Positions 1 through 64,000 of a stretch of 64,000 nt of DNA are shown in pieces. The notes below the pieces were generated by a model. The model was not told where the DNA came from and made no database searches. It was given only the letters and a program-made list of their open reading frames with translations. Source of the stretch: Takakia lepidozioides (taxonomy: Eukaryota > Plantae > Bryophyta); NCBI GenBank assembly GCA_030704615.1, contig CM060731.1:19282001-19346000 (forward strand), read 5' to 3'. How positions within the stretch are numbered: position 1 is the first letter of the stretch; every line of letters begins with the position of its first letter. The position numbers and the translations under genes are program-made.

Positions 1-207
1 GGCTGGCGCGGGATCTTCGCTCACTTCGATGAGTTTCGAGACTGACCAATCAGAGGAACGGTCCCGTGTGACAGCCTTGCTTTTGCGGAGATTAGAGCTG
101 AAGAAGGAGCCATGGTAAATGGAGAGAAGGGATAGCATAAGCACCATGGCGCAGACAGCGATAAACACTCGTCTCTTCTGTGGTGCTCCATCATTTTTAC
201 CTCTCAT
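1..207 (-). CDS. 5' end of probable SAM-dependent methyltransferase (PMT/DUF248, Golgi type II membrane), truncated by window start
   Basis: Manual translation from ATG at 207: MRGKNDGAPQKRRVFIAVCAMVLMLSLLSIYHGSFFSS..., open to position 1. The MRG..DG..K.R + single TM + YHGS pattern resembles PMT1/3/8 N-termini. The catalytic domain is not visible. Confidence 0.55.
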   Translation of the reverse strand, partial: MRGKNDGAPQKRRVFIAVCAMVLMLSLLSIYHGSFFSSNLRKSKAVTRDRSSDWSVSKLIEVSEDPAPA

Positions 208-1598
208 TCTCTGCGTATTGGATCTCCCAAACATTCCGCCTGACTGCCTTCGCCCCCTCTTCTTCCCGATTTTCTCGCAGGGTATTGATCGCAATCTCTA
301 CAGAAACAGCGTATCTAACTCTGATCTGAGCTTCGACCTGTGTTTTCCTCTCCGCAGCTTACCGGACTTTATTCGACTGTCCTAAGACGACCTAACTGCC
401 AATGTGGCCCGTTCCGCAAGAATTTCTCACCACCTGAATCTTCCCTCTCAATTGACTAGCACAATAATGCCTCGAGTTCCATCCTAGCCATCCTATATTG
501 GCTTGTTCCCTGAGAAATATTACAGACCTGGATGCTGAAACTCTTCCTTAATAAAAGCCCCCGAGTGTTCTCAAAGCACTGTAAGGCGAAGTCATCAAGG
601 CGTCAAGATATTCACGATCAACCTTACTGCTCTCCAGCGCAGACAGTGCCGCTCCTCAAATGCACCTTCTGGTGGTCTGGGCGAAACACGTAGCTACAAC
701 CAAACCATCATTCACAGAATTGCCTCAACATCGAGCACCAAAGAGTGCACCGATGGAGCCCCCCTCCCCTCCTTGAGCGCTTCTCACAGCTGCCAATGAA
801 ACTCCTCCCAGAATGCACCTGCTCGGCACCTTGCACACACCATCTGACACTCATCTCCTCACATTCCTTCTCCTCTGATCCAAGAACACCACAGACACAC
901 TCAGGATTCTGCAAAGGCAGGAATGATGAGAAGTGCAGACGACGGGGACGGGAACGGACACCGGAACGGCAATAAGAACCAGTCAACCCGCGCCAACCCC
1001 GACAGTTTGAATCCCAAAGTTTCGCCACCGATCGCCACCAACAGTGACGGATGACACACATCCTCATCTGCGCTAAAGATGGATGTGATAATGGATGCAG
1101 GCGTAGTGGATGGATGAGTGACTGTACATCCTTTGTACGGTTTCTTGGGGGCGCTATCTGAGCCGCTGGTTACGTTCGGCGCAAGTTACGGACATAATCA
1201 TTATTCATCGATTAGGATGGATGATAAGAGAATAGTACGGTCTTGCACCCTTCTTTTTTCTTTTTCATTTTCATTTTCTTATCCTAGTTGACGAAAATTG
1301 CGGACATTTCTGAGCGGGCCACATTTTTCACGGGGGCAGCCTGCAAGTTGGCTGGTAAAAGAGAGAGCGCATGATAGGCGCCTAGAGAAGAAGAGGCCAC
1401 AATCCCAAGAGTCCATAGCTATGGAAGAACACAATGCACAGGTTGTGTTTGGACGATGGGATTTGGAAGGATCTACTTATAGACTCGCAAGATAGAATGT
1501 TGCCTTGTCTTCCCTTTGTGAAACAGATTCAGATCATGCACACACTTAGCAAGCATCACCGTTCGAACTCTTATGAGGTCCGAGTTATTTCGTAAGCT

Positions 1599-1722
1599 CT
1601 TATAGTCGTTGTAGTCATATGGACTACTTACTCGACAAGATGGAACATGGTTGAGATAGCTTACAGTCGTTGTAGTCATATGGACTTTTACTTACTCGAC
1701 AAGATGGAACATGGTTGAGATA
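1599..1722. repeat. Two-copy ~62-bp tandem duplication
   Basis: agtcgttgtagtcatatggact...cttactcgacaagatggaacatggttgagata occurs twice, adjacent. Confidence 0.9.
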
Positions 1723-2365
1723 TAATTTCAGTTCCAACCAATGGCAAAATATGCCCGCTTGGTCGCATATCGTCGAAGTGGATCATGATCATGTGCGGCA
1801 GCATATAAATGGGCTCTCATGTATGATTGAAAATTAAGGAGAGGATCAATTTGCTTAGGTTATGGGCAGTGTCCCCTTTCTCAGCCTCCATGGTTTGTCA
1901 TGTGAGGTTATTTTTTCCTCATTGTCCAAATATCTGGCCTATCTCAGGCCTACTTCTAAAAAACAAATCAAAAAAAATGATTGAGGCCCTGTTACTCAAA
2001 TTAAAGAAGCGAGAAAGAAATAACCTCAACAGGGCCATAAGGCAAAACAATTGTGGGGATCCTCCCAGAGCAGCCACAATGGGCAGCTAGAAACACAAAT
2101 GGTTCGCCGAGTGAACAGCCTAGCAAAGAACCAGAGTCTAGAAAGTCCAAGGCTTAAACATGCAAGAGCATCTACACCCAACAGACCTAGCACTGATAAA
2201 CCCAATCAAGCACTATTTCTTCCTATGCAAAATTATAATGAAGGGGTGTCATGGGCTCCATCCATGATTTTTGTCATTGCAAGTGCAGTGAGCTGTACAT
2301 GAAGACTTAGCAGGAATCATGGGAGGCTTCAATGTTTACTGACTGGGTGATCAAGTAGTAGTAGT

Positions 2366-3240
2366 TGTCCACCACCCCCTTTACAGAAGAATAGAAAAAT
2401 ATATTTTAGAATCTAATCATTCTTATATAGATTCAGACTTGTGTAACCATACAATCGAAAGAGAGAGAGTTGAGACAGAATAGAAGCGTTGAAGTCCCTG
2501 AATGAACATTATATATCTACAATAGTGTCTCTTGATAATGAGATATGAAATGGGTTTTAACTACTAGACTTACTATCATAGTGGATGTTACTATCTCACT
2601 AACACCCCCACTTAAGTCTAATGTCTATTAAAGATAAAGTCTACATCAACACTTCATTGCTACTTTAATACTCATGTAATCATCATTTGAGTTGAACTTT
2701 TGAACTTTGGTACACTCCTATGAGTTCTTTTTGAATTGACTATGGAATTAATTCCAATAATTACACACTTGGATAAAACTGGCTCGTTAGTAGAACCAAA
2801 ACTTGGTGAATAATAGGTCTATGATGTCTTATACAAAGACCTGAAATGAAATTTGACTCATATGGAAATACAACTTTCAAAATATCTTATACTCATTTGG
2901 GACTTGTACTAAGAAACTTTTGGCACACTCCTCTGAGTTGTTTTTCATTTCCTCATGATCACAGCTGCCTCGATATAACTTCCACTTCTTCTCCTTGTAG
3001 CACTGATTGCTTTCCGGGAATTGACTATGGAATTAACTCCAAGAATTACACACTTGGATAAAACTGGCTCGTTAGTAGAACCAAAACTTGATGTAATAAT
3101 TGATCTATGATTTGACATACCACCTGCTTGAGAGGGTTTCTGTGCACCATAAGATAATGTCAAATATGGTTTTCAAGTGTGGAAGTGGCTCCATGTCAAG
3201 ATCAGCTTCATCCCACTTCAACTACACATCATTGCTTGAT
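2366..3240 (-). mobile_element. Putative LTR retrotransposon 3' remnant (PPT plus LTR ~2366-2604)
   Basis: Minus-strand purine tract taagtggggg directly followed by TGTTAG...; candidate CA end at 2366; internal ~90-bp direct repeat at 2737-2830 / 3022-3112. Confidence 0.4.
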
Positions 3241-3389
3241 AATACGTGAGCCTCATATGACTGTAGATTTTTTCTCTTCATGCTTTTCTTCACATGGTCT
3301 TTGACATGGTCTGAGTAGATGATAATGATGTTTGTTGCACACATGATAAGCTGCAAATTTGAGAATAGCATGGACATTATGACTTTGAA

Positions 3390-4760
3390 AAGAATGACTG
3401 AAAATTGCATCATCTAGATATAAAAACCGCTTTATTAAATGGGGACTTGAAAGAAGAAGTAAGTTGGCCGCTGAACAAGAGCACAAGGTTTGTAAGCTTA
3501 AGAAGGCACTTTACGGACTCAAACAAGTCCCTCGGGCTTGGTATAAAAAGATAGACGATTACCTCAAGAAACAAGGCCTGTATAGGAGCGACACAGACTA
3601 CAACATCTATTATTCATAGAAGACAGAAAATTGGTTATCTTAGTCATGTGCGTTGATGATATGTTGATAACAGGGAACAATACGCAGAAAATAGACTGGT
3701 TGATTTCGCAGCTTCTAAGTCAATTTGAGATGACCAACCTTGGAACCATACTACCTGCGAATTGAGTTTTGTATCTTGATATATGAATCTTTATGACTCG
3801 ACGTGGGTATATCATCAAATTGCTACTAGAGTTTGGCATGCAGGATTGCAATCCCTGCTAAGTACCAATGCACGTAGACACCAAACTTATGGCAGATAGG
3901 GGTGCAGAGAAGGATGATGGAACCACTTACATACACATTGTGGGCAAGCTTATACATTTAACTCATACAAGGCCAGATATTTCTTTCTCTGTGAGTGTAG
4001 TCAGCCAGTACATGTCCGACCCACAAGTCCCGCACATGAATGCAGCAAAACAAATTCTTCGATATTTGAAGGGGACCGCAGACTACGACATTATATTTGA
4101 GAAGGGAGGTTCCACCATGGTTCAGGGGTTTAGCGATGCAAATTGGGCTGGGGATGCTGAAAATCGAAGGTCCATTACATGGTGTTCAAAGCGGCAACCT
4201 ACTGTTGCTTTGTCGTCAACTGAGGCTGAATACAGAGCTCTTACCGAGGGAGCGAAGGAGACAGTATGGTTGAACACGTTGGCAAAGGAGTTGGGCTTTA
4301 AGAGCGATGAACTGACACAGATTTATTGTGACAATACGAGCTCTCTCAAGATGGCGCAAAATCCGGTTTTGCACGCTAGACGAAACATATCGAAGTGCAC
4401 TACCACTTAATCAGAGAGCAGGTTCAACATCGACATCTCGACGTTGTTCATGTCGGCGCTTCTAGAGATCAAATAGCCAACATCCTAACCAAACCACTGG
4501 GAAGGGTGAAAATTCAAGAACTGCGAGACAAGCTTGGAGTTCTGTCTCTTTCGAGCATTCATACATGTAGGACAATAGAAGATTGAACCAAGAAATTCAT
4601 AGCGTGCTAATCTAACGCTGATCTCTCACTATCGCCATTGTTGTAGAATAGTTCACTTTTTCTTCTGTAACATAAGCATCTTTTAGAGAGCACTTCGGGT
4701 GTGAGGGGAGGTGTTGGTGTAGTTACTATTATCACACCCTCGGTAATTGGGTAGCTATAG
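3390..4760 (+). mobile_element. Degenerate Ty1/copia RT-RNaseH with PPT and start of 3' LTR
   Basis: Frames give HLDIKTALLNGDLKEEV, KLKKALYGLKQVPRAWY, TRPDISFSV, SDANWAG, KRQPTVALSSTEAEY, YCDN, QIANILTKPL with stops and frameshifts; PPT gtgaggggagg at 4701-4711 followed by TGTTGG. Confidence 0.9.
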
Positions 4761-7504
4761 GTCTCTTTAATTTTAGATAAGCACACAAATTATGTCATTG
4801 ACCATAACATGTTTCCTAGTATCTTAGTGTTTATCTCTTATCCATCCAGGGACCAAATAGATTAGACGGCCATTCCCTTAAGATATGTGGCCGGCTATGT
4901 TTGTATTCACTTGAGTCAATCTATTCTACATCCTCGAGGCTATTCTTAGGTGAGGGGGGAGGGGATGGGAATGATCTTTGACAAGATTCCAATAATCCTA
5001 GGCTTTGATTGTCTTCCTGCCATAGGGCAACGACAAGGTTATGTGGAGTCCTGATGGCCTATAAACATATTTTCAAAGTGCCACACCCTCTCTCTTTCCT
5101 CACAAGGAACAGAGACTAGTGATGGGTTTCCCTTGAGAAATATTTTTCAGATTTTTATCTGAGTCTCTGTGTGGATTGTTACATGAGTACATATGCATAC
5201 CATTTTGTTTCACTTATAATCATGAATGCACACTTGAATGTTGATAATCATGATGCTTGTTCTTTGGTGATTTTTTATTGCAATAATCCACATTTTGTTG
5301 TTGGTTGTCTATTAAGTGGAGTGCCTTGTTGCTAATGTGGTCCAACTTTCTTTCTCTTCTCATTTCCTTCAAGGTCCATCTAACATTATATTCAACAGCA
5401 AGTTGCTGTGCACTATGCTCAGCCTAGCAGTATGCACTACAGTTTCAAAACTCATGGGAAATAAAACTAAACCTCAATCTGGCTTCCATAGTTTTGGCAA
5501 AATTGGAAGCAAAGTAAACGCACAGCTCAATCTGTGCCCAATTTGGCTTCCACCGTTTTGGCAAAATTGGAAGCAATTGAATCTGAAGCAGCATAGTCCT
5601 TGGTGATGGGTTGTTAGCCAGAGGAGGGTGCAATGACTTGCCCAAAAAAGATATCCCGCAATACCTATTATGACTTCTTTGCTCCCCCCAAACTTCGGAC
5701 ATGTCAGTGACAATTCCACGGAGCTCCTTCCACTAAGGTCGCCCAAACATGCTTGGTTTCTCTTGGTCGCATCACCTGCCGCGATCACCTGAACGTCTTG
5801 GTCGTTCCCTCCTTCAATGTTCCCAGTCCCCAGTCAAATCCATGGATGAAGAAGGGATGAAACATATGGGACTTCATCTTGCAATATCCCGTTACTGTAC
5901 CTGCTGGCCTGTGCGGCCCTTGCGGGTGCTCCACCTCCTACACGTGGCCCTTGCCTCTAGCCTCCCCACACATTACTAGATTCTCCCCATAGTAACTCTA
6001 TTTACGAGCCTGTGCGGCTAGGCCCTAAATAAGGTCATCCATCCCTCATTCAAGCTCTAACGTAGTCCCGTTCTCTCATTATGGCTTGCCCCTAGTAGGT
6101 CAAAAATAATGATCTCACTTACTCAATAGGTCTGTAGGTCGCTCACTCCACGCCTCAGAATTTTGTGTGGCCTCGTCGTAATGAGGCCGCAGGGTGCAGA
6201 GGGGACAGGGACCTGACAGCGGGCCCGCTACATTAAAAGGAAGTGTTGGCATGGCGGAGGTTGTGGTCCGGTGGTAGGTCGATAGAGATGTGGCGGTACA
6301 GGTCTCGGGTTCCAATCCTTGAACGTAGTTCCGGTGGTTGGCGCTTATTGTAACTACCTCCACGGAGGTGGTATGCAACTACTCTCATGCAGGTAGTTCA
6401 GCTTGGTTTTGCAACTACCTTCATGTAGAAAATCCTAAAACCACCTGCATGGAGGTAGTTGTAAAATTCATATGCCAAAAAAATTCGAAGTCCTTGATGC
6501 ATGAAGGTAGTTTGCTCTGACCAGCCTCATAACCACGAGGCCACACAAAATTCTGAGCCCTCACTCCACATGCAAGCTTTATTAGAGTGCACACCACATC
6601 CTTGGGATCTTCTTCCACGAGGTAGGTTTGCCAGTGAACCGAGCAAAACGGGTTTAGATTGGGGTTAGATATCGGAAGTAGGGGGGCAAGAGTCAATGGA
6701 TAGAACCATTGGTCAACCCCATCGTGTATGATGTCAGTGAATGGGAAAGGATTCACGTGAAGGCTCTAGGGAGACCTGTAGGGATGGCTGTGCAGGCTTA
6801 TGCCAGAGATTCTGTGGCTCCTATTCAATATTGACTCCCGTTATATTTTATTTTTTTCATGTTCCATAAACATAGGCGGGAGAGTCTGCCACTGCCAAGT
6901 GTCAGTGTGAAAGTTGTTCTAAATTGTATTACTGTGTTATCTATATGACAGTTGGCAAACACCCATCTGGTACACTTGTAAGGCTGTACTTACCAACCTC
7001 CAGACGCCACGTGTGGTAAGTGTAAAGTTGTCCGAAAGCTTTTGTTTTCGGGCACAAACACACACTCCTTGCCCATGCTATGTCTGCATCCTGTTTCCTG
7101 CTTTGTCTTTCGCTTCTCCCACAGCTCTGTGAGCGTTCCTCTAGTGTCCTTTCATAATTTTTTTGACAAACAATCTCTTCTTTATGCACCTGTCCTCACT
7201 TTGGGGAAGTTATCTTTCGACAACAGATGCCTGTACATCGCTCAAGGATGCAAGGCTCCAGTTGGGCCTTGGTTCCCCGAGCCTGTAGCAGTTTAACATT
7301 CACACAGGTGGCTCAGAGAGAGTAAGTCATGTTTCTCTCTGAGAGCACTAAGTGAATCTGGTGACAAACCGATTACGGGAAAACCGTGTTTCTATGAATA
7401 CTTTTACTGTGAAGCACAGCTTTTTCAACTTGTACTGTTGCCTTGGAAGATCATGTTTGCTTGAAATTCAGGGAAGATCTGAAGCAGGATCTCTGTGAGC
7501 TCGA

Positions 7505-10349
7505 ATGCCAACCAGCCGGATGGATGGCAATGCACAGTATGGCACAAGTACACCTTTGCTGCCAAATGAGACACATTCCAACATAGACTCTCCCAAAGGC
7601 AACGATGATGGCAATACCTCGCACCGAGTCCATTGGGCAGATAGTGACATCGACCTTGAGAGAACTCCAGGGAGTGAAGGAGAACGGAGTTCTCTGGGCA
7701 GAACCGTCTCAAATCCAGACGACGAGCTCCGACATATCCGCTCAGGATTATCCTGGCTAGGTCTTGACCAATCTACACCCCTTACAGTGCTCATGTCATG
7801 GATTCTCTTTTCCTTGTTCACGTTCATTGTTCCTATTTTCAACTTGACCTTTGTCTTCTGCTCAAACTGTACTGAAGAGCACCAGCTTCCCTTTGATCGG
7901 CTGGTGCAATACTCCGAATCTGCTCTCGCTGCTGTCTCCTTTTTATGCTTGTCCCACACTGTCCGCAAATATGGGCTTCGCGAAACTCTTCTTCTGGATA
8001 TAATCATCAAGGAGTCGAGGGAAGTACAGCAAGGATATGAAAAGGAGCTAGACGTGAGTATCACCCCTCCCTATCCCTCCCTCTCGATCCCCCTCCCTTT
8101 CCTTCTTTCTTTAGACTATCTTTCTTTAGACTATCTATGGTTGACAGGTTCCCAAGATGGCAGCCATTCGGTTCCTGTAAGAATCCCCAAAATTCATCTT
8201 TTGACATTCAATTCTTGGAAGGAAGATTGGAAAGAAAGGGTTTCCTATTAATCGTGTGTCAAGCTGTATCTAACTGTGTAAGGTTGTGACTGACTGTGTA
8301 AGCCTGTCTACCACCCCTAAGGCCTGTGTTGGTCTAAGTCTACCATTCGTAAGTGGATTCACTTCTCCCGACATAGAAGACTTAAATGCCTACAGTAATG
8401 TCTTGCCACTATGGCGCCACGATTTTTATCCTGACCCTTGTGATTTACGAGCAGCTTGTGGTGCATGCATAAGTGTAGCAAGCTGTTCAATAGTTCAATC
8501 CACTCAAAGTCAACTCGGTGTCTGACGAACCCAATGTTTGCAGCGTGCCTTCTCGTTACTGGCAAAAATCCTACTTCCCGGTTTCCTCGTAGAGCTGCTA
8601 CACAGACTGATGTGGTACTTCTATGTCTCCATTTCGATTCGCTTCGTTGGACATGTCAACCGAAAGCTCAATGTGGCTTTCGGCACGGCTTCCATGTTGG
8701 CATGGCTCTACCGAACATCTGTCTTTCTGTTCATGTGTGTTCTCTTCAGGCTCATGTGTAAGCTTCAATTACTTCGGCTTCAAGGGTACAAAAAGTTTCT
8801 CCAGCAAAACCCCGAAGTTCCCATTATACTTCATGAGCACATGCGAATAAGCAGTCATCTTCTCACTATTAGTCACCGGTATCGAACGTTCATTTTGATG
8901 TCGCTGTTCATCATAGCGATCAGCCAGTTGACTTCATTGTTCTATCTTCTTTCGCCAGCTATCACTGCAACCAACTTCTTCAGGGCAGGGGATTTGCTGG
9001 TGAGTTAACTCCTTCACTCACTCTCGGAAGTTATGAAGTACCATTTCATTGATTTCTCTCGGTTCTCCCCCTTCTCTTTCTGAGCGCTTGGAGCTTTTCA
9101 TGGACGTTAGATAGAAGTTTCTTTCAAGATTTGTGTCTCTTTGTGTATCTCGCTTGGCTGCTTTTGTCTTGTTTTTCCAAAGAGGTTCCAAAGTAACTTC
9201 TGGAACAAATATTGCCTCTTTCACATTGTGCTGAATGGAGAACACTTGAGCTGGATATCTCTCTGTTTGTGACATGTGCCCGACATGTGTTTGATCTTAC
9301 ATATGATGGCTTCCTGAGCTACCACCTGGTTGCTTAGTGGAGTTGGCAGTTGGTTTCTATGCCAGGTCTGCTCTGGAGTGCAGCTCACAGGTCTAGTACT
9401 CTGTCTACACGGAGCAGCCAAAATAACTCACAAAGCCCAACAGATTGTGGCCATTGTGAGCAAGTGGCATGCCATATCAACCTGCACTCTGGCAGATGCA
9501 GTGGCAGGATCCATGGGAAATCCTCCGAACGATGAGTCCTCAGATGCATCTGTTGGCCAAATTCATGAGCCTGCTCACCCTCTTGTGTACAACAGTGACC
9601 TAGAGTCAGCTTTCACTGAGTGCTCCCCTGAGGTGGAGCAATGGAGACATGACTCGGAGGAATATCAAAAACGACAGTCCTTGGGTGAGGCACAATTCCT
9701 CTTCGGCAGTCAGTACTGGTTCTTGTTTCAGTCCTTAGCACTGCCCCCTGATCGAAGTAGGTATTTTTCAATGGAGCCTACAAAGTTTGGGCCAAAAGAG
9801 GACTACATCAAAGCCGCCAGGGTGGTACCTAGAGGTTTAACCTTGAGGGATCCAGTCTGAGTGTCTGGACATACTGTCTTGAGATGTGCCATGTAGACGG
9901 GGTTTGTGGATTATCTTTCGAACCAGTTGAATTTCGGGCCAGAAAGTTACATGTTCTGACTACACGAGGGCTCAGGGGTCCTGAGGGGAGCATCTCCATG
10001 TCCAATATAGTTCAGAATATTGAATGTCGATTTTATGTGCGGGGAGAAAGAGAGTTCTGTCTCTCATTTGATCATGTGCCATAACATACAGTCCTATCTA
10101 GTACGTACATGCAGACAGTCATAAACTGATTTACTGTAGAAACTGGGCACTGACGTGTGTTCTCTACATATCAAGCAAGTAGTGACAAAAGAATGGGTTG
10201 TGATGGCTGATGCAGTTTCGTATCTAGAGCATACAAGTGCAGGCATTAAACTCTACGGATTTGTGCTGGATCGGAGCCTCCTCTACGGCATGTTTGGGGT
10301 TACATTCTCCGTCACTCTCTTCATCATCGGTAAGACAGTTGCTATTTGA
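7505..10349 (+). CDS. DUF3537 family multi-pass membrane protein; exons 7505(or 7520)-8053, 8544-8999, 9366-9684, 10216-10349
   Basis: ORFs join in frame at GT-AG sites; motifs L.WLGLDQS, RKYGLR..LLLD, EH.RI...L..ISHRYR, AAKITHKAQ..V.IVSKWH, YQKRQSLV.YLE...AGI.LYGF.LDR. Confidence 0.9.
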
Positions 10350-11042
10350 CGTTGTCGATCTGTGCGCCCACTTTTAAGAGCTGCAGGACACCGGTTGTGC
10401 TGTGAATCATGCCATGTGGAATTAGGATCTCTGGGTAGGCGCAGAACTAGTTATATAATTAAATCACATAACCTGAAGACTTTGAAGCAGATAGCATCAC
10501 CAAGCTCTAGATGAGCAGTAAATGGTACACATGTAGTTCGAAAATCCTCAGGTATTGATTCGCTTGTGTACTTAACAAAACTGACATCCTTGCACGAACT
10601 GTTTGAAAGAGATCAGATACGTACTGATCACTTTTCCATGGATTACTGAATGTCTAGCTCACCTGTCACTGACTACCAATCGTCCTCACTGTGAGAACTC
10701 AGCTCGTGAGCCTAAATCAGCTCTTTTATAACGAGTTAATTACCTATGTCCTGAAGTTTGTTTTCATTCAGTGGCTGCAGCTTCAATTGTAGGTTTGTGT
10801 AAGGCTTTGTACATGTGTGATACCTGCTATAGACCAGAGATTTTGGCACCAATGGTTGTCCCTGTCGATGTTCGCGAGGATATAAACCAAGCAACCTAAA
10901 AGAGCATCAAAATGGACATAATGCAGGCCGTGGGACAGGACATAGATCAGAGGATCTCGATCCCACTTTTTGGTGCTTGCTAATTGGCATATATTTCATC
11001 GAGGTTTAGATCAACAAAGTTTGCACACTCCCACTTTAATGC

Positions 11043-11148
11043 GAGGCCTACCGATCCAGGACTACTGTTCCAAAGAGTTCCTAAATATTTTAAACGAGGC
11101 CTACCGATCAGGACTACCGTTCCAAAGAGTTCTTAAACATTTTAAAAA
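11043..11148. repeat. Two-copy ~53-bp tandem duplication
   Basis: gaggcctaccgatc(c)aggactac.gttccaaagagttc.taaa.attttaaa occurs twice. Confidence 0.85.
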
Positions 11149-11591
11149 GGGTTTGCACTACAATGTCCTGATATCCTGACTGGTAATCACGTGAGCGTAA
11201 GAGAATCCTCCTGAGCTCTCCGGAGCGAATCGTTACACAATCTGCTGGGGATTCGACCTCTCTACTTTCTGAGCAATCTCAGACTGCTCACATGTGATCT
11301 AGAATACGTGAATTGAATACATTCACGAGGATTGAAGGATCGCCTGCCCTGCCCTACGATTCCCACATATTCGTCAGGAGAAACGTTGACGATGCGACAC
11401 ACTTGTAAAACCAGCTCCGTAGCCGAGTGTATATACGTACATTATACGCATGTATGTATGGGAAACACCGTACGTGGCTGGGCCAAAGTACTAGATACGG
11501 CTAATTTTAACTAATTGAATAAAAAGAAAACAAATACCCAACGGGTATATCCGAATATAAATTTGCCTGGATCCTCATGAAGGGTATATAC

Positions 11592-12360
11592 CAGTGTTGG
11601 GCGGTTATTTGATTTTTTTGATATCAGGCGGTTACCCATGTCTCACTATAACTTTGTATACACATCCTCCTGTTCCAGAGTTTTGGAGCTATCTCATTTT
11701 TTATATCCTGCCGGTTAACAATAAATATAAAATTTAAGCCTATGCGGTTATGGACAAATGGACTTTCTCTCTAGATGGTATCCAGCGGTTCAGTATCCAG
11801 TTATCAAACAAGTCATGGTTTATTTTATGCTGTAAAATAAACCAAAAATAAAAATCTAATGTAAAAATACTAATGAAAAATAATAAAGTTACTTGTATCA
11901 CAGAGTTTCATTAGAAGCTGAACCATAATCTGACCTAAATTATATCACAGTTGAACATATTTGAGGAGTTCATAAACGTTATTCCATGCAAGATCCACAA
12001 TTGCCATCTCTCATAAATCCTACGCTTCCTTCCTAATGAGTGGAAATGAAATGAAGAGGTCAGCATGCCACATCATTTATGTAACCATATAACTTGTTAG
12101 TAACCTCCGGTTAAAAGGGCAAATATAAAGGTTCATAACCTCCCTCTTGTGGGCCACTAGTTCCGGATCAAAACAAATATAAAAGAAAAACAAAACCACG
12201 GGTTCTCAACCGGATCCGGTTATCCGAGCTATTCATTCCGAAGGTTCCTAACGGAGGCGGATATTTAAATTTTTGACCTCCGGCAGATCCACATATATAT
12301 ATATCCGGGTTGGGATCCGCCAGGGGGTTTGAGGTAGAATCAAATATCCGCCCAACACTG
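11592..12360. mobile_element. Non-autonomous hAT element (MITE), 769 bp
   Basis: TIRs CAGTGTTGGGCGG.TATTTGATT / AATCAAATATCCGCCCAACACTG; exact 8-bp TSD GTATATAC at 11584-11591 and 12361-12368. Confidence 0.92.
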
Positions 12361-12520
12361 GTATATACTATATTGTCGTCTATGTCCGGGACTCGATGAC
12401 TGACTAGCATTTACCCTACCCTGAGTAAGATGGGTAATCAATTTAAATAGAATATGTCGGCCTTCAAGATTTGATTTTCCCTCTCTAGCTGCCAATCGAA
12501 TCCATCTCCCTTAACCTGCC

Positions 12521-13140
12521 TAAACTTGTATTTTCGGCGCGGACCTGATAAATAGCCTTACCTTCAGGTTCTAATTTGGTAATTCCCAGTTTCACCGTGA
12601 CCCTGTACAGTGTGTTGCCTGGACCTGATCCTTATCTCTACTAGCATACTTGATAATAATACCACGACCGGCCGGTCGAATTCTTCCAAATTTATTTAAA
12701 CCTTGCCGATGGAGTAAACTTGTAATTTGGGCGCGGACCTGATAAATAACCTTACCCTCAGGTTCTAACTTGATAATACCCAGTTTCACCCTGACCCTGT
12801 ATAGTGTGTTCATCAAATATGTTTGAATTGCCTGGACCTGATCCTTATCTCTACTAACATACTTGATAATAATACCATGACCGGCCGGTCGAATTCTTCC
12901 AAATTTATTTAAACCTTGCCGATGGAGTAAACTTGTATTTTCGGCGCAGACCTGATAAATAACCTTACCCTCAGGTTCTAACTTGGTAATACCCAGTTTC
13001 ACCCTGACCCTGCACAGTGTGTTCGTCAAATATGTTTGAATTGCCTGGACCTGATCCTTATCTCTACTAACATATTTGATAATAATACCATGACCGGCCG
13101 GTTGAATTCTTCTAAATTTATTTAAACCTTGCCAATGGAG
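12521..13140. repeat. Three-copy ~194-213-bp tandem repeat
   Basis: Units start taaacttgta(t/a)ttt and end ccttgcc(g/a)atggag at about 12521, 12715 and 12928. Confidence 0.92.
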
Positions 13141-13179
13141 TAAATAAATATCAAATGCCCAATCAACACTGGTTTAGAC

Positions 13180-13833
13180 CAGTGTTGGACTGCTATACCT
13201 GGTTTAACCTAGGTATGGAATACAGGTATGAATATATATATTGAAGAACATACCAGTCGGGTATGAAAGAACCAGTGTACCCATGTGATACACGTACTGG
13301 GGGAGTATGGCTTTAGGATTCCCCGCACACATACCATACCAGTCTGGGTATATGGAGGAATAGCATGGTCCCGATACCAGTATTGCGGTGAGTTCATGGC
13401 GAATGGAGGTATGAGTATATGTTAGTGCAGCTAGTTATACTCTGTACTACAATTTGGTTAATTCAAGGCTCCATGTTGCAATTTAGACTTCATTTGCTGT
13501 TTCGTGCTACTTTGGGTTACCTTTGCCTAGTGTTTCACGGCTTGGATTAAAATTAGCTATGTGCTAAATGACATTTATTTCTATGTATGGTGAGCTGTAG
13601 AAATACCATACCAGTGCTCATACCACACCCCCCCCCCCGTATCACTACAGAGAAAGGGCAATACCAGTACCATACTCATATACAGCCCAAAGTACAACTA
13701 CGCATACCAGATTCATACCCAAGTTGCTCATACCTGTATAGATACCTATACCAGCCTGGTATGAAAAAGGGGTGGACCCTTCATACCAGGACCAGTCTGG
13801 TATTAAAAAAATGGACGTACCAGTCCAACACTG
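13180..13833. mobile_element. Non-autonomous hAT element (MITE), 654 bp
   Basis: TIRs CAGTGTTGGACTG / CAGTCCAACACTG; exact 8-bp TSD GTTTAGAC at 13172-13179 and 13834-13841; many ggtatg/catacc subterminal motifs. Confidence 0.92.
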
Positions 13834-14777
13834 GTTTAGACAGCTACACTGAATATATGTATACGACGCCAACCAGAGCTAGCCTAAATAAGAGCCTCTT
13901 CCCCTTGCAGGTAGTGCTCCCTTTGAGGTTGGGTAGCGTGCTCGCGTGAGCAGAAGACAAAATGCCCGAAAATTTGTGAATATTCTCGAAAAGATGTTGC
14001 GGCGAAACTAAAATTGGAAATTTGTGCTCATGGGGACCAAATTGTGCGCATGTGAGCAAGTAGATGGGTTAGTCACCCTATCACCAAACTCAATACATAT
14101 TGTTTCGCCCACGAAACCACAGGATAATGACCTACATAACGATACTTGGAAATTTCGCCGGCGAAACCCATTGTTTCGCTGGAGAAACCCGATACCTTGA
14201 TTTATTTCGTCAACAAAATCCGTTGTTTGCCTCATTATATTAAATTGTTCAACTATTGTTTGATATTGGTGTGTTTTGGATGGTGTTGGTTATTGTGACT
14301 TTGTTTTTCTCTAACGTGTTATTCTTTTCAAAGCTGTAGATATATGGAACTTGCTTGTAGATATACATTATGGGTGCCTATTTCATATTAGGGTTTTGGG
14401 ATTTTATTCCGTTTTGAAAACATATAGCTCATATGACCGCGGTTTAAAAACATAAAACCCCCATGACCGTGGGTTTGTGCTCACCAGTGTGCTCACGTTC
14501 TACCAACCCCCCTCCCTTTCAGGGGGTCACTCCTGGAAATAATTTCATGTTATTTTTTAAGGAAAACAACAGAAATAAGAACGTCATTTGTGCCCACTGC
14601 TAAACCGGGCCGCTAGAATGGTGGTGGGCTGGAATTACTGTGTTATTGATTATTATTTCAATTCTGGGGCTATTATAAGAATATTTTATTTCCAGTACCA
14701 ATCGTACTGGCCGTTCACTGCAGTGGGGTCTATAAAAATGAGGTATACCGTACCTGTATATTATTTTTATATATATA

Positions 14778-14980
14778 TAAGGGAAACACCTGGGAGCGAC
14801 AGCTCATAAATCAGGCCCCTTTGTAGTGAGAGGAGAAAATAACCTCTTTCATTTATGCGGCATGGAAGCGAATGAGTGGGACACCGCCCATGAACCATAC
14901 CACACCCGTCAGTAGCAAGATTTGACCCCAGAATCATTTGGGTGGCACTCAGTGCACTTAACCAACTGAGCTACTGACTG
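14778..14980 (-). mobile_element. tRNA-derived SINE, copy 1
   Basis: Minus-strand head GTCAGTAGCTCAGTTGG (A box)...TGCCAC...GGGTCAAATC (B-like box)...GCTACTGAC; body shared with 19725, 32523 and 33092. Confidence 0.8.
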
Positions 14981-15619
14981 TTATTTATAGTGAGATACAA
15001 TTTACAACTAGGGCTTCGCGTTGCTCCGCTCTACTAGCGACAAATTCTAAGAACTATGTTCAATTTTTCACAAAAAAAAGGGGTGGGTCATCCCCACGAT
15101 GTTACATGCAGAGATCCCATGTTTTTTTTTTCCTGGAAGAAAAATGGCGGATCTGCATTTCAATGTTCAATTTTCACAAGCCGCATCAATCAATAACAAC
15201 ATACCCAAATACCCTTACATTCACTGTATGAACTTTCAAGCCCAAGAAGTGAGGGGGAGTTGAACCCCCTTTTCTACCCGGTATGCAAACACCTCCCCCT
15301 CCCGCCCCCCTCGCCCTCCCCCTCGCCCTCCCCTTCTCTCCGTCCGTCCATCCGTCCCTCCCTCCCCAAGTCCCTCCCCAAGCATCAGACATCACATCAA
15401 ATAACCACCCCCATGTAGCTGCACTGATCACCCTCCCGAAATAAGGAAAGAAAAAAAAACATCCAGAAAAATTGAGAAACCCAAGCCCTCCATAACATCC
15501 CGACACTGAGCCTCGAAGGAAACAACAAATACCGACGCACACACCTATGGCACTCCCAACATTGGGCTAGATCCCACGCAATAGCAAACCAGCACCACTC
15601 ACACTACACCATTTTAAAT

Positions 15620-17475
15620 TTAATGTTGTGTTGGAAATGGCTCAATTCTTCGATTGTTTATGCAATCTCTCAAGTGGGTTTTTATGGCGGATGTTGCGTA
15701 TCGGGAATGTGCGGGATTTAATCCGAATGCTATATCTGTGGCATAAACTATTGCAAATATGCCACAGGATGAATTGTCAGTCTGTTGCATGACATCGGCA
15801 TAGATATAATTGAATTGTGGGACTGGGATTAATTTCGCGAGATGTTGTTCTATTTCGCTCGGTAGCCACTTATCCGCAGGCATGCTGGAGTCAAACACCG
15901 TACATTGACAATTTGTTTCGTTTGGATTTATCATTGTTAGAATCCAATGGTTGTTGTTGACGAACACGTGCTGCAAACACTTCTTGGTGTATTTCATTCT
16001 GCCTAGTAGAGTCGAATACGCATGTTGCTGGTAGTTTTGTGTTTCCAGTTCCTGATCAAATAGCATTTGCATCCCGGCCGCCAAATGTTGGTCACACAAC
16101 CATCCATTGTCATCCAAGATGATTTGTTCGTCGTACGCTGTCAATAGGAGATCTTCGTGCCAATATGTTTCTTGGCGGAAATCTGTGTCGGATTGTTCGT
16201 CTTCGGAATCGATTTCTATAATTTCGAGCGGTGTGGGAGCTAATTCTGAGCAAGTTTGGTTTTCATTTGATTCTATCGGTGTGGGATGTTCGGCTTCAGA
16301 ATTGGTTGGCATTTTTAATTCTCCAAACGTGTGTCTTGGTTGGAGCGTTTTGGTGGCAAGGTTTGTATTCACCGTGCTGATGTGTTCCGTGGACTTGTGT
16401 GATTTTTGTTTTTGGACATTACAATCGGCTTGTGGAGCCATGAACTCTAGTGAGCCTGTCTTGAATTTGGCTCCTTGGATGTCTTCGAACTTAATGTCCC
16501 GAAGTATTACTAGTCCTTGTAGGGAACGCAAACGAGACAGTGTGACGTAAATGTTGTGCATGTTCAAGGGGTGTCCATCTGGTGGTTTTTGCAAGTCGAT
16601 GATTATCCTGTCGAAAGTTTTGTCTTGGCCTTTGTAGTCGGTTAGACAATATGCGGGTATCAGAGGCAATTGATGTCTGCTGATTTTGAATTTCTTTGGT
16701 TTTTTCAGTTCATCCTCCGTGTGGTGATAATCGAACGATCTTGAAACGGGTGTGATGGGCACTACGTTTTCTGGGAGATCTTCTAAATTTATGCTGCTCA
16801 ATGTTTGGTGTTGACTGATGAATTCCCCGAAGTCGATTAATACGTGATTTGGCGGGTGCATTAAATTATCTTCATGTATGATCCAATCATTTTCTGTAGT
16901 CGAGATCCCCACTATTTGTCCGACTGCACCGTTTACAAGCCCCAATCTAGGATACAAATTGTCGGTTAGCATGACTGTCATTCCTTTGTACAATCTAAAA
17001 AATGGAATAAGGTTGTGGCTTCTATTCCCGGGTACGGTCTGTCGGATTGCGAATTGGAATTTGTTGCGGAGTGCGTGTTTTTTGTAGGTGTTTGTTCCTG
17101 TGGTGTAGGACGCGTGGTTAGATTTACGTGTGTAGTATTCTATCATTTGGTGATTGATGGCGTTCTTTAACTGGTTTCGAGGTACAATGTACGTTGCTTT
17201 ATCCCATGGTTCGTTGAAGAGGTTGATTTTCAGTTTCGACATGAATCTTGTTTGTAATAGTTCGAAGTCCGTTTGGGTGAAGTTGTCTTCACGTAGATTC
17301 TGTAGCAATTTCGCATATTGTAGATCGTGGGCTTGTCTCATTTGCTGGGTCAAAATGATTGTGTTAGGCCGTATGTAATTTTCCCATAGGCTCTTGCCTA
17401 TCATCTTTTTTTGTGTGTATTTTGTGAATGTGAATATGGGTTGTATGTTCGTTAAATATAGAGGCGCGTCAGTGG
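15620..17475 (-). CDS. 5'-truncated RepHel-type ORF: C-terminal half of PIF1 helicase fused to Ulp1/C48 cysteine protease
   Basis: QQMRQ, VMLTDNL..RLGLVNG, RHQLPLIPAYCLTDYKGQ, IYVTLSR (PIF1 motifs); GWLCDQH, NNNHW, VFDS, QQTDNSSCGIFA (C48 H-D-Q-C). The frame continues upstream of the Met to ~17475 (TDAPLY) and is then replaced by PPR DNA. Confidence 0.9.
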
Positions 17476-17489
17476 CTCCCTTCGTTTAG

Positions 17490-17945
17490 CATTTGGAATT
17501 GTACCAAATGTCATTCTGGACACTGCCCTGGTGGACATGTATGTGAAATGTGGGTGCATTGAGGATGTAAAGGGAGTGTTCGACAATATGGCTGAATGAC
17601 ATGTGGTGTCGTGGAATGCAATGATCGCAGGATATGCTTAGCATGTTTTGATTCCGTGAGTCAAAATCATGGCCTCACTCCTACAATGGAGCATTTTGAC
17701 TGCATGGTGGATTTTCTTGGCTGCGCAGGTCGAGTGGAGGTGGCAAAGGACTTCATGAACAAAATGCCAATTGAACCAGCTGCTTCAGTGTGGCAGACCT
17801 TGCCTGGTGCTTGCAGAATTCATGGCAATGTGGAGGTGGCAGAAAGTGCAGAAAAATGCCTTTCTAAATGGGATCCACAGGATGCTGCTTATGTGTTACT
17901 ATCAAGCCTGACAGGCGGGACGATACTGCCAAGATTAGAAAAATG
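17490..17945 (+). pseudogene. Captured PLS/E-class PPR fragment
   Basis: TALVDMY.KCG, SWNAMIAGYA, PTMEHFDCMVDFLG.AG, MPIEP.ASVW; stops and deletions present. Confidence 0.9.
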
Positions 17946-17952
17946 TGGGAAC

Positions 17953-18018
17953 AAAGTTACCACCCTGGCTTTGGTGGGGGAAACTCTTTACATTGGCTCC
18001 CAAGATAGAAAAATTCGG
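17953..18018 (+). pseudogene. Captured WD40-repeat exon fragment
   Basis: KVTTLALVGETLYIGSQDRKIR followed by a GT donor. Confidence 0.6.
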
Positions 18019-19404
18019 GTATGCTCTCTGTTCATTTCTATCGCAAATGAGATAGATTATCATGGTAATGTTGAGAATGAGAAGATGTAGTCATTTTCTG
18101 TTGCTATGAATGTTGGTATTAGCTATCCTTGTGATTGTTGGGTATTATGTGCCCTTGGGTATGGTGGATTCAGCGTGGTTTCGAATGCGAAAGAGCGTTT
18201 CCTGCACCTTTCTCGGGGCTGATGGAGAAAGATAAAAAAAATGCATTGTTGAGTGCATAGATTCATAAATAAATTGCTACGGACTAAGTTGTGACTTGTT
18301 TGCACAGGCCTGGGCTCTGACAACGATCAAGCCCTAATGTATTTTCTTAAGCATGTTCTATGATCACATGCCTAATACTAGACACCCTAAGATACCAATT
18401 GTAGGGATGTTATCCCCCTGCTCACAAACACTGGGTAATTTCCGATTGGGTGTTGATCCAGTGTTATCTTGCACTCAAAAGCCTTCATCAATTTACTGTG
18501 ACAGGAAATAAATGTAGTGACAAGTGCGATAATGACAATACAGGGAAGGTTAAAGTTGATGCAATAGAAGAAGCCTATACTATCCAAGTATACCAGGACT
18601 TGTTGTTCACAGCTGGGGCCTTTGTCGAGGGTGGCAGCGCTAAGGTTACTTAAGCTTTCAAACCTTTGACATTAAAACACCAAAAAAATCTGATTAAGGA
18701 AGGATAATTTGTATAGATGAATATTGTTTGTTCTTAAGCTTAAGTTATGGTGAGTTATGTTGTGTTCAATTGAGTTTCAGAAATGCTTGTAACAATGTAT
18801 TGAGCTCTACAAAGATATTTGCATGTGTCTAATATGACTATGTGCAATACAAGTCTGGCCATTAAAGAATTCAAAAAATGCAAAAACTAACGAGAGTGGT
18901 CAGGACCATCAGGGAATACCTCTCCAAGTTAATTCTTACAATGTCTGTGTGTATACGCAAGCAATGACAATAGATTCTTGATGGTCCTTCAACGTCTGTA
19001 CAAGACGAAACGAAAATTGTTAGCAAGTACAAGTGCTAAGGACTACTAACAATAAAACTATTTCAACAAACACATCGTGTCACGATAAAGAGAAACCTTC
19101 CTATAGGTTCAAAGCTTCCATCTTTGCTTTGTGGCCAAGCACAGGGAAGTATTGGGAAGGGAGCTACTGGAAATTAGGCAAGAAAGGTGTGTCTGTCTGT
19201 CTCTAGAAAAACAATTGAACCATGTACAGTATAACCTGTCTAGATCTCAATTGAGACTACATAATTCTTTTCACTGTCATTCCTATGTTTACTAAGGCTC
19301 TTATGTGCTATTCTCATTCCTCCTCTGTCATTACAGTATTGTTGTAACCTGGAGAGCTATTCACACCTGATCCTCCCAAACAGAATTATAGTAGGTACAC
19401 AACG

Positions 19405-19695
19405 TATTTCTCTCCTTCTCTCCTGTTCCGCTCAAACAAAGGTATGGCAAGCAAACAACGTCTCTCTTTCCTTCTTTCCTGTTCCTCTCAAATAAGGCTT
19501 TGCTTGTAATGTCTCTCTCTCTCCTTCTCTCCTGTTCCGCTCAAACAAGGGTATGGCAAGCAAACAACGTCTATCTTTCCTTCTTTCCTGTTCCTCTCAA
19601 ACAAGGCTTTGCTTGTAATGTCTCTCTGATCTCCTTCTCTCCTGTTCCGCTCAAACAAGGCTTTCCTTGCAATGTGTCTCTCTCCTTCTCTCCAG
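19405..19695 (+). repeat. ~110-bp tandem repeat (~2.5 copies) related to the 3' terminal repeat of the LINE at 45365-45530
   Basis: Shares gttccgctcaaac and aagg(c)tatggcaa..acaacgtct with the LINE tail. Confidence 0.7.
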
Positions 19696-19724
19696 CAGTT
19701 CAAGAAGTTCAAGAAAATCAAGAA

Positions 19725-19855
19725 CACTGAGTGCCATTTGATGGTTCTGGGGTCAAATCTTGCTATTTAGATGCCTTTGTGGTGAGGTTGATGTGGAAGA
19801 GGTTATTTTCTCTTATCACTACTTGATTTATGAGCTGTCGCTCTCAGGTGGTTTT
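19725..19855 (+). mobile_element. tRNA-derived SINE, partial copy 2 inside element A
   Basis: cactgagtgcca...ttctggggtcaaatcttgcta...gaggttattttctc...gatttatgagctgtcgctctcaggtg matches the reverse complement of copy 1. Confidence 0.8.
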
Positions 19856-20569
19856 AAGAACTGTCATCAAGCTTTGTCGTAGGTTGGTCGAATTGTAGGG
19901 ATGAAGATAATAAAAGCCTAAACCACCAACTTCCGGGGGCGATTCGGAGGTAAGACCACTATTTTACACCTGGATACCTTGCAACAGCCTGTAAATCCAT
20001 AGTTTACTTTTGCGTTACCTATTGCTTTTTGGTGTTGTTGAGGCTATTCATTGATGTGACTATGTCCACCTCCTCTCCTCTCTAATTCATCTGACCCCGT
20101 AAATGCAAAAGCAAACATATAATACTACAGTCCCACTGACACCTAAACAGACCCGACCAGACACACAGCCATACCAGATAAGTGCTAGCATCAATCACAT
20201 GCCTCAACAATGCTGCCCACACAACTGCCTTGAGTACATACAACTTTCTAGAGCATGTTGATCTTAAGAATTGTTCAAAATAATGTCGGAAGTCCAAACT
20301 TGGTCTAACTTTGTCAACCTCACCCTCATAAACTGGATGATGTACAAGAAGACCTTATATACAATGAAGATGCAGGGATGGACAACATGTCGTTTTGAAA
20401 GAGGGCATTCCCTAATGAAACCAACGTGGGTCCAAACAATGTTGTCCAATTTGTGTTGAATTGTTAACTACACCACAAGCTGAATAATGAGAGATGACTT
20501 CATGACCTCAGAATGAACAGACACCATTGCTATTGTCAAAGAAATCAGTTCCCCTATGAAACTTCCACA

Positions 20570-20690
20570 GGTCCAAAGAAGCTCTCAAGGGCTCACAAAA
20601 TTTGGTGAGGTCTAGCTCCTCAACAACTTTGAGCACATCCTCAGCATCGATGGTTGTCGCTTTGATGCAACCAATGTGCATGACAAATCT
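20570..20690 (-). pseudogene. Captured histone-fold fragment (DNA pol epsilon subunit DPB4 / NF-YB-like)
   Basis: SKRQ/TIDAEDVLKVVEELDLTKFCEPLRASLD with a 1-nt frameshift. Confidence 0.75.
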
Positions 20691-20950
20691 GTCTGCATAA
20701 TATTTGTGCAATCTCCATTCCTGACGCCTATTACTAAGCCCATCAAGAATCTTAGCACTACATCTGCAACTAGTGCAACCACAAAGAATTTATCGATGAC
20801 ACCTCACAAACATTCTGAGACCTAGAGTACCATGGTTTAAATGTGCGAGTCTGTCTTGATCTTACATGCCTCAATGAGATTAAACCCTAGCATGTAACCT
20901 AGCCCAATTGTACCAATGACAACGAACAACAGCCATGGCCTTCAATGCAT

Positions 20951-21245
20951 ACTTATCTTGCATAGCCTTGGAGGCCCGGAGTTTATCTCTTCGCACCAGA
21001 AGATGGACATGGCGAGCATATTTTGTAAGATAGATTGTTTCCTCCGTTGCAGTATCACCCCCTCCCACCACTACGAGTTCTTGCCCTTTGTAAATAGGGG
21101 ATGCTCCATCACAGATAGCACACGCACTGATGCCCCTACTCCAAAATTCATGCAACCACGTATACAAGCTCAGATGCATACGTACCTCACGTTCACTAGT
21201 TCTGACTGTGAAGGGTCGATTCTTAACATCATCTACCCATGCAAG
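20951..21245 (-). pseudogene. NTRC: Captured NADPH-thioredoxin reductase (NTRC-type) fragments
   Basis: [58 protein letters not shown], plus an upstream piece [15 protein letters not shown]|gt. Confidence 0.9.
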
Positions 21246-21465
21246 TTTCTTGTACTTATTCTTCCACAGGGAATCATAGGTAATCTGCCGTCATATACCC
21301 ATCACAGGTCCAATCAAAACAGCAGCCCTAACAGCCACTTTTGGCAAGACCAGACATTTCAAAGACTGCCCTATATAATAAGCTTACAAATATATCACTT
21401 TTAGCAGCTCAATGAGAATCCTGTCAGCTTTGGAAGAACGCAGAAGAAAAAAGAGCGAGAATAAC

Positions 21466-21615
21466 CTCGGCAGGGGTCTGCTCAACGCGAAGGCATCTGC
21501 CATCGAAAATGAAGGCAATAGAGCTGGGATCAATTGACCGACGGTCGCAGTATGCATGCATCAGCTTTCGAAGTGTGGTTGTGGTCTTAATCCTGAAAAA
21601 AACCTCCCCGTCATC
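21466..21615 (-). pseudogene. SUMO: Captured intact 150-bp SUMO middle exon (not in ORF track)
   Basis: ag|[50 protein letters not shown]|gt, matching the plant SUMO1/2 core; first and diGly exons absent. Confidence 0.9.
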
Positions 21616-21796
21616 CTACACATTGCAGCATCTCCGGCCATCCGTTACTAGACCCATACAAATTCTCCTTCACAACACCTTCTTCTCCAACCACCCGAAA
21701 TTACCACAATTCTTGCAGCTTTCTTCACGAGAAGAATCTACTGAGAGTCCCTAGCATTTGATGTAACCAAATATATTTGTGAACCACATAAGAGGT

Positions 21797-22165
21797 GTAC
21801 TTGCGGACCCAGCCATTGTGGGGAAGTACACAGCGCATAACGATCCTGCTTGGGTTTCTTCAACGGGTCAGTCTCGTGCAATGCAGCAGCTGCCTTCATG
21901 TAAGAGCTTCCATCAAGAATCCACTCCATGATGACTGCTGCCTCCATCTGACCTGGGTGGTGCTTCAGCTTGTGAGTTAATAGATCAACAAACTCTGGCT
22001 TTCCTTGCATCACCTCGCAAAAGAGGGCTGAGAGAACCTCAGCAAGTAGGGCTAACACATTTCCACCATAACAGACCGTTGATGCCAAGCCTAACCCCAC
22101 TGCCGTCCCATTAACAAGGGTGAGGCCATCTTTTGGCTACAGCTCAAAGGGCTTCACCCCTTGGC
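21797..22165 (-). pseudogene. PAL: Captured phenylalanine ammonia-lyase fragment
   Basis: [69 protein letters not shown]. Confidence 0.93.
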
Positions 22166-22180
22166 GCATCATTTGCTCAT

Positions 22181-22258
22181 ACGCCTGTACCTCTGTTTAC
22201 CAACTTTGAAAGTCTCGAGGCTGAGCCAAACGCCCAGCCTAGTTATTGGGCAAACCAC
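22181..22258 (+). mobile_element. LINE fragment inside element A, same family as 43668-45530
   Basis: cctgtacc.ctgtttaccaactttgaaagtctcgaggctgagccaaa is nearly identical to 45144-45190. Confidence 0.85.
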
Positions 22259-23434
22259 CAGGCCTACATGCCTACAAGCAGAGAGATATCTAAGCAGGCA
22301 GAGATTGAAACACGGCCTGGCAAGACCAAGCTGACTCTCGCAAGAACCTTGTAAACATCAGGAAGAATACCAAATCATGGTACTAACAACAGGCAGAGAT
22401 TGAAACACAGCCTGGCAATAACCTGTTGTATGTGCTGCTTGTGTCTGTAGTCAGATAATGTCAGATCGATCTATGAATCTGGACCCACACTCGATCCCTG
22501 CTCCTTCAGCTATCCATGCCTGTGCTTGCAAGGTGAACGATGGCGAAAAACGCAGAGCTCCTGCACGATGGCGGAAAATGCAGAGCTCCTGCAGTTCAAG
22601 AAGATCAAGATCCGGGCATTGCGGGCAGTTCCAAAAACGTTGGCGCGGCGATTTCTATTGGGCTATTTCTCGCGGGCCGTCCGGGCAGATTCCAAAGAAA
22701 TTGACGACGACGATGACCTGGCTACGATGACGTGTCTACGATGATGTGGCGACGATGACATGGCACTATGGCACCCTATTCCTGCTCTACGCTAAACTAG
22801 CTTCCAACCTTTGGTCGTCGCTAGAATTTTAAAGAACACTAGGGCTTCGCGTTGCTCCGCACTACTAGCGACGACTTCTGAGAACTACGTTCAATTGGCA
22901 CAAAAAAGAGCGGGTCATCCCCACGCATACAATGATTATTTTGATTGGAAATATATATTATGCAAAAAAACATGAGGAACAATGCAAAGGTATAACATAG
23001 GCACACCCCTATTTATGCCCAAGAAGTGAGGGGGAGTTGAACCCCCTTTTCTGCCCGGTATGCAGACACTTCCCCCCCGTCCCCCCTCCCCTCCCTCTCC
23101 CCCTTCATCCCTCCGTCTCCCCCCCCCCCTTTCATTCCTCCATCCCTCCCCAAGCAGCAAACATCACATCACATCCCATGTATGTGGACTGATTGCCCTC
23201 CCAAAATAGGAAAAAACACCCAGAAAATGAAGAAACTACATTCTGGGCACTGTTGGGGCTAGGATGCGACTTGGGCAACCACCAGGTAAGTTTTACTGTT
23301 GCAGATGCACGATTACTGACTAGTCATGATTGTGTGAGATGAATTTAGCTCTGGTTGGTGGATGGAAGAAACAACCTATGTGGATTAGTCATGCTCATCA
23401 TATGCATTTAGAAAGTCTCGTTTCTTGGATGCAG

Positions 23435-23524
23435 ATTTTCCAGCTTTATGAAATGATTTTGGTGAGACACGAGATAATGCTGGTAGGCTATTCGTATGGG
23501 GCCAAGACAGAGTGCTACAAAGTC
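23435..23524 (+). pseudogene. Captured axonemal dynein heavy chain exon fragment (AAA2 P-loop region)
   Basis: ag|IFQLYEMILVRHEIMLVGYSYGAKTECYKV resembles the dynein consensus QLYE...VRHG.M.VG....GKT. Confidence 0.8.
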
Positions 23525-24356
23525 TATCTTTTTCTCGTCTTTGGTAAGAGGGAAGGGCCAGGATTTGGAAGGCCCTACTACTTTCCTCATGTAGTCCTAA
23601 GTGCGAGTATTAAACCAGCAGTTGTCCAGTCAGAACTGATATAATGTGCATGTAATGCTAGGCAACCAATGCAGGTTGGAAACACTAGTAGCGTTCAGAG
23701 AGAATCAGAAAATTATATTGCATAAGTATATGTCCAATCAGCTTGTTTTTAGTTTCATATACTATTTATATAATATTTTAGCAAAGAGTAACAAAGGCAG
23801 CCAAACACAGGGACCTTACATTCCATACTCTTGTTACCTCAGTCTCAAATATTCTCATAGTAACCGAGGCACTATTTGCAACTTTCTGAGATATATCATA
23901 ATTTTGTAACTTTTACAATAAAACACAAGGTATGTGAAATAAGGCAAAGGACAGAGGAGAAGTTCCTTTTGTGAGAGCGTCTAGTACACCACTTGCCTGC
24001 AGATACTTTTTGAATGTTTCCTTCTGTGATTCACTTGCCTACACACACATGTCAAGTCATCATCTGATTGGTGTGATTTATCTGGTTCGATATACATTTG
24101 TGTCCAACAACCTGTTTGTTTGTTTTTTTCTTCTTGATCTTGCCATATGAGACAATTGCATTTGTTTTCTAGTACCTCTAAAGTGTCATGACAGACATGA
24201 CAGGTTGGTTATAATTTCTTTGTGGGTACCAGGGATGTCTGCCTGTCTCAGGCAGTGGCCACATCACAAACAAATGTGAGCCCGGACTGCACCACCACAA
24301 TCTCAGCATTGACTGGTGAATTACTGGTGACAGTCTAAGTGGAATTGTAAGTGCTG

Positions 24357-25468
24357 AGAACTTCGGACTAGCTAGTTCAAGGCCCACACTTGCATCATCA
24401 AAGTTGAATTTTTATGTATCAGGATAAGCTGGATTTTTGTGTACATATTGTTGATCCACTTCCAAGAGCCGATGCAAATTGATGGTGTACAATGTATGGT
24501 GTGAAAATGGTTGGGCTGCCACATGGTAGAATATAAATAAGGTGGTTCCATGTTTGTTAACATAAAACAACACACACGCAAGATCCTTCAATCATATTGA
24601 AACAAGAAGAATTTGCACATTTCTTTTGGTGTTGGTTCTGCCCATTTTCTTTCCTATTACAAGCAAACATTCAACTGCTTGCTAAACTCAGACATAAATG
24701 TTTGAAATGCTGATTATGAACTTCAGACTACCTAGTTCAAGGCCCACATTCAAATCATCAAAAACTGAATTTTTATGTACCAGGATAAGCTGGATTTTTG
24801 TGTACCTATTGTTGATCCACTTGTTCCACTTCCAAGAGCCGATGCAAATTGATGATGTACAATGTTTGGTATAAAAATGGTTGGGCTGCCACAAGGTAGT
24901 ATGTAAACAAGGTGGTTCCATGTTTATTAACATAAAACAACACACACACAAGATCCCTCGATCATATTGAAACAAGAAGAATTTGCACGTTTCTTTTGGT
25001 GTTGGTTCTGCCCATTCTCTTTCCTATTACAAGCAAACATTCGCATAACTGCTTGCTAAACTCAGAAATAAATGTTTGAAATGTTGTTTATGAACTTCAG
25101 ACTACCTAGTTCAAGGCCCACATTCAAATCATCAAAAACTGATTTTTTATGTACCAGGATAAGCTGGATTTTTGTGTACCTATTGTTAATCCATTTGTTC
25201 AACTTCCAAGAGCCGATGCAAATTGATGATATACAATGTTTGGTGTAAAAATGGTTGGGCTGCCATAGGGTAGAATGTAAACAAGGTGGTTCCATGTTTG
25301 TTAACATAAAACAACACGCACACAAGCTCCCTCAATCATATTGAAACAAGAAGAATTTGCACGTTTCTTTTGGTGTTGGTTCTGCCCATTCTCTTTCCTA
25401 TTACAAGCAAACATTCGCATAACTGCTTGCTGAACTTAGACCTAAATGTTTGAAATGTTGTTTATGAC
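24357..25468. repeat. Three-copy ~360-375-bp tandem repeat in element B
   Basis: Units begin gaacttc(g/a)gacta.ctagttcaaggcccaca at about 24357, 24718 and 25093. Confidence 0.93.
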
Positions 25469-26468
25469 CTATGGAGCTTAAGAAGTTTTCCACTAGGAGG
25501 ATCAGAAATGCTTAGTCTTACCAGGAGAGTCAGATCGAAGAAGCAACGTCGTCAGCGATTGGGAAGCCGCCTAATTAAGCCTCACAAGGATTATCAACGT
25601 TCGTTCTACCAATGACAAAATGAGGGAAAACCACGGTTCTCGCTGAGAGCTTGCAGCTTGCAAGGTGAACGATGGCAGAAAACGCAGAGCTCCTGTGGTT
25701 TAAGAACTGCAATAACTTCAAGAACCGGGCAGACCGGGCAAGCTTTGGGAAACTTTGGCGCTTTGGGGTTTTTGGAGCGGGCAGTCCAGGCAGGGATCAA
25801 ACAAAAATATAACATACACATCTCGTGTTTCGTTGTTTCGCGCAAGAAGAATGGCAGAATGTTGCCGAAGTTGAACCAATCAAAATGCTTATGTGAACCT
25901 TGAGCCCTACGACCAATCATATTTTTGGGGAGTTTTATCAAAACATTTTTTGCCAAGTGGCAAAAAATAAGCAGTCTTGGGCCAGCAATGGCCCTTCATA
26001 ACACATGACCGAACCTATGGGTTGAGCCGATTGACTCACTAATAACAACCTACTCTTGTCACATTTGGATTCTTCATTCACTTGCATGGGCATTGACAAA
26101 GTCCAGATTAAGCATCCTCCATCACAGATCGTAAGAAATTCATAGTAAATCCAAAAAATATATTTCTTTCTCACGGTTAATAAAAATGCAAATGCCTTCA
26201 TGCCACAATCGGTAGAAATTCTGACAACAATGCTTATTTCCACGGAATTGGCATATCCACCCTATAGCAACTGCATTAAACGGAGGTATGAAGTGATTGA
26301 TTTGTATCATGAAGTAGATTGTGTTTCAGGTTTGAAGCTTAGGGAACTTTTCAGTTTGGGAATATCTTGCCAGAAATATATAGACACCAAGCTGTATTGA
26401 TTACTGAAACACTATGGCTGCTAGTGCATAGAGTATGCAATTCCGTTGCAATGTGCCAAAGCCATAAC

Positions 26469-26576
26469 CAATGTGCTATGGCTTCCCATGACCAAGATGT
26501 CAGGACACTCTCTTTGAACTTCCTCGCATATCGTACTCTTTATATCTCTTTGCTTCAACTAGTCTTCAAATTCCAC
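26469..26576 (-). pseudogene. Captured universal stress protein (USP-A like) exon, degenerate
   Basis: ag|VEFED*LKQRDIKSTICEEVQRECPDILVMGSHS resembles the USP motif W.K.GD.K..IC.EV.R..PD.LV.GS. Confidence 0.6.
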
Positions 26577-27188
26577 CTGTCATTAAAAAAAACCCACACA
26601 TGAGAAAAATACTGTGTCCAGCTCTCTTGTTCACAACATTTACGACACCTACGAGGGTTAAACTGATGCTTTCATTCAATGTACTGACACCCAGAATATC
26701 CAATCTGTAATACAAACATGATTGGTCTTTGGAGTTTCCAGTCAGTCACACCAGCTTCAGCATAGAAATGGGAGTGAACTTTTTCACTGTACTTTCATGC
26801 GCCCAAATTCGACCAAATGAGAGGAAAAAAGTTTCGGTGAAGAAGGAGCACGATGTGGATTACTAAATTCCCTAAGAGGATGCTCCAGTCATGAGGACCC
26901 GTGATCAAAGAAGCTGTGCACAGAATAATCAACTGGCCTATGTGGACCATAAACTCTATGTAAAAAAGAAGACACATGGAGTTTTGCTATCTAAAAAGAT
27001 GTCAGCATGAGCCTCACAATTGACTAGGGCATGATCTGCACTTTGCATGCTGTACAATTGGGCAAATTAACTTATGTAATCTCTTGTTCCATCCATACGA
27101 GTACGAGTACGAGAACCAAGCCTGCACTTGCCCAAAGCTCTTGTCAGAAATTTAGCCGGGGGCGGGGGGAGGAGGAAGACATGCTGGT

Positions 27189-28411
27189 CACTACAGGAAA
27201 AATGGGGGGTTTTCGCCGCCGCAGCCACGCCGCGGAGTCGTAAAACAGCCATTTTCGGGCGGGAAAAAAAACCAAATTTGCGACGTCCGGGCGTAGCAAG
27301 CCCGTCGTAAAAAAAACGTCGCAAATTTGCGACCAATGGGGGTCGCAAATATGCGAAACCGTGATTGGCGACGCCGACGCGATTTGCGACGCCCGGGCGT
27401 CGAAAAAGAAAAAAGAAAAAAGAAAAAAGAACTATTCTGCAATACAGAATTAGCACCGTCAGGGGGTCGCAAAGTGCGATGCCCGGACGTCACAATTTAA
27501 GGGGGTACATTTGAATTTAGGCGGGAAAATTTGAATTTGAAATTTGAATTTCAAAAACTTGTTGACCATTGACTCCGGTTCTGTCTAATGGCGATATGTT
27601 CATTGTTCTACATATATCATGCAACGCATATTTGAACCTAAGACCTCCACGTTATAACATTTCTAAGACACTACAAACTAACCAACACACCTACGCTATA
27701 TCTATGTATCACAAAAACAATCTAAATATATATATATATATACATATAAAGAGTTCCTTCAAGTTCCTTCTAAGGGGGTCTCTCTTGTGACGCCGGGGAG
27801 TTGCAACCTCCACAGCCTTACTGCCCAGCCCCAGCCCCAGCTCCAGCATCGTCGCCGTTGTTGTACCCCCCAACCCCAAGCAACGTCTTTGTGTGGACCT
27901 AAACTGACCACAACACCATTGCGACCCCCTGTGGCGACGCCGTTGCGACCCCTGACGTCGCAACGTTGGGCATCCCAGCGCGGGACGCCCCAGCGATGCT
28001 TTTGTGAAGTTGAGGGCCGCAAAGCCCAAGAAAAAAAAAAAAAAAAACTCCCACTGTGGTGATGCTGTTGCGACGTCTCGGCGTCGTAGAGGCGATGGGG
28101 CGCTCTTAGTGACACTTTTGCGACGCCGAGGCGTCGCAACGTCTAAATAAAATAATAATAATAATAATTATTATTATTATTATTTTGGATTTCCGACGCT
28201 GGGGCGTCGCAAGAAAAAAAATCCGTCGCAGCGAGGGCCCTATTTCCCCCTTCATGCCACCTTACGACGGCTGGGCGTCGTAATGGTGTGGCAGCGGGGG
28301 ATTGCGACGCCGGAATGTCGCAAAAAAACGCCGCGGGCTCGGCGTCGCGGGTTTAGCGCCGCACGGTGGGGCGCGGCTGGCGTCGCAAACCCCCCCCCAT
28401 TTCTTGTAGTG
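27189..28411. mobile_element. Non-autonomous CACTA (En/Spm) element nested in element B
   Basis: TIRs CACTACAGGAAAAATGGGGGG / CCCCCCATTTCTTGTAGTG; 3-bp flanks GGT/GAT (one mismatch); dense (t)gcgacgcc subterminal repeats in both orientations. Confidence 0.9.
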
Positions 28412-28584
28412 GATGGAGTTGGCTCATGAAAACAAAAAGAGAAAGTCCATGTAGGGGAGATCCAAAGCCCAGGGACACAAACAAGAAAAGAGAGAGAAGT
28501 GCTTATAGTCATCAGCTGGCGCATGGAGGCTATCCATATCTTCATATCCTGCTCACAACAACTCAGTAAAAGACAAAGGGTTCC

Positions 28585-29665
28585 ATGCACCTCTTTGCTC
28601 TTTCAGCTAGAGTGTTGAAAACTCCCTTCACATCCTTCATGCACCTACATTTGGCAAACATGTCAACCAGGGCAGTGTTCAGGATAACATCTCGTACAAT
28701 TCCAGCTTTGACGATGTCACCATGGACCTCTTTCCCCTTTTCCAGAGCTTCTTTCATTGTCAGCTACTAGCAGCAAGGCAAGGATCTATGCATAATTTGT
28801 TATAGGAAACACCCAACTCAACTTATCACACTATTCTACAACAAATGTATGCACCTGGTTGTCCACCTCAATACAACAGTGAGACCTGGCTCCTTTCTGA
28901 GACCTCTGTCCCTCATCATTATTCTCACCTTGGCAGTATCGTTCCGCCTGCCAGCCTTGATAGTAATACATAAATAGCAGCATCATGTGGATCCCATTTA
29001 GAAAGACATTTTGCTGCACTTTCTGCCACCTCCACATTGCCATGAATTCTGCAAGCACGAAGCAAGGTCTGCCACACTAAAGCAGCTGGTTCGATTGATA
29101 TTTTGTTCATGAAGTCCTCTGCCACCTCCACTCGACCTGCGCGGCCAAGAAGGTCCACAATGCAGCCAAAATGCTCCATTGTAGGAGCGAGGCCATGATT
29201 TTGACTCACGGAATCAAACCATGCTGGGCATATCCTGCGATCATCGCATTCCACGACATCACATTTCATTCAGCCATATTGTCAAATACTCCCTTTGCAT
29301 CCTTCATGCACCCACATTTCGCATACATGTCCACCAGGGCAGTGTCCAGAATGATATTTGGTACAATTCCAGCTTTGACGATGCAATCATGGACCTCTTT
29401 GCCCTTTTCCAGAGCTGCCAGGCTTGCACACGCACTGCAAACACACACAAACGTGATGTAGTCGGGCCTCACCCCTTCGCACATCATTTTCTCATAGGTC
29501 TCCAAAGCCTCCGTCCCGCGCTCGTCTTGTGCATACCCTGCGTTGGGCAGTGTTCAGAATGACATCTGGTACAATTCCAGATTTGACGATGTCACCATGG
29601 ACCTCTGCCCACTTTTCCAGGGCTACCAGGCTTGCACGCGCACTGCAAATGCAAACAAACGTGCC
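28585..29665 (-). pseudogene. Captured, internally duplicated PLS/E-class PPR fragments
   Basis: GVRPDYITFVCVCSACASLAALEKGKEVH, TALVDMYAKCG, EHFGCIVDLLGRAG, IEVDNQVHTF; homologous to 17490-17945 but in opposite orientation. Confidence 0.92.
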
Positions 29666-32522
29666 TTTAGTTGACCATCTACCCATGTAGGTTTCTTGTA
29701 CCTATTGATCCACAGGGAATCATAGGTAATCTGGAGCTTGAAGTCCGGTCCCCTTGGATGAATCTGGACCCGCACTCTATCCCTGCTCCTTCAACTATCC
29801 ATGCCTCTACACAAATCATGTATACATCCTTGCCTTGCTGCTAGCAGCTGACAATGACAGCCTGCTCAACAAACTTTGGAATGGAGCTATGCCCTTCGTA
29901 AGTAGGTTAAACTTATTAGCTTATCAGGGGAGCTACATGGGCATAGGACTATAAGATAAAACCAAAACAAGGAGATGCTATGACAAAGACCACAAAAAGC
30001 ACGGGAACAGACATATTTGAATTGGGCCGATTAAGACAATGTAAATAATGTCACAATGCCTAGGTTGTCTTGATCAAGGGAGCAAGACTTGCCGTATCCT
30101 TATTCGCCCTCACAAGAGCAAGTTGCAAAGACCCCAAGCTCTCTTTGCAGATACAAATAACTTGAACCAAATGCTGTTATTGATAGGTGCAAGCATGAGC
30201 TGTTCATCCTGTGCATCTCAAGGCATAATTGCTATCTCGAAATTCTCAAGTTGTGGTGCTCAGGGAACTGACAGTGAGCAGTTGCCTGATGTTGTTCCAA
30301 GCTCACGAGATTATAGTCTCCATTTCGAACCAATCTTTTGGTAACCCAAAGCTTGAGTAGCCTATTTCAATCTAGGAGAGGAACAAGTAGTCATGCACAT
30401 TGGGTCTGGAAGCTGCAAAGACTTTTATGGAACTGCTATTGAATATTGTGGCTTCTCCTCATCTCTGTTACCTCCAACAGGCATTCACCTTTTTGCCTCG
30501 ATTGTCCCACCATTGACGGGGGTCAGAAAAGTATTCATTCCACAGTTTCTCCTTGTCTCTGTTACCTGTTTCTGGATACTTTCCTGTTGTAACACTAGCA
30601 GTATCATGTCAAAGTCACTCCAAACTATCAAAGGTTCACTCAACCAGCTAACTTGCAGAATTCAACATGAAAATTTAGGGCCGATTCTGATAAGAGGGAA
30701 AAACAGGATGAAATGTGTTGAAGAAGGTGCCTGCATTAGCAGTGCCACGTTCTATCAATTGTGCCACTGCCGCTGCTGTTTCCAATTGACTGCGGTCGGA
30801 AAAATGTTCACTCCAAAGTTTCTCCTCATCTCTGCTATCTGTTTTTGGATATTTTCCTGTTGCCACATCGGCAGTAAATTGTCAAAGTCACTCCAAACCA
30901 CCACAGATCCACCCAACAAGCTAACTTACAGAATTCAATATACATCTCAGGGCCGAGTCTGATGCAATGGCAAAACAGGCTGAAATAGGTCGAAGAAGAA
31001 GGTGCCCTCACCACATTGTCCATGACCTTGTGTCATCATCCATGCAGGATTTGGCCGACCATCACCCCAAAAAAACCTCTTGTGTGCTGCTTGTGTCTGT
31101 AGACAGGTAATGTCGGGTTGGTCTGTGAAAACCACCACGGTGCAGCTGAGCAGACAAAGATTGAAAAATGGCCTCTAAGACCAAGCTGAATCTCCCAAGA
31201 ACCTTGTAAACATCAGGAAGAATACCAAATCATGGTACTAAGAGCCCACATTTGCAGGATGGACAAACTTCTTCACATCGTACATTCAGAAAAGCGACAC
31301 CTTGCGATTGTGGTTGTCCCACCATGTGCGAGAGCTCCTGCTGTGTACTCACAATCTGTGAACGTCTCCAACGTCTCCAACGTCTCCATCTGCGAATCGC
31401 GATCGGCCTGTGAAACCCCTCCTGCGGTTCAAGAAGATCAAGACACGGGCAGGTTGGGCAGTTTCGAAAAACTGGCGTGACGAGTTCTATTCGCGTTTAT
31501 CGGGCGGGCAGTTCGGGCAGACTCGACAGAATTTGACGACGAAACGTGACGACGATGACATGGCGACGAAAATGTGGCACTATGGCACCCTATTCCTACT
31601 CTATGCTAAAACTAGCTTCCGACCTTCGGTCGTCGCTAGAATTAAAAAATAAATAAAATAGAATCACAAGACAATGGTGCCAACACCAACTTATTTGAGG
31701 CCCATTAGATCATACTGCTGAGGGTGAAGATAACACCGTTGATTTATTTTTGTTTTATTAATTAAAAAATATTACTGTTATTATCTTAAGAGGTAGTAGT
31801 ACTACTACTAGGTCACAAATCGCAAACAAACAAACAAAGTCCTCACATTTTCTTATAGAAAGATTGGAGATGCTATCTACACTATTCCAAAAACCTTATG
31901 GAACATTTCAGTACATTTTCTTATTAGGCAGCTTCTTTCCTTATTTCTCCTCTTTAAAGTGAGTTTTGATAAATGAGACAGTTTTGGTGTATTTTTGAAG
32001 TTGGATCTATAGTGTTGTTCTCTCCATATTTCCAAAATCGCTGGCGGGGCCACCTGTGAATTCTACCTAGTGCACATGTGGCGAGAATAACGAGGTGACA
32101 GAGCTAGAAAAGTGGTATATTCCAGGAAGATTAGGCTTCTGAAATTCATTTATTTGCAAAAATCTCGAATTTAACCCCCCATAATTCCTTTGTACAATAA
32201 TATATGACACCTCCCGAAGGAAGCGTAAATTATGGTATCTCTTCACCCCGAAGGGTTACTGCCTTCCGCTAGGAAGGTGAACACCTTTGTGACACCAATC
32301 GGTAGATTGAACCCACAACCACTTTGGAGGTGGTATGTGCCCATTACCACTTCGTTGTCATTCCTTTGTACAAGTTGCTGACCGAGTTTCCAGGTCGAAA
32401 TCTGGCGATTTTTTGCCAGAAAAAAAAAACACATTCTATACTACGTCACGGCGCTCATACATATTGGGACACGGCTTTAGATAGGTATTGTTTTTTTCTT
32501 TTTCTTTTTTTAAAAAAGAAAA

Positions 32523-32858
32523 TAAGGGAAACACCTGGGAGCGACAGCTCACAAATCAGGCTGAGAGGAGAAAATAATCTCTTTCTCAGTAACCGCGCCA
32601 TGGAGGCGTAGAAATAGGCCCCTTAATAGTGAGAGGAGAAAATAATCTCTTTCTCAGTAACCGCGCCATGGAGGCGTAGACATAGGCCCCTTTGAGAGGA
32701 GAAAATAATCTCTTTCACAGTAACCGCCCCATGGAGGCTTAGAAATGGGACACCGCCCATGGACGGGGGAGAAGAGTATATACCCGTCAAGTAGCAGGAT
32801 TTGACCCCAAAAGCATTTGGGTGGCACTTAGTGCACTAACCAACTGAGCTACCGACTG
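32523..32858 (-). mobile_element. tRNA-derived SINE, copy 3, with internal ~60-68-bp triplication
   Basis: Head cagtcggtagctcagttggttagtgcactaagtgccac...; gagaggagaaaataatctctttc.cagtaaccgc.ccatggaggc occurs three times. Confidence 0.85.
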
Positions 32859-33091
32859 TTGGTTACTTTTGTAATAGTGAAAGACAATGTTTTGTGTCAA
32901 CCTTCTTCAGACTTTTACAAGCGATTGGGACTAAAGACAACTGACCAGTACGGTTGCTGGATGAGAAACAGAATTATTAAAAAATGCTAATAAAAGGCAT
33001 AAACCCATTTCCTTGGAATGTAAGAGTATGGCAACTGGGAAACAAATTCTCTTAGTATTTTTTAGTTTTTTCAGTTTTGTTATTAAAATTC

Positions 33092-33305
33092 AAAGAAAAC
33101 CTGGGAGCAACTGGTCACAAATCAGGCCCTCAAGGGGGAAAAATTAACCCCCTTTCAGATAAGCCATTGGGCACCCAGGAGGGAAACATCACCCCCAGAC
33201 CAACCGGTCACGAAACAAATCATACCCACAGGACACAGTGGCAGGATTTGAGCCCTGAACCACCAGGGTGGCACACAGTGCACTTATCCAACTAAGCTAC
33301 CAGCC
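33092..33305 (-). mobile_element. tRNA-derived SINE, diverged copy 4
   Basis: ggtagcttagttggataagtgcactgtgtgccaccc...gggctcaaatcc head; cctgggagc.ac...tcacaaatcaggccc body. Confidence 0.75.
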
Positions 33306-33652
33306 TCACCCCACAACTTGAGTGCAATTATTTTATCCAAACCGGCAGGGGGATGACCCAGAGGTATTAATTTAGCAGTCACACCAACCAACAAATATTC
33401 CTGTAAATGTTATTAATTTAATCCCCCATTTTAGTAGGCTACAATTCAGCCATTCTTTTAGTGGCGAATAATCGCCTAATTTCGACCTCAAAAAATAAAA
33501 TGGAATATTCTTTTGCAAATTTCTTTTATCATGGATGAAATCACCAAACTTCTCCAAACAAAAAGTAAATCATGGATGAGTTTGCCAAATGTGGATGATA
33601 TCAATGGATGAAAATACAAAAGAAGATGATTGTATCCAAATTTCACTGGCTG

Positions 33653-34300
33653 AACAGAAGGAAGATAATAGGAATAATGTAAGAACTTAATGCACACGTG
33701 CAACCTCTGACAGGATGGTACGCCGGTTTCCGGCATGTCAAATCTTCCCCACTCTCTCTTGAGAGTGACATGGAGCTGAAGGAGTGTCAACTCCAGTCGG
33801 GGTTACACGACGAGGTGTGTAACTCCACTTGGGGTTACATTGAGTTACACTACAAGGTCTGTAACTCCACTTGGGGTTACATTGGGTTACACCACGAAGC
33901 TGTAATTCCACTCGGTGTAACTCACACTTGGTCTCGAAATTTGACTAAGTATAAAATGGACTAACCCGAGTTACATGAGAAACCGGGGTTACAGAGGGTA
34001 ACACCAATTGAAGGGTTACATCGGTGTTACACTACAAGAGCCTTCCATCAAGAATCGAACCCTGAAATCACACTGCCTGCATCACACTGCTATCACCTAA
34101 CCGTCATGCCATCAACCACAACTTGCAACCCCCTTGGATTCTTAAGTATTTAATAGTAAAACCGAGGTAAGAGGGGGTGGGGATGATTTGACAGGGGCCC
34201 CGCCGGAGTAGCCCAGGCTGCCGGAATCCGGCGAAAGTACCGTCAGATCACACACGTCCATTAACTTCCTACATTATTCCTATTGTCTTCCCTTTCGGTT
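33653..34300. mobile_element. Non-autonomous DNA transposon with long imperfect TIRs; superfamily unclear
   Basis: ggaagataataggaataatgtaagaacttaatgcacacgtg versus reverse complement of cacacgtccattaacttcctacattattcctattgtcttcc; internal gtaactccacttggggttaca repeats. Confidence 0.7.
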
Positions 34301-35360
34301 AATGTGGTTATTTTTTCTTTGCTTTTTCAGTTTGATGAAAAGGGTAGAGTCTACAGTCCCCATTTATGGGTAAAACAAAATAAAAATAAAAATAATTCAT
34401 TACATATCAGTCTGAAAACCCAACCAGTTCGATGGCCCACACTATCCGCCGGACCGGCCTGACTGCTGTCAACTAAGATCTGATGTCAACACCCACCATC
34501 GCAAAGATAGTAGACAATATGCCGTCTAATTCCCTAAACAATTCAGGCATCAACCAAGTCCATGTGGTCACATATGGTCACAGCCTGACAAAAATCCTCA
34601 AAGAACGGATGTTTGAATTTGGAACATGCACTCCGCAATATAACCGGAGCGGTCAAAGTCTTTGTCAAGTTAATAGTCGTATGTGCAAAACACATCATTC
34701 CGTTGCACAAAGTCGATGAGGATTAGAGGGATGATGAAAGCCTTGGCATGTGGATTGGTTTGGCGTGTCTTGCCTGGCCTAGTCAAGGCCAAGGCCGGTT
34801 CAATTGAAGGGGTGCGTTTGAATGTCTCCAAGTGTCGGTCGGGAGACTTCTTTGCTATTTTGTTGGAGCAACCGTCTGGTACTGAGATTTGGTTTTCATG
34901 TTACCACAGGCCCAGCACAGCTTTATCATACAAACCTGCAATACTCTACAGTAAAACACTGCTTTAGCGGGGGTCAAGAGAATGAAGAAACGAAAGTAGA
35001 CATCCATATTTTGCTCGTCTGATGACAACCAACACTGGTAATGGGCACATACCACCGCGGAAGTGGTCATGGGTTCAATCCATCGATTGGTGTCAAAAAG
35101 GTGTCCCCCTTCGTACCGGAAGGCAGCAACCCTTCGCGGTGAACACCATAATTTGCGCTTCCTTGGGGAGGCGTCAAATAATAAATGTTAATGCTCATCT
35201 GATTTATGGGTTCTGTGGGTTTTGAAGTTCATTTTTTGCAAAGAAAATGAACAAAACCAAACATCCAAAATGGACGATTTTGCTTTGTGGATTATCTGTG
35301 AAAGTACAATTAAAACTGAGATGGGTTTTACCAAACTTTGTAATTCTGATTTGTGGGATA

Positions 35361-35930
35361 CCGTCCCTGGACAACCGTTTAGGCATTTTTGCGCCTAATA
35401 ATAAATTCAATCAATCAGCAGATTAGGCACGTTTTGAAAACCATTTCTCACATTAGGCATCTTCATGCTATAATTTTTAGAATTAGGCACATGAGAAGAG
35501 AAAGCATTTATTTTCTTAAGAATAAAATTACAAAATAGACACCCAATGCCCATGGCCCTTTCCAGGCTCCAGCTACCTTTCATGGAGAGATCACGGCCAT
35601 TAGCGAGGAGGATGAATATGATGACATTGTCGAGTCCATGCAAGGGCCTTTCAAAGTTACACAGAGCTCTCGCAAATAGGTTGCGAAGTTATTTCCGCAC
35701 GCATATATTTGTATCGAATTTTTGTTCAATGAAATTTTGATCTTATTACAAACAACATGAGAAGAGGCTTGCAAGTTTTTTGCTGGAATTTTTGGGCATT
35801 AGGCACTTTTGTCCCATAGTTTCCGAACAATTAGGCCAAAATCTGAAAAATTCACAGAATTGGTTAGGCACTTTCATTTTGATTTTTTTTTAATTAATTA
35901 TCGCCTAAATGGTTGTGAGTCCAGGGACAA
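35361..35930. mobile_element. MITE with TA flanks (Tc1/mariner-like)
   Basis: TIRs GTCCCTGGAC--AACCGTTTAGGC / GCCTAAATGGTTGTGAGTCCAGGGAC, TA on both sides, repeated ttaggcac subterminal motif. Confidence 0.7.
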
Positions 35931-37119
35931 TATGTTTGAAATTGCCAAAACTGAGTTGTTTAGTCTAAGATCAACTCGATGTGGCTTTTTGTCTCTCCCT
36001 CAAACTGTTGTAACTCCGCTTCATTAGAAGTGATAACTCTATATTTTAGGCCAAACTCCTCCGATATTCTGAGGTAGTAGATAAGCCCAGGTAAAGGGCT
36101 CTCAGGTACTGTTCTTAGTCATCCGGCCTCATGGCAGCCTTGTGGCACTCTAAGGGTTTTAATTTTTTTCCCTTCAATAATCCCAAATAAAGCTTCCAGG
36201 GCCAGACCCCTGTTCTCAAAAAAAAAAAAAACTGAGTTGGGCTTTTCGATTTCCTTGCAAGTAAATGAATGAAACTTAGTAAACATTGCTTTGTGGATCA
36301 GGTGAACTGAGTCAGTGGGTTTTGCGTCGTCCAAGATTGTGGGTTATGTTCAAAGGACAAATGGCAGCGGGGCGTGGCCAGTTCCCCGCACCTGCAAATA
36401 GGATGTTTGTAGAAAATAGTGGGAGTGAAGACAAAGGGCACAAGTAGGTAGCCAGCAACACAAGCGTTCAAAATGGTGGCGTTTTGCGTGTCGTTTGCGG
36501 GCTACAAGTCTGCAGTAAAGACATCGCTAGCCGTTAAGGCCGAGGAGGAATGCCACTTGTTAAATCGGCCAACCGCCCTAGATATTGTGTCGGTTTGTTT
36601 ATCGCTCTTCAAATCGTCTCCTGAAGTAGATCATTGCCTGATCTAGATCTATAAGTGTGAGATCTCGGTTTGAGCTCTGCGAATTCATCTTTCGAATTCG
36701 TGAACATTTGATTAAACTTGGAAACTATTGAGAGGTGGTCAGCATCTCACTAGGTCCGTCATCGTTCTTGTAATCCCAGGAAGCTGTGTTCAGAGAGGTG
36801 CAGCCAGGTGGTTATGTTCCGAGTTCATTCAGTACATGCGAATGATAACCACATTTGCCTATCAGTTCCTCTTTGTTAGCCTATCAGAATATTCAATGCA
36901 ATCTGTCTCTAGATCTATGTTATCACCTCTCAATCCATTCAAAAATTCCACTGGACTAACTTAGTACCTGGCATTTCTTGTTGAGCGATTGACAAATCCG
37001 TGTTCAAACTGAGCATCTTCCAGAACTTGGAGAATCAAAGAGTCGTGCATCACCATCTAATTTCTAAGCAACCTGTAGATCGCATGTCATTGATTTCATT
37101 TCAATCTCCTTCAGTTCAG

Positions 37120-38418
37120 ATGGAGAAAATTGTTGATTATGCTCGATTGAAAAGAATGACAGAAGCTGGAGATGATCAAAAGAGGGTGGCGATTGAGGGG
37201 GGGGATCAACAAAGGCCAGTGAAGAGAGTTAGGCGGGAAAAAGGATCTTCTGCCAAAGAGAGAACCAGCAAAATCCCTCCTTGTGTACCGGGCAAGCGAA
37301 GCTCCATCTATCGGGGAGTCACCCGACATAGATGGACAGGACGGTACGAAGCTCACCTTTGGGACAAAAGCACTTGGAACCAGACTCAAAACAAAAAGGG
37401 CAAGCAAGTGTACCTGGGTGCCTATGATGAAGAAGAAGCTGCAGCGCGAGCTTACGACCTGGCTGCTCTGAAGTATTGGGGCGCTGGAACTCTCATAAAC
37501 TTTCCTGTGATTGAGTACGCCAAGGATATTGAGGAGATGCAAAATGTTTCAAGAGAGGAATATCTTGCGTCCCTGAGAAGAAAAAGCAGTGGTTTTTCAA
37601 GAGGAGTGTCCAAGTACCGTGGAGTTGCAAGACATCATCATAATGGGCGGTGGGAGGCTCGCATAGGTCGTGTGTTCGGTAACAAATACCTCTACTTGGG
37701 GACTTACAGCACACAGGAGGAGGCTGCGGCCGCATACGATATGGCAGCCATCGAGTACCGGGGTCTCAATGCCGTCACAAATTTTGATCTGAGCCGGTAC
37801 ATTCGGTGGTTGCGCCCAGGCCAAGCTGATGCCACAGCAGATGCTGAGAATGGCAGTCGTAACGTGAAGGCCAGTGACGACCTCCCATCTCCAGTCGCTG
37901 ACGAGCCTCCAGTAAAGAATCAGCAAACGCAAGTCTGGCCTGGACAACCAGCCAGTGAGCCTTACGAGCTTCCTTCCCTGTCACTGCAGCTGCACCCAAG
38001 TGCGCCCGTACAGAAGCCCGGGGGAGCTTCTGCCCCAACAGCTCTCAGTCTCTTACTGCAGTCATCCATGTTCAAGTCAATGCTTGAGCGAGCCTCTAGT
38101 GGTGTTACGACCACAGCTACGGAGCCAAAGCATGACGCCGAAGCTGAACTCGGTCACATTCTGCGCCGCCACCAACCGGCTTCAATGACAGAAGATCCCC
38201 AAGAGAGCCTGTATGGATCAGAGAGCAGCCTGCATTGTCCTCAAATGTTCCACCAAGGTCTCCAAAATGGATTATTTTACAACTATGGCGGCCCTGCCGC
38301 CATGCCCATGGGCCAAGATGCTGCCACAAGCACCGTCGCCGATTCGCAGCCTGGACCAGCCTTTTCATGGAACCCCTTTGGACTACCCATAGGGGTAGAG
38401 CAATTGGCAACTTGCTAG
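37120..38418 (+). CDS. Double-AP2 transcription factor, basal ANT (WRINKLED/ADAP-like); intronless CDS; start may be 37084 or 37156
   Basis: [42 protein letters not shown], linker [42 protein letters not shown], and [14 protein letters not shown] motif in one ORF. Confidence 0.95.
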
Positions 38419-40437
38419 AGTGCAACTCGCCGTTATTGCCTGAGCCAGCTACAAACTATCCAGTCAGCCATGGCATTACTAACACTCGTGTTACTTCAGC
38501 AACAAACTCACATATGTCAGGAAGGGTTCGCTCGATACAAATCTCTCTTAGATTTTGAAAATAGAGAGACAGGCACTGCCAAATCTGCAGCCCTGAGATC
38601 ATAGGTCGATGATATCTGTAGGTAGTCGTCCGCAAGGAATGAAGCTTCTAAAGTGAAGACAGAAATTGTTTGAGAATAATGTGACTTCAGTTACAGTTCT
38701 TAGGCTCTAGAGTTCCCAAATGTTGGGATATACATTGGAGAAACCTAGCTCCAAACTTTAGGTACCTGCTCAACCTTCAGGCATGATTCTTCATTCGAAG
38801 AAAATTTGTTGTACATTCGTTCGATTTTGAACGATTCAATTCAAATTTTCAACCCTCTAACGGGCTTTTAAATCCCCAAATCTCCATGTTGCCGTGCTAC
38901 ATGCACCAACGTGATCAAACTCTCCGAATTGACATTCATAATTCTTCACATGTGGCTTGATGTTGGCCTGCCCCGCTCTCCCTGTCACGGACTACATGTC
39001 GCAAGCCTATACACCAGTTGGATGATTGCCAGCATTGTCTTTGCTCTTAAGAGCTCCACAGTTTGAAGTCTACATGCAACTAGTGTCTATTCGTAACGCT
39101 CATGCGAGCCAATTGTTACAGATACTGTACGTAGAGCAGTACTAGTTGACACAGTAGAAAATTACCGTCCAACAAGGATAGATCGTGATGACAAAACGTT
39201 CATGGCTTTCCTTTCCCGAGGCCGGCATGGGGTACGTAAACATATTACATTCAGTGTAAGGCAACGTATTATGACATCACTAATTTACCCGGTCTTACGC
39301 ATGTCAGGGTACAAAGGCTGGGAAAACCATGACCGCACGGTTGTCAACGGTGTTGTTCAAGCTCCTGTGGCACTTGGATGTCTACTCTCTAAACAAAATG
39401 CTGTGCTCGGCAGTGACCTACAAGGGCCGCACGCTATGGGTGCTTGGTGAATGCCCGAGTTGATTAGGGTTAGAAGGTGAGCCGATGCTGGATTCTCTCG
39501 ACTCTCGATCGTCCTCCTGCTAGTCTTATGAGACTCGAGATGCTCCCCTACCCAACTTTCTTCTGTGATGGACTATGGAAGAGGACCGTCGCTCGAGCGA
39601 TCCGATCTGCGAGACGACATTTTGTTTTTTAAATTTTAAACGAACATTTCAAACTTTATATATCTATACATAATTATGTTCTACGTGTACTCGTCGTGTG
39701 CATCCACGTGGATTTACCGAAAGGCGACTCGCCAGCAGCTTCCAAACAGGCAGGTGTCGGTCGCCGGCTGTCATCTGCTTTCCACGAGCCGGTCGACAAG
39801 TGCTTCCAGGGCGGGGCAGTGCCGAGGAATTGGACGAGTAGGGCGAGATCGTTGTGTGCGGAAGTGTGTCTGATCGTCTGAATTTTCTGTTGCGGAGTGG
39901 AGCGTCTCGTTGATTTCAGATCTTGTTTCCTTGTCGATCTTCCAAGGTTTTGAATTTTTTTTGTTCGGGTCTCCTGTCTCTCTGTTATACAGTATAAAGT
40001 TCCATTTCATATCATTTCTGTTTTGGTTCTTGCAATTTCTGTATCTTCTCGCTTGTTTGGTCCTCTCTCCCCCAAATTGGAAGTGTTTGAGTAGAGTGGA
40101 AGTCATCCTATACTTCCATATTTACTTCTCTCTGGGACTCTCGACACACACACACTCTGCTAATTAAGCTGGCCTCGCATTGCTCTCTCAGCTTCTGAGG
40201 CCTGCCTCCAATTTATTCAATCAATACAACACATATTCCTGGCCTTTTTTTAATCTATTCTACATATTATCCTCACTCCTGTTCGTGGAGGAGGAGTCAT
40301 CTTTTGCTCAAAATTCTCCCTGTAAGAGTTTGGAGAGAACAGTTTTGTCTCTCTCAAAATTGTAGTCTTGAGTTGCGTGTTCTCATTGGTTTGTAGTTGT
40401 AACCTGAATTGGTGCTTCCTCTGATTGAACCTTCAGA

Positions 40438-43400
40438 ATGCCAGGCGCTCAGGGATGGAAACTGGCTCCATATCCAAAGATTGAAAAGGGAAAGAAGGTT
40501 GCAGTTATAATTCTGGACGGGTGGGGCGAAAATATTCCCGATGAATATAATGCCATTCATATTGCAAAAACTCCTATCATGGATTCATTGAAGGAGGTGA
40601 TTACTCTCAGTCCTCCCCCCTCGCAATCGCATCCTGGTTGTGGAGGACAGCTTTTACATGATTTTGTGTCATATTTGTGATGGTATAACTTGTATAAATT
40701 GAAGGCCTCTGGGAGTTGTACTCAAGAGTGTGACAGTCTCTATTGATTTTCGTCTTAACAGTCCTAGGATTTACCTAGGAGAGGATATCCAGTTTGTTTG
40801 GTCTCCGATTGCTGCTCAAGAAGAATTTACGAACGTAGTTGAGAGAAGGATTCAACCATTTCGAATGATGTTTACCTTTCACGATACATTAATTGTCAAA
40901 TTGTGACGCTGGTGATTTTTTCCAGCTTGAATGTTATGAAGAACCTTGATAGCTGGTATGTAGTATGTGAAAGCATCTCCTAGGTTCTGTTCCTTACCGA
41001 TTGATGCCAGTCCTTCATGAGCTATTAATACTATGGTGATGAAAGCAAGAAAACTTGATATTCAGTTGCCTCAACTTTCCTTTCTGCATGGTTGAAAATT
41101 TTGATTCTGTAGAATCTCCATATCTTCCAGCTATTTTTTTTACTGTATATCCGAGACATGTGGTACCCTCTGACCTTCAAATTCTTGTAGCATCAGCCCT
41201 TTTGGTTGCTATTCCTCATTTAGTGGATACTTTGTGCAGACTGCTCCGAACAGATGGCGCTTGATCAAGGCACACGGAACTGCAGTGGGCTTGCCTTCTG
41301 ACGATGATATGGGCAACAGTGAGGTTGGCCATAATGCTCTGGGTGCTGGTCGCATCTTCAAGCAAGGGTGCGTTGTATATGGCATACCGATAGCTTCTAG
41401 ATTAAGAAATTAGTACTAATAACTTCTTGTAATTTAACCATTTAGGAAAGATGTATATAATGAGTTTTTAATTAAGTAATGCTTTTTCTTTGAAGGAAAG
41501 AGCTATCATGCATTGCTGAAGGGCCAGCAGGTTGTGAAACATGAAAACAGCCAGCAAACAGAAAAAATGTCAGTCACCATTGTATCCACATCATTTGATG
41601 AATTTGGATGAAGTGCTTGAGATGGTAAAATTTAGTCAACCTTCAAATCATTTGACGCACACTATGTGGTTGCTGACATGTAGTTGTGAAAAAGTTTCAT
41701 ATTTCCCAAAGTGCACATCCCACACACCATCAACTGTCAGAAGTTTAGGTTGGTAATACTTTTTGGTATTGTGCTGCTGGATAAGGAAAGATATTGAAAG
41801 TGGGTGGCTGATGATTGGAGCAGGGCATCTCTTGTGGACTCTGCGCTGGAGACAGGCAAGATCTATGAGGATGAAGGCTTTACATATATAAAAGAAGCTT
41901 TCCCAACCGGCACTCTGCACTTGATAGGTCTCGTTAGTGATGGTGGTGTGCATTCCCGCCTTGATCAGCTCCAGGTTAGTTCTGCTAAGATTTCATACTC
42001 CCAGTATGGGAAAGAAAAGGGGACAGAAGACAAACAAAGATACAAAATGTGTGGGTGAAACTCTCTCCTGTCTGGTTACTATGATGGCAATGTACTGTCT
42101 GAACAACTCCTTGCTGGTAGTTCTAACATAGTGCTGAGAGTAGTCTAAGCCCTATCTGTCCTGATAGTAAGAAACTCAGATTCAGTTCAGAATGAGGAAA
42201 TAATTATTCGGTCTGGTTTATAGCTTTGACTATTTTCCAGATATCATTTGGACATCTATGCCTCACAGCAATGGGACTTATAGGCAAGAGGTACTATGTG
42301 ACATAAATTCTCAGGGGATAAAGAGAGGCCTGCCACCCATTCTGCTCAGACTGTTTATTTGCACTTGCTACAAATACTGAGATTTTACAGTTTGGGAGAG
42401 GCTAAATTCCTCTGGAAGGTTGGTTCTTCTTGTCTGTATTTCCAATTTTGTTTTTGAACTCACATATTGTCTTTGCATATGATGATAACTTGGGCAGAGT
42501 TTGTTGAAAGGGTGTGCTGCCAACGGAGCAAAAAGAATACGCGTCCATGTTCTCACAGATGGCCGAGATGTAGCAGAGGGGTCCAGCCTGAAATATGTGG
42601 AGCAGCTGGAGACCGATTTGGAGGAGCTGCGCAACCAAGGAGTTGATGCATTGATTGCTTCGGGGGGTGGCCGTATGGCTGTGACCATGGATCGTTACGA
42701 GGTAGTTGGCCCCCTTTTGAGACCGGGCTGCTATGGCCCTCAATGCACATGCTTTTGTAGGGATTTATGTGCTTCTGCTGGTATCTTCTCTCCTCCCTCA
42801 TCTCATTTTAACAACATAATGGGAACATCACATACCAGTAAAAGCAGGTGCACTTGAAAGACGAATTTATTGTAGCTGTTTCTGAGTACAAGCAAATAAC
42901 ACATTCCATGGTTTTCAAGCGTTGGTGCTTTGACACCTGTCACATTGGGTATAAGAATCTCAGGTCAGTGTATTGCTATTTTTGGCATACTTCATGAGGT
43001 TGGCTAGCTTTGTCAGAGTTTTGTGGCTATGTTTTGACAGTACTGTGCATTCTCTATTTCTTTGACCATTCTCCCAATGTCTTTATTTCCTTTACAGCTA
43101 ATCATGATTGTTCTCTCCCAAAGTGGTAGCTGGTTACCTGCATGAGGCACTCCATATCCGAGCAGTGTTTTCAGTGTTTTGACATTTTTCAGTGTTTGGA
43201 GTTTACTAGGCTCTCATATTGATGTATGTTTTTTATCTTCCTCTGCCCCATAAGGTCTTTGTGCTTCCCATGGACATTTTAAAGTTACTCCGGATGGGAA
43301 AACCTGCAACGGGAGGACCGCCTATGTCCAGCTTGCACAGGGCACAACCGGGAAATTGAAACTGAAGAACACTTCTTCTATTGCCCTCTATACTACGAGA

Positions 43401-46400
43401 TCCGTGGGAGATTCCACTGTATATTCCGTGGAACCCAATCTCTCACTGAAGTCTTCCACTATGAGGATCAGAAATGCTTGGCAGCTTACCTGCACGAGGC
43501 CTTCACCCTTAGACAATCACTCGAGCAATAGTTTTTATTCTTGGCTCTGGTTTTGTTTCCACTCTCATGTTTTCTTCCATTTTGTCCCATAAGCTCTATG
43601 AGCTTTCCGCGGACATTATAAAGCACCATTTCATTCATTTCATTTCTCTTTCTCTTTCTTGTTTCCACGAAGGCCAAGCTGGCTTTTGGCGAAACAGGGG
43701 CTGTGTGGATCATATCTTCACTCTAAGCCAGATTATCCAGGGAAGGAAAAAAGAAGGGAAACCCACTTATTGTTTTTTCCTGGATGTCAAAAAGGCTTAT
43801 GACACAGTGTGGAGAGATGGCCTATGGTTCCGCCTCTGGTCTTGTGGGATCAAGGGAAAGATGTGGAGAGTTGTCCACAACTTGTATGCTCACACCAAAA
43901 GCTGTGTCACTGTTAACGGACAGAAGTCCAACTTCTTTGACATAGACCAAGGTGTAGCTCAAGGATGTACTCTCTCCCCTCTGCTCTTCAATGTTTTTAT
44001 CAATCAACTCCTCGAGGATGTGGAAAGTGAGGGATTTGGGTTAAGGGTGGGTGATACCACCATACCAGCCCTTATGTTTGCGGATGACTTCACAGGCATA
44101 GGGGAGACTCCAACCAATCTCCAGGAGTTGATTGATTGCGCGAAGAGATACTTTGATCTTTGGGGGCTAGAGGCTAATGTCAGCAAATGTGCAGTGGTAG
44201 CATTCAACGACAGAGGAGAGGGAGGAAGTGATCTTAAGTGGCGGTGGGGTAGCCAAGAGATCCCGGTCCTCCCTTCCTACACTTACCTGGGCGTTGAATT
44301 TTCCTCCAATTGTAATTGGGATGCACATATCCGGAAAGTTGTTCAAACTGGCAAGGGCAAAGCTCTGGGGCTCACTAAATTTTTCCACTGCAGAGGGGTC
44401 AACTCTGAGGTTAAGAAAACCATGCTTTGCCGCGTTATTAGACCTGCCTTGGAGTACGGATCTGCTATATGGGTTGATAACTCCAACCAGGCTAAGTCTC
44501 TAGAATCCATTCAAGTGGGGGTGCTTAAGGAGTGTATGTCAGCATGCTCCAAAACAGCCAATGTGCCTGTTCGGGGTGAGTTTGGCATTCTGTCCTTAAG
44601 CTCCCGACGAGATGAATTCAAGGTCAGATGGTGGGGTCAGCTGCAACATATGCCCAACACCAGATATCCTAAGTTAATCGACTCTATATCTTGGAAACAG
44701 GACCGCCCTGTCAAACAGGCTAAGTCCTGGCAGAAGAGAGTAGAAGAGATTCTCAAGGTCCTGGACCTGGATCCGCAAGTCTTGACCCTGCTGGATAAAT
44801 CTGATTTAGAGGCTGTAGTATCCGATGCCATGTCTGTTGCCATGAGATTGTCTGATGAAAATGAAGTTAGGCAGAAAACCTCCCTGAACTTGTTTCCAGT
44901 CGGTGACATGGGGGAGGACATCTTGGATGACCTCAAGGGTCTACCCACTCTCGGCACTAGACTGAAATTTTAAACTCAGGGCAGGAAGCCTACCTTTGAA
45001 CAGCAAACAGAAGCAGAGAGGAAAGGGAGAGTGCAATTGCCCATTGTGTGGGCAATCTGAAGACAGTATTCATTTTCTGATACACTGTCCGGGGTTCTCT
45101 CACCAAAGGGACGCTCTCTTCAACTCTATCAAGGGAATTGTGCCTGTACCCCTGTTTACCAACTTTGAAAGTCTCGAGGCTGAGCCAAAAGCCCAGGCCC
45201 TCCTGAGGCCTAGTTTTTGGGCAAATCACACACAGCAGATTGATGCTTGTGTGAAGGGATTTCTAGAGGATATCTGGAAAACCCAGATTAATTCTTTATA
45301 TGAAGGTAAGTCTTACTACCAACGTCAGCCCCTGACAGAGGTAGGTTCTGTCCCTTTTGTTCCCGCTCAAACTGGGCGCGGGGTCAATGGCCACAAGGCT
45401 ATGGCAAACAACGTCTTATGAGTACAATCTCTTTCTCTTTCCTTTATGTTCCGTTCAAACTGGGCGCGGGGTCAATGGCCACAAGGCTACGGCAAACAAT
45501 GTCTTATGAGTACAATCTCTTCCTCTTTCTCTCTCCTTTTGTCCCATAAGGACAAAAGGACCATAAGGACCATTTGATTTCATTTCTCTCCTTTTGTCCC
45601 ATAAGCTCTCGGAGCTTTCTGCGGACGTTATAAAGTTCCCATTTCATTTAATTTCTCTTTCTTTTGATCCCTATATGCAGAACACCCATAATTCTTTCAA
45701 ATGCCAGTATTTCCTTCTTAGTTTCCTATTGTCTTCCTATGTGCAGAATGACTGGAATGTGGTGAAGAGAGGTTGGGACGCCCAAGTGTTGGGAGAAGCC
45801 CCCCACAAATTTACAAGTTGCCTTGAAGCTTTGAAGAAGCTGAAGGAATTGGACCCCAAATTGACCGATCAATACTATCCACCTTTTATTATTGTCGACT
45901 CCACTGGCAAGCCAGTTGGGCCTATTGTGAATGGAGATGCAGTGGTAACCTTCAATTTTCGTGCAGATCGAATGGTTATGGTTGCCACGGCCTTGGAATC
46001 CGAGAACTTTGACAAGTTTGATAGAGTCCGGGTTCCAAAGATCAAATATGCTGGTATGCTGCAGTATGACGGAGAAATCAAACTTCCTAAACATTATTTG
46101 GTGTCTCCACCTCAAATTGATGAGACTTCTGGCGAGTATTTGGTGAATAATGGGATCAGGACCTGGGCATGCAGGTGAGAGATTGCACTTTTCTCTGCAG
46201 ATGAGATGTTTTTATCCTGTATTCACATATGGATATGGGGTAAATGATTCCAGACTTGTGAAGTGCTGCCTAGCAATAAGTCCACTCTGAACCAAAATTT
46301 CTTTTACAAATTAGAGACGTGAAGACGTATGCACTCGAAATAAACATGATAGTGGATGTTTGGTAAATACCAGCCTGATGCTAGTTTGGAGAGAGTACAT

Positions 46401-48897
46401 ATTTGGAGTTGGTTTATTGTTTGACATTGACCTGTGGTCTGGAGGTAAGATCCATAGTTTTCCAGTGCTGTTATCTGAAATAAAAAGAATTGTATTTCAG
46501 TGAAGCACAAAGGGTGCTCAGTCAGTAGAAGCCTAAAGGACGTCATACCCCAAGCGAAACCACTGAAGACGGTGAGACTGCAGTGAGCTCATATATTGAG
46601 GATGAATGGTTGTTGGACAGTGAGACTGTGAAGTTTGGGCATGTTACATTTGTCTGGAACGGTAATCGATCTGGACAGTTCAGCAACGACCTGGAAAAGT
46701 ATGTTGAGATTCCTAGCGACCAGGGTATCAGCTTTAATCAGCAACCCAAAATGAAGGCTATTGCCATAGCCGAGAAAGCCAGTGAGGCTCTCCGCAGTGG
46801 CGATTGGGACCAGGTATCTCTTCTCTTGGCCACCCATTGTCTTGATAAGAGAAAATCCTCTTTCACTCTCTCTTATACTACTTCTTTTATGTTTTTGTCA
46901 CATAGACTCTCTGTAGTTAAGAGAGAGAGGTTTAGGGATTTTTAAGGGAGCTGTGGAGTTCCTGTCTTTCATATTCTTCTTTCCTCATAAAGCACCATTT
47001 CACTTCATTTCATTTCCTTCTCCCTCATGTGTTATTCCATGGGCCCTCAGGCTCCCCATTGGATGTTGTAGAATTTCTATCTTTCATTCTGTTGTTCATA
47101 ACATTTGAGCCCTGTGGACTTTATGAATTTCTTCTTCGTTCTTGTCCTTCTTTATATGTTTAGTTCGTTGTTGTTTTATTTTCTTTGATTGACAATCTAG
47201 AGGGAGTGCAAATCAGGCTCACGACATTATCTGTAATGGGCAAACCATCATTTGACGACTTCTGGAAATTAGAGAAAAGATCCCATGGTGCCATTGAGTG
47301 ATGGTAATTGGAGGAATTTAAAAAGTTAAACAATCCCAGTGTCCTGAATGTCTATCTCGAACAAAGAATCAGCACATCTTTGACTTGAGTTTGCGGTAAG
47401 GTTGCCTTTGTGTCAAGTTACAAACGTGCCAGTGTTGGACGCATGTCAACTTCTAGCTCAGTATGGATGTACGTCTGCTGATGTCTGTATTACCTCCCAA
47501 GTGGCCTGTTCAAGTTCAAGGATGCACAATATTAGCATCTCCTGTGCCCATTTGGGGTCAACACCCAGTCCCGACAGCCATGAGGCGCCCAGCGCTTTGC
47601 TGGTGTTCCCACGCTGGGGCTGGCTATAGCTTCAATGGCTAAATGGTAATGGGATGGTACTCAAGATGGGATGGAGTATCTGACATTTAGAATCGGAAGG
47701 CATCTAAGAAATTGGTCGCAAGATCATCTCTCCCTTGAACCTCCATCCTCAGCAAAGGCGCCAGAAAATTATTTAGGTACCAGAAAAATAGACATCATGG
47801 AAGCAGTGCCAACTCGAAGACCTTGAACAACCATGAAATGGAAAGGCAGTGTATGCATATTTGTTGCGGTACCATCACACTAAATGACTTTTACCTGCAT
47901 TGTCATTAGGGAGGAGGTTTTGAGTTTCTGTGCCAACGTCAGTAGTTTGAGGGGTTGCAGGTGCGTGTGAACCTGGCAAATGGAGATATGGTGGGCCACA
48001 CGGGTGATCTTAAGGCAACGATTGTTGGCTGTGAGGCTGTAGACCAGGCTATCAAGGTCTTTATATCTATAAATCTTTGTTCTCTGCTCCTCCCATTCTT
48101 TGTAAAGCATGAGAGCTCACATTTATTGGCTGGATCAAGTAATGTACATGTGTTGTGTAAGAGTTACAAAAGTTAGTCATCAGAACTTGTGGATTCTTGA
48201 ATCCTTTTTGTATTGCTCAAAAGTCTTTCACTTTCTACAAAATCATTACTGAAACCTACATGTATTTGGAGGATTGTATCTGATGCGTGAGAAGATCATT
48301 GTAGATGAGAGCCTAAAAGGTTAATGTTTGGTCCTTCAGAAGTCTACCTGAGTGCAGTCGGTGGGTTGTTCTTGTATGGCTTGTGCAGATAATATTGGAT
48401 GCTGTAGAGAAAGTGGGAGGCATCTTCTTGGTAACAGCCGACCATGGTAATGCAGAGGACATGGTGAAAAGAAATGCAAAAACTGGCAAACCAGTGAAAG
48501 ACAAGGAAGGCAATGTTCAAATACTCACTGCCCATACATGTGACCCAGTAAGTGGGCTTCTTTCATAGCAATCTCTCTCTCTCTCTCTCTCTCAATGTCT
48601 GGAGTCTTTTGATGCAATTCTGTTGTTGTCCTACTTCCTTTAGGCCCTGGCGGTCCACTGTGGAAAATATGATGTGTGCAATCGGTTTACAGTTACCGTG
48701 ACGAAGCTAATACACTGTTGTGACGTTGGCCCTTGTAGGTACCCATTGCGATAGGAGGACCAGGTTTGCCCAATGGCGTAAAGTTTCGGACAGACTTACC
48801 CACGGCTGGACTCGCAAATGTCGCTGCGACATTCATTAATCTCCATGGATTTGAAGCCCCCCACAATTATGAGCCATCTTTGATTGAAGTTGTCTGA
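40438..48897 (+). CDS. iPGAM: 2,3-bisphosphoglycerate-independent phosphoglycerate mutase; exons 40438-40596, 41240-41367, 41824-41974, 42498-42701, 45747-46174, 46621-46813, 47961-48056, 48389-48547, 48739-48897
   Basis: [67 protein letters not shown]; all junctions GT-AG and in frame. Confidence 0.96.
43292..43655 (+). mobile_element. 3' end of RTEX-like LINE family 2 (zinc finger, 3' stem-loop, CATTT tail)
   Basis: Manual translation [15 protein letters not shown]...[20 protein letters not shown]... to stop at ~43531, then stem-loop TGTCC..AAGCTC-tat-GAGCTT..GGACA and (CATTT)-like repeats. Confidence 0.8.
43668..45530 (+). mobile_element. 5'-truncated non-LTR retrotransposon (RTEX-like, family 1) in iPGAM intron 4
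   Basis: [41 protein letters not shown]; a single +1 frameshift near 44970 restores FKLRAG; C-terminal CPLC...[10 protein letters not shown]; two ~88-bp terminal repeats at 45365-45530. Confidence 0.92.
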
Positions 48898-49889
48898 AGG
48901 CATCAACTACGAAGTATGGAGAAAGCAGCTTTCAGAGAAGAGGCGTTGGCGTATTCATACAAAATTTGATAGTAGAATAACCATCCTGACTCGACATTCT
49001 TTCGCTTAACTGGCACAATAGTTCAGGTTCTTGTAGTCTAAGTAGGCAAGTATTGACCTACATGATGACCTACCGTGTCTCTGAATTGGTCCAGACTCCA
49101 GAGGGAGAAGTCAGGAGTAAGGCGAGCGCCTTGCTCAGCGAACTCACAGAAGTACCACTGTGAAACGTCGTTGAAGGTTTGACATACATAATGCAATATA
49201 TAACCTTCGCTTCTCTCCCTTCCACATCTGCAGCTTGATTCCTCTCTCATACAGGCAAACATTCTCTAGTCTGTTTGTATCAGTGCCATGTACTTCACAA
49301 TCAAACACAAGTGATGCAAGCGACTCTCATGGAACAAATCATTCCTGTTTATTTGTGCCTAAAAGTTGATTACTGTCAGACTGTTCGTCAAATACATGCT
49401 CCAAGTATACGGTGTACAGAATCAGGTTGGTATTTACGGAAGAGATTGATTCCAACTGTCCACGCAGAGGATTGTCCTGGGCCGCTCGCAGAAAAAGCCA
49501 TGTGGGCAGCGGCTTGCGAGAAATGTGGAGGCGATGGTCGTCGGGCACGTCGCCCGCTTCTGCTCTGCGTTTGCCAAAGGAATAATAATCGATCTGTGAA
49601 GGGGGTGCCATGACTTTGTGGCGGGGGGGAACTGAAGCTAGGCCTTCCAGTTGTGTGTGAGGCGGATTTGAGCTTGTCAGCTTGAATGGGAGGAATGGAG
49701 AAGTTGAGAAGTTGGTGATGACGTTGGAGGACAGCATGGGAGTCACACCTCTGTGGCCCCAGCTGCTTTATCAGTTGGATTCTGAGTTGAATTCTCGACT
49801 ATAGTCGTTCGTGGAGACTGGTTACTGGGTTCTGGGCAAGGAAGTAAGCGAACGAACAGGTGGCTGGTAGGTTACTGGGGAACAGCAGG

Positions 49890-52800
49890 ATGGTCGCTAT
49901 ATTGAGAAGCTCTTTGAGCAAAATTGGCAGGCTTGTGCTCTACGTCATCTTATCTGTGGCGCTCTTTTTCATCGGACTTGCTAAAGGTAATGTCTACCAG
50001 GTTTTTCAATTTAGACGCTGTTGAAGTTTTGATTCATGGCGTTCATGAATTGATGACGTTTTCTCTCTTGCTAGTTTTTATCTGTCATTCCGTGTGTCAC
50101 ATGATGTTCATCTTTGTAGGCAGTTTCTATGTGACATTGACCTGCATGTCTGCTTGGGATGCTCCCATGTTTCAGAATACTTGATTACCTGGAGAGGTTT
50201 TCAAATTCAGTAACACTTTGGAAGGTTTGAAGCACATGGCAAGGTCTGCTAACATATGCAGTTACCCTAGACTAGTCTAAAGTGCCTCCTAGTGCTTCCC
50301 ACTTTTGTATTTTATTACTCTTGAGCAGGTGGACTGTCCTTTTAAAAAATTTGGAATTGTAGTGTTCCTCTCCTTTGTCCTTCTGAATGGCTTCAGAACT
50401 CTCACATCCAAATGTCGAGGATAGTGAGACAGCTATCAGGCGAATTTGACACCCCATAGGCATTGTCGTTTGGAAAGTGAGTTCGCCCATAATGTCTATG
50501 CTTTGGCAGAATTGCTATTATGTGTTTGTGACTTGAGGAGTAAATGTTTGCCCACCCTGACACTCACGTCTTGCCTTTCAGAACGGATTTTCCTGCACAA
50601 TATGAGAGATAGTGGCCTTTGATGCACTGACACCTGGAGCTAGGAATTGGGTCTTGTTATGGGTGTGGTGATGGTAGCTAGAGAGGACTTCTGAAGATTT
50701 TTTCTTATTCATGTGTCTCTTCATAAGTTGGGATATACTTTTCCATTGTTTTGGAGAGGTCAAACATGTATCAAAGCAGGGGTAGCTCCAGAGAAGCAGT
50801 GCCTCTAGGATAGTAGTTTCTGTAATCCCCAAATCTAGCAATGACCTTGTGGTTTCTAGGTTTCATCATTGAAGGATTGTTATTGTTACAGTACATTTTA
50901 TCCCCTGTAGGCTTCAAGCTAAGCAATGTAAAGAAGGTTGTAGGTTCATCATTTGCCTCTACCTCTGCGCATAGGTAGTATGCCCCTTGTGATATTCAAT
51001 CTGCCAGTTCCTTGGTTGTAGATGTGGGGCAGCCTGTATAGAGGTATATGTGGGCTTTTCAGCTCCACAATGCATCTTTAGCCATTTCCAACGTTATACC
51101 CTGACGGTAAATTTAACCTCTTGATGCCCCATTTACTGATGATTGGTGGAAGTGTACTATTTTGGATCAAGAAGAGGCTTCAATAACGATTAGGTCATCA
51201 TTGCATGAGATCATGGTGGTAACAATGCGATGTGAAAGTGCAGGGGTGATTGTGGGGCCACCAGCCACAGTGATACTGTTTGTGGGACAAATGGCAGTGG
51301 TTCTGGGACTATGGCCACTTCATGCTGTATCCACATTTTATGCAGTTACAAAGTACTGGCTCTGGGTTTGCTCCCTCTCCTGCTTCTCTCAGCTTCCTTT
51401 GTGCTTGTCATTGGGGTAACAGAGATGTTGCTGGAGCTTTGCAAGTTTGCCAGACTGTGCACGTCACCCGAGCTGTTGGCCAGCAAAGAGAAAGAAAGCT
51501 AAAGAAAGAAACTTAATAGAGAAGGGGGCAAGAGGGCCCAGTGGACAAAGAGAAAGAAAAATAGAAAGAAAGGTCGTAGATGTGGTGTGTATGAGATGAG
51601 CCCTTTGTTGAAGACTGGTCCTGGAAATAGGGTACGACAGGTGCAGTACAATTTTTTATTCTGTGAATCTTGAGGCTAATCATTGGCATCTTGTTAGTTG
51701 GAGATATATCCAATTTTTATTATGGAAGGTTGAGGGCGTGGGTTGTTTTGGTTGAAACTTTGGCCTATGGCGTGACACTTGTCCCCTCTGCAAGGGATGG
51801 CAACAGTGACATCTCCGCTTTAGGAGGCAGCCTCTCGTGAGTAGAGCTTTCATGTTCATAGGGGTTTTGAATTTCCAAGGACCCTTAAATACCTCATATA
51901 GTGGGTATATTCCAGTTAGCACTTCATTCCATTTTTGTAATGACTAGAAATGGGAGTTTTTGACACTGCAGGACCAAGAAGGTGGGGTTGGTTGTAAAGA
52001 TGCTTACGCTCCTGCTTCTGCCCATTCCATTGCTCCTGTGGCCAGTGCTGGTGGCTGTGACCAGTGTGCTGGTAGGGGTAGGCTATGGCTTTGGCACGCC
52101 CTTGATTGCAACCTTTGAAGCAGTTGGAGAAGATAGAGAGGACAAGTTCTTACATACATTTGTGGTAATAGGCATTTCCTATGCTCTGAATGATGGTTGG
52201 TGGTCATCCAGTCCCTGCATGTTCTATACACTGAACAGAGCAAACTCAACACAAGGACACAAGGATCCACTGACCTCGAGAATCATTGCAGTTTCTCCAA
52301 TGGCTGGGAAAAATCAAGGAATTTTTGATAGGAGGTAGTTTATATCCAATGTAGATTGTTTTGGAAAGAGATGGAGACAGATTAGTGATAGCTCTAATGG
52401 CAGCATTGCGGGGTCTTTGTTGTAAGGTGCAGGGGTCAAAACCTATAAAGTAATCTTCAAAATGGGAGGAAGACATTGTTATTCTTTACACACCAGTTTT
52501 TGGGCATACGCGGCCATTTGCAACTCTGAAGTTTGTAGAGAACCACAGTGGTTATGTCTTTTGAGCATTGTGTGCTTCACTGCAATACTGCTTAAGTTTA
52601 TTCTCTATTGTTACTGATTCGTTACTTATGCATATCTCCTACAGAAGAAGATCTGAGGTCAAAGTAATGGTCTGGAACCTTTGGAAACCAAAAGAATGTG
52701 CTACACACGATTTGGGCTTTTTTCACTGAGGTTTTGGTGTTCATCTATGAGGAAAGGAGAGGTGAATCTGAGAAGTGGTGTCATTTTTCATCGCTTATGG

Positions 52801-55800
52801 GGCAGGATGGTACCTTAAGCACATGGAAGGGAACCTGTACAATTGTACGTGATACATATGATCTTTGCTTTCATTCATACTGTGATTATCTCAAGGAATT
52901 TCGTGTCGGGGAACCCAAAGATGGCAAGCGTTTTGACATCAAGTAAATTTTCTACCCTTTATCTTTGTTTTTAATATGTTTTAGACAACATTGTAATATT
53001 TGTTTGTTCATTGTGCATTGCATCAAGAGGACATATGTTGGTTGTCCTCTTGATGTGAAGGCCAGTGAATAAAGCATATATATCTGTGTGTGAAAACAGC
53101 CTTGGTGAACTATTACGTGTCAGAACCTCCAGCTGTGCAGGGCATAGTGCCTGCAAATATCCCCAAAAAACATGTCCCAATATTTTTCTCTTTTGTTCCG
53201 ACTTGATGCTGCCGCTTGACCACAGATGGGTTAGCTATGTTTTGTCTGCTAACTCTCATCTGGTAGTTTACCCTTGAGTCTCCATAAGGAAGAGATTGTA
53301 CTCATCCATTCCCTGAGAACTTGGCTTGCCATAGCCTTACGGCCATTGACCCCATGGGAAACTAACCCTCCCGAAGCCTTTTGTGGGGTTCGCACCCACC
53401 AGGGTTGAGCTTATCCCCGCAGCTCAGCTGCAGCATACAGCAGCATATGTATTTTCCCGCAACTGCCTTTAAGGTAGAGGCACGTGCCCGCATGCAAACT
53501 TGGCAGCCTGTTTGCAGGGTTATTGAATTTAGTTTTATAGCCCTGCGTTTACCACAAAAGTGACATGCACTGGTGTGTGCAGGGCACAGGAGGCTTCTGC
53601 CTGGTCTGAGAAGGGCAGATCCATAAGGAAGAGAAAGAGAGTGAGACATACTCACACCAATCTCCCTACCTTTGGTGGTTGTGACCAGGTTGCGGGAGCT
53701 TCCAGGGTCCGTGGCAGTGGGAGTATTGGGGTTAGTGGCAGACACGCCAATAATCAGCCTGGTAGCAGTGATCAAGGGCCCCATTTTACTGATCAAAGGC
53801 TGGGAGCGACTGTTACAAAATGTGGTGGGACGGCATGGTCCCTGCTTAGAAGCTGTGTGTATCCCATTCGCTGGCCTTGCAATTCTTCTGTGGCCATTAG
53901 CCGTGGTCGTGTCAGTTGTGTCTGGCATCCTTTCTAGCCCGTTCATTGGACTTTTCGGTGCAGTTGTTGCATATCAGGTGTGTATCACTGTGTCTTAAAC
54001 CACAGTAGATTTGTTTTCTTGCTGAGATTTAAAAACTACTGTACCAAACATTTGTCAAAAAATTCTTGGAGTGAAATTGAGGTAAAGCAAAGTCAAACCA
54101 AATTGATTTTCTTTCATTTCAAAAGACTAGTCAGATTACTTACGGTGATTCTCCTAATATAAACCTATACCCACTGTTGGGAGCTGATGAAGCCAGTGGG
54201 AAAGTGACGGTGGCTTGTCACTACCATACATGTTGTTCTACTTGGGCCATGGATTGGTGAGAGACTGTCACCAAGTCTATACCGCAATTCTAGTGTTTTG
54301 TCTGTATTATTATGCTTCCTTTCTTCTTTTTGCTTGTCTCTTCTTCATTGTTTGTTTAATGGTAAGTATGGAGATATCTCAATACTCATGAGGATATAGT
54401 TATTATGATTCTCAAGAGTATGTATCCTGACACAAAGAAAAGAATTAAGTTTGTAGAAAGTAGATATTGGATACTGTGTAATCTGCTCTTCAGTAGCTAC
54501 TAGTGTACTGAGAGAGACTTCGATAAGCTACAGGTGCAACTACTCTGTAAGATGCCGAGTTGATTTGTCTCTGTGCATGCATAGGAGTGTTCAATTCGAT
54601 GTGGGCTAGCCTACATAGTGGCTGCAGTGTCTGAATTTGATGAGTACACCAATGACGTTCTACAACTGACTGAAGGTTCATGTTTCCCAAGGTATGGCTT
54701 CATATCCCTAGATTGCTTTGTGAGAGGAAGGAGCTCAGCATGTATGAAGAGCCTAAATTGTACGAAGGCTGGACCTCGATTAATGTTTGTGTGCATGCAT
54801 GTGCTTGTATGACTTTTCTGATTTGTGGGACAGCCAGGCCCAAATATCGAAAGCAGATGGGCCCAAGGTCAGGGGTTGTTGCATCCGCAAGCTTTGATTC
54901 TGGCAGGGCAACAAATAGTCCAGTTAGAGGAGCTGTCAGTCAAGCCGGGAATCCGCGGCTTAGTAGTTCACGATCACTGAGGCAGACCTTCAAGGAAGTG
55001 AGAATTGTGCAGGTCAGTCTACCACTCTTCTCTTTGGACTAATAATTCCCCTCTGTGACAGAGTAGAAAGGGCCCATTGATGTGTTGCTGGAGAAATTTC
55101 ACCACATTCCCATATCGCATCTGACATATCAAAGCTGTCACACAAGGTGCTGTCTTTTTACTCCTTTGAGCTGTATGCTAATCAGAATGGCTGCCTTTTG
55201 CCTTCTTCTGGGATTCTGGATGAAAGGGTGGAAGTGGTTGGTGCAGATATGGGATAACATGTTCAAGAATTTGGATAACAGTGGAAAGGCCCTCATTGAG
55301 GCAGATGTGTTGAGTCTTGCTGATCTCGAAAGATATATGCGAGCAAGTAAAATATCTGGGAGCAAAGTTATTGCAGTTGGGCTTCCTTCTTACTCCTTCT
55401 TCCACTTTCTCCTCCGATCTGCCAGAGCTGGCAGCACTGGTCTCTTGATGGGTAAGTGTAGTAAAATTAATTCCACCCATTCTTGATGTGAAATGGCATG
55501 TTGTCATACTGGTGGTTCAGCCAAATGTTGAAGGATTCGAGTTCTATAAAAATCACTGCGGCCGAATAATGAGTTCATCTTGCAGTAGTTCATAACAATG
55601 GCACTAACACATGTGAGAAGGAACATCATTCATAACTCAAGGTGATAGATTGCTGTTATGTTCATTTTGATTGGTGGAATCAATTTAGTGAAGTCTCAAA
55701 AAATAATGTACCTAGTGCATTGGTCTCTGATCTGACAAGTCGCTACTGTGCTTATATTTGTTCTTGCATCACCAGCTGATGGTACAGAACTGACGATGTT

Positions 55801-56675
55801 CAATAGGCCGCAAGATCGCTTGGTGGACTGGTTTTTGGAGCCTCTGTTAACCTTGAAAGACCAATTGCGGGCTGTGAACCTGACGGAAGAAGAGGAACAC
55901 TACTTGGAAAAGCTGTTGTTCACTCTGGGTGACGCAGCGTGCATGGAGGCTTGGGACAATGGTGGCATTGAACCAGAGGATGGTATACGCAAAGGCGAAT
56001 TGCAGGCTCTTGGCCGCAGGTGTGTTTGGGCGTGTCTAGCATTTCCATGGGTCTGATTATATTATGTTCAAGTCGTTAGCATGCTTCTCTCTTTGCATCT
56101 TTTGCCTGAGTCTTCCCTCATAATGCCACCCACTTTGATTTGGGGATGAAAATGATAATAGAACTTATCTGCAATAGGAAAAAGAAACACGTGTAAATAG
56201 AACAGCTACGGTTTGTCCTCTATGTTGAGAAGTGAACCATTAGTTTACTATTAGTCTGTCATACTCCATAACCATCCTCAACAAACTAGGGGTCCCCTTA
56301 TTATTAAGCATCATTTGGATGTGTCCTCAAATCCGGCAGTGGTAGCTAACCTGCGGTGATTTGTAGCTCGGGCAATAGAAGTTAAGGGTGGAATTCTTGT
56401 GCTAACGGTATGTGTGCAGGCTGCAAGGCATTGCAACCGCAGTGACAAGACTCCCAACACATCGTCGGCAATATGAAAGCGCTCTCAAAAGTTTGCTTCT
56501 ATTTGCTCAGGGGAGGAATGGCAGTGCCTCCAAAGGGACTCCAAGATCTAGCACAAGATCTAGTACAAGATCTGAACTGTCAAGAGTTGACACACAAGGG
56601 AGTAGCACAAAAGAAACGCCTTCCATCTCGAAAGATCTGTCTCTAGATGCAGCCATGGGAGACGATGTTGTATAG
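49890..56675 (+). CDS. Uncharacterised plant membrane protein (At3g27390/At4g37030-like); exons 49890-49986, 51244-51352, 51972-52164, 52806-52942, 53689-53977, 54585-54691, 54838-55012, 55247-55451, 55776-56019, 56420-56675
   Basis: LGLWPLH, GYGFGTPLIATFEAVG, DGT.ST.KG.CT.VRD..D.CFHSY, GPCLE.VC.PFAGL.ILLWP, FDEYTND.L...EGSCFPRP.YR, NRP.D...DWF..PL, RLQGI...VTR.PT.RR; GT-AG junctions. Confidence 0.88.
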
Positions 56676-57623
56676 ACACACTGTCCCGGTAAATAGAAGC
56701 CTTTTTCCATTAATTTGCTGTTCCTCAGCTGCAGTTCTATTGCTTATCTTTTGCAATTGAATACTCTAGTTATCTTGTCTAGTGAACTGCTGCCATGGCA
56801 GTCCTTCTACCCTCAATCTGGTCCTGGAGGAGGAAGCGCAAGTCAGCTGAGAAATGCCTAACACATGTAAATTGTATTATTTGATTGACAAACTGTATAC
56901 AAACAAAGGGCATGTTATGTGATCAAAAATCTGCTTTCCGATGTTTCTTAGGAGAAAGGAGATCCCAGAACCTCTCATTCTGTGCTTGTTCTGCACTCCC
57001 TCTTCCTACTTCAAGGCCCAATGATTTTCATGCAATGCTTGCCTCAAAAGCAGAAACTCGCAACTGGCTGTTAAATTCAACCTTTGTATATGACAAGATT
57101 CAATTACCTGAGGGGGACATGAAGTTATGAGTTGACAAAAAACTTTTCCTCATCTTCTGTCAAAATAGACTTGTGTTAGGGCAGGTCTTGAAGCATCCCA
57201 CAAGTTGTGGTAACAGGCAGCACCGCATCCTGCTTACTAAGTTGTTGAGGATGTTTCAAGTCTTCCTTGCACAATTTGTAAGAGGCCAGACCGATGTGGA
57301 AGTTTCTAATCCCTCATAAATCCAATAAGCAATGTTGTCCTTGACAGACAATATTGATATGCACTGGTCTGCTGGTTCTTTGTTTTCCTCTTTTTCTTTT
57401 CTTTTTCACATCTGGTACCCAGTCTAAGTCAATGAATTGGGTTCACACTTCACACTGTATGAAAGAAATTCTATCCATTTATGAATGAATATCATCTATA
57501 GATCGGCTCCACATCTCTCTGAGCCTAGGTCATTGCGTGTGTGATTGTGAGGAGAAGGAAGGGAAAGAGAAGGAAAGGTGAGGGTGTGTGGGAGCGGTGA
57601 GGAGGATCCAACAGTTGGTGGGG

Positions 57624-58151
57624 ATGGAGGGATGGGATCCCAGCACAAAGTCTACTGTGTCCAAAATACCTTTGTTGAGCACGCGAGCAGGGCCGCGGGA
57701 TGGCGACGCATGGAAGCAGAGGAGGAAGGAGGAGTTCATGGCGTTGATAAAGTACATGGAGATGAACAAAGTGAACGACAACGACTGGTTCAGAATCGCA
57801 CCCAACGAAGATGGCACTAAATGGAAGGGAAAGTGCTGGTACATTCACAATCTGCTCAAGTACGAATATGACCTGCAATTTGACATCCCTGTAACGTACC
57901 CTGCTACCGCCCCCGAGATTGAGCTGCCTCAATTGGATGGGAAAACTGCCAAGATGTACAGAGGAGGCAAGATTTGTCTTACTATTCACTTCAAGCCTCT
58001 TTGGGCGAAGAACTGTCCCAGATTTGGCATTGCACACGCTCTGTGTTTGGGGTTAGGGCCCTGGATGGCTGCGGAAATACCGCATCTGGTGGACTCTGGC
58101 ATAATCCACCACAAAGATAAACAATTGCAATCTTCATCCCTGGCCGGGTGA
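57624..58151 (+). CDS. UFC1: Ubiquitin-fold modifier-conjugating enzyme 1 (E2 for UFM1); single-exon CDS
   Basis: MEGWDP.TKST...[56 protein letters not shown]; ATG at 57624 (the ORF track start is a GTG upstream). Confidence 0.96.
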
Positions 58152-61100
58152 GCTTTCCCCAGGCATTTATCGATTGAAAGTGTAATTGAATGTATTGAAC
58201 CCTTGAATTCTGGTAAAAAGTGTCTCTTTGAACGTCAGTATTTAGCACTCTCCCTCTCCAGCCTGCCCTCTCTTCCTTTGCATCCCTCCAGGTTACAGCA
58301 ACCCTTCTCCTTTTCTCTTTCAAGGTCTTACATCTTCATGTCTCGTGCCCTTTATCCACCTTGTTTCTCGGATTAGAACAGTGAGCACACGAACAGTTGT
58401 TGCACACCGCCACGATCTATGCCGCTTCCTCCCACGACGTGCTCACCTCTCCACAAACAAGGCCACACCCAGTCAGGTGCAAATGCTTGTTTGTTTTTTT
58501 GGCCCAAGGTTGTGGGTAACACACAATCGATTCTTTATTTGCATTTGTCTGCAATGTACAATTGAGACAATGATTCATGCAGGATCGACTCCTCCAGAGC
58601 TGGATGTGGGTTTAGCCCACCAGGTTAGGTATTTCGCTTGAAGAAAGCATGATGCAAGCCTAGAACTACTACTGTGGCCTGTCGAAGTACATAGTAAAGT
58701 GCCTTCATATTCATGTGTTGGTCTAACCATTGGGCGACTCGAAGGGTGCAACTAGAGCCACTGCATCATCCATTCTCTCATGCCATTCATACATTTCAGT
58801 TTAACTCTCAATTTCCCAATTTATAAGATGGGACCTGCAAACTTTGAAAACAAGGATAGAGGAAGTGGATGCAGTAGTCCCAACAGAGTCATTCACACCC
58901 ATCATTCCTGGGTCTCAAGAACAAGTTGGCTCACACAGCAGCATTTTACACTCAGATGAAGATCCCAAGGAATTTTGGGGTTCAAGGGTTGGCAGCATTT
59001 CTCAGATACTTTGCCAGCTGAGGAAGAGTTTGCCTACGAAACCGCTCTGAGCAGCGAAGAGGGAGCAGACCATGAAGTCGGCCCTAGTGATGAGGAGGAA
59101 ATCGGCGACAAAGCCAATCAAGCGCAAGGTCTCAGCGTTCTAAAACCAGATTCAGGTCATCTTAGGCTGTGTCTTCAGTGGCAAGACCTGTTCAGGCAGA
59201 ACATTGCAGCCTTCTTTCCCTCTGGCCTTCCTTGCTTTAGATGGGCCAGATATATGGGCCACAATTTGCAAGGCCTTAAGTAATGCCAGACCTCAACTTC
59301 TGCTCAACAGCCCTCCAGCTGAGACTGAGGGACAGCAGGTAGTTTACCTTATTCAACATGTGTGTAAGAGATAGGTTGTGGGCTCTCCAGAAGAGTAGGG
59401 TAGGCAGGAGCTCAGGCAAACAGGATCAGTTCACCATAGGCTTGGCCGCACATGACTGATAGGGTGAAAGACTTCCTTGAACAATGTGAAGATATCTGCA
59501 GTTGAAAGTCAACAAGGACAATCTGAAAGTCGGGAAATTATCAGCGTTGCACAGTGTATTTGAGACGTGTATTTTGCATGGTCACTAGTTTGCTAACCCT
59601 TGGATCCCTCTTCAGTCTTTTCCTGGCACATTTTTCACTTAATTTCTGTATGCCAATTGCTTCTCCTGGCCATGGCGCAATGCAGTCTGGACCTCTTTTC
59701 ATATGTTGAAATCATCTCATGCTGGACATGGGTACATACAGGGCACATGTGCTATGTCTGCTGAGGGTTTGTAAAATTCTGGACTGGCTGTTGAGCAACA
59801 TTGCTTCACCCTGGCAACCCAAAAGAAACAGAGTTATGCACTTGGTCTAGACACCAAAAGTCTGTTTTGACAAATACAAGGTCGTGCTACAAAACATAAC
59901 CTGTCAACTGTGCTAGCAATCAGAAGTTGCAGGATGTTTGTCATTGATATTGTCATTGTTTCCAGACCCCTTGACAGCTCTGTAGGCTGCTCCTAAGGTA
60001 TACCAATTGCATGTGTCAAACACTAAACATGATATGGTAATGTATACACAGTGCATGCCATGGGATTTGCACCGGACTCGTCATGGCGTACGTCAATCCG
60101 CGAGAGGAGCCTTTTATGGACTAGGTAGCCACGTAGGCAAAATGCCTCCAAACCTCGGTTATGGGATCAGAGCAGACGAGGTTTGTTTCCTCTCCGAAAT
60201 CGAATGAGCGGAGCTGAGCTACATGGGGCCTGCCTTGCTATCCACCCCCCATGCCGTCGCGAGTCGCACACCGTGATCGAGCACAAGGCCGGCCAACAAG
60301 GTAGGCGCCAACAAGGAGGCCTACGCCGGTCCATGCACTCAGATTGGGACATAGCGGCCTTGGAGTCACTCGCGTAAGTGTTGAGCATAGGTCATGGTGT
60401 GGTGTTAACCTAACTAAAGCAGGTCCTTACTTTGGAGAGGGCGATTATCACGATATCGAGTTGCACATATTTCCAGTATAACAAACTTCCGAGGAGGCGG
60501 AACTCTGACATCATGGTGCGTCAAACTGAAACACAGTTTGGAAACGTCTGGAATCAAAGGACGCGATTCCTAAGCTCTTGCGGGTCTGTGGTACCCCCTT
60601 GCTCTCTTTCACCTTGCTTTTAAACTTTTGTCTTCCAACCCTCTTTTCTTGAGAATTGCTTTCTGAAACTAACGGCATTCCATATATCAAGGTTTTCAGC
60701 TCAGCTCGGCCGGTCTCCCTTTGTTGTGATTCAGTTGTCTCCTTGCCACTTCCTGATCTCCCTTGCCCTTGCGTTTGAACCCTGTTCCTTCTTTGTTGGT
60801 TCGCCTAGGTCAACAGCTTAGACACATTTCACAAATCAAAGTTCATTTTGTCAAAATGGTTGTTCGACACCCTTATCCCACAAGCCTTCCGGCTTGCTGT
60901 GGAGGTTATACGTTATCTTTCATTCTTCATTCCTTATCAAAGCGGGGCCCCATCATTAATTCTGGTCAATAGCTTACAACATAAATTTTCCTCCTTCTCT
61001 TCCTCTGCCATTACTAGGACGATGTACAACAAGCTGGTAATTTTACTTTAATTGTTTGCCACTCTCAGATAATCAGGAGGGCTGAAACCCGGCAATAGGG

Positions 61101-62056
61101 GCAGTATCCTGCAGGGACTATACCCTTAAGCCAAGTCATGGCCACTGTGTGCAAGTAACAAACAGTGAGTACATTCACTGTATTTGCCTTTCTTCTCCAT
61201 ATTATAAGTCCAACTCCCCCGCTTGCAAACCCCCCTGCCCTACCAAAACGCTCGACATGTTCCACTGTTCTTCCAGATGCTATATTTACTAGCGCACATG
61301 TATTAAATCCGTATGACAGAGTTAGGTGCTCATACCCACTCAACTGTTGTTGAGTGAATTCAGTGGCCTCCACTTTTCCATAGTGTACGCAACTCCACCT
61401 TCCGCGACTATTCGTACCTATGTTTGTATCATCATCTTCTATCCTCGCCCACTTGTCTCTTCAGTTCTTGTTTCTTATGTTGCCTCCAGTCTTTAAGCCT
61501 TTCATTGGAAGTTGGTGGGAGGTCAGTCATTTTCTCTAGAGTGCCTGCCATCTACCCCATGATTTAGGGCCTCGACAATTAAAGCACTGCCGCTTTGTCT
61601 GATGTGGTTTTGTGTTGTCCAGCATGCAACTGTAGCCATAGCTGGTTGAAAATGACCTTCGTCTGAGAAGTCTTAACATTAGGCATCATTCTTACTCCTT
61701 CCCTTGTGGGTAAAGAGTAGTCAGGAATTGCATCATGGATGCTCATAGGCTTTGGTGTGGCTACTTACAGCTGAGAGTCCTGTATTCTTGTGTCCTGTTA
61801 TGACGTCGTTGAGTCACCCTGCATCATTATATTCCAGCATGAATTTGTGAACAGCAATACTTGTGAATCCTTCCCAAAATGCCTTGTTTTAAGGTGTTCA
61901 CTGTCTCCCATGATCTCCAAACTCTAGTCTGTGTGAGAGAGAGTAAGAGGATAGAAGCTGAAGTGTGTCACTGTGTTTTTAGGAATCAGATTTGAAGCAG
62001 TGAAGCACAAGTGCCAGATCCGACCTCTAAATTATATTGGATAACAACTATCAGAC

Positions 62057-64000
62057 ATGCAACCTTTTCCCAGCATCGATGAAACTGTTGCCCCAGACCC
62101 AACAGATTTGTGGGGTCCGTACGTTCGAAGGGCTCCATATCCTACCAACACTCCATGGCTGAACTTTGTGCTCAACAAAGGAACGTGTCCCGAGTACATA
62201 CATCCTTTCTTAGTCCAAGCTCAGGACGGCCATCTCTCTATCTGCTATCCGACGAGAGCTGTCCAACCAGGATTCATCTTCCAAGTCTTTGTTGCTAATT
62301 TGACTCTGCATTTACAAGAAGGTTGTGGGTGTCACGCTGTTTCACACTATGATGATCTTAGTGTGACCCTTGATTTTGGAGGATTGCTCACAGTGCCCTT
62401 AGTGAGAGGGAGTCCTTATATCACTGTGATCTGCAATGGAGGCACGCCTTTTTTTTCTACCATCCATGCAGTTCTTGATTTGTGGTCCAATGCAGAAGAG
62501 ACCAAGTATCGAATTACAATGAACAATGGTCAAGTCTGGTTGGTCTACTCTTCAGGGCCCTTGCATTTATCAACAGAGCTGCAAGTCGAGAGTGCTTTCA
62601 GGGGGGTCTTGAGAATAACTGTGATTACGGAAGGGGAAGCATCAGAGAGCATTCTTGATCGCTTTAGCACATGTTATGCTGTGGGGGGCATAGCAGATTT
62701 CTCTGTACCATTCCAAATAAAGTATCGTTGGAAGAAACAGGGGTGGGGTGACCTGCTTATGCTTAGCCTTCCTCTGCACAGAGAGATACTATCTAATCCC
62801 TTGGAGAGAATTTCAGGCCTTACATTCAACAGCATGGATGGCGCACTTGAAGGTTTAGTGGGCCACATATGGGTCTTACAGGAGAGGCCCATTTCTGTTG
62901 GTTGGTATTCATCAAAGGTGATTGAAGACCCTGCCGCCCGTGCTCAGGTGGCTGAAGCATTAGAGTGGGATGTAAGTCAGCTGTCCACAATAGGCACCGC
63001 CTCAACTTACTTCTTTGGAAAAGCTGTTGCCCGCGCAGCTCGGTTGGCTCTGATTGCTGAAGAGCTAAGCCTTCCTCGCATTGTTGGCAAAGTCCATGAA
63101 TTCCTTGTCTCTTCCATTACTCCATGGTTTGATGGAACATTTGCTGGCAATGCACTTTTGTATGACAGAAAGTGGGGAGGGGTGATCAGTAGAGATGGAT
63201 CCAGAGACGCAGGTGCCGATTTTGGGCTGGGTATCTACAATGATCATCATTACCACATGGGTTACTTTGTTTATGCAGGTAAGCCGACACGACACCCAAC
63301 CTACTTGGTTTGAAACAATGTGATTGCTCGCCAGAATTCTCTCCTAGTACTTTTGACAATTCCCTCCTAATTGTGGAACTCCTTCATCACAGGGCATTTT
63401 TTGTCTAGTCACCTGCTTGGAAAAAACAAAGTAACTCTGCAACTGCACTGCACTTAAATTGTATAGCAAATCAGCAGTCAGGTGTTGGCAGTATTCTAGC
63501 TGATTCAAATTCTATAGACTATCAAAAGTAAGCTTCCTCACAATAACCTGAGGCAATCCAACCTAGAGGACTAGGTTTTAGTATCTCCGGCTCACCACCT
63601 TAGTATCTCAGTGAAGTCATATGACTAATTAGTAGCTCTGAAATTCTTTCCAGAGTTGCATGCTGAAATACAACTCCAATCACTCAGTTAGAAGCAGATG
63701 TGTGCACACTGCTGTACACTGACCATATTCGAGATCCCTTTAAGAGGCAAGAATTGGCAAGGTCTGAAGATACTTCTTGTTTCATATCCTTTTGCATCTG
63801 TGATTTGTAGTGCAAAATGCACTAGCCTGAGTGGCGATGGGAAACGCAGGAGCGGTTTTGGCGAAGCTGGACCCTGGCTGGGGCCGTGCCTACAGGCAGC
63901 ACTTGTATGCCGTCGTGGCGGACTACATGAACGTCGATCCAACGAACAAATTATTTCCTCGTCTACGAAACTTCGACGCTTTCGTGCTACACTCGTGGGC
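62057..64000 (+). CDS. Glycoside hydrolase family 81 endo-1,3(4)-beta-glucanase; exons 62057-63278 and 63850->64000, truncated by window end
   Basis: PTN.PW.NF.L..G..PEYIHP, LVRGSPYIT, GWGDLLML, YF.GK..ARAARLALIAEE, ADFG.GIYNDHHYH.GYF; exon 2 AVLAKLDP.WG...FPRLRNFD.F.LHSW. Confidence 0.94.

Follow-up and report, generated by a model that had tools for sequence, protein, structure and literature searches.

Two adjacent non-autonomous elements with Helitron2-type ends in the moss Takakia lepidozioides

The stretch of Takakia lepidozioides DNA that we analysed (64 kb, hereafter the window) contains two Helitron-like elements, A and B. They probably belong, as distinct non-autonomous members, to a single high-copy Helitron2/HLE2 family and came to lie side by side, in the same orientation, by insertion or by being carried there. 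Their ends fit the published HLE2 pattern, and land plants are already known to have it; the family is thus new but of a known type, rather than a hybrid of Helitron and Helentron. A first-pass annotation had reported rolling-circle elements in a land plant, and this was borne out, as the short inverted repeats (ATIRs), the 5' hairpin, the CTAG end followed by T and the head-to-tail order were all found.

Results

Arrangement and content of the two elements

Both elements lie on the minus strand, head-to-tail, with the short spacer described in the first-pass annotation between them (Table 1). A and B are alike in their termini and in a few internal blocks, the remaining interiors being unrelated. 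The likeness begins at AATT/CTAG and ends abruptly at CCCTAG-T. The boundaries given here are based on these two copies and on tables of read contigs.

Table 1. Features of elements A and B and of the spacer (positions in the window)
Feature	Position	Strand	Remarks
Element A, non-autonomous Helitron2/HLE2-type (probable)	15008-22824 (7,817 bp)	-	ends common to B; decayed terminal signals
A 3' terminus	15008-15029	-	22-mer identical to that of B
A 3' ATIR slot	15034-15044	-	decayed to TTTGTCGCTAG; 8/11 nt; also 26 nt from end
594-aa ORF in A	15620-17404	-	C-terminal half of PIF1-type helicase fused to Ulp1/C48 peptidase domain
PPR-like fragment in A	17494-17945	+	weak PPR hits
Tandem array in A	19409-19693		56/109-bp
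Pyridine nucleotide-disulphide oxidoreductase gene fragment in A	20880-21179	-	PF00070, E 7e-9
Aromatic amino-acid lyase (PAL-type) gene fragment in A	21738-22100	-	PF00221, E 1e-18
Microsatellite in A	22710-22764		14-nt
A 5' hairpin and ATIR	22797-22824	-	CGACC-AAA-GGTTG, weakened; -4.5 kcal/mol, z -0.3
Spacer, B 3' end to A 5' end	22825-22838 (14 bp)	.	TGTTCTTTAAAATT on element strand
Element B, non-autonomous Helitron2/HLE2-type (probable)	22839-31639 (8,801 bp)	-	ends common to A; intact terminal signals
B 3' terminus	22839-22860	-	two 7-nt GC-GNA-GC units (GCGGAGC, GCGAAGC), then CCTAG
B 3' ATIR	22865-22875	-	GTCGTCGCTAG; 26 nt from 3' end; 11/11 complement of 5' ATIR
Central tandem repeat in B	24358-25467	.	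374-bp x 3
B 5' hairpin	31612-31639	-	CTAGC-GA-CGACC-GAA-GGTCG-GAA-GCTAG; -7.2 kcal/mol, z -2.3
B 5' ATIR	31629-31639	-	CTAGCGACGAC; inside B 5' hairpin

The PPR-like fragment of A adjoins the point at which its helicase is truncated, and an inverted copy of this fragment is present in B (28917-29371; 91-93% identity). The microsatellites and central tandem repeats are typical of non-autonomous HLE2. Similar short dispersed repeats lie on both outer flanks of the pair; they are not called tRNA-derived because ARAGORN gave no tRNA in them.

Ends of the elements

The 3' terminus is the same 22-mer in A and B (GCGGAGCAACGCGAAGCCCTAG), followed by T (two occurrences in the 64 kb, none expected), as anticipated by the first-pass annotation, which had CTAG followed by T at both minus-strand 3' ends. 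In both copies it is laid out as GCGGAGC-AAC-GCGAAGC-CCTAG. The 3' "hairpin" lacks the form of a conventional palindrome and has almost no stability in a standard folding model (z +0.4 and +0.9). The complement of the 5' end, which had been placed about 26 bp inside the 3' end, was found at that distance in both copies. In B the predicted duplex has an energy of -15.3 kcal/mol, and an 11-nt match was reached by 2 of 20,000 shuffles, as against 221 of 20,000 for the 8-nt match of A. With 8 nt left in A compared to 11 in B, the inverted repeat is decayed in A and intact in B.

The 5' terminus of both elements is a 28-mer of the form CTAGCGACGACC-RAA-GGTYG-GAAGCTAG (two matches in the 64 kb, none expected). 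CTAGCGACGACC opens each element and lies within a hairpin with a GAA (B) or AAA (A) loop. This hairpin, which overlaps the 5' ATIR as in the first description, is real in B and weak in A (Table 1).

Since AATT directly precedes the 5' end in both copies, the start of the element can be placed only to within 4 nt, and the ATIR begins 0-4 nt from the point where the likeness between A and B stops. The first-pass annotation had put the repeat at the extreme 5' end, after TT; the repeat is indeed at the 5' end, while the placement after TT is only one of several readings. The flanks of both copies (AATT before, T after) fit insertion between two Ts and equally insertion between A and T. No target-site duplication was visible at the flanks of either copy, and a candidate paralogous empty site, a short dispersed repeat by the 3' end of A, gave no alignment across the insertion point.

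Copy number of the ends

In public read contigs, the first ~700 bp of A at its 5' end (22106-22824, minus strand; counterpart in B at ~31071-31639) stand out as a block of high copy number. Summed depth was about 1e5 in this block of A, compared to 1e2-1e3 beside it, and 81-95 distinct contigs per run, among those listed, covered one position of it. Unlike the ends, the element interiors were not high-copy. Among the read-contig pieces listed, one more genomic copy keeps ATT before CTAG. No other copies of the termini were found in viral contigs or in JGI metagenome contigs, and exact-protein look-ups with two ORFs of the window gave no match.

That the ends are so abundant bears on the idea that no transposons are involved and that A and B are units of a local segmental duplication sharing their ends by chance. 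The two units are adjacent and in the same orientation, and the dispersed repeats on their outer flanks are similar, as such a duplication might leave them. However, their interiors have no more than a few blocks in common, the likeness ends abruptly at the termini, and the terminal blocks occur on ~80-95 distinct contigs per run among those listed, at ~100-fold the depth of the interior. We regard a segmental duplication as scarcely credible.

The helicase-Ulp1 remnant and its relatives

The only transposase remnant is the 594-aa ORF of A (Table 1), which is in element orientation and ends ~600 bp from the 3' end of A. Neither the Rep domain nor the Walker half of the helicase is present, the 64-kb window contains no Rep gene, and B has no transposase remnant in it. 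No full-length copy with these termini was recovered.

The best full-length relatives of the helicase remnant were RepHel proteins. A Pfam scan of the 26 matches of at least 1,000 aa found DUF6570 in 15 and Helitron_like_N in 19 of them, and UCH, OTU and Herpes_teg_N once each. DUF6570, which is a marker of HLE2 according to HELIANO (PMC11417382), was present in all matches of at least 1,600 aa except one, whose sequence begins at the Rep domain. In a tree built with no HLE1 references, the 594-aa ORF grouped with the relatives L001 and P0001 (99% support) among branches that carry DUF6570. A complete DUF6570-Rep-Hel-C48 relative was found in L002/L003, and a RepHel-C48 protein of an aphelid aligned colinearly over residues 5-584. 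All contigs obtained for L002/L003 are identical where they overlap and seem to represent a single locus. L001, which is interrupted by an LTR retrotransposon, has no similar terminal motif.

A PDB search returned PIF1-type helicases only; Helraiser, an HLE1, was not among the matches, and no plant Helitron1 protein was among the relatives found. As judged from sequence, the remnant has HLE2 affinity, its nearest full-length relatives carrying DUF6570. In principle, the ORF might have been captured as cargo instead of being left over from a transposase of the family itself.

Classification of the ends

Helitron2 has been defined (Bao & Jurka 2013; PMC3627910) by an ATIR of 8-15 bp, with its 5' copy 0-2 bp from the end and its 3' copy, which precedes a hairpin, 20-30 bp from the 3' end, and by a 5' hairpin in which the ATIR takes part. 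In HINEs, the 5' ATIR lies 2-4 nt from the 5' end. [quoted passage not shown] Thus, what the first-pass annotation had called hybrid termini corresponds to the published Helitron2 definition. Its further suggestion of an intermediate or undescribed lineage does not hold either, since the layout is that of Helitron2, CTAG-3' also occurs in an HLE2 proto-Helentron, and the relatives carry DUF6570. Nor are such ends foreign to land plants: HELIANO (2024) found HLE2 in 13 land-plant species and in 6 of the 8 land-plant classes sampled (PMC11417382), and the examples of Helitron2 include Helitron-5_SMo, which we read as a Selaginella family (PMC3627910). Helentrons (HLE2 subgroup b) have an AP endonuclease (Exo_endo_phos) fused to RepHel; we found no endonuclease in the window or among the 26 long relatives, the C-terminal fusion being Ulp1/C48 instead.

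Helitron1/HLE1 elements have 5'-TC, 3'-CTRR and a single 3' hairpin, lack TIRs and a 5' hairpin, and insert between A and T. Both A and B have CTAG-3' and may have 5'-TC, yet an ATIR and a 5' hairpin are there as well. They could still be taken for canonical plant Helitron1 elements (5'-TC...hairpin...CTAG-3') if the ATIR and the 5' hairpin were accidental and the HLE2-like helicase were captured cargo. A start at the T before CTAG would give 5'-TC...CTAG-3', a short hairpin-forming sequence stands a few nt before CTAG, and both elements contain host gene fragments, as plant Helitrons do. Chance would then have to account for a perfect 11-nt complement at the position predicted for Helitron2, reached by only 2 of 20,000 shuffles, and for a 5' hairpin that uses this very repeat. 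The HLE2-like helicase remnant, oriented with the element and near its 3' end, and the absence of plant Helitron1 proteins and of Helraiser from the respective matches also argue against Helitron1, which we consider very improbable.

The flanks also allow a proto-Helentron-like or otherwise distinct HLE2 sub-lineage, with 5'-TT, CTAG-3' and insertion between A and T. AA-TT before and T after both copies fit TT...CTAG inserted between A and T, and the further copy among the read contigs listed also keeps ATT before CTAG. Proto-Helentron-Pi of Phytophthora infestans, a member of the HLE2 clade, has these same ends (PMC4067079; PMC11417382) and, in its case, insertion between A and T was confirmed by an empty site. 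The same data, however, fit insertion between two Ts with a start at CTAG or TCTAG. Moreover, the layout of A and B is the canonical Helitron2 one: their stem-loop overlaps the ATIR, unlike that of Proto-Helentron-Pi, which is at the far 5' end, separated by ~3.6 kb from the left repeat downstream of it (PMC4067079). A proto-Helentron-like or otherwise distinct sub-lineage is improbable and, even if true, would be an already described variant within HLE2.

Discussion

A and B are best placed in Helitron2, whose described members, e.g. Helitron-1_CRe of Chlamydomonas and Helitron-5_SMo (PMC3627910), have a likewise short ATIR (11 bp here) at the same 5' and 3' positions, the same ATIR-built 5' hairpin, a T before the element and no visible target-site duplication. 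[quoted passage not shown] Peptidase_C48 is among the extra domains reported in HLEs (PMC11417382).

The 5' hairpin of B has a parallel in the CAGCC-GAA-GGCTG stem-loop of FoHeli1, a Helitron2 of Fusarium oxysporum, which is of the same design as CGACC-GAA-GGTCG, with a GAA loop closed by C-G (PMC5148889). In FoHeli1/FoHeli2, an inverted copy of a ~12-bp repeat likewise lies tens of bp ahead of the 3' end, and the target (TNAT^) is T-rich; FoHeli4 copies inserted a few bp apart have been reported, like A and B. The Fusarium elements differ by their ATTTT end, a 3' repeat 38-51 bp from the end, their fungal hosts and the lack of any reported Ulp1 domain (PMC5148889). Among non-seed land plants, HelenSM92 of Sphagnum magellanicum resembles A and B, by its description, in its HLE2-type short TIRs and T-rich sites, and differs by a GIY-YIG domain (PMC11417382). 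HINE/DINE-1 elements, which are non-autonomous Helentrons, have the same subTIRs, 3' stem-loop, microsatellites, central tandem repeats and T-rich targets, and likewise a copy number far above that of the autonomous partner; they are, however, short animal elements with partners that have an AP endonuclease, whereas A and B are 8-9 kb long and laden with gene fragments (PMC4067079).

Based on the literature on the family, a RepHel transposase whose gene lies at another genomic locus would nick one strand at the 5' end, and its helicase would peel the nicked strand off from 5' to 3'. Both this autonomous partner and its placement are inferences, as neither a Rep domain nor a full copy was recovered. 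It would probably be of the DUF6570-Rep-Hel-Ulp1 type, like the relatives found. The start would be marked by the 5' hairpin with the 5' ATIR and its C-GAA-G loop, and the stop by the 3' ATIR, the pair of small GC-GNA-GC hairpins and CTAG; according to a proposal by Bao & Jurka, the end point is determined when the 3' ATIR pairs with its 5' counterpart (PMC3627910). A is probably a deletion derivative in which the second half of the helicase, with the Ulp1 domain fused to it, has been kept; the rest of both elements is taken up by host gene fragments and tandem repeats. Mobilisation in trans, and the route by which A and B came to be adjacent, are part of this proposed scheme.

The combination of ATIR, 5' hairpin and CTAG is ordinary Helitron2 anatomy, and reading it as a Helitron/Helentron chimera, though tempting, goes too far. 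These elements leave the current picture unchanged and add a high-copy, gene-fragment-carrying HLE2 family to non-seed land plants. Helitron finders that rely on Helitron1 rules would miss such elements or misplace their boundaries. Useful for HLE2 biology are the C-GAA-G 5' loop in common with Fusarium, the twin GC-GNA-GC units and the Hel-Ulp1 fusion.

We also considered whether A and B stand for a distinct land-plant HLE2 sub-lineage, with a DUF6570-Rep-Hel-Ulp1 transposase and a pair of 7-nt GNA-triloop mini-hairpins plus CTAG replacing the palindrome as termination signal. This seems unlikely; if true, nature would have supplied an experiment on which of the terminal features are recognised by a Y2 Rep. 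Such a family might have the A|T target of Helitron1 and the proto-Helentron, and its DUF6570-Rep-Hel-Ulp1 fusion would also occur in aphelids and in an AT-rich eukaryote that is represented by metagenomes alone.

Two head-to-tail rolling-circle elements

The tandem pair of rolling-circle elements recognized in the first-pass annotation was confirmed, with two non-autonomous minus-strand elements, A and B, separated by 14 bp (Table). When we compared the window with itself, we found that A and B have just a few blocks in common: about 90 bp at the 3' end, about 240 bp slightly inward of this, about 245 bp at the 5' end with two shorter blocks, and a PPR-like fragment (17494-17945 in A, 28917-29371 in B) that is inverted between the two. 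The likeness sets in at AATT-CTAG and ends at CCCTAG-T. Microsatellites and longer tandem repeats are present in both elements. Part of the 5' block (22183-22258) also resembles 45142-45229.

Table. Positions of the main features (window coordinates)
Feature	Position	Length	Strand	Remark
Element A	15008-22824	7,817 bp	minus	
Element B	22839-31639	8,801 bp	minus	
Spacer	22825-22838	14 bp		3' end of B to 5' end of A
Helicase-Ulp1 ORF	15620-17404	594 aa	minus	in A; Pif1 2B domain, then Ulp1/C48 peptidase domain
Aromatic amino-acid lyase gene fragment				carried in A
Pyridine-nucleotide oxidoreductase gene fragment				carried in A
DUF3537 gene	7505-9860		plus	three exon-like ORFs
AP2-domain ORF	37000-38418		plus	
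GH81 glucanase exon	62057-63313		plus	

Terminal sequences and folds

A 3' 22-mer, GCGGAGCAACGCGAAGCCCTAG, is the same in A and B and recurs nowhere else in the window, and a 5' 28-mer, CTAGCGACGACC-RAA-GGTYG-GAAGCTAG, occurs in the window once per element. Both copies had been credited with asymmetric subterminal inverted repeats (ATIRs) and a hairpin overlapping the 5' repeat. In B, this is indeed the case: its first 11 nt, CTAGCGACGAC, are perfectly complemented at 22865-22875, the last base of the complement falling 26 nt short of the 3' terminus. A complement of 11 nt was reached in 2 of 20,000 shuffles of the element ends, and the duplex energy of the two repeats is -15.3 kcal/mol. The 5' end of B folds in the model into a two-tier hairpin (-7.2 kcal/mol, z -2.3). 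In A, the 3' complement has decayed to 8 nt, and a G-T pair together with an AAA loop makes the hairpin weaker. Two 7-nt GC-GNA-GC units sit between the 3' repeat and the terminus and have no stability under a nearest-neighbour model. The sequence d(GCGAAGC) is well known as a DNA mini-hairpin of unusual stability, which such models miss. AATT precedes and T follows each copy, so that the elements could start with C, TC, TT or ATT and could have either T|T or A|T as their target.

Copy number and origin of the pair

Contigs from public runs of the same organism were aligned to positions 21500-24500. Their summed depth was about 1e5 over 22106-22913, a block that takes in ~700 bp at the 5' end of A and ~75 bp at the 3' end of B, and 1e2-1e3 beside it; 81-95 distinct contigs overlapped at one position. 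Hence the ends, but not the interiors, are those of a high-copy family. Among the contigs listed, one matched as far as 22827 and diverged beyond, which suggests at least one solo copy also having ATT before CTAG; one began to match at 22838, which is the T following CTAG; and one crossed the whole A/B junction with 12 mismatches and 13 gap letters, a hint that another such head-to-tail junction exists elsewhere. The pair probably did not arise by read-through of one element, since the interiors of A and B differ. The sequence fits insertion of one copy at AATT^T, next to the end of the copy already present, whichever of the two came first. Neighbouring and tandem Helitrons have already been described, and a FoHeli4 copy was found 2 bp from another FoHeli4 (PMC5148889). 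A short dispersed repeat lies on both outer flanks of the pair (14813-14982, 32562-32860 and 33236-33300). It holds 63-68-bp tandem sub-repeats at 32562-32755, and ARAGORN found no tRNA in it.

The helicase-Ulp1 remnant and its relatives

The ORF in A is the sole transposase-related sequence. Alignments of full RepHel proteins to it cover only the second half of the helicase and what follows, and the Rep domain and the Walker half of the helicase are absent throughout the 64-kb window. [quoted passage not shown] This is the appearance expected of a deletion derivative of an autonomous copy.

An exhaustive profile search with the remnant yielded 3,556 relatives. Among the best 150, every match of at least 1,600 aa contained DUF6570, except one whose sequence begins at the Rep domain. 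Among the 26 matches of at least 1,000 aa in the Pfam scan, 19 contained Helitron_like_N and 15 DUF6570; UCH, OTU and Herpes_teg_N appeared once each, and AP endonuclease in none. According to HELIANO, DUF6570 is the marker separating class HLE2 from HLE1, and Peptidase_C48 is among the HLE domains (PMC11417382). In a tree built from the C-terminal half of the helicase, the ORF formed one group (SH-aLRT 99) with metagenome sequences L001 and P0001, placed among DUF6570-carrying branches; this tree contained no HLE1 reference and does not formally exclude HLE1.

Of the full-length relatives, the closest is on metagenome contigs L002 and L003 (JGI; a eukaryote with a GC content of about 30%). 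One piece of it shows 62% identity, and its coding order is DUF6570, Rep, Hel, C48. This near-complete DUF6570-Rep-Hel-Ulp1 element spans L002 1-12197 and L003 1-11743, which are identical in their overlap; its coding region is broken across several frames, and the same gene piece was present in eight samples. A 2,468-aa aphelid protein shares the Hel-C48 fusion, and its alignment is colinear across residues 5-584. The closest protein was P0001 (JGI, 406 aa), which matches at 44% identity along 396 residues, the linker past the helicase among them. It is very rich in Asn and Lys, and the nearest coding relative thus belongs to a very different, AT-rich organism. The L001 relative, a Hel-Ulp1 sequence, shares 50% protein identity with the ORF. 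On this ENA metagenome contig (406 kb, 42.5% GC), it directly follows an LTR retrotransposon of about 8.4 kb, the two being located at 132-603 and 8543-9039; 9125-11308.

Class assignment

The Helitron2 definition of Bao and Jurka comprises four features: ATIRs of 8-15 bp, a 5' ATIR 0-2 bp from the 5' end, a 3' ATIR 20-30 bp from the 3' end and upstream of a hairpin, and a 5' hairpin using the ATIR; the authors add that T is preferred at the 5' end (PMC3627910). Element B shows every feature of this definition, its first base being uncertain and its 3' units lacking modelled stability. Canonical HLE2 elements have 12-16-nt terminal inverted repeats and a stem-loop after the right repeat (PMC11417382). 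FoHeli1 and FoHeli2 of Fusarium have a 5' stem-loop, CAGCC-GAA-GGCTG, closely like that of the window elements, a 12-bp repeat found again tens of bp inside the 3' end, and a target rich in T (PMC5148889).

From hybrid Helitron/Helentron termini, an intermediate or undescribed lineage had been proposed, which we do not uphold because both premises fail. That subterminal repeats with a 5' hairpin are foreign to land plants is contradicted by Helitron-5_SMo, in which we take SMo to mean Selaginella, and by the land-plant HLE2 of HELIANO. The former is among the examples in the Helitron2 definition (PMC3627910), and HLE2 was found in 13 land-plant species, belonging to 6 of the 8 classes sampled, a Sphagnum family being shown (PMC11417382). 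That CTAG marks Helitron1 is contradicted by the Phytophthora proto-Helentron, 5'-TT...CTAG-3', which is part of HLE2 (PMC4067079, PMC11417382). A and B are a new non-autonomous family within the known Helitron2/HLE2 group, of modest interest.

Host genes

The window contains plant AP2, DUF3537, GH81 and UFC1 genes. The best matches of the GH81 exon are only 57-64% identical; those with names are from mosses, liverworts and lycophytes, with seed plants next at lower identity. Together, the genes and this order indicate that the host was rightly called a land plant, and the matches point to a non-seed lineage as most likely. UFC1 (Ufm1-conjugating enzyme) is an uninterrupted 187-aa ORF (57588-58151, plus strand; profile positions 1-154 of 155), which may represent either an intronless gene or a retrocopy. 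A reverse-transcriptase ORF (RVT_1, 43567-44973) is followed by a phosphoglycerate mutase fragment (iPGM_N, 45594-46178), both on the plus strand.
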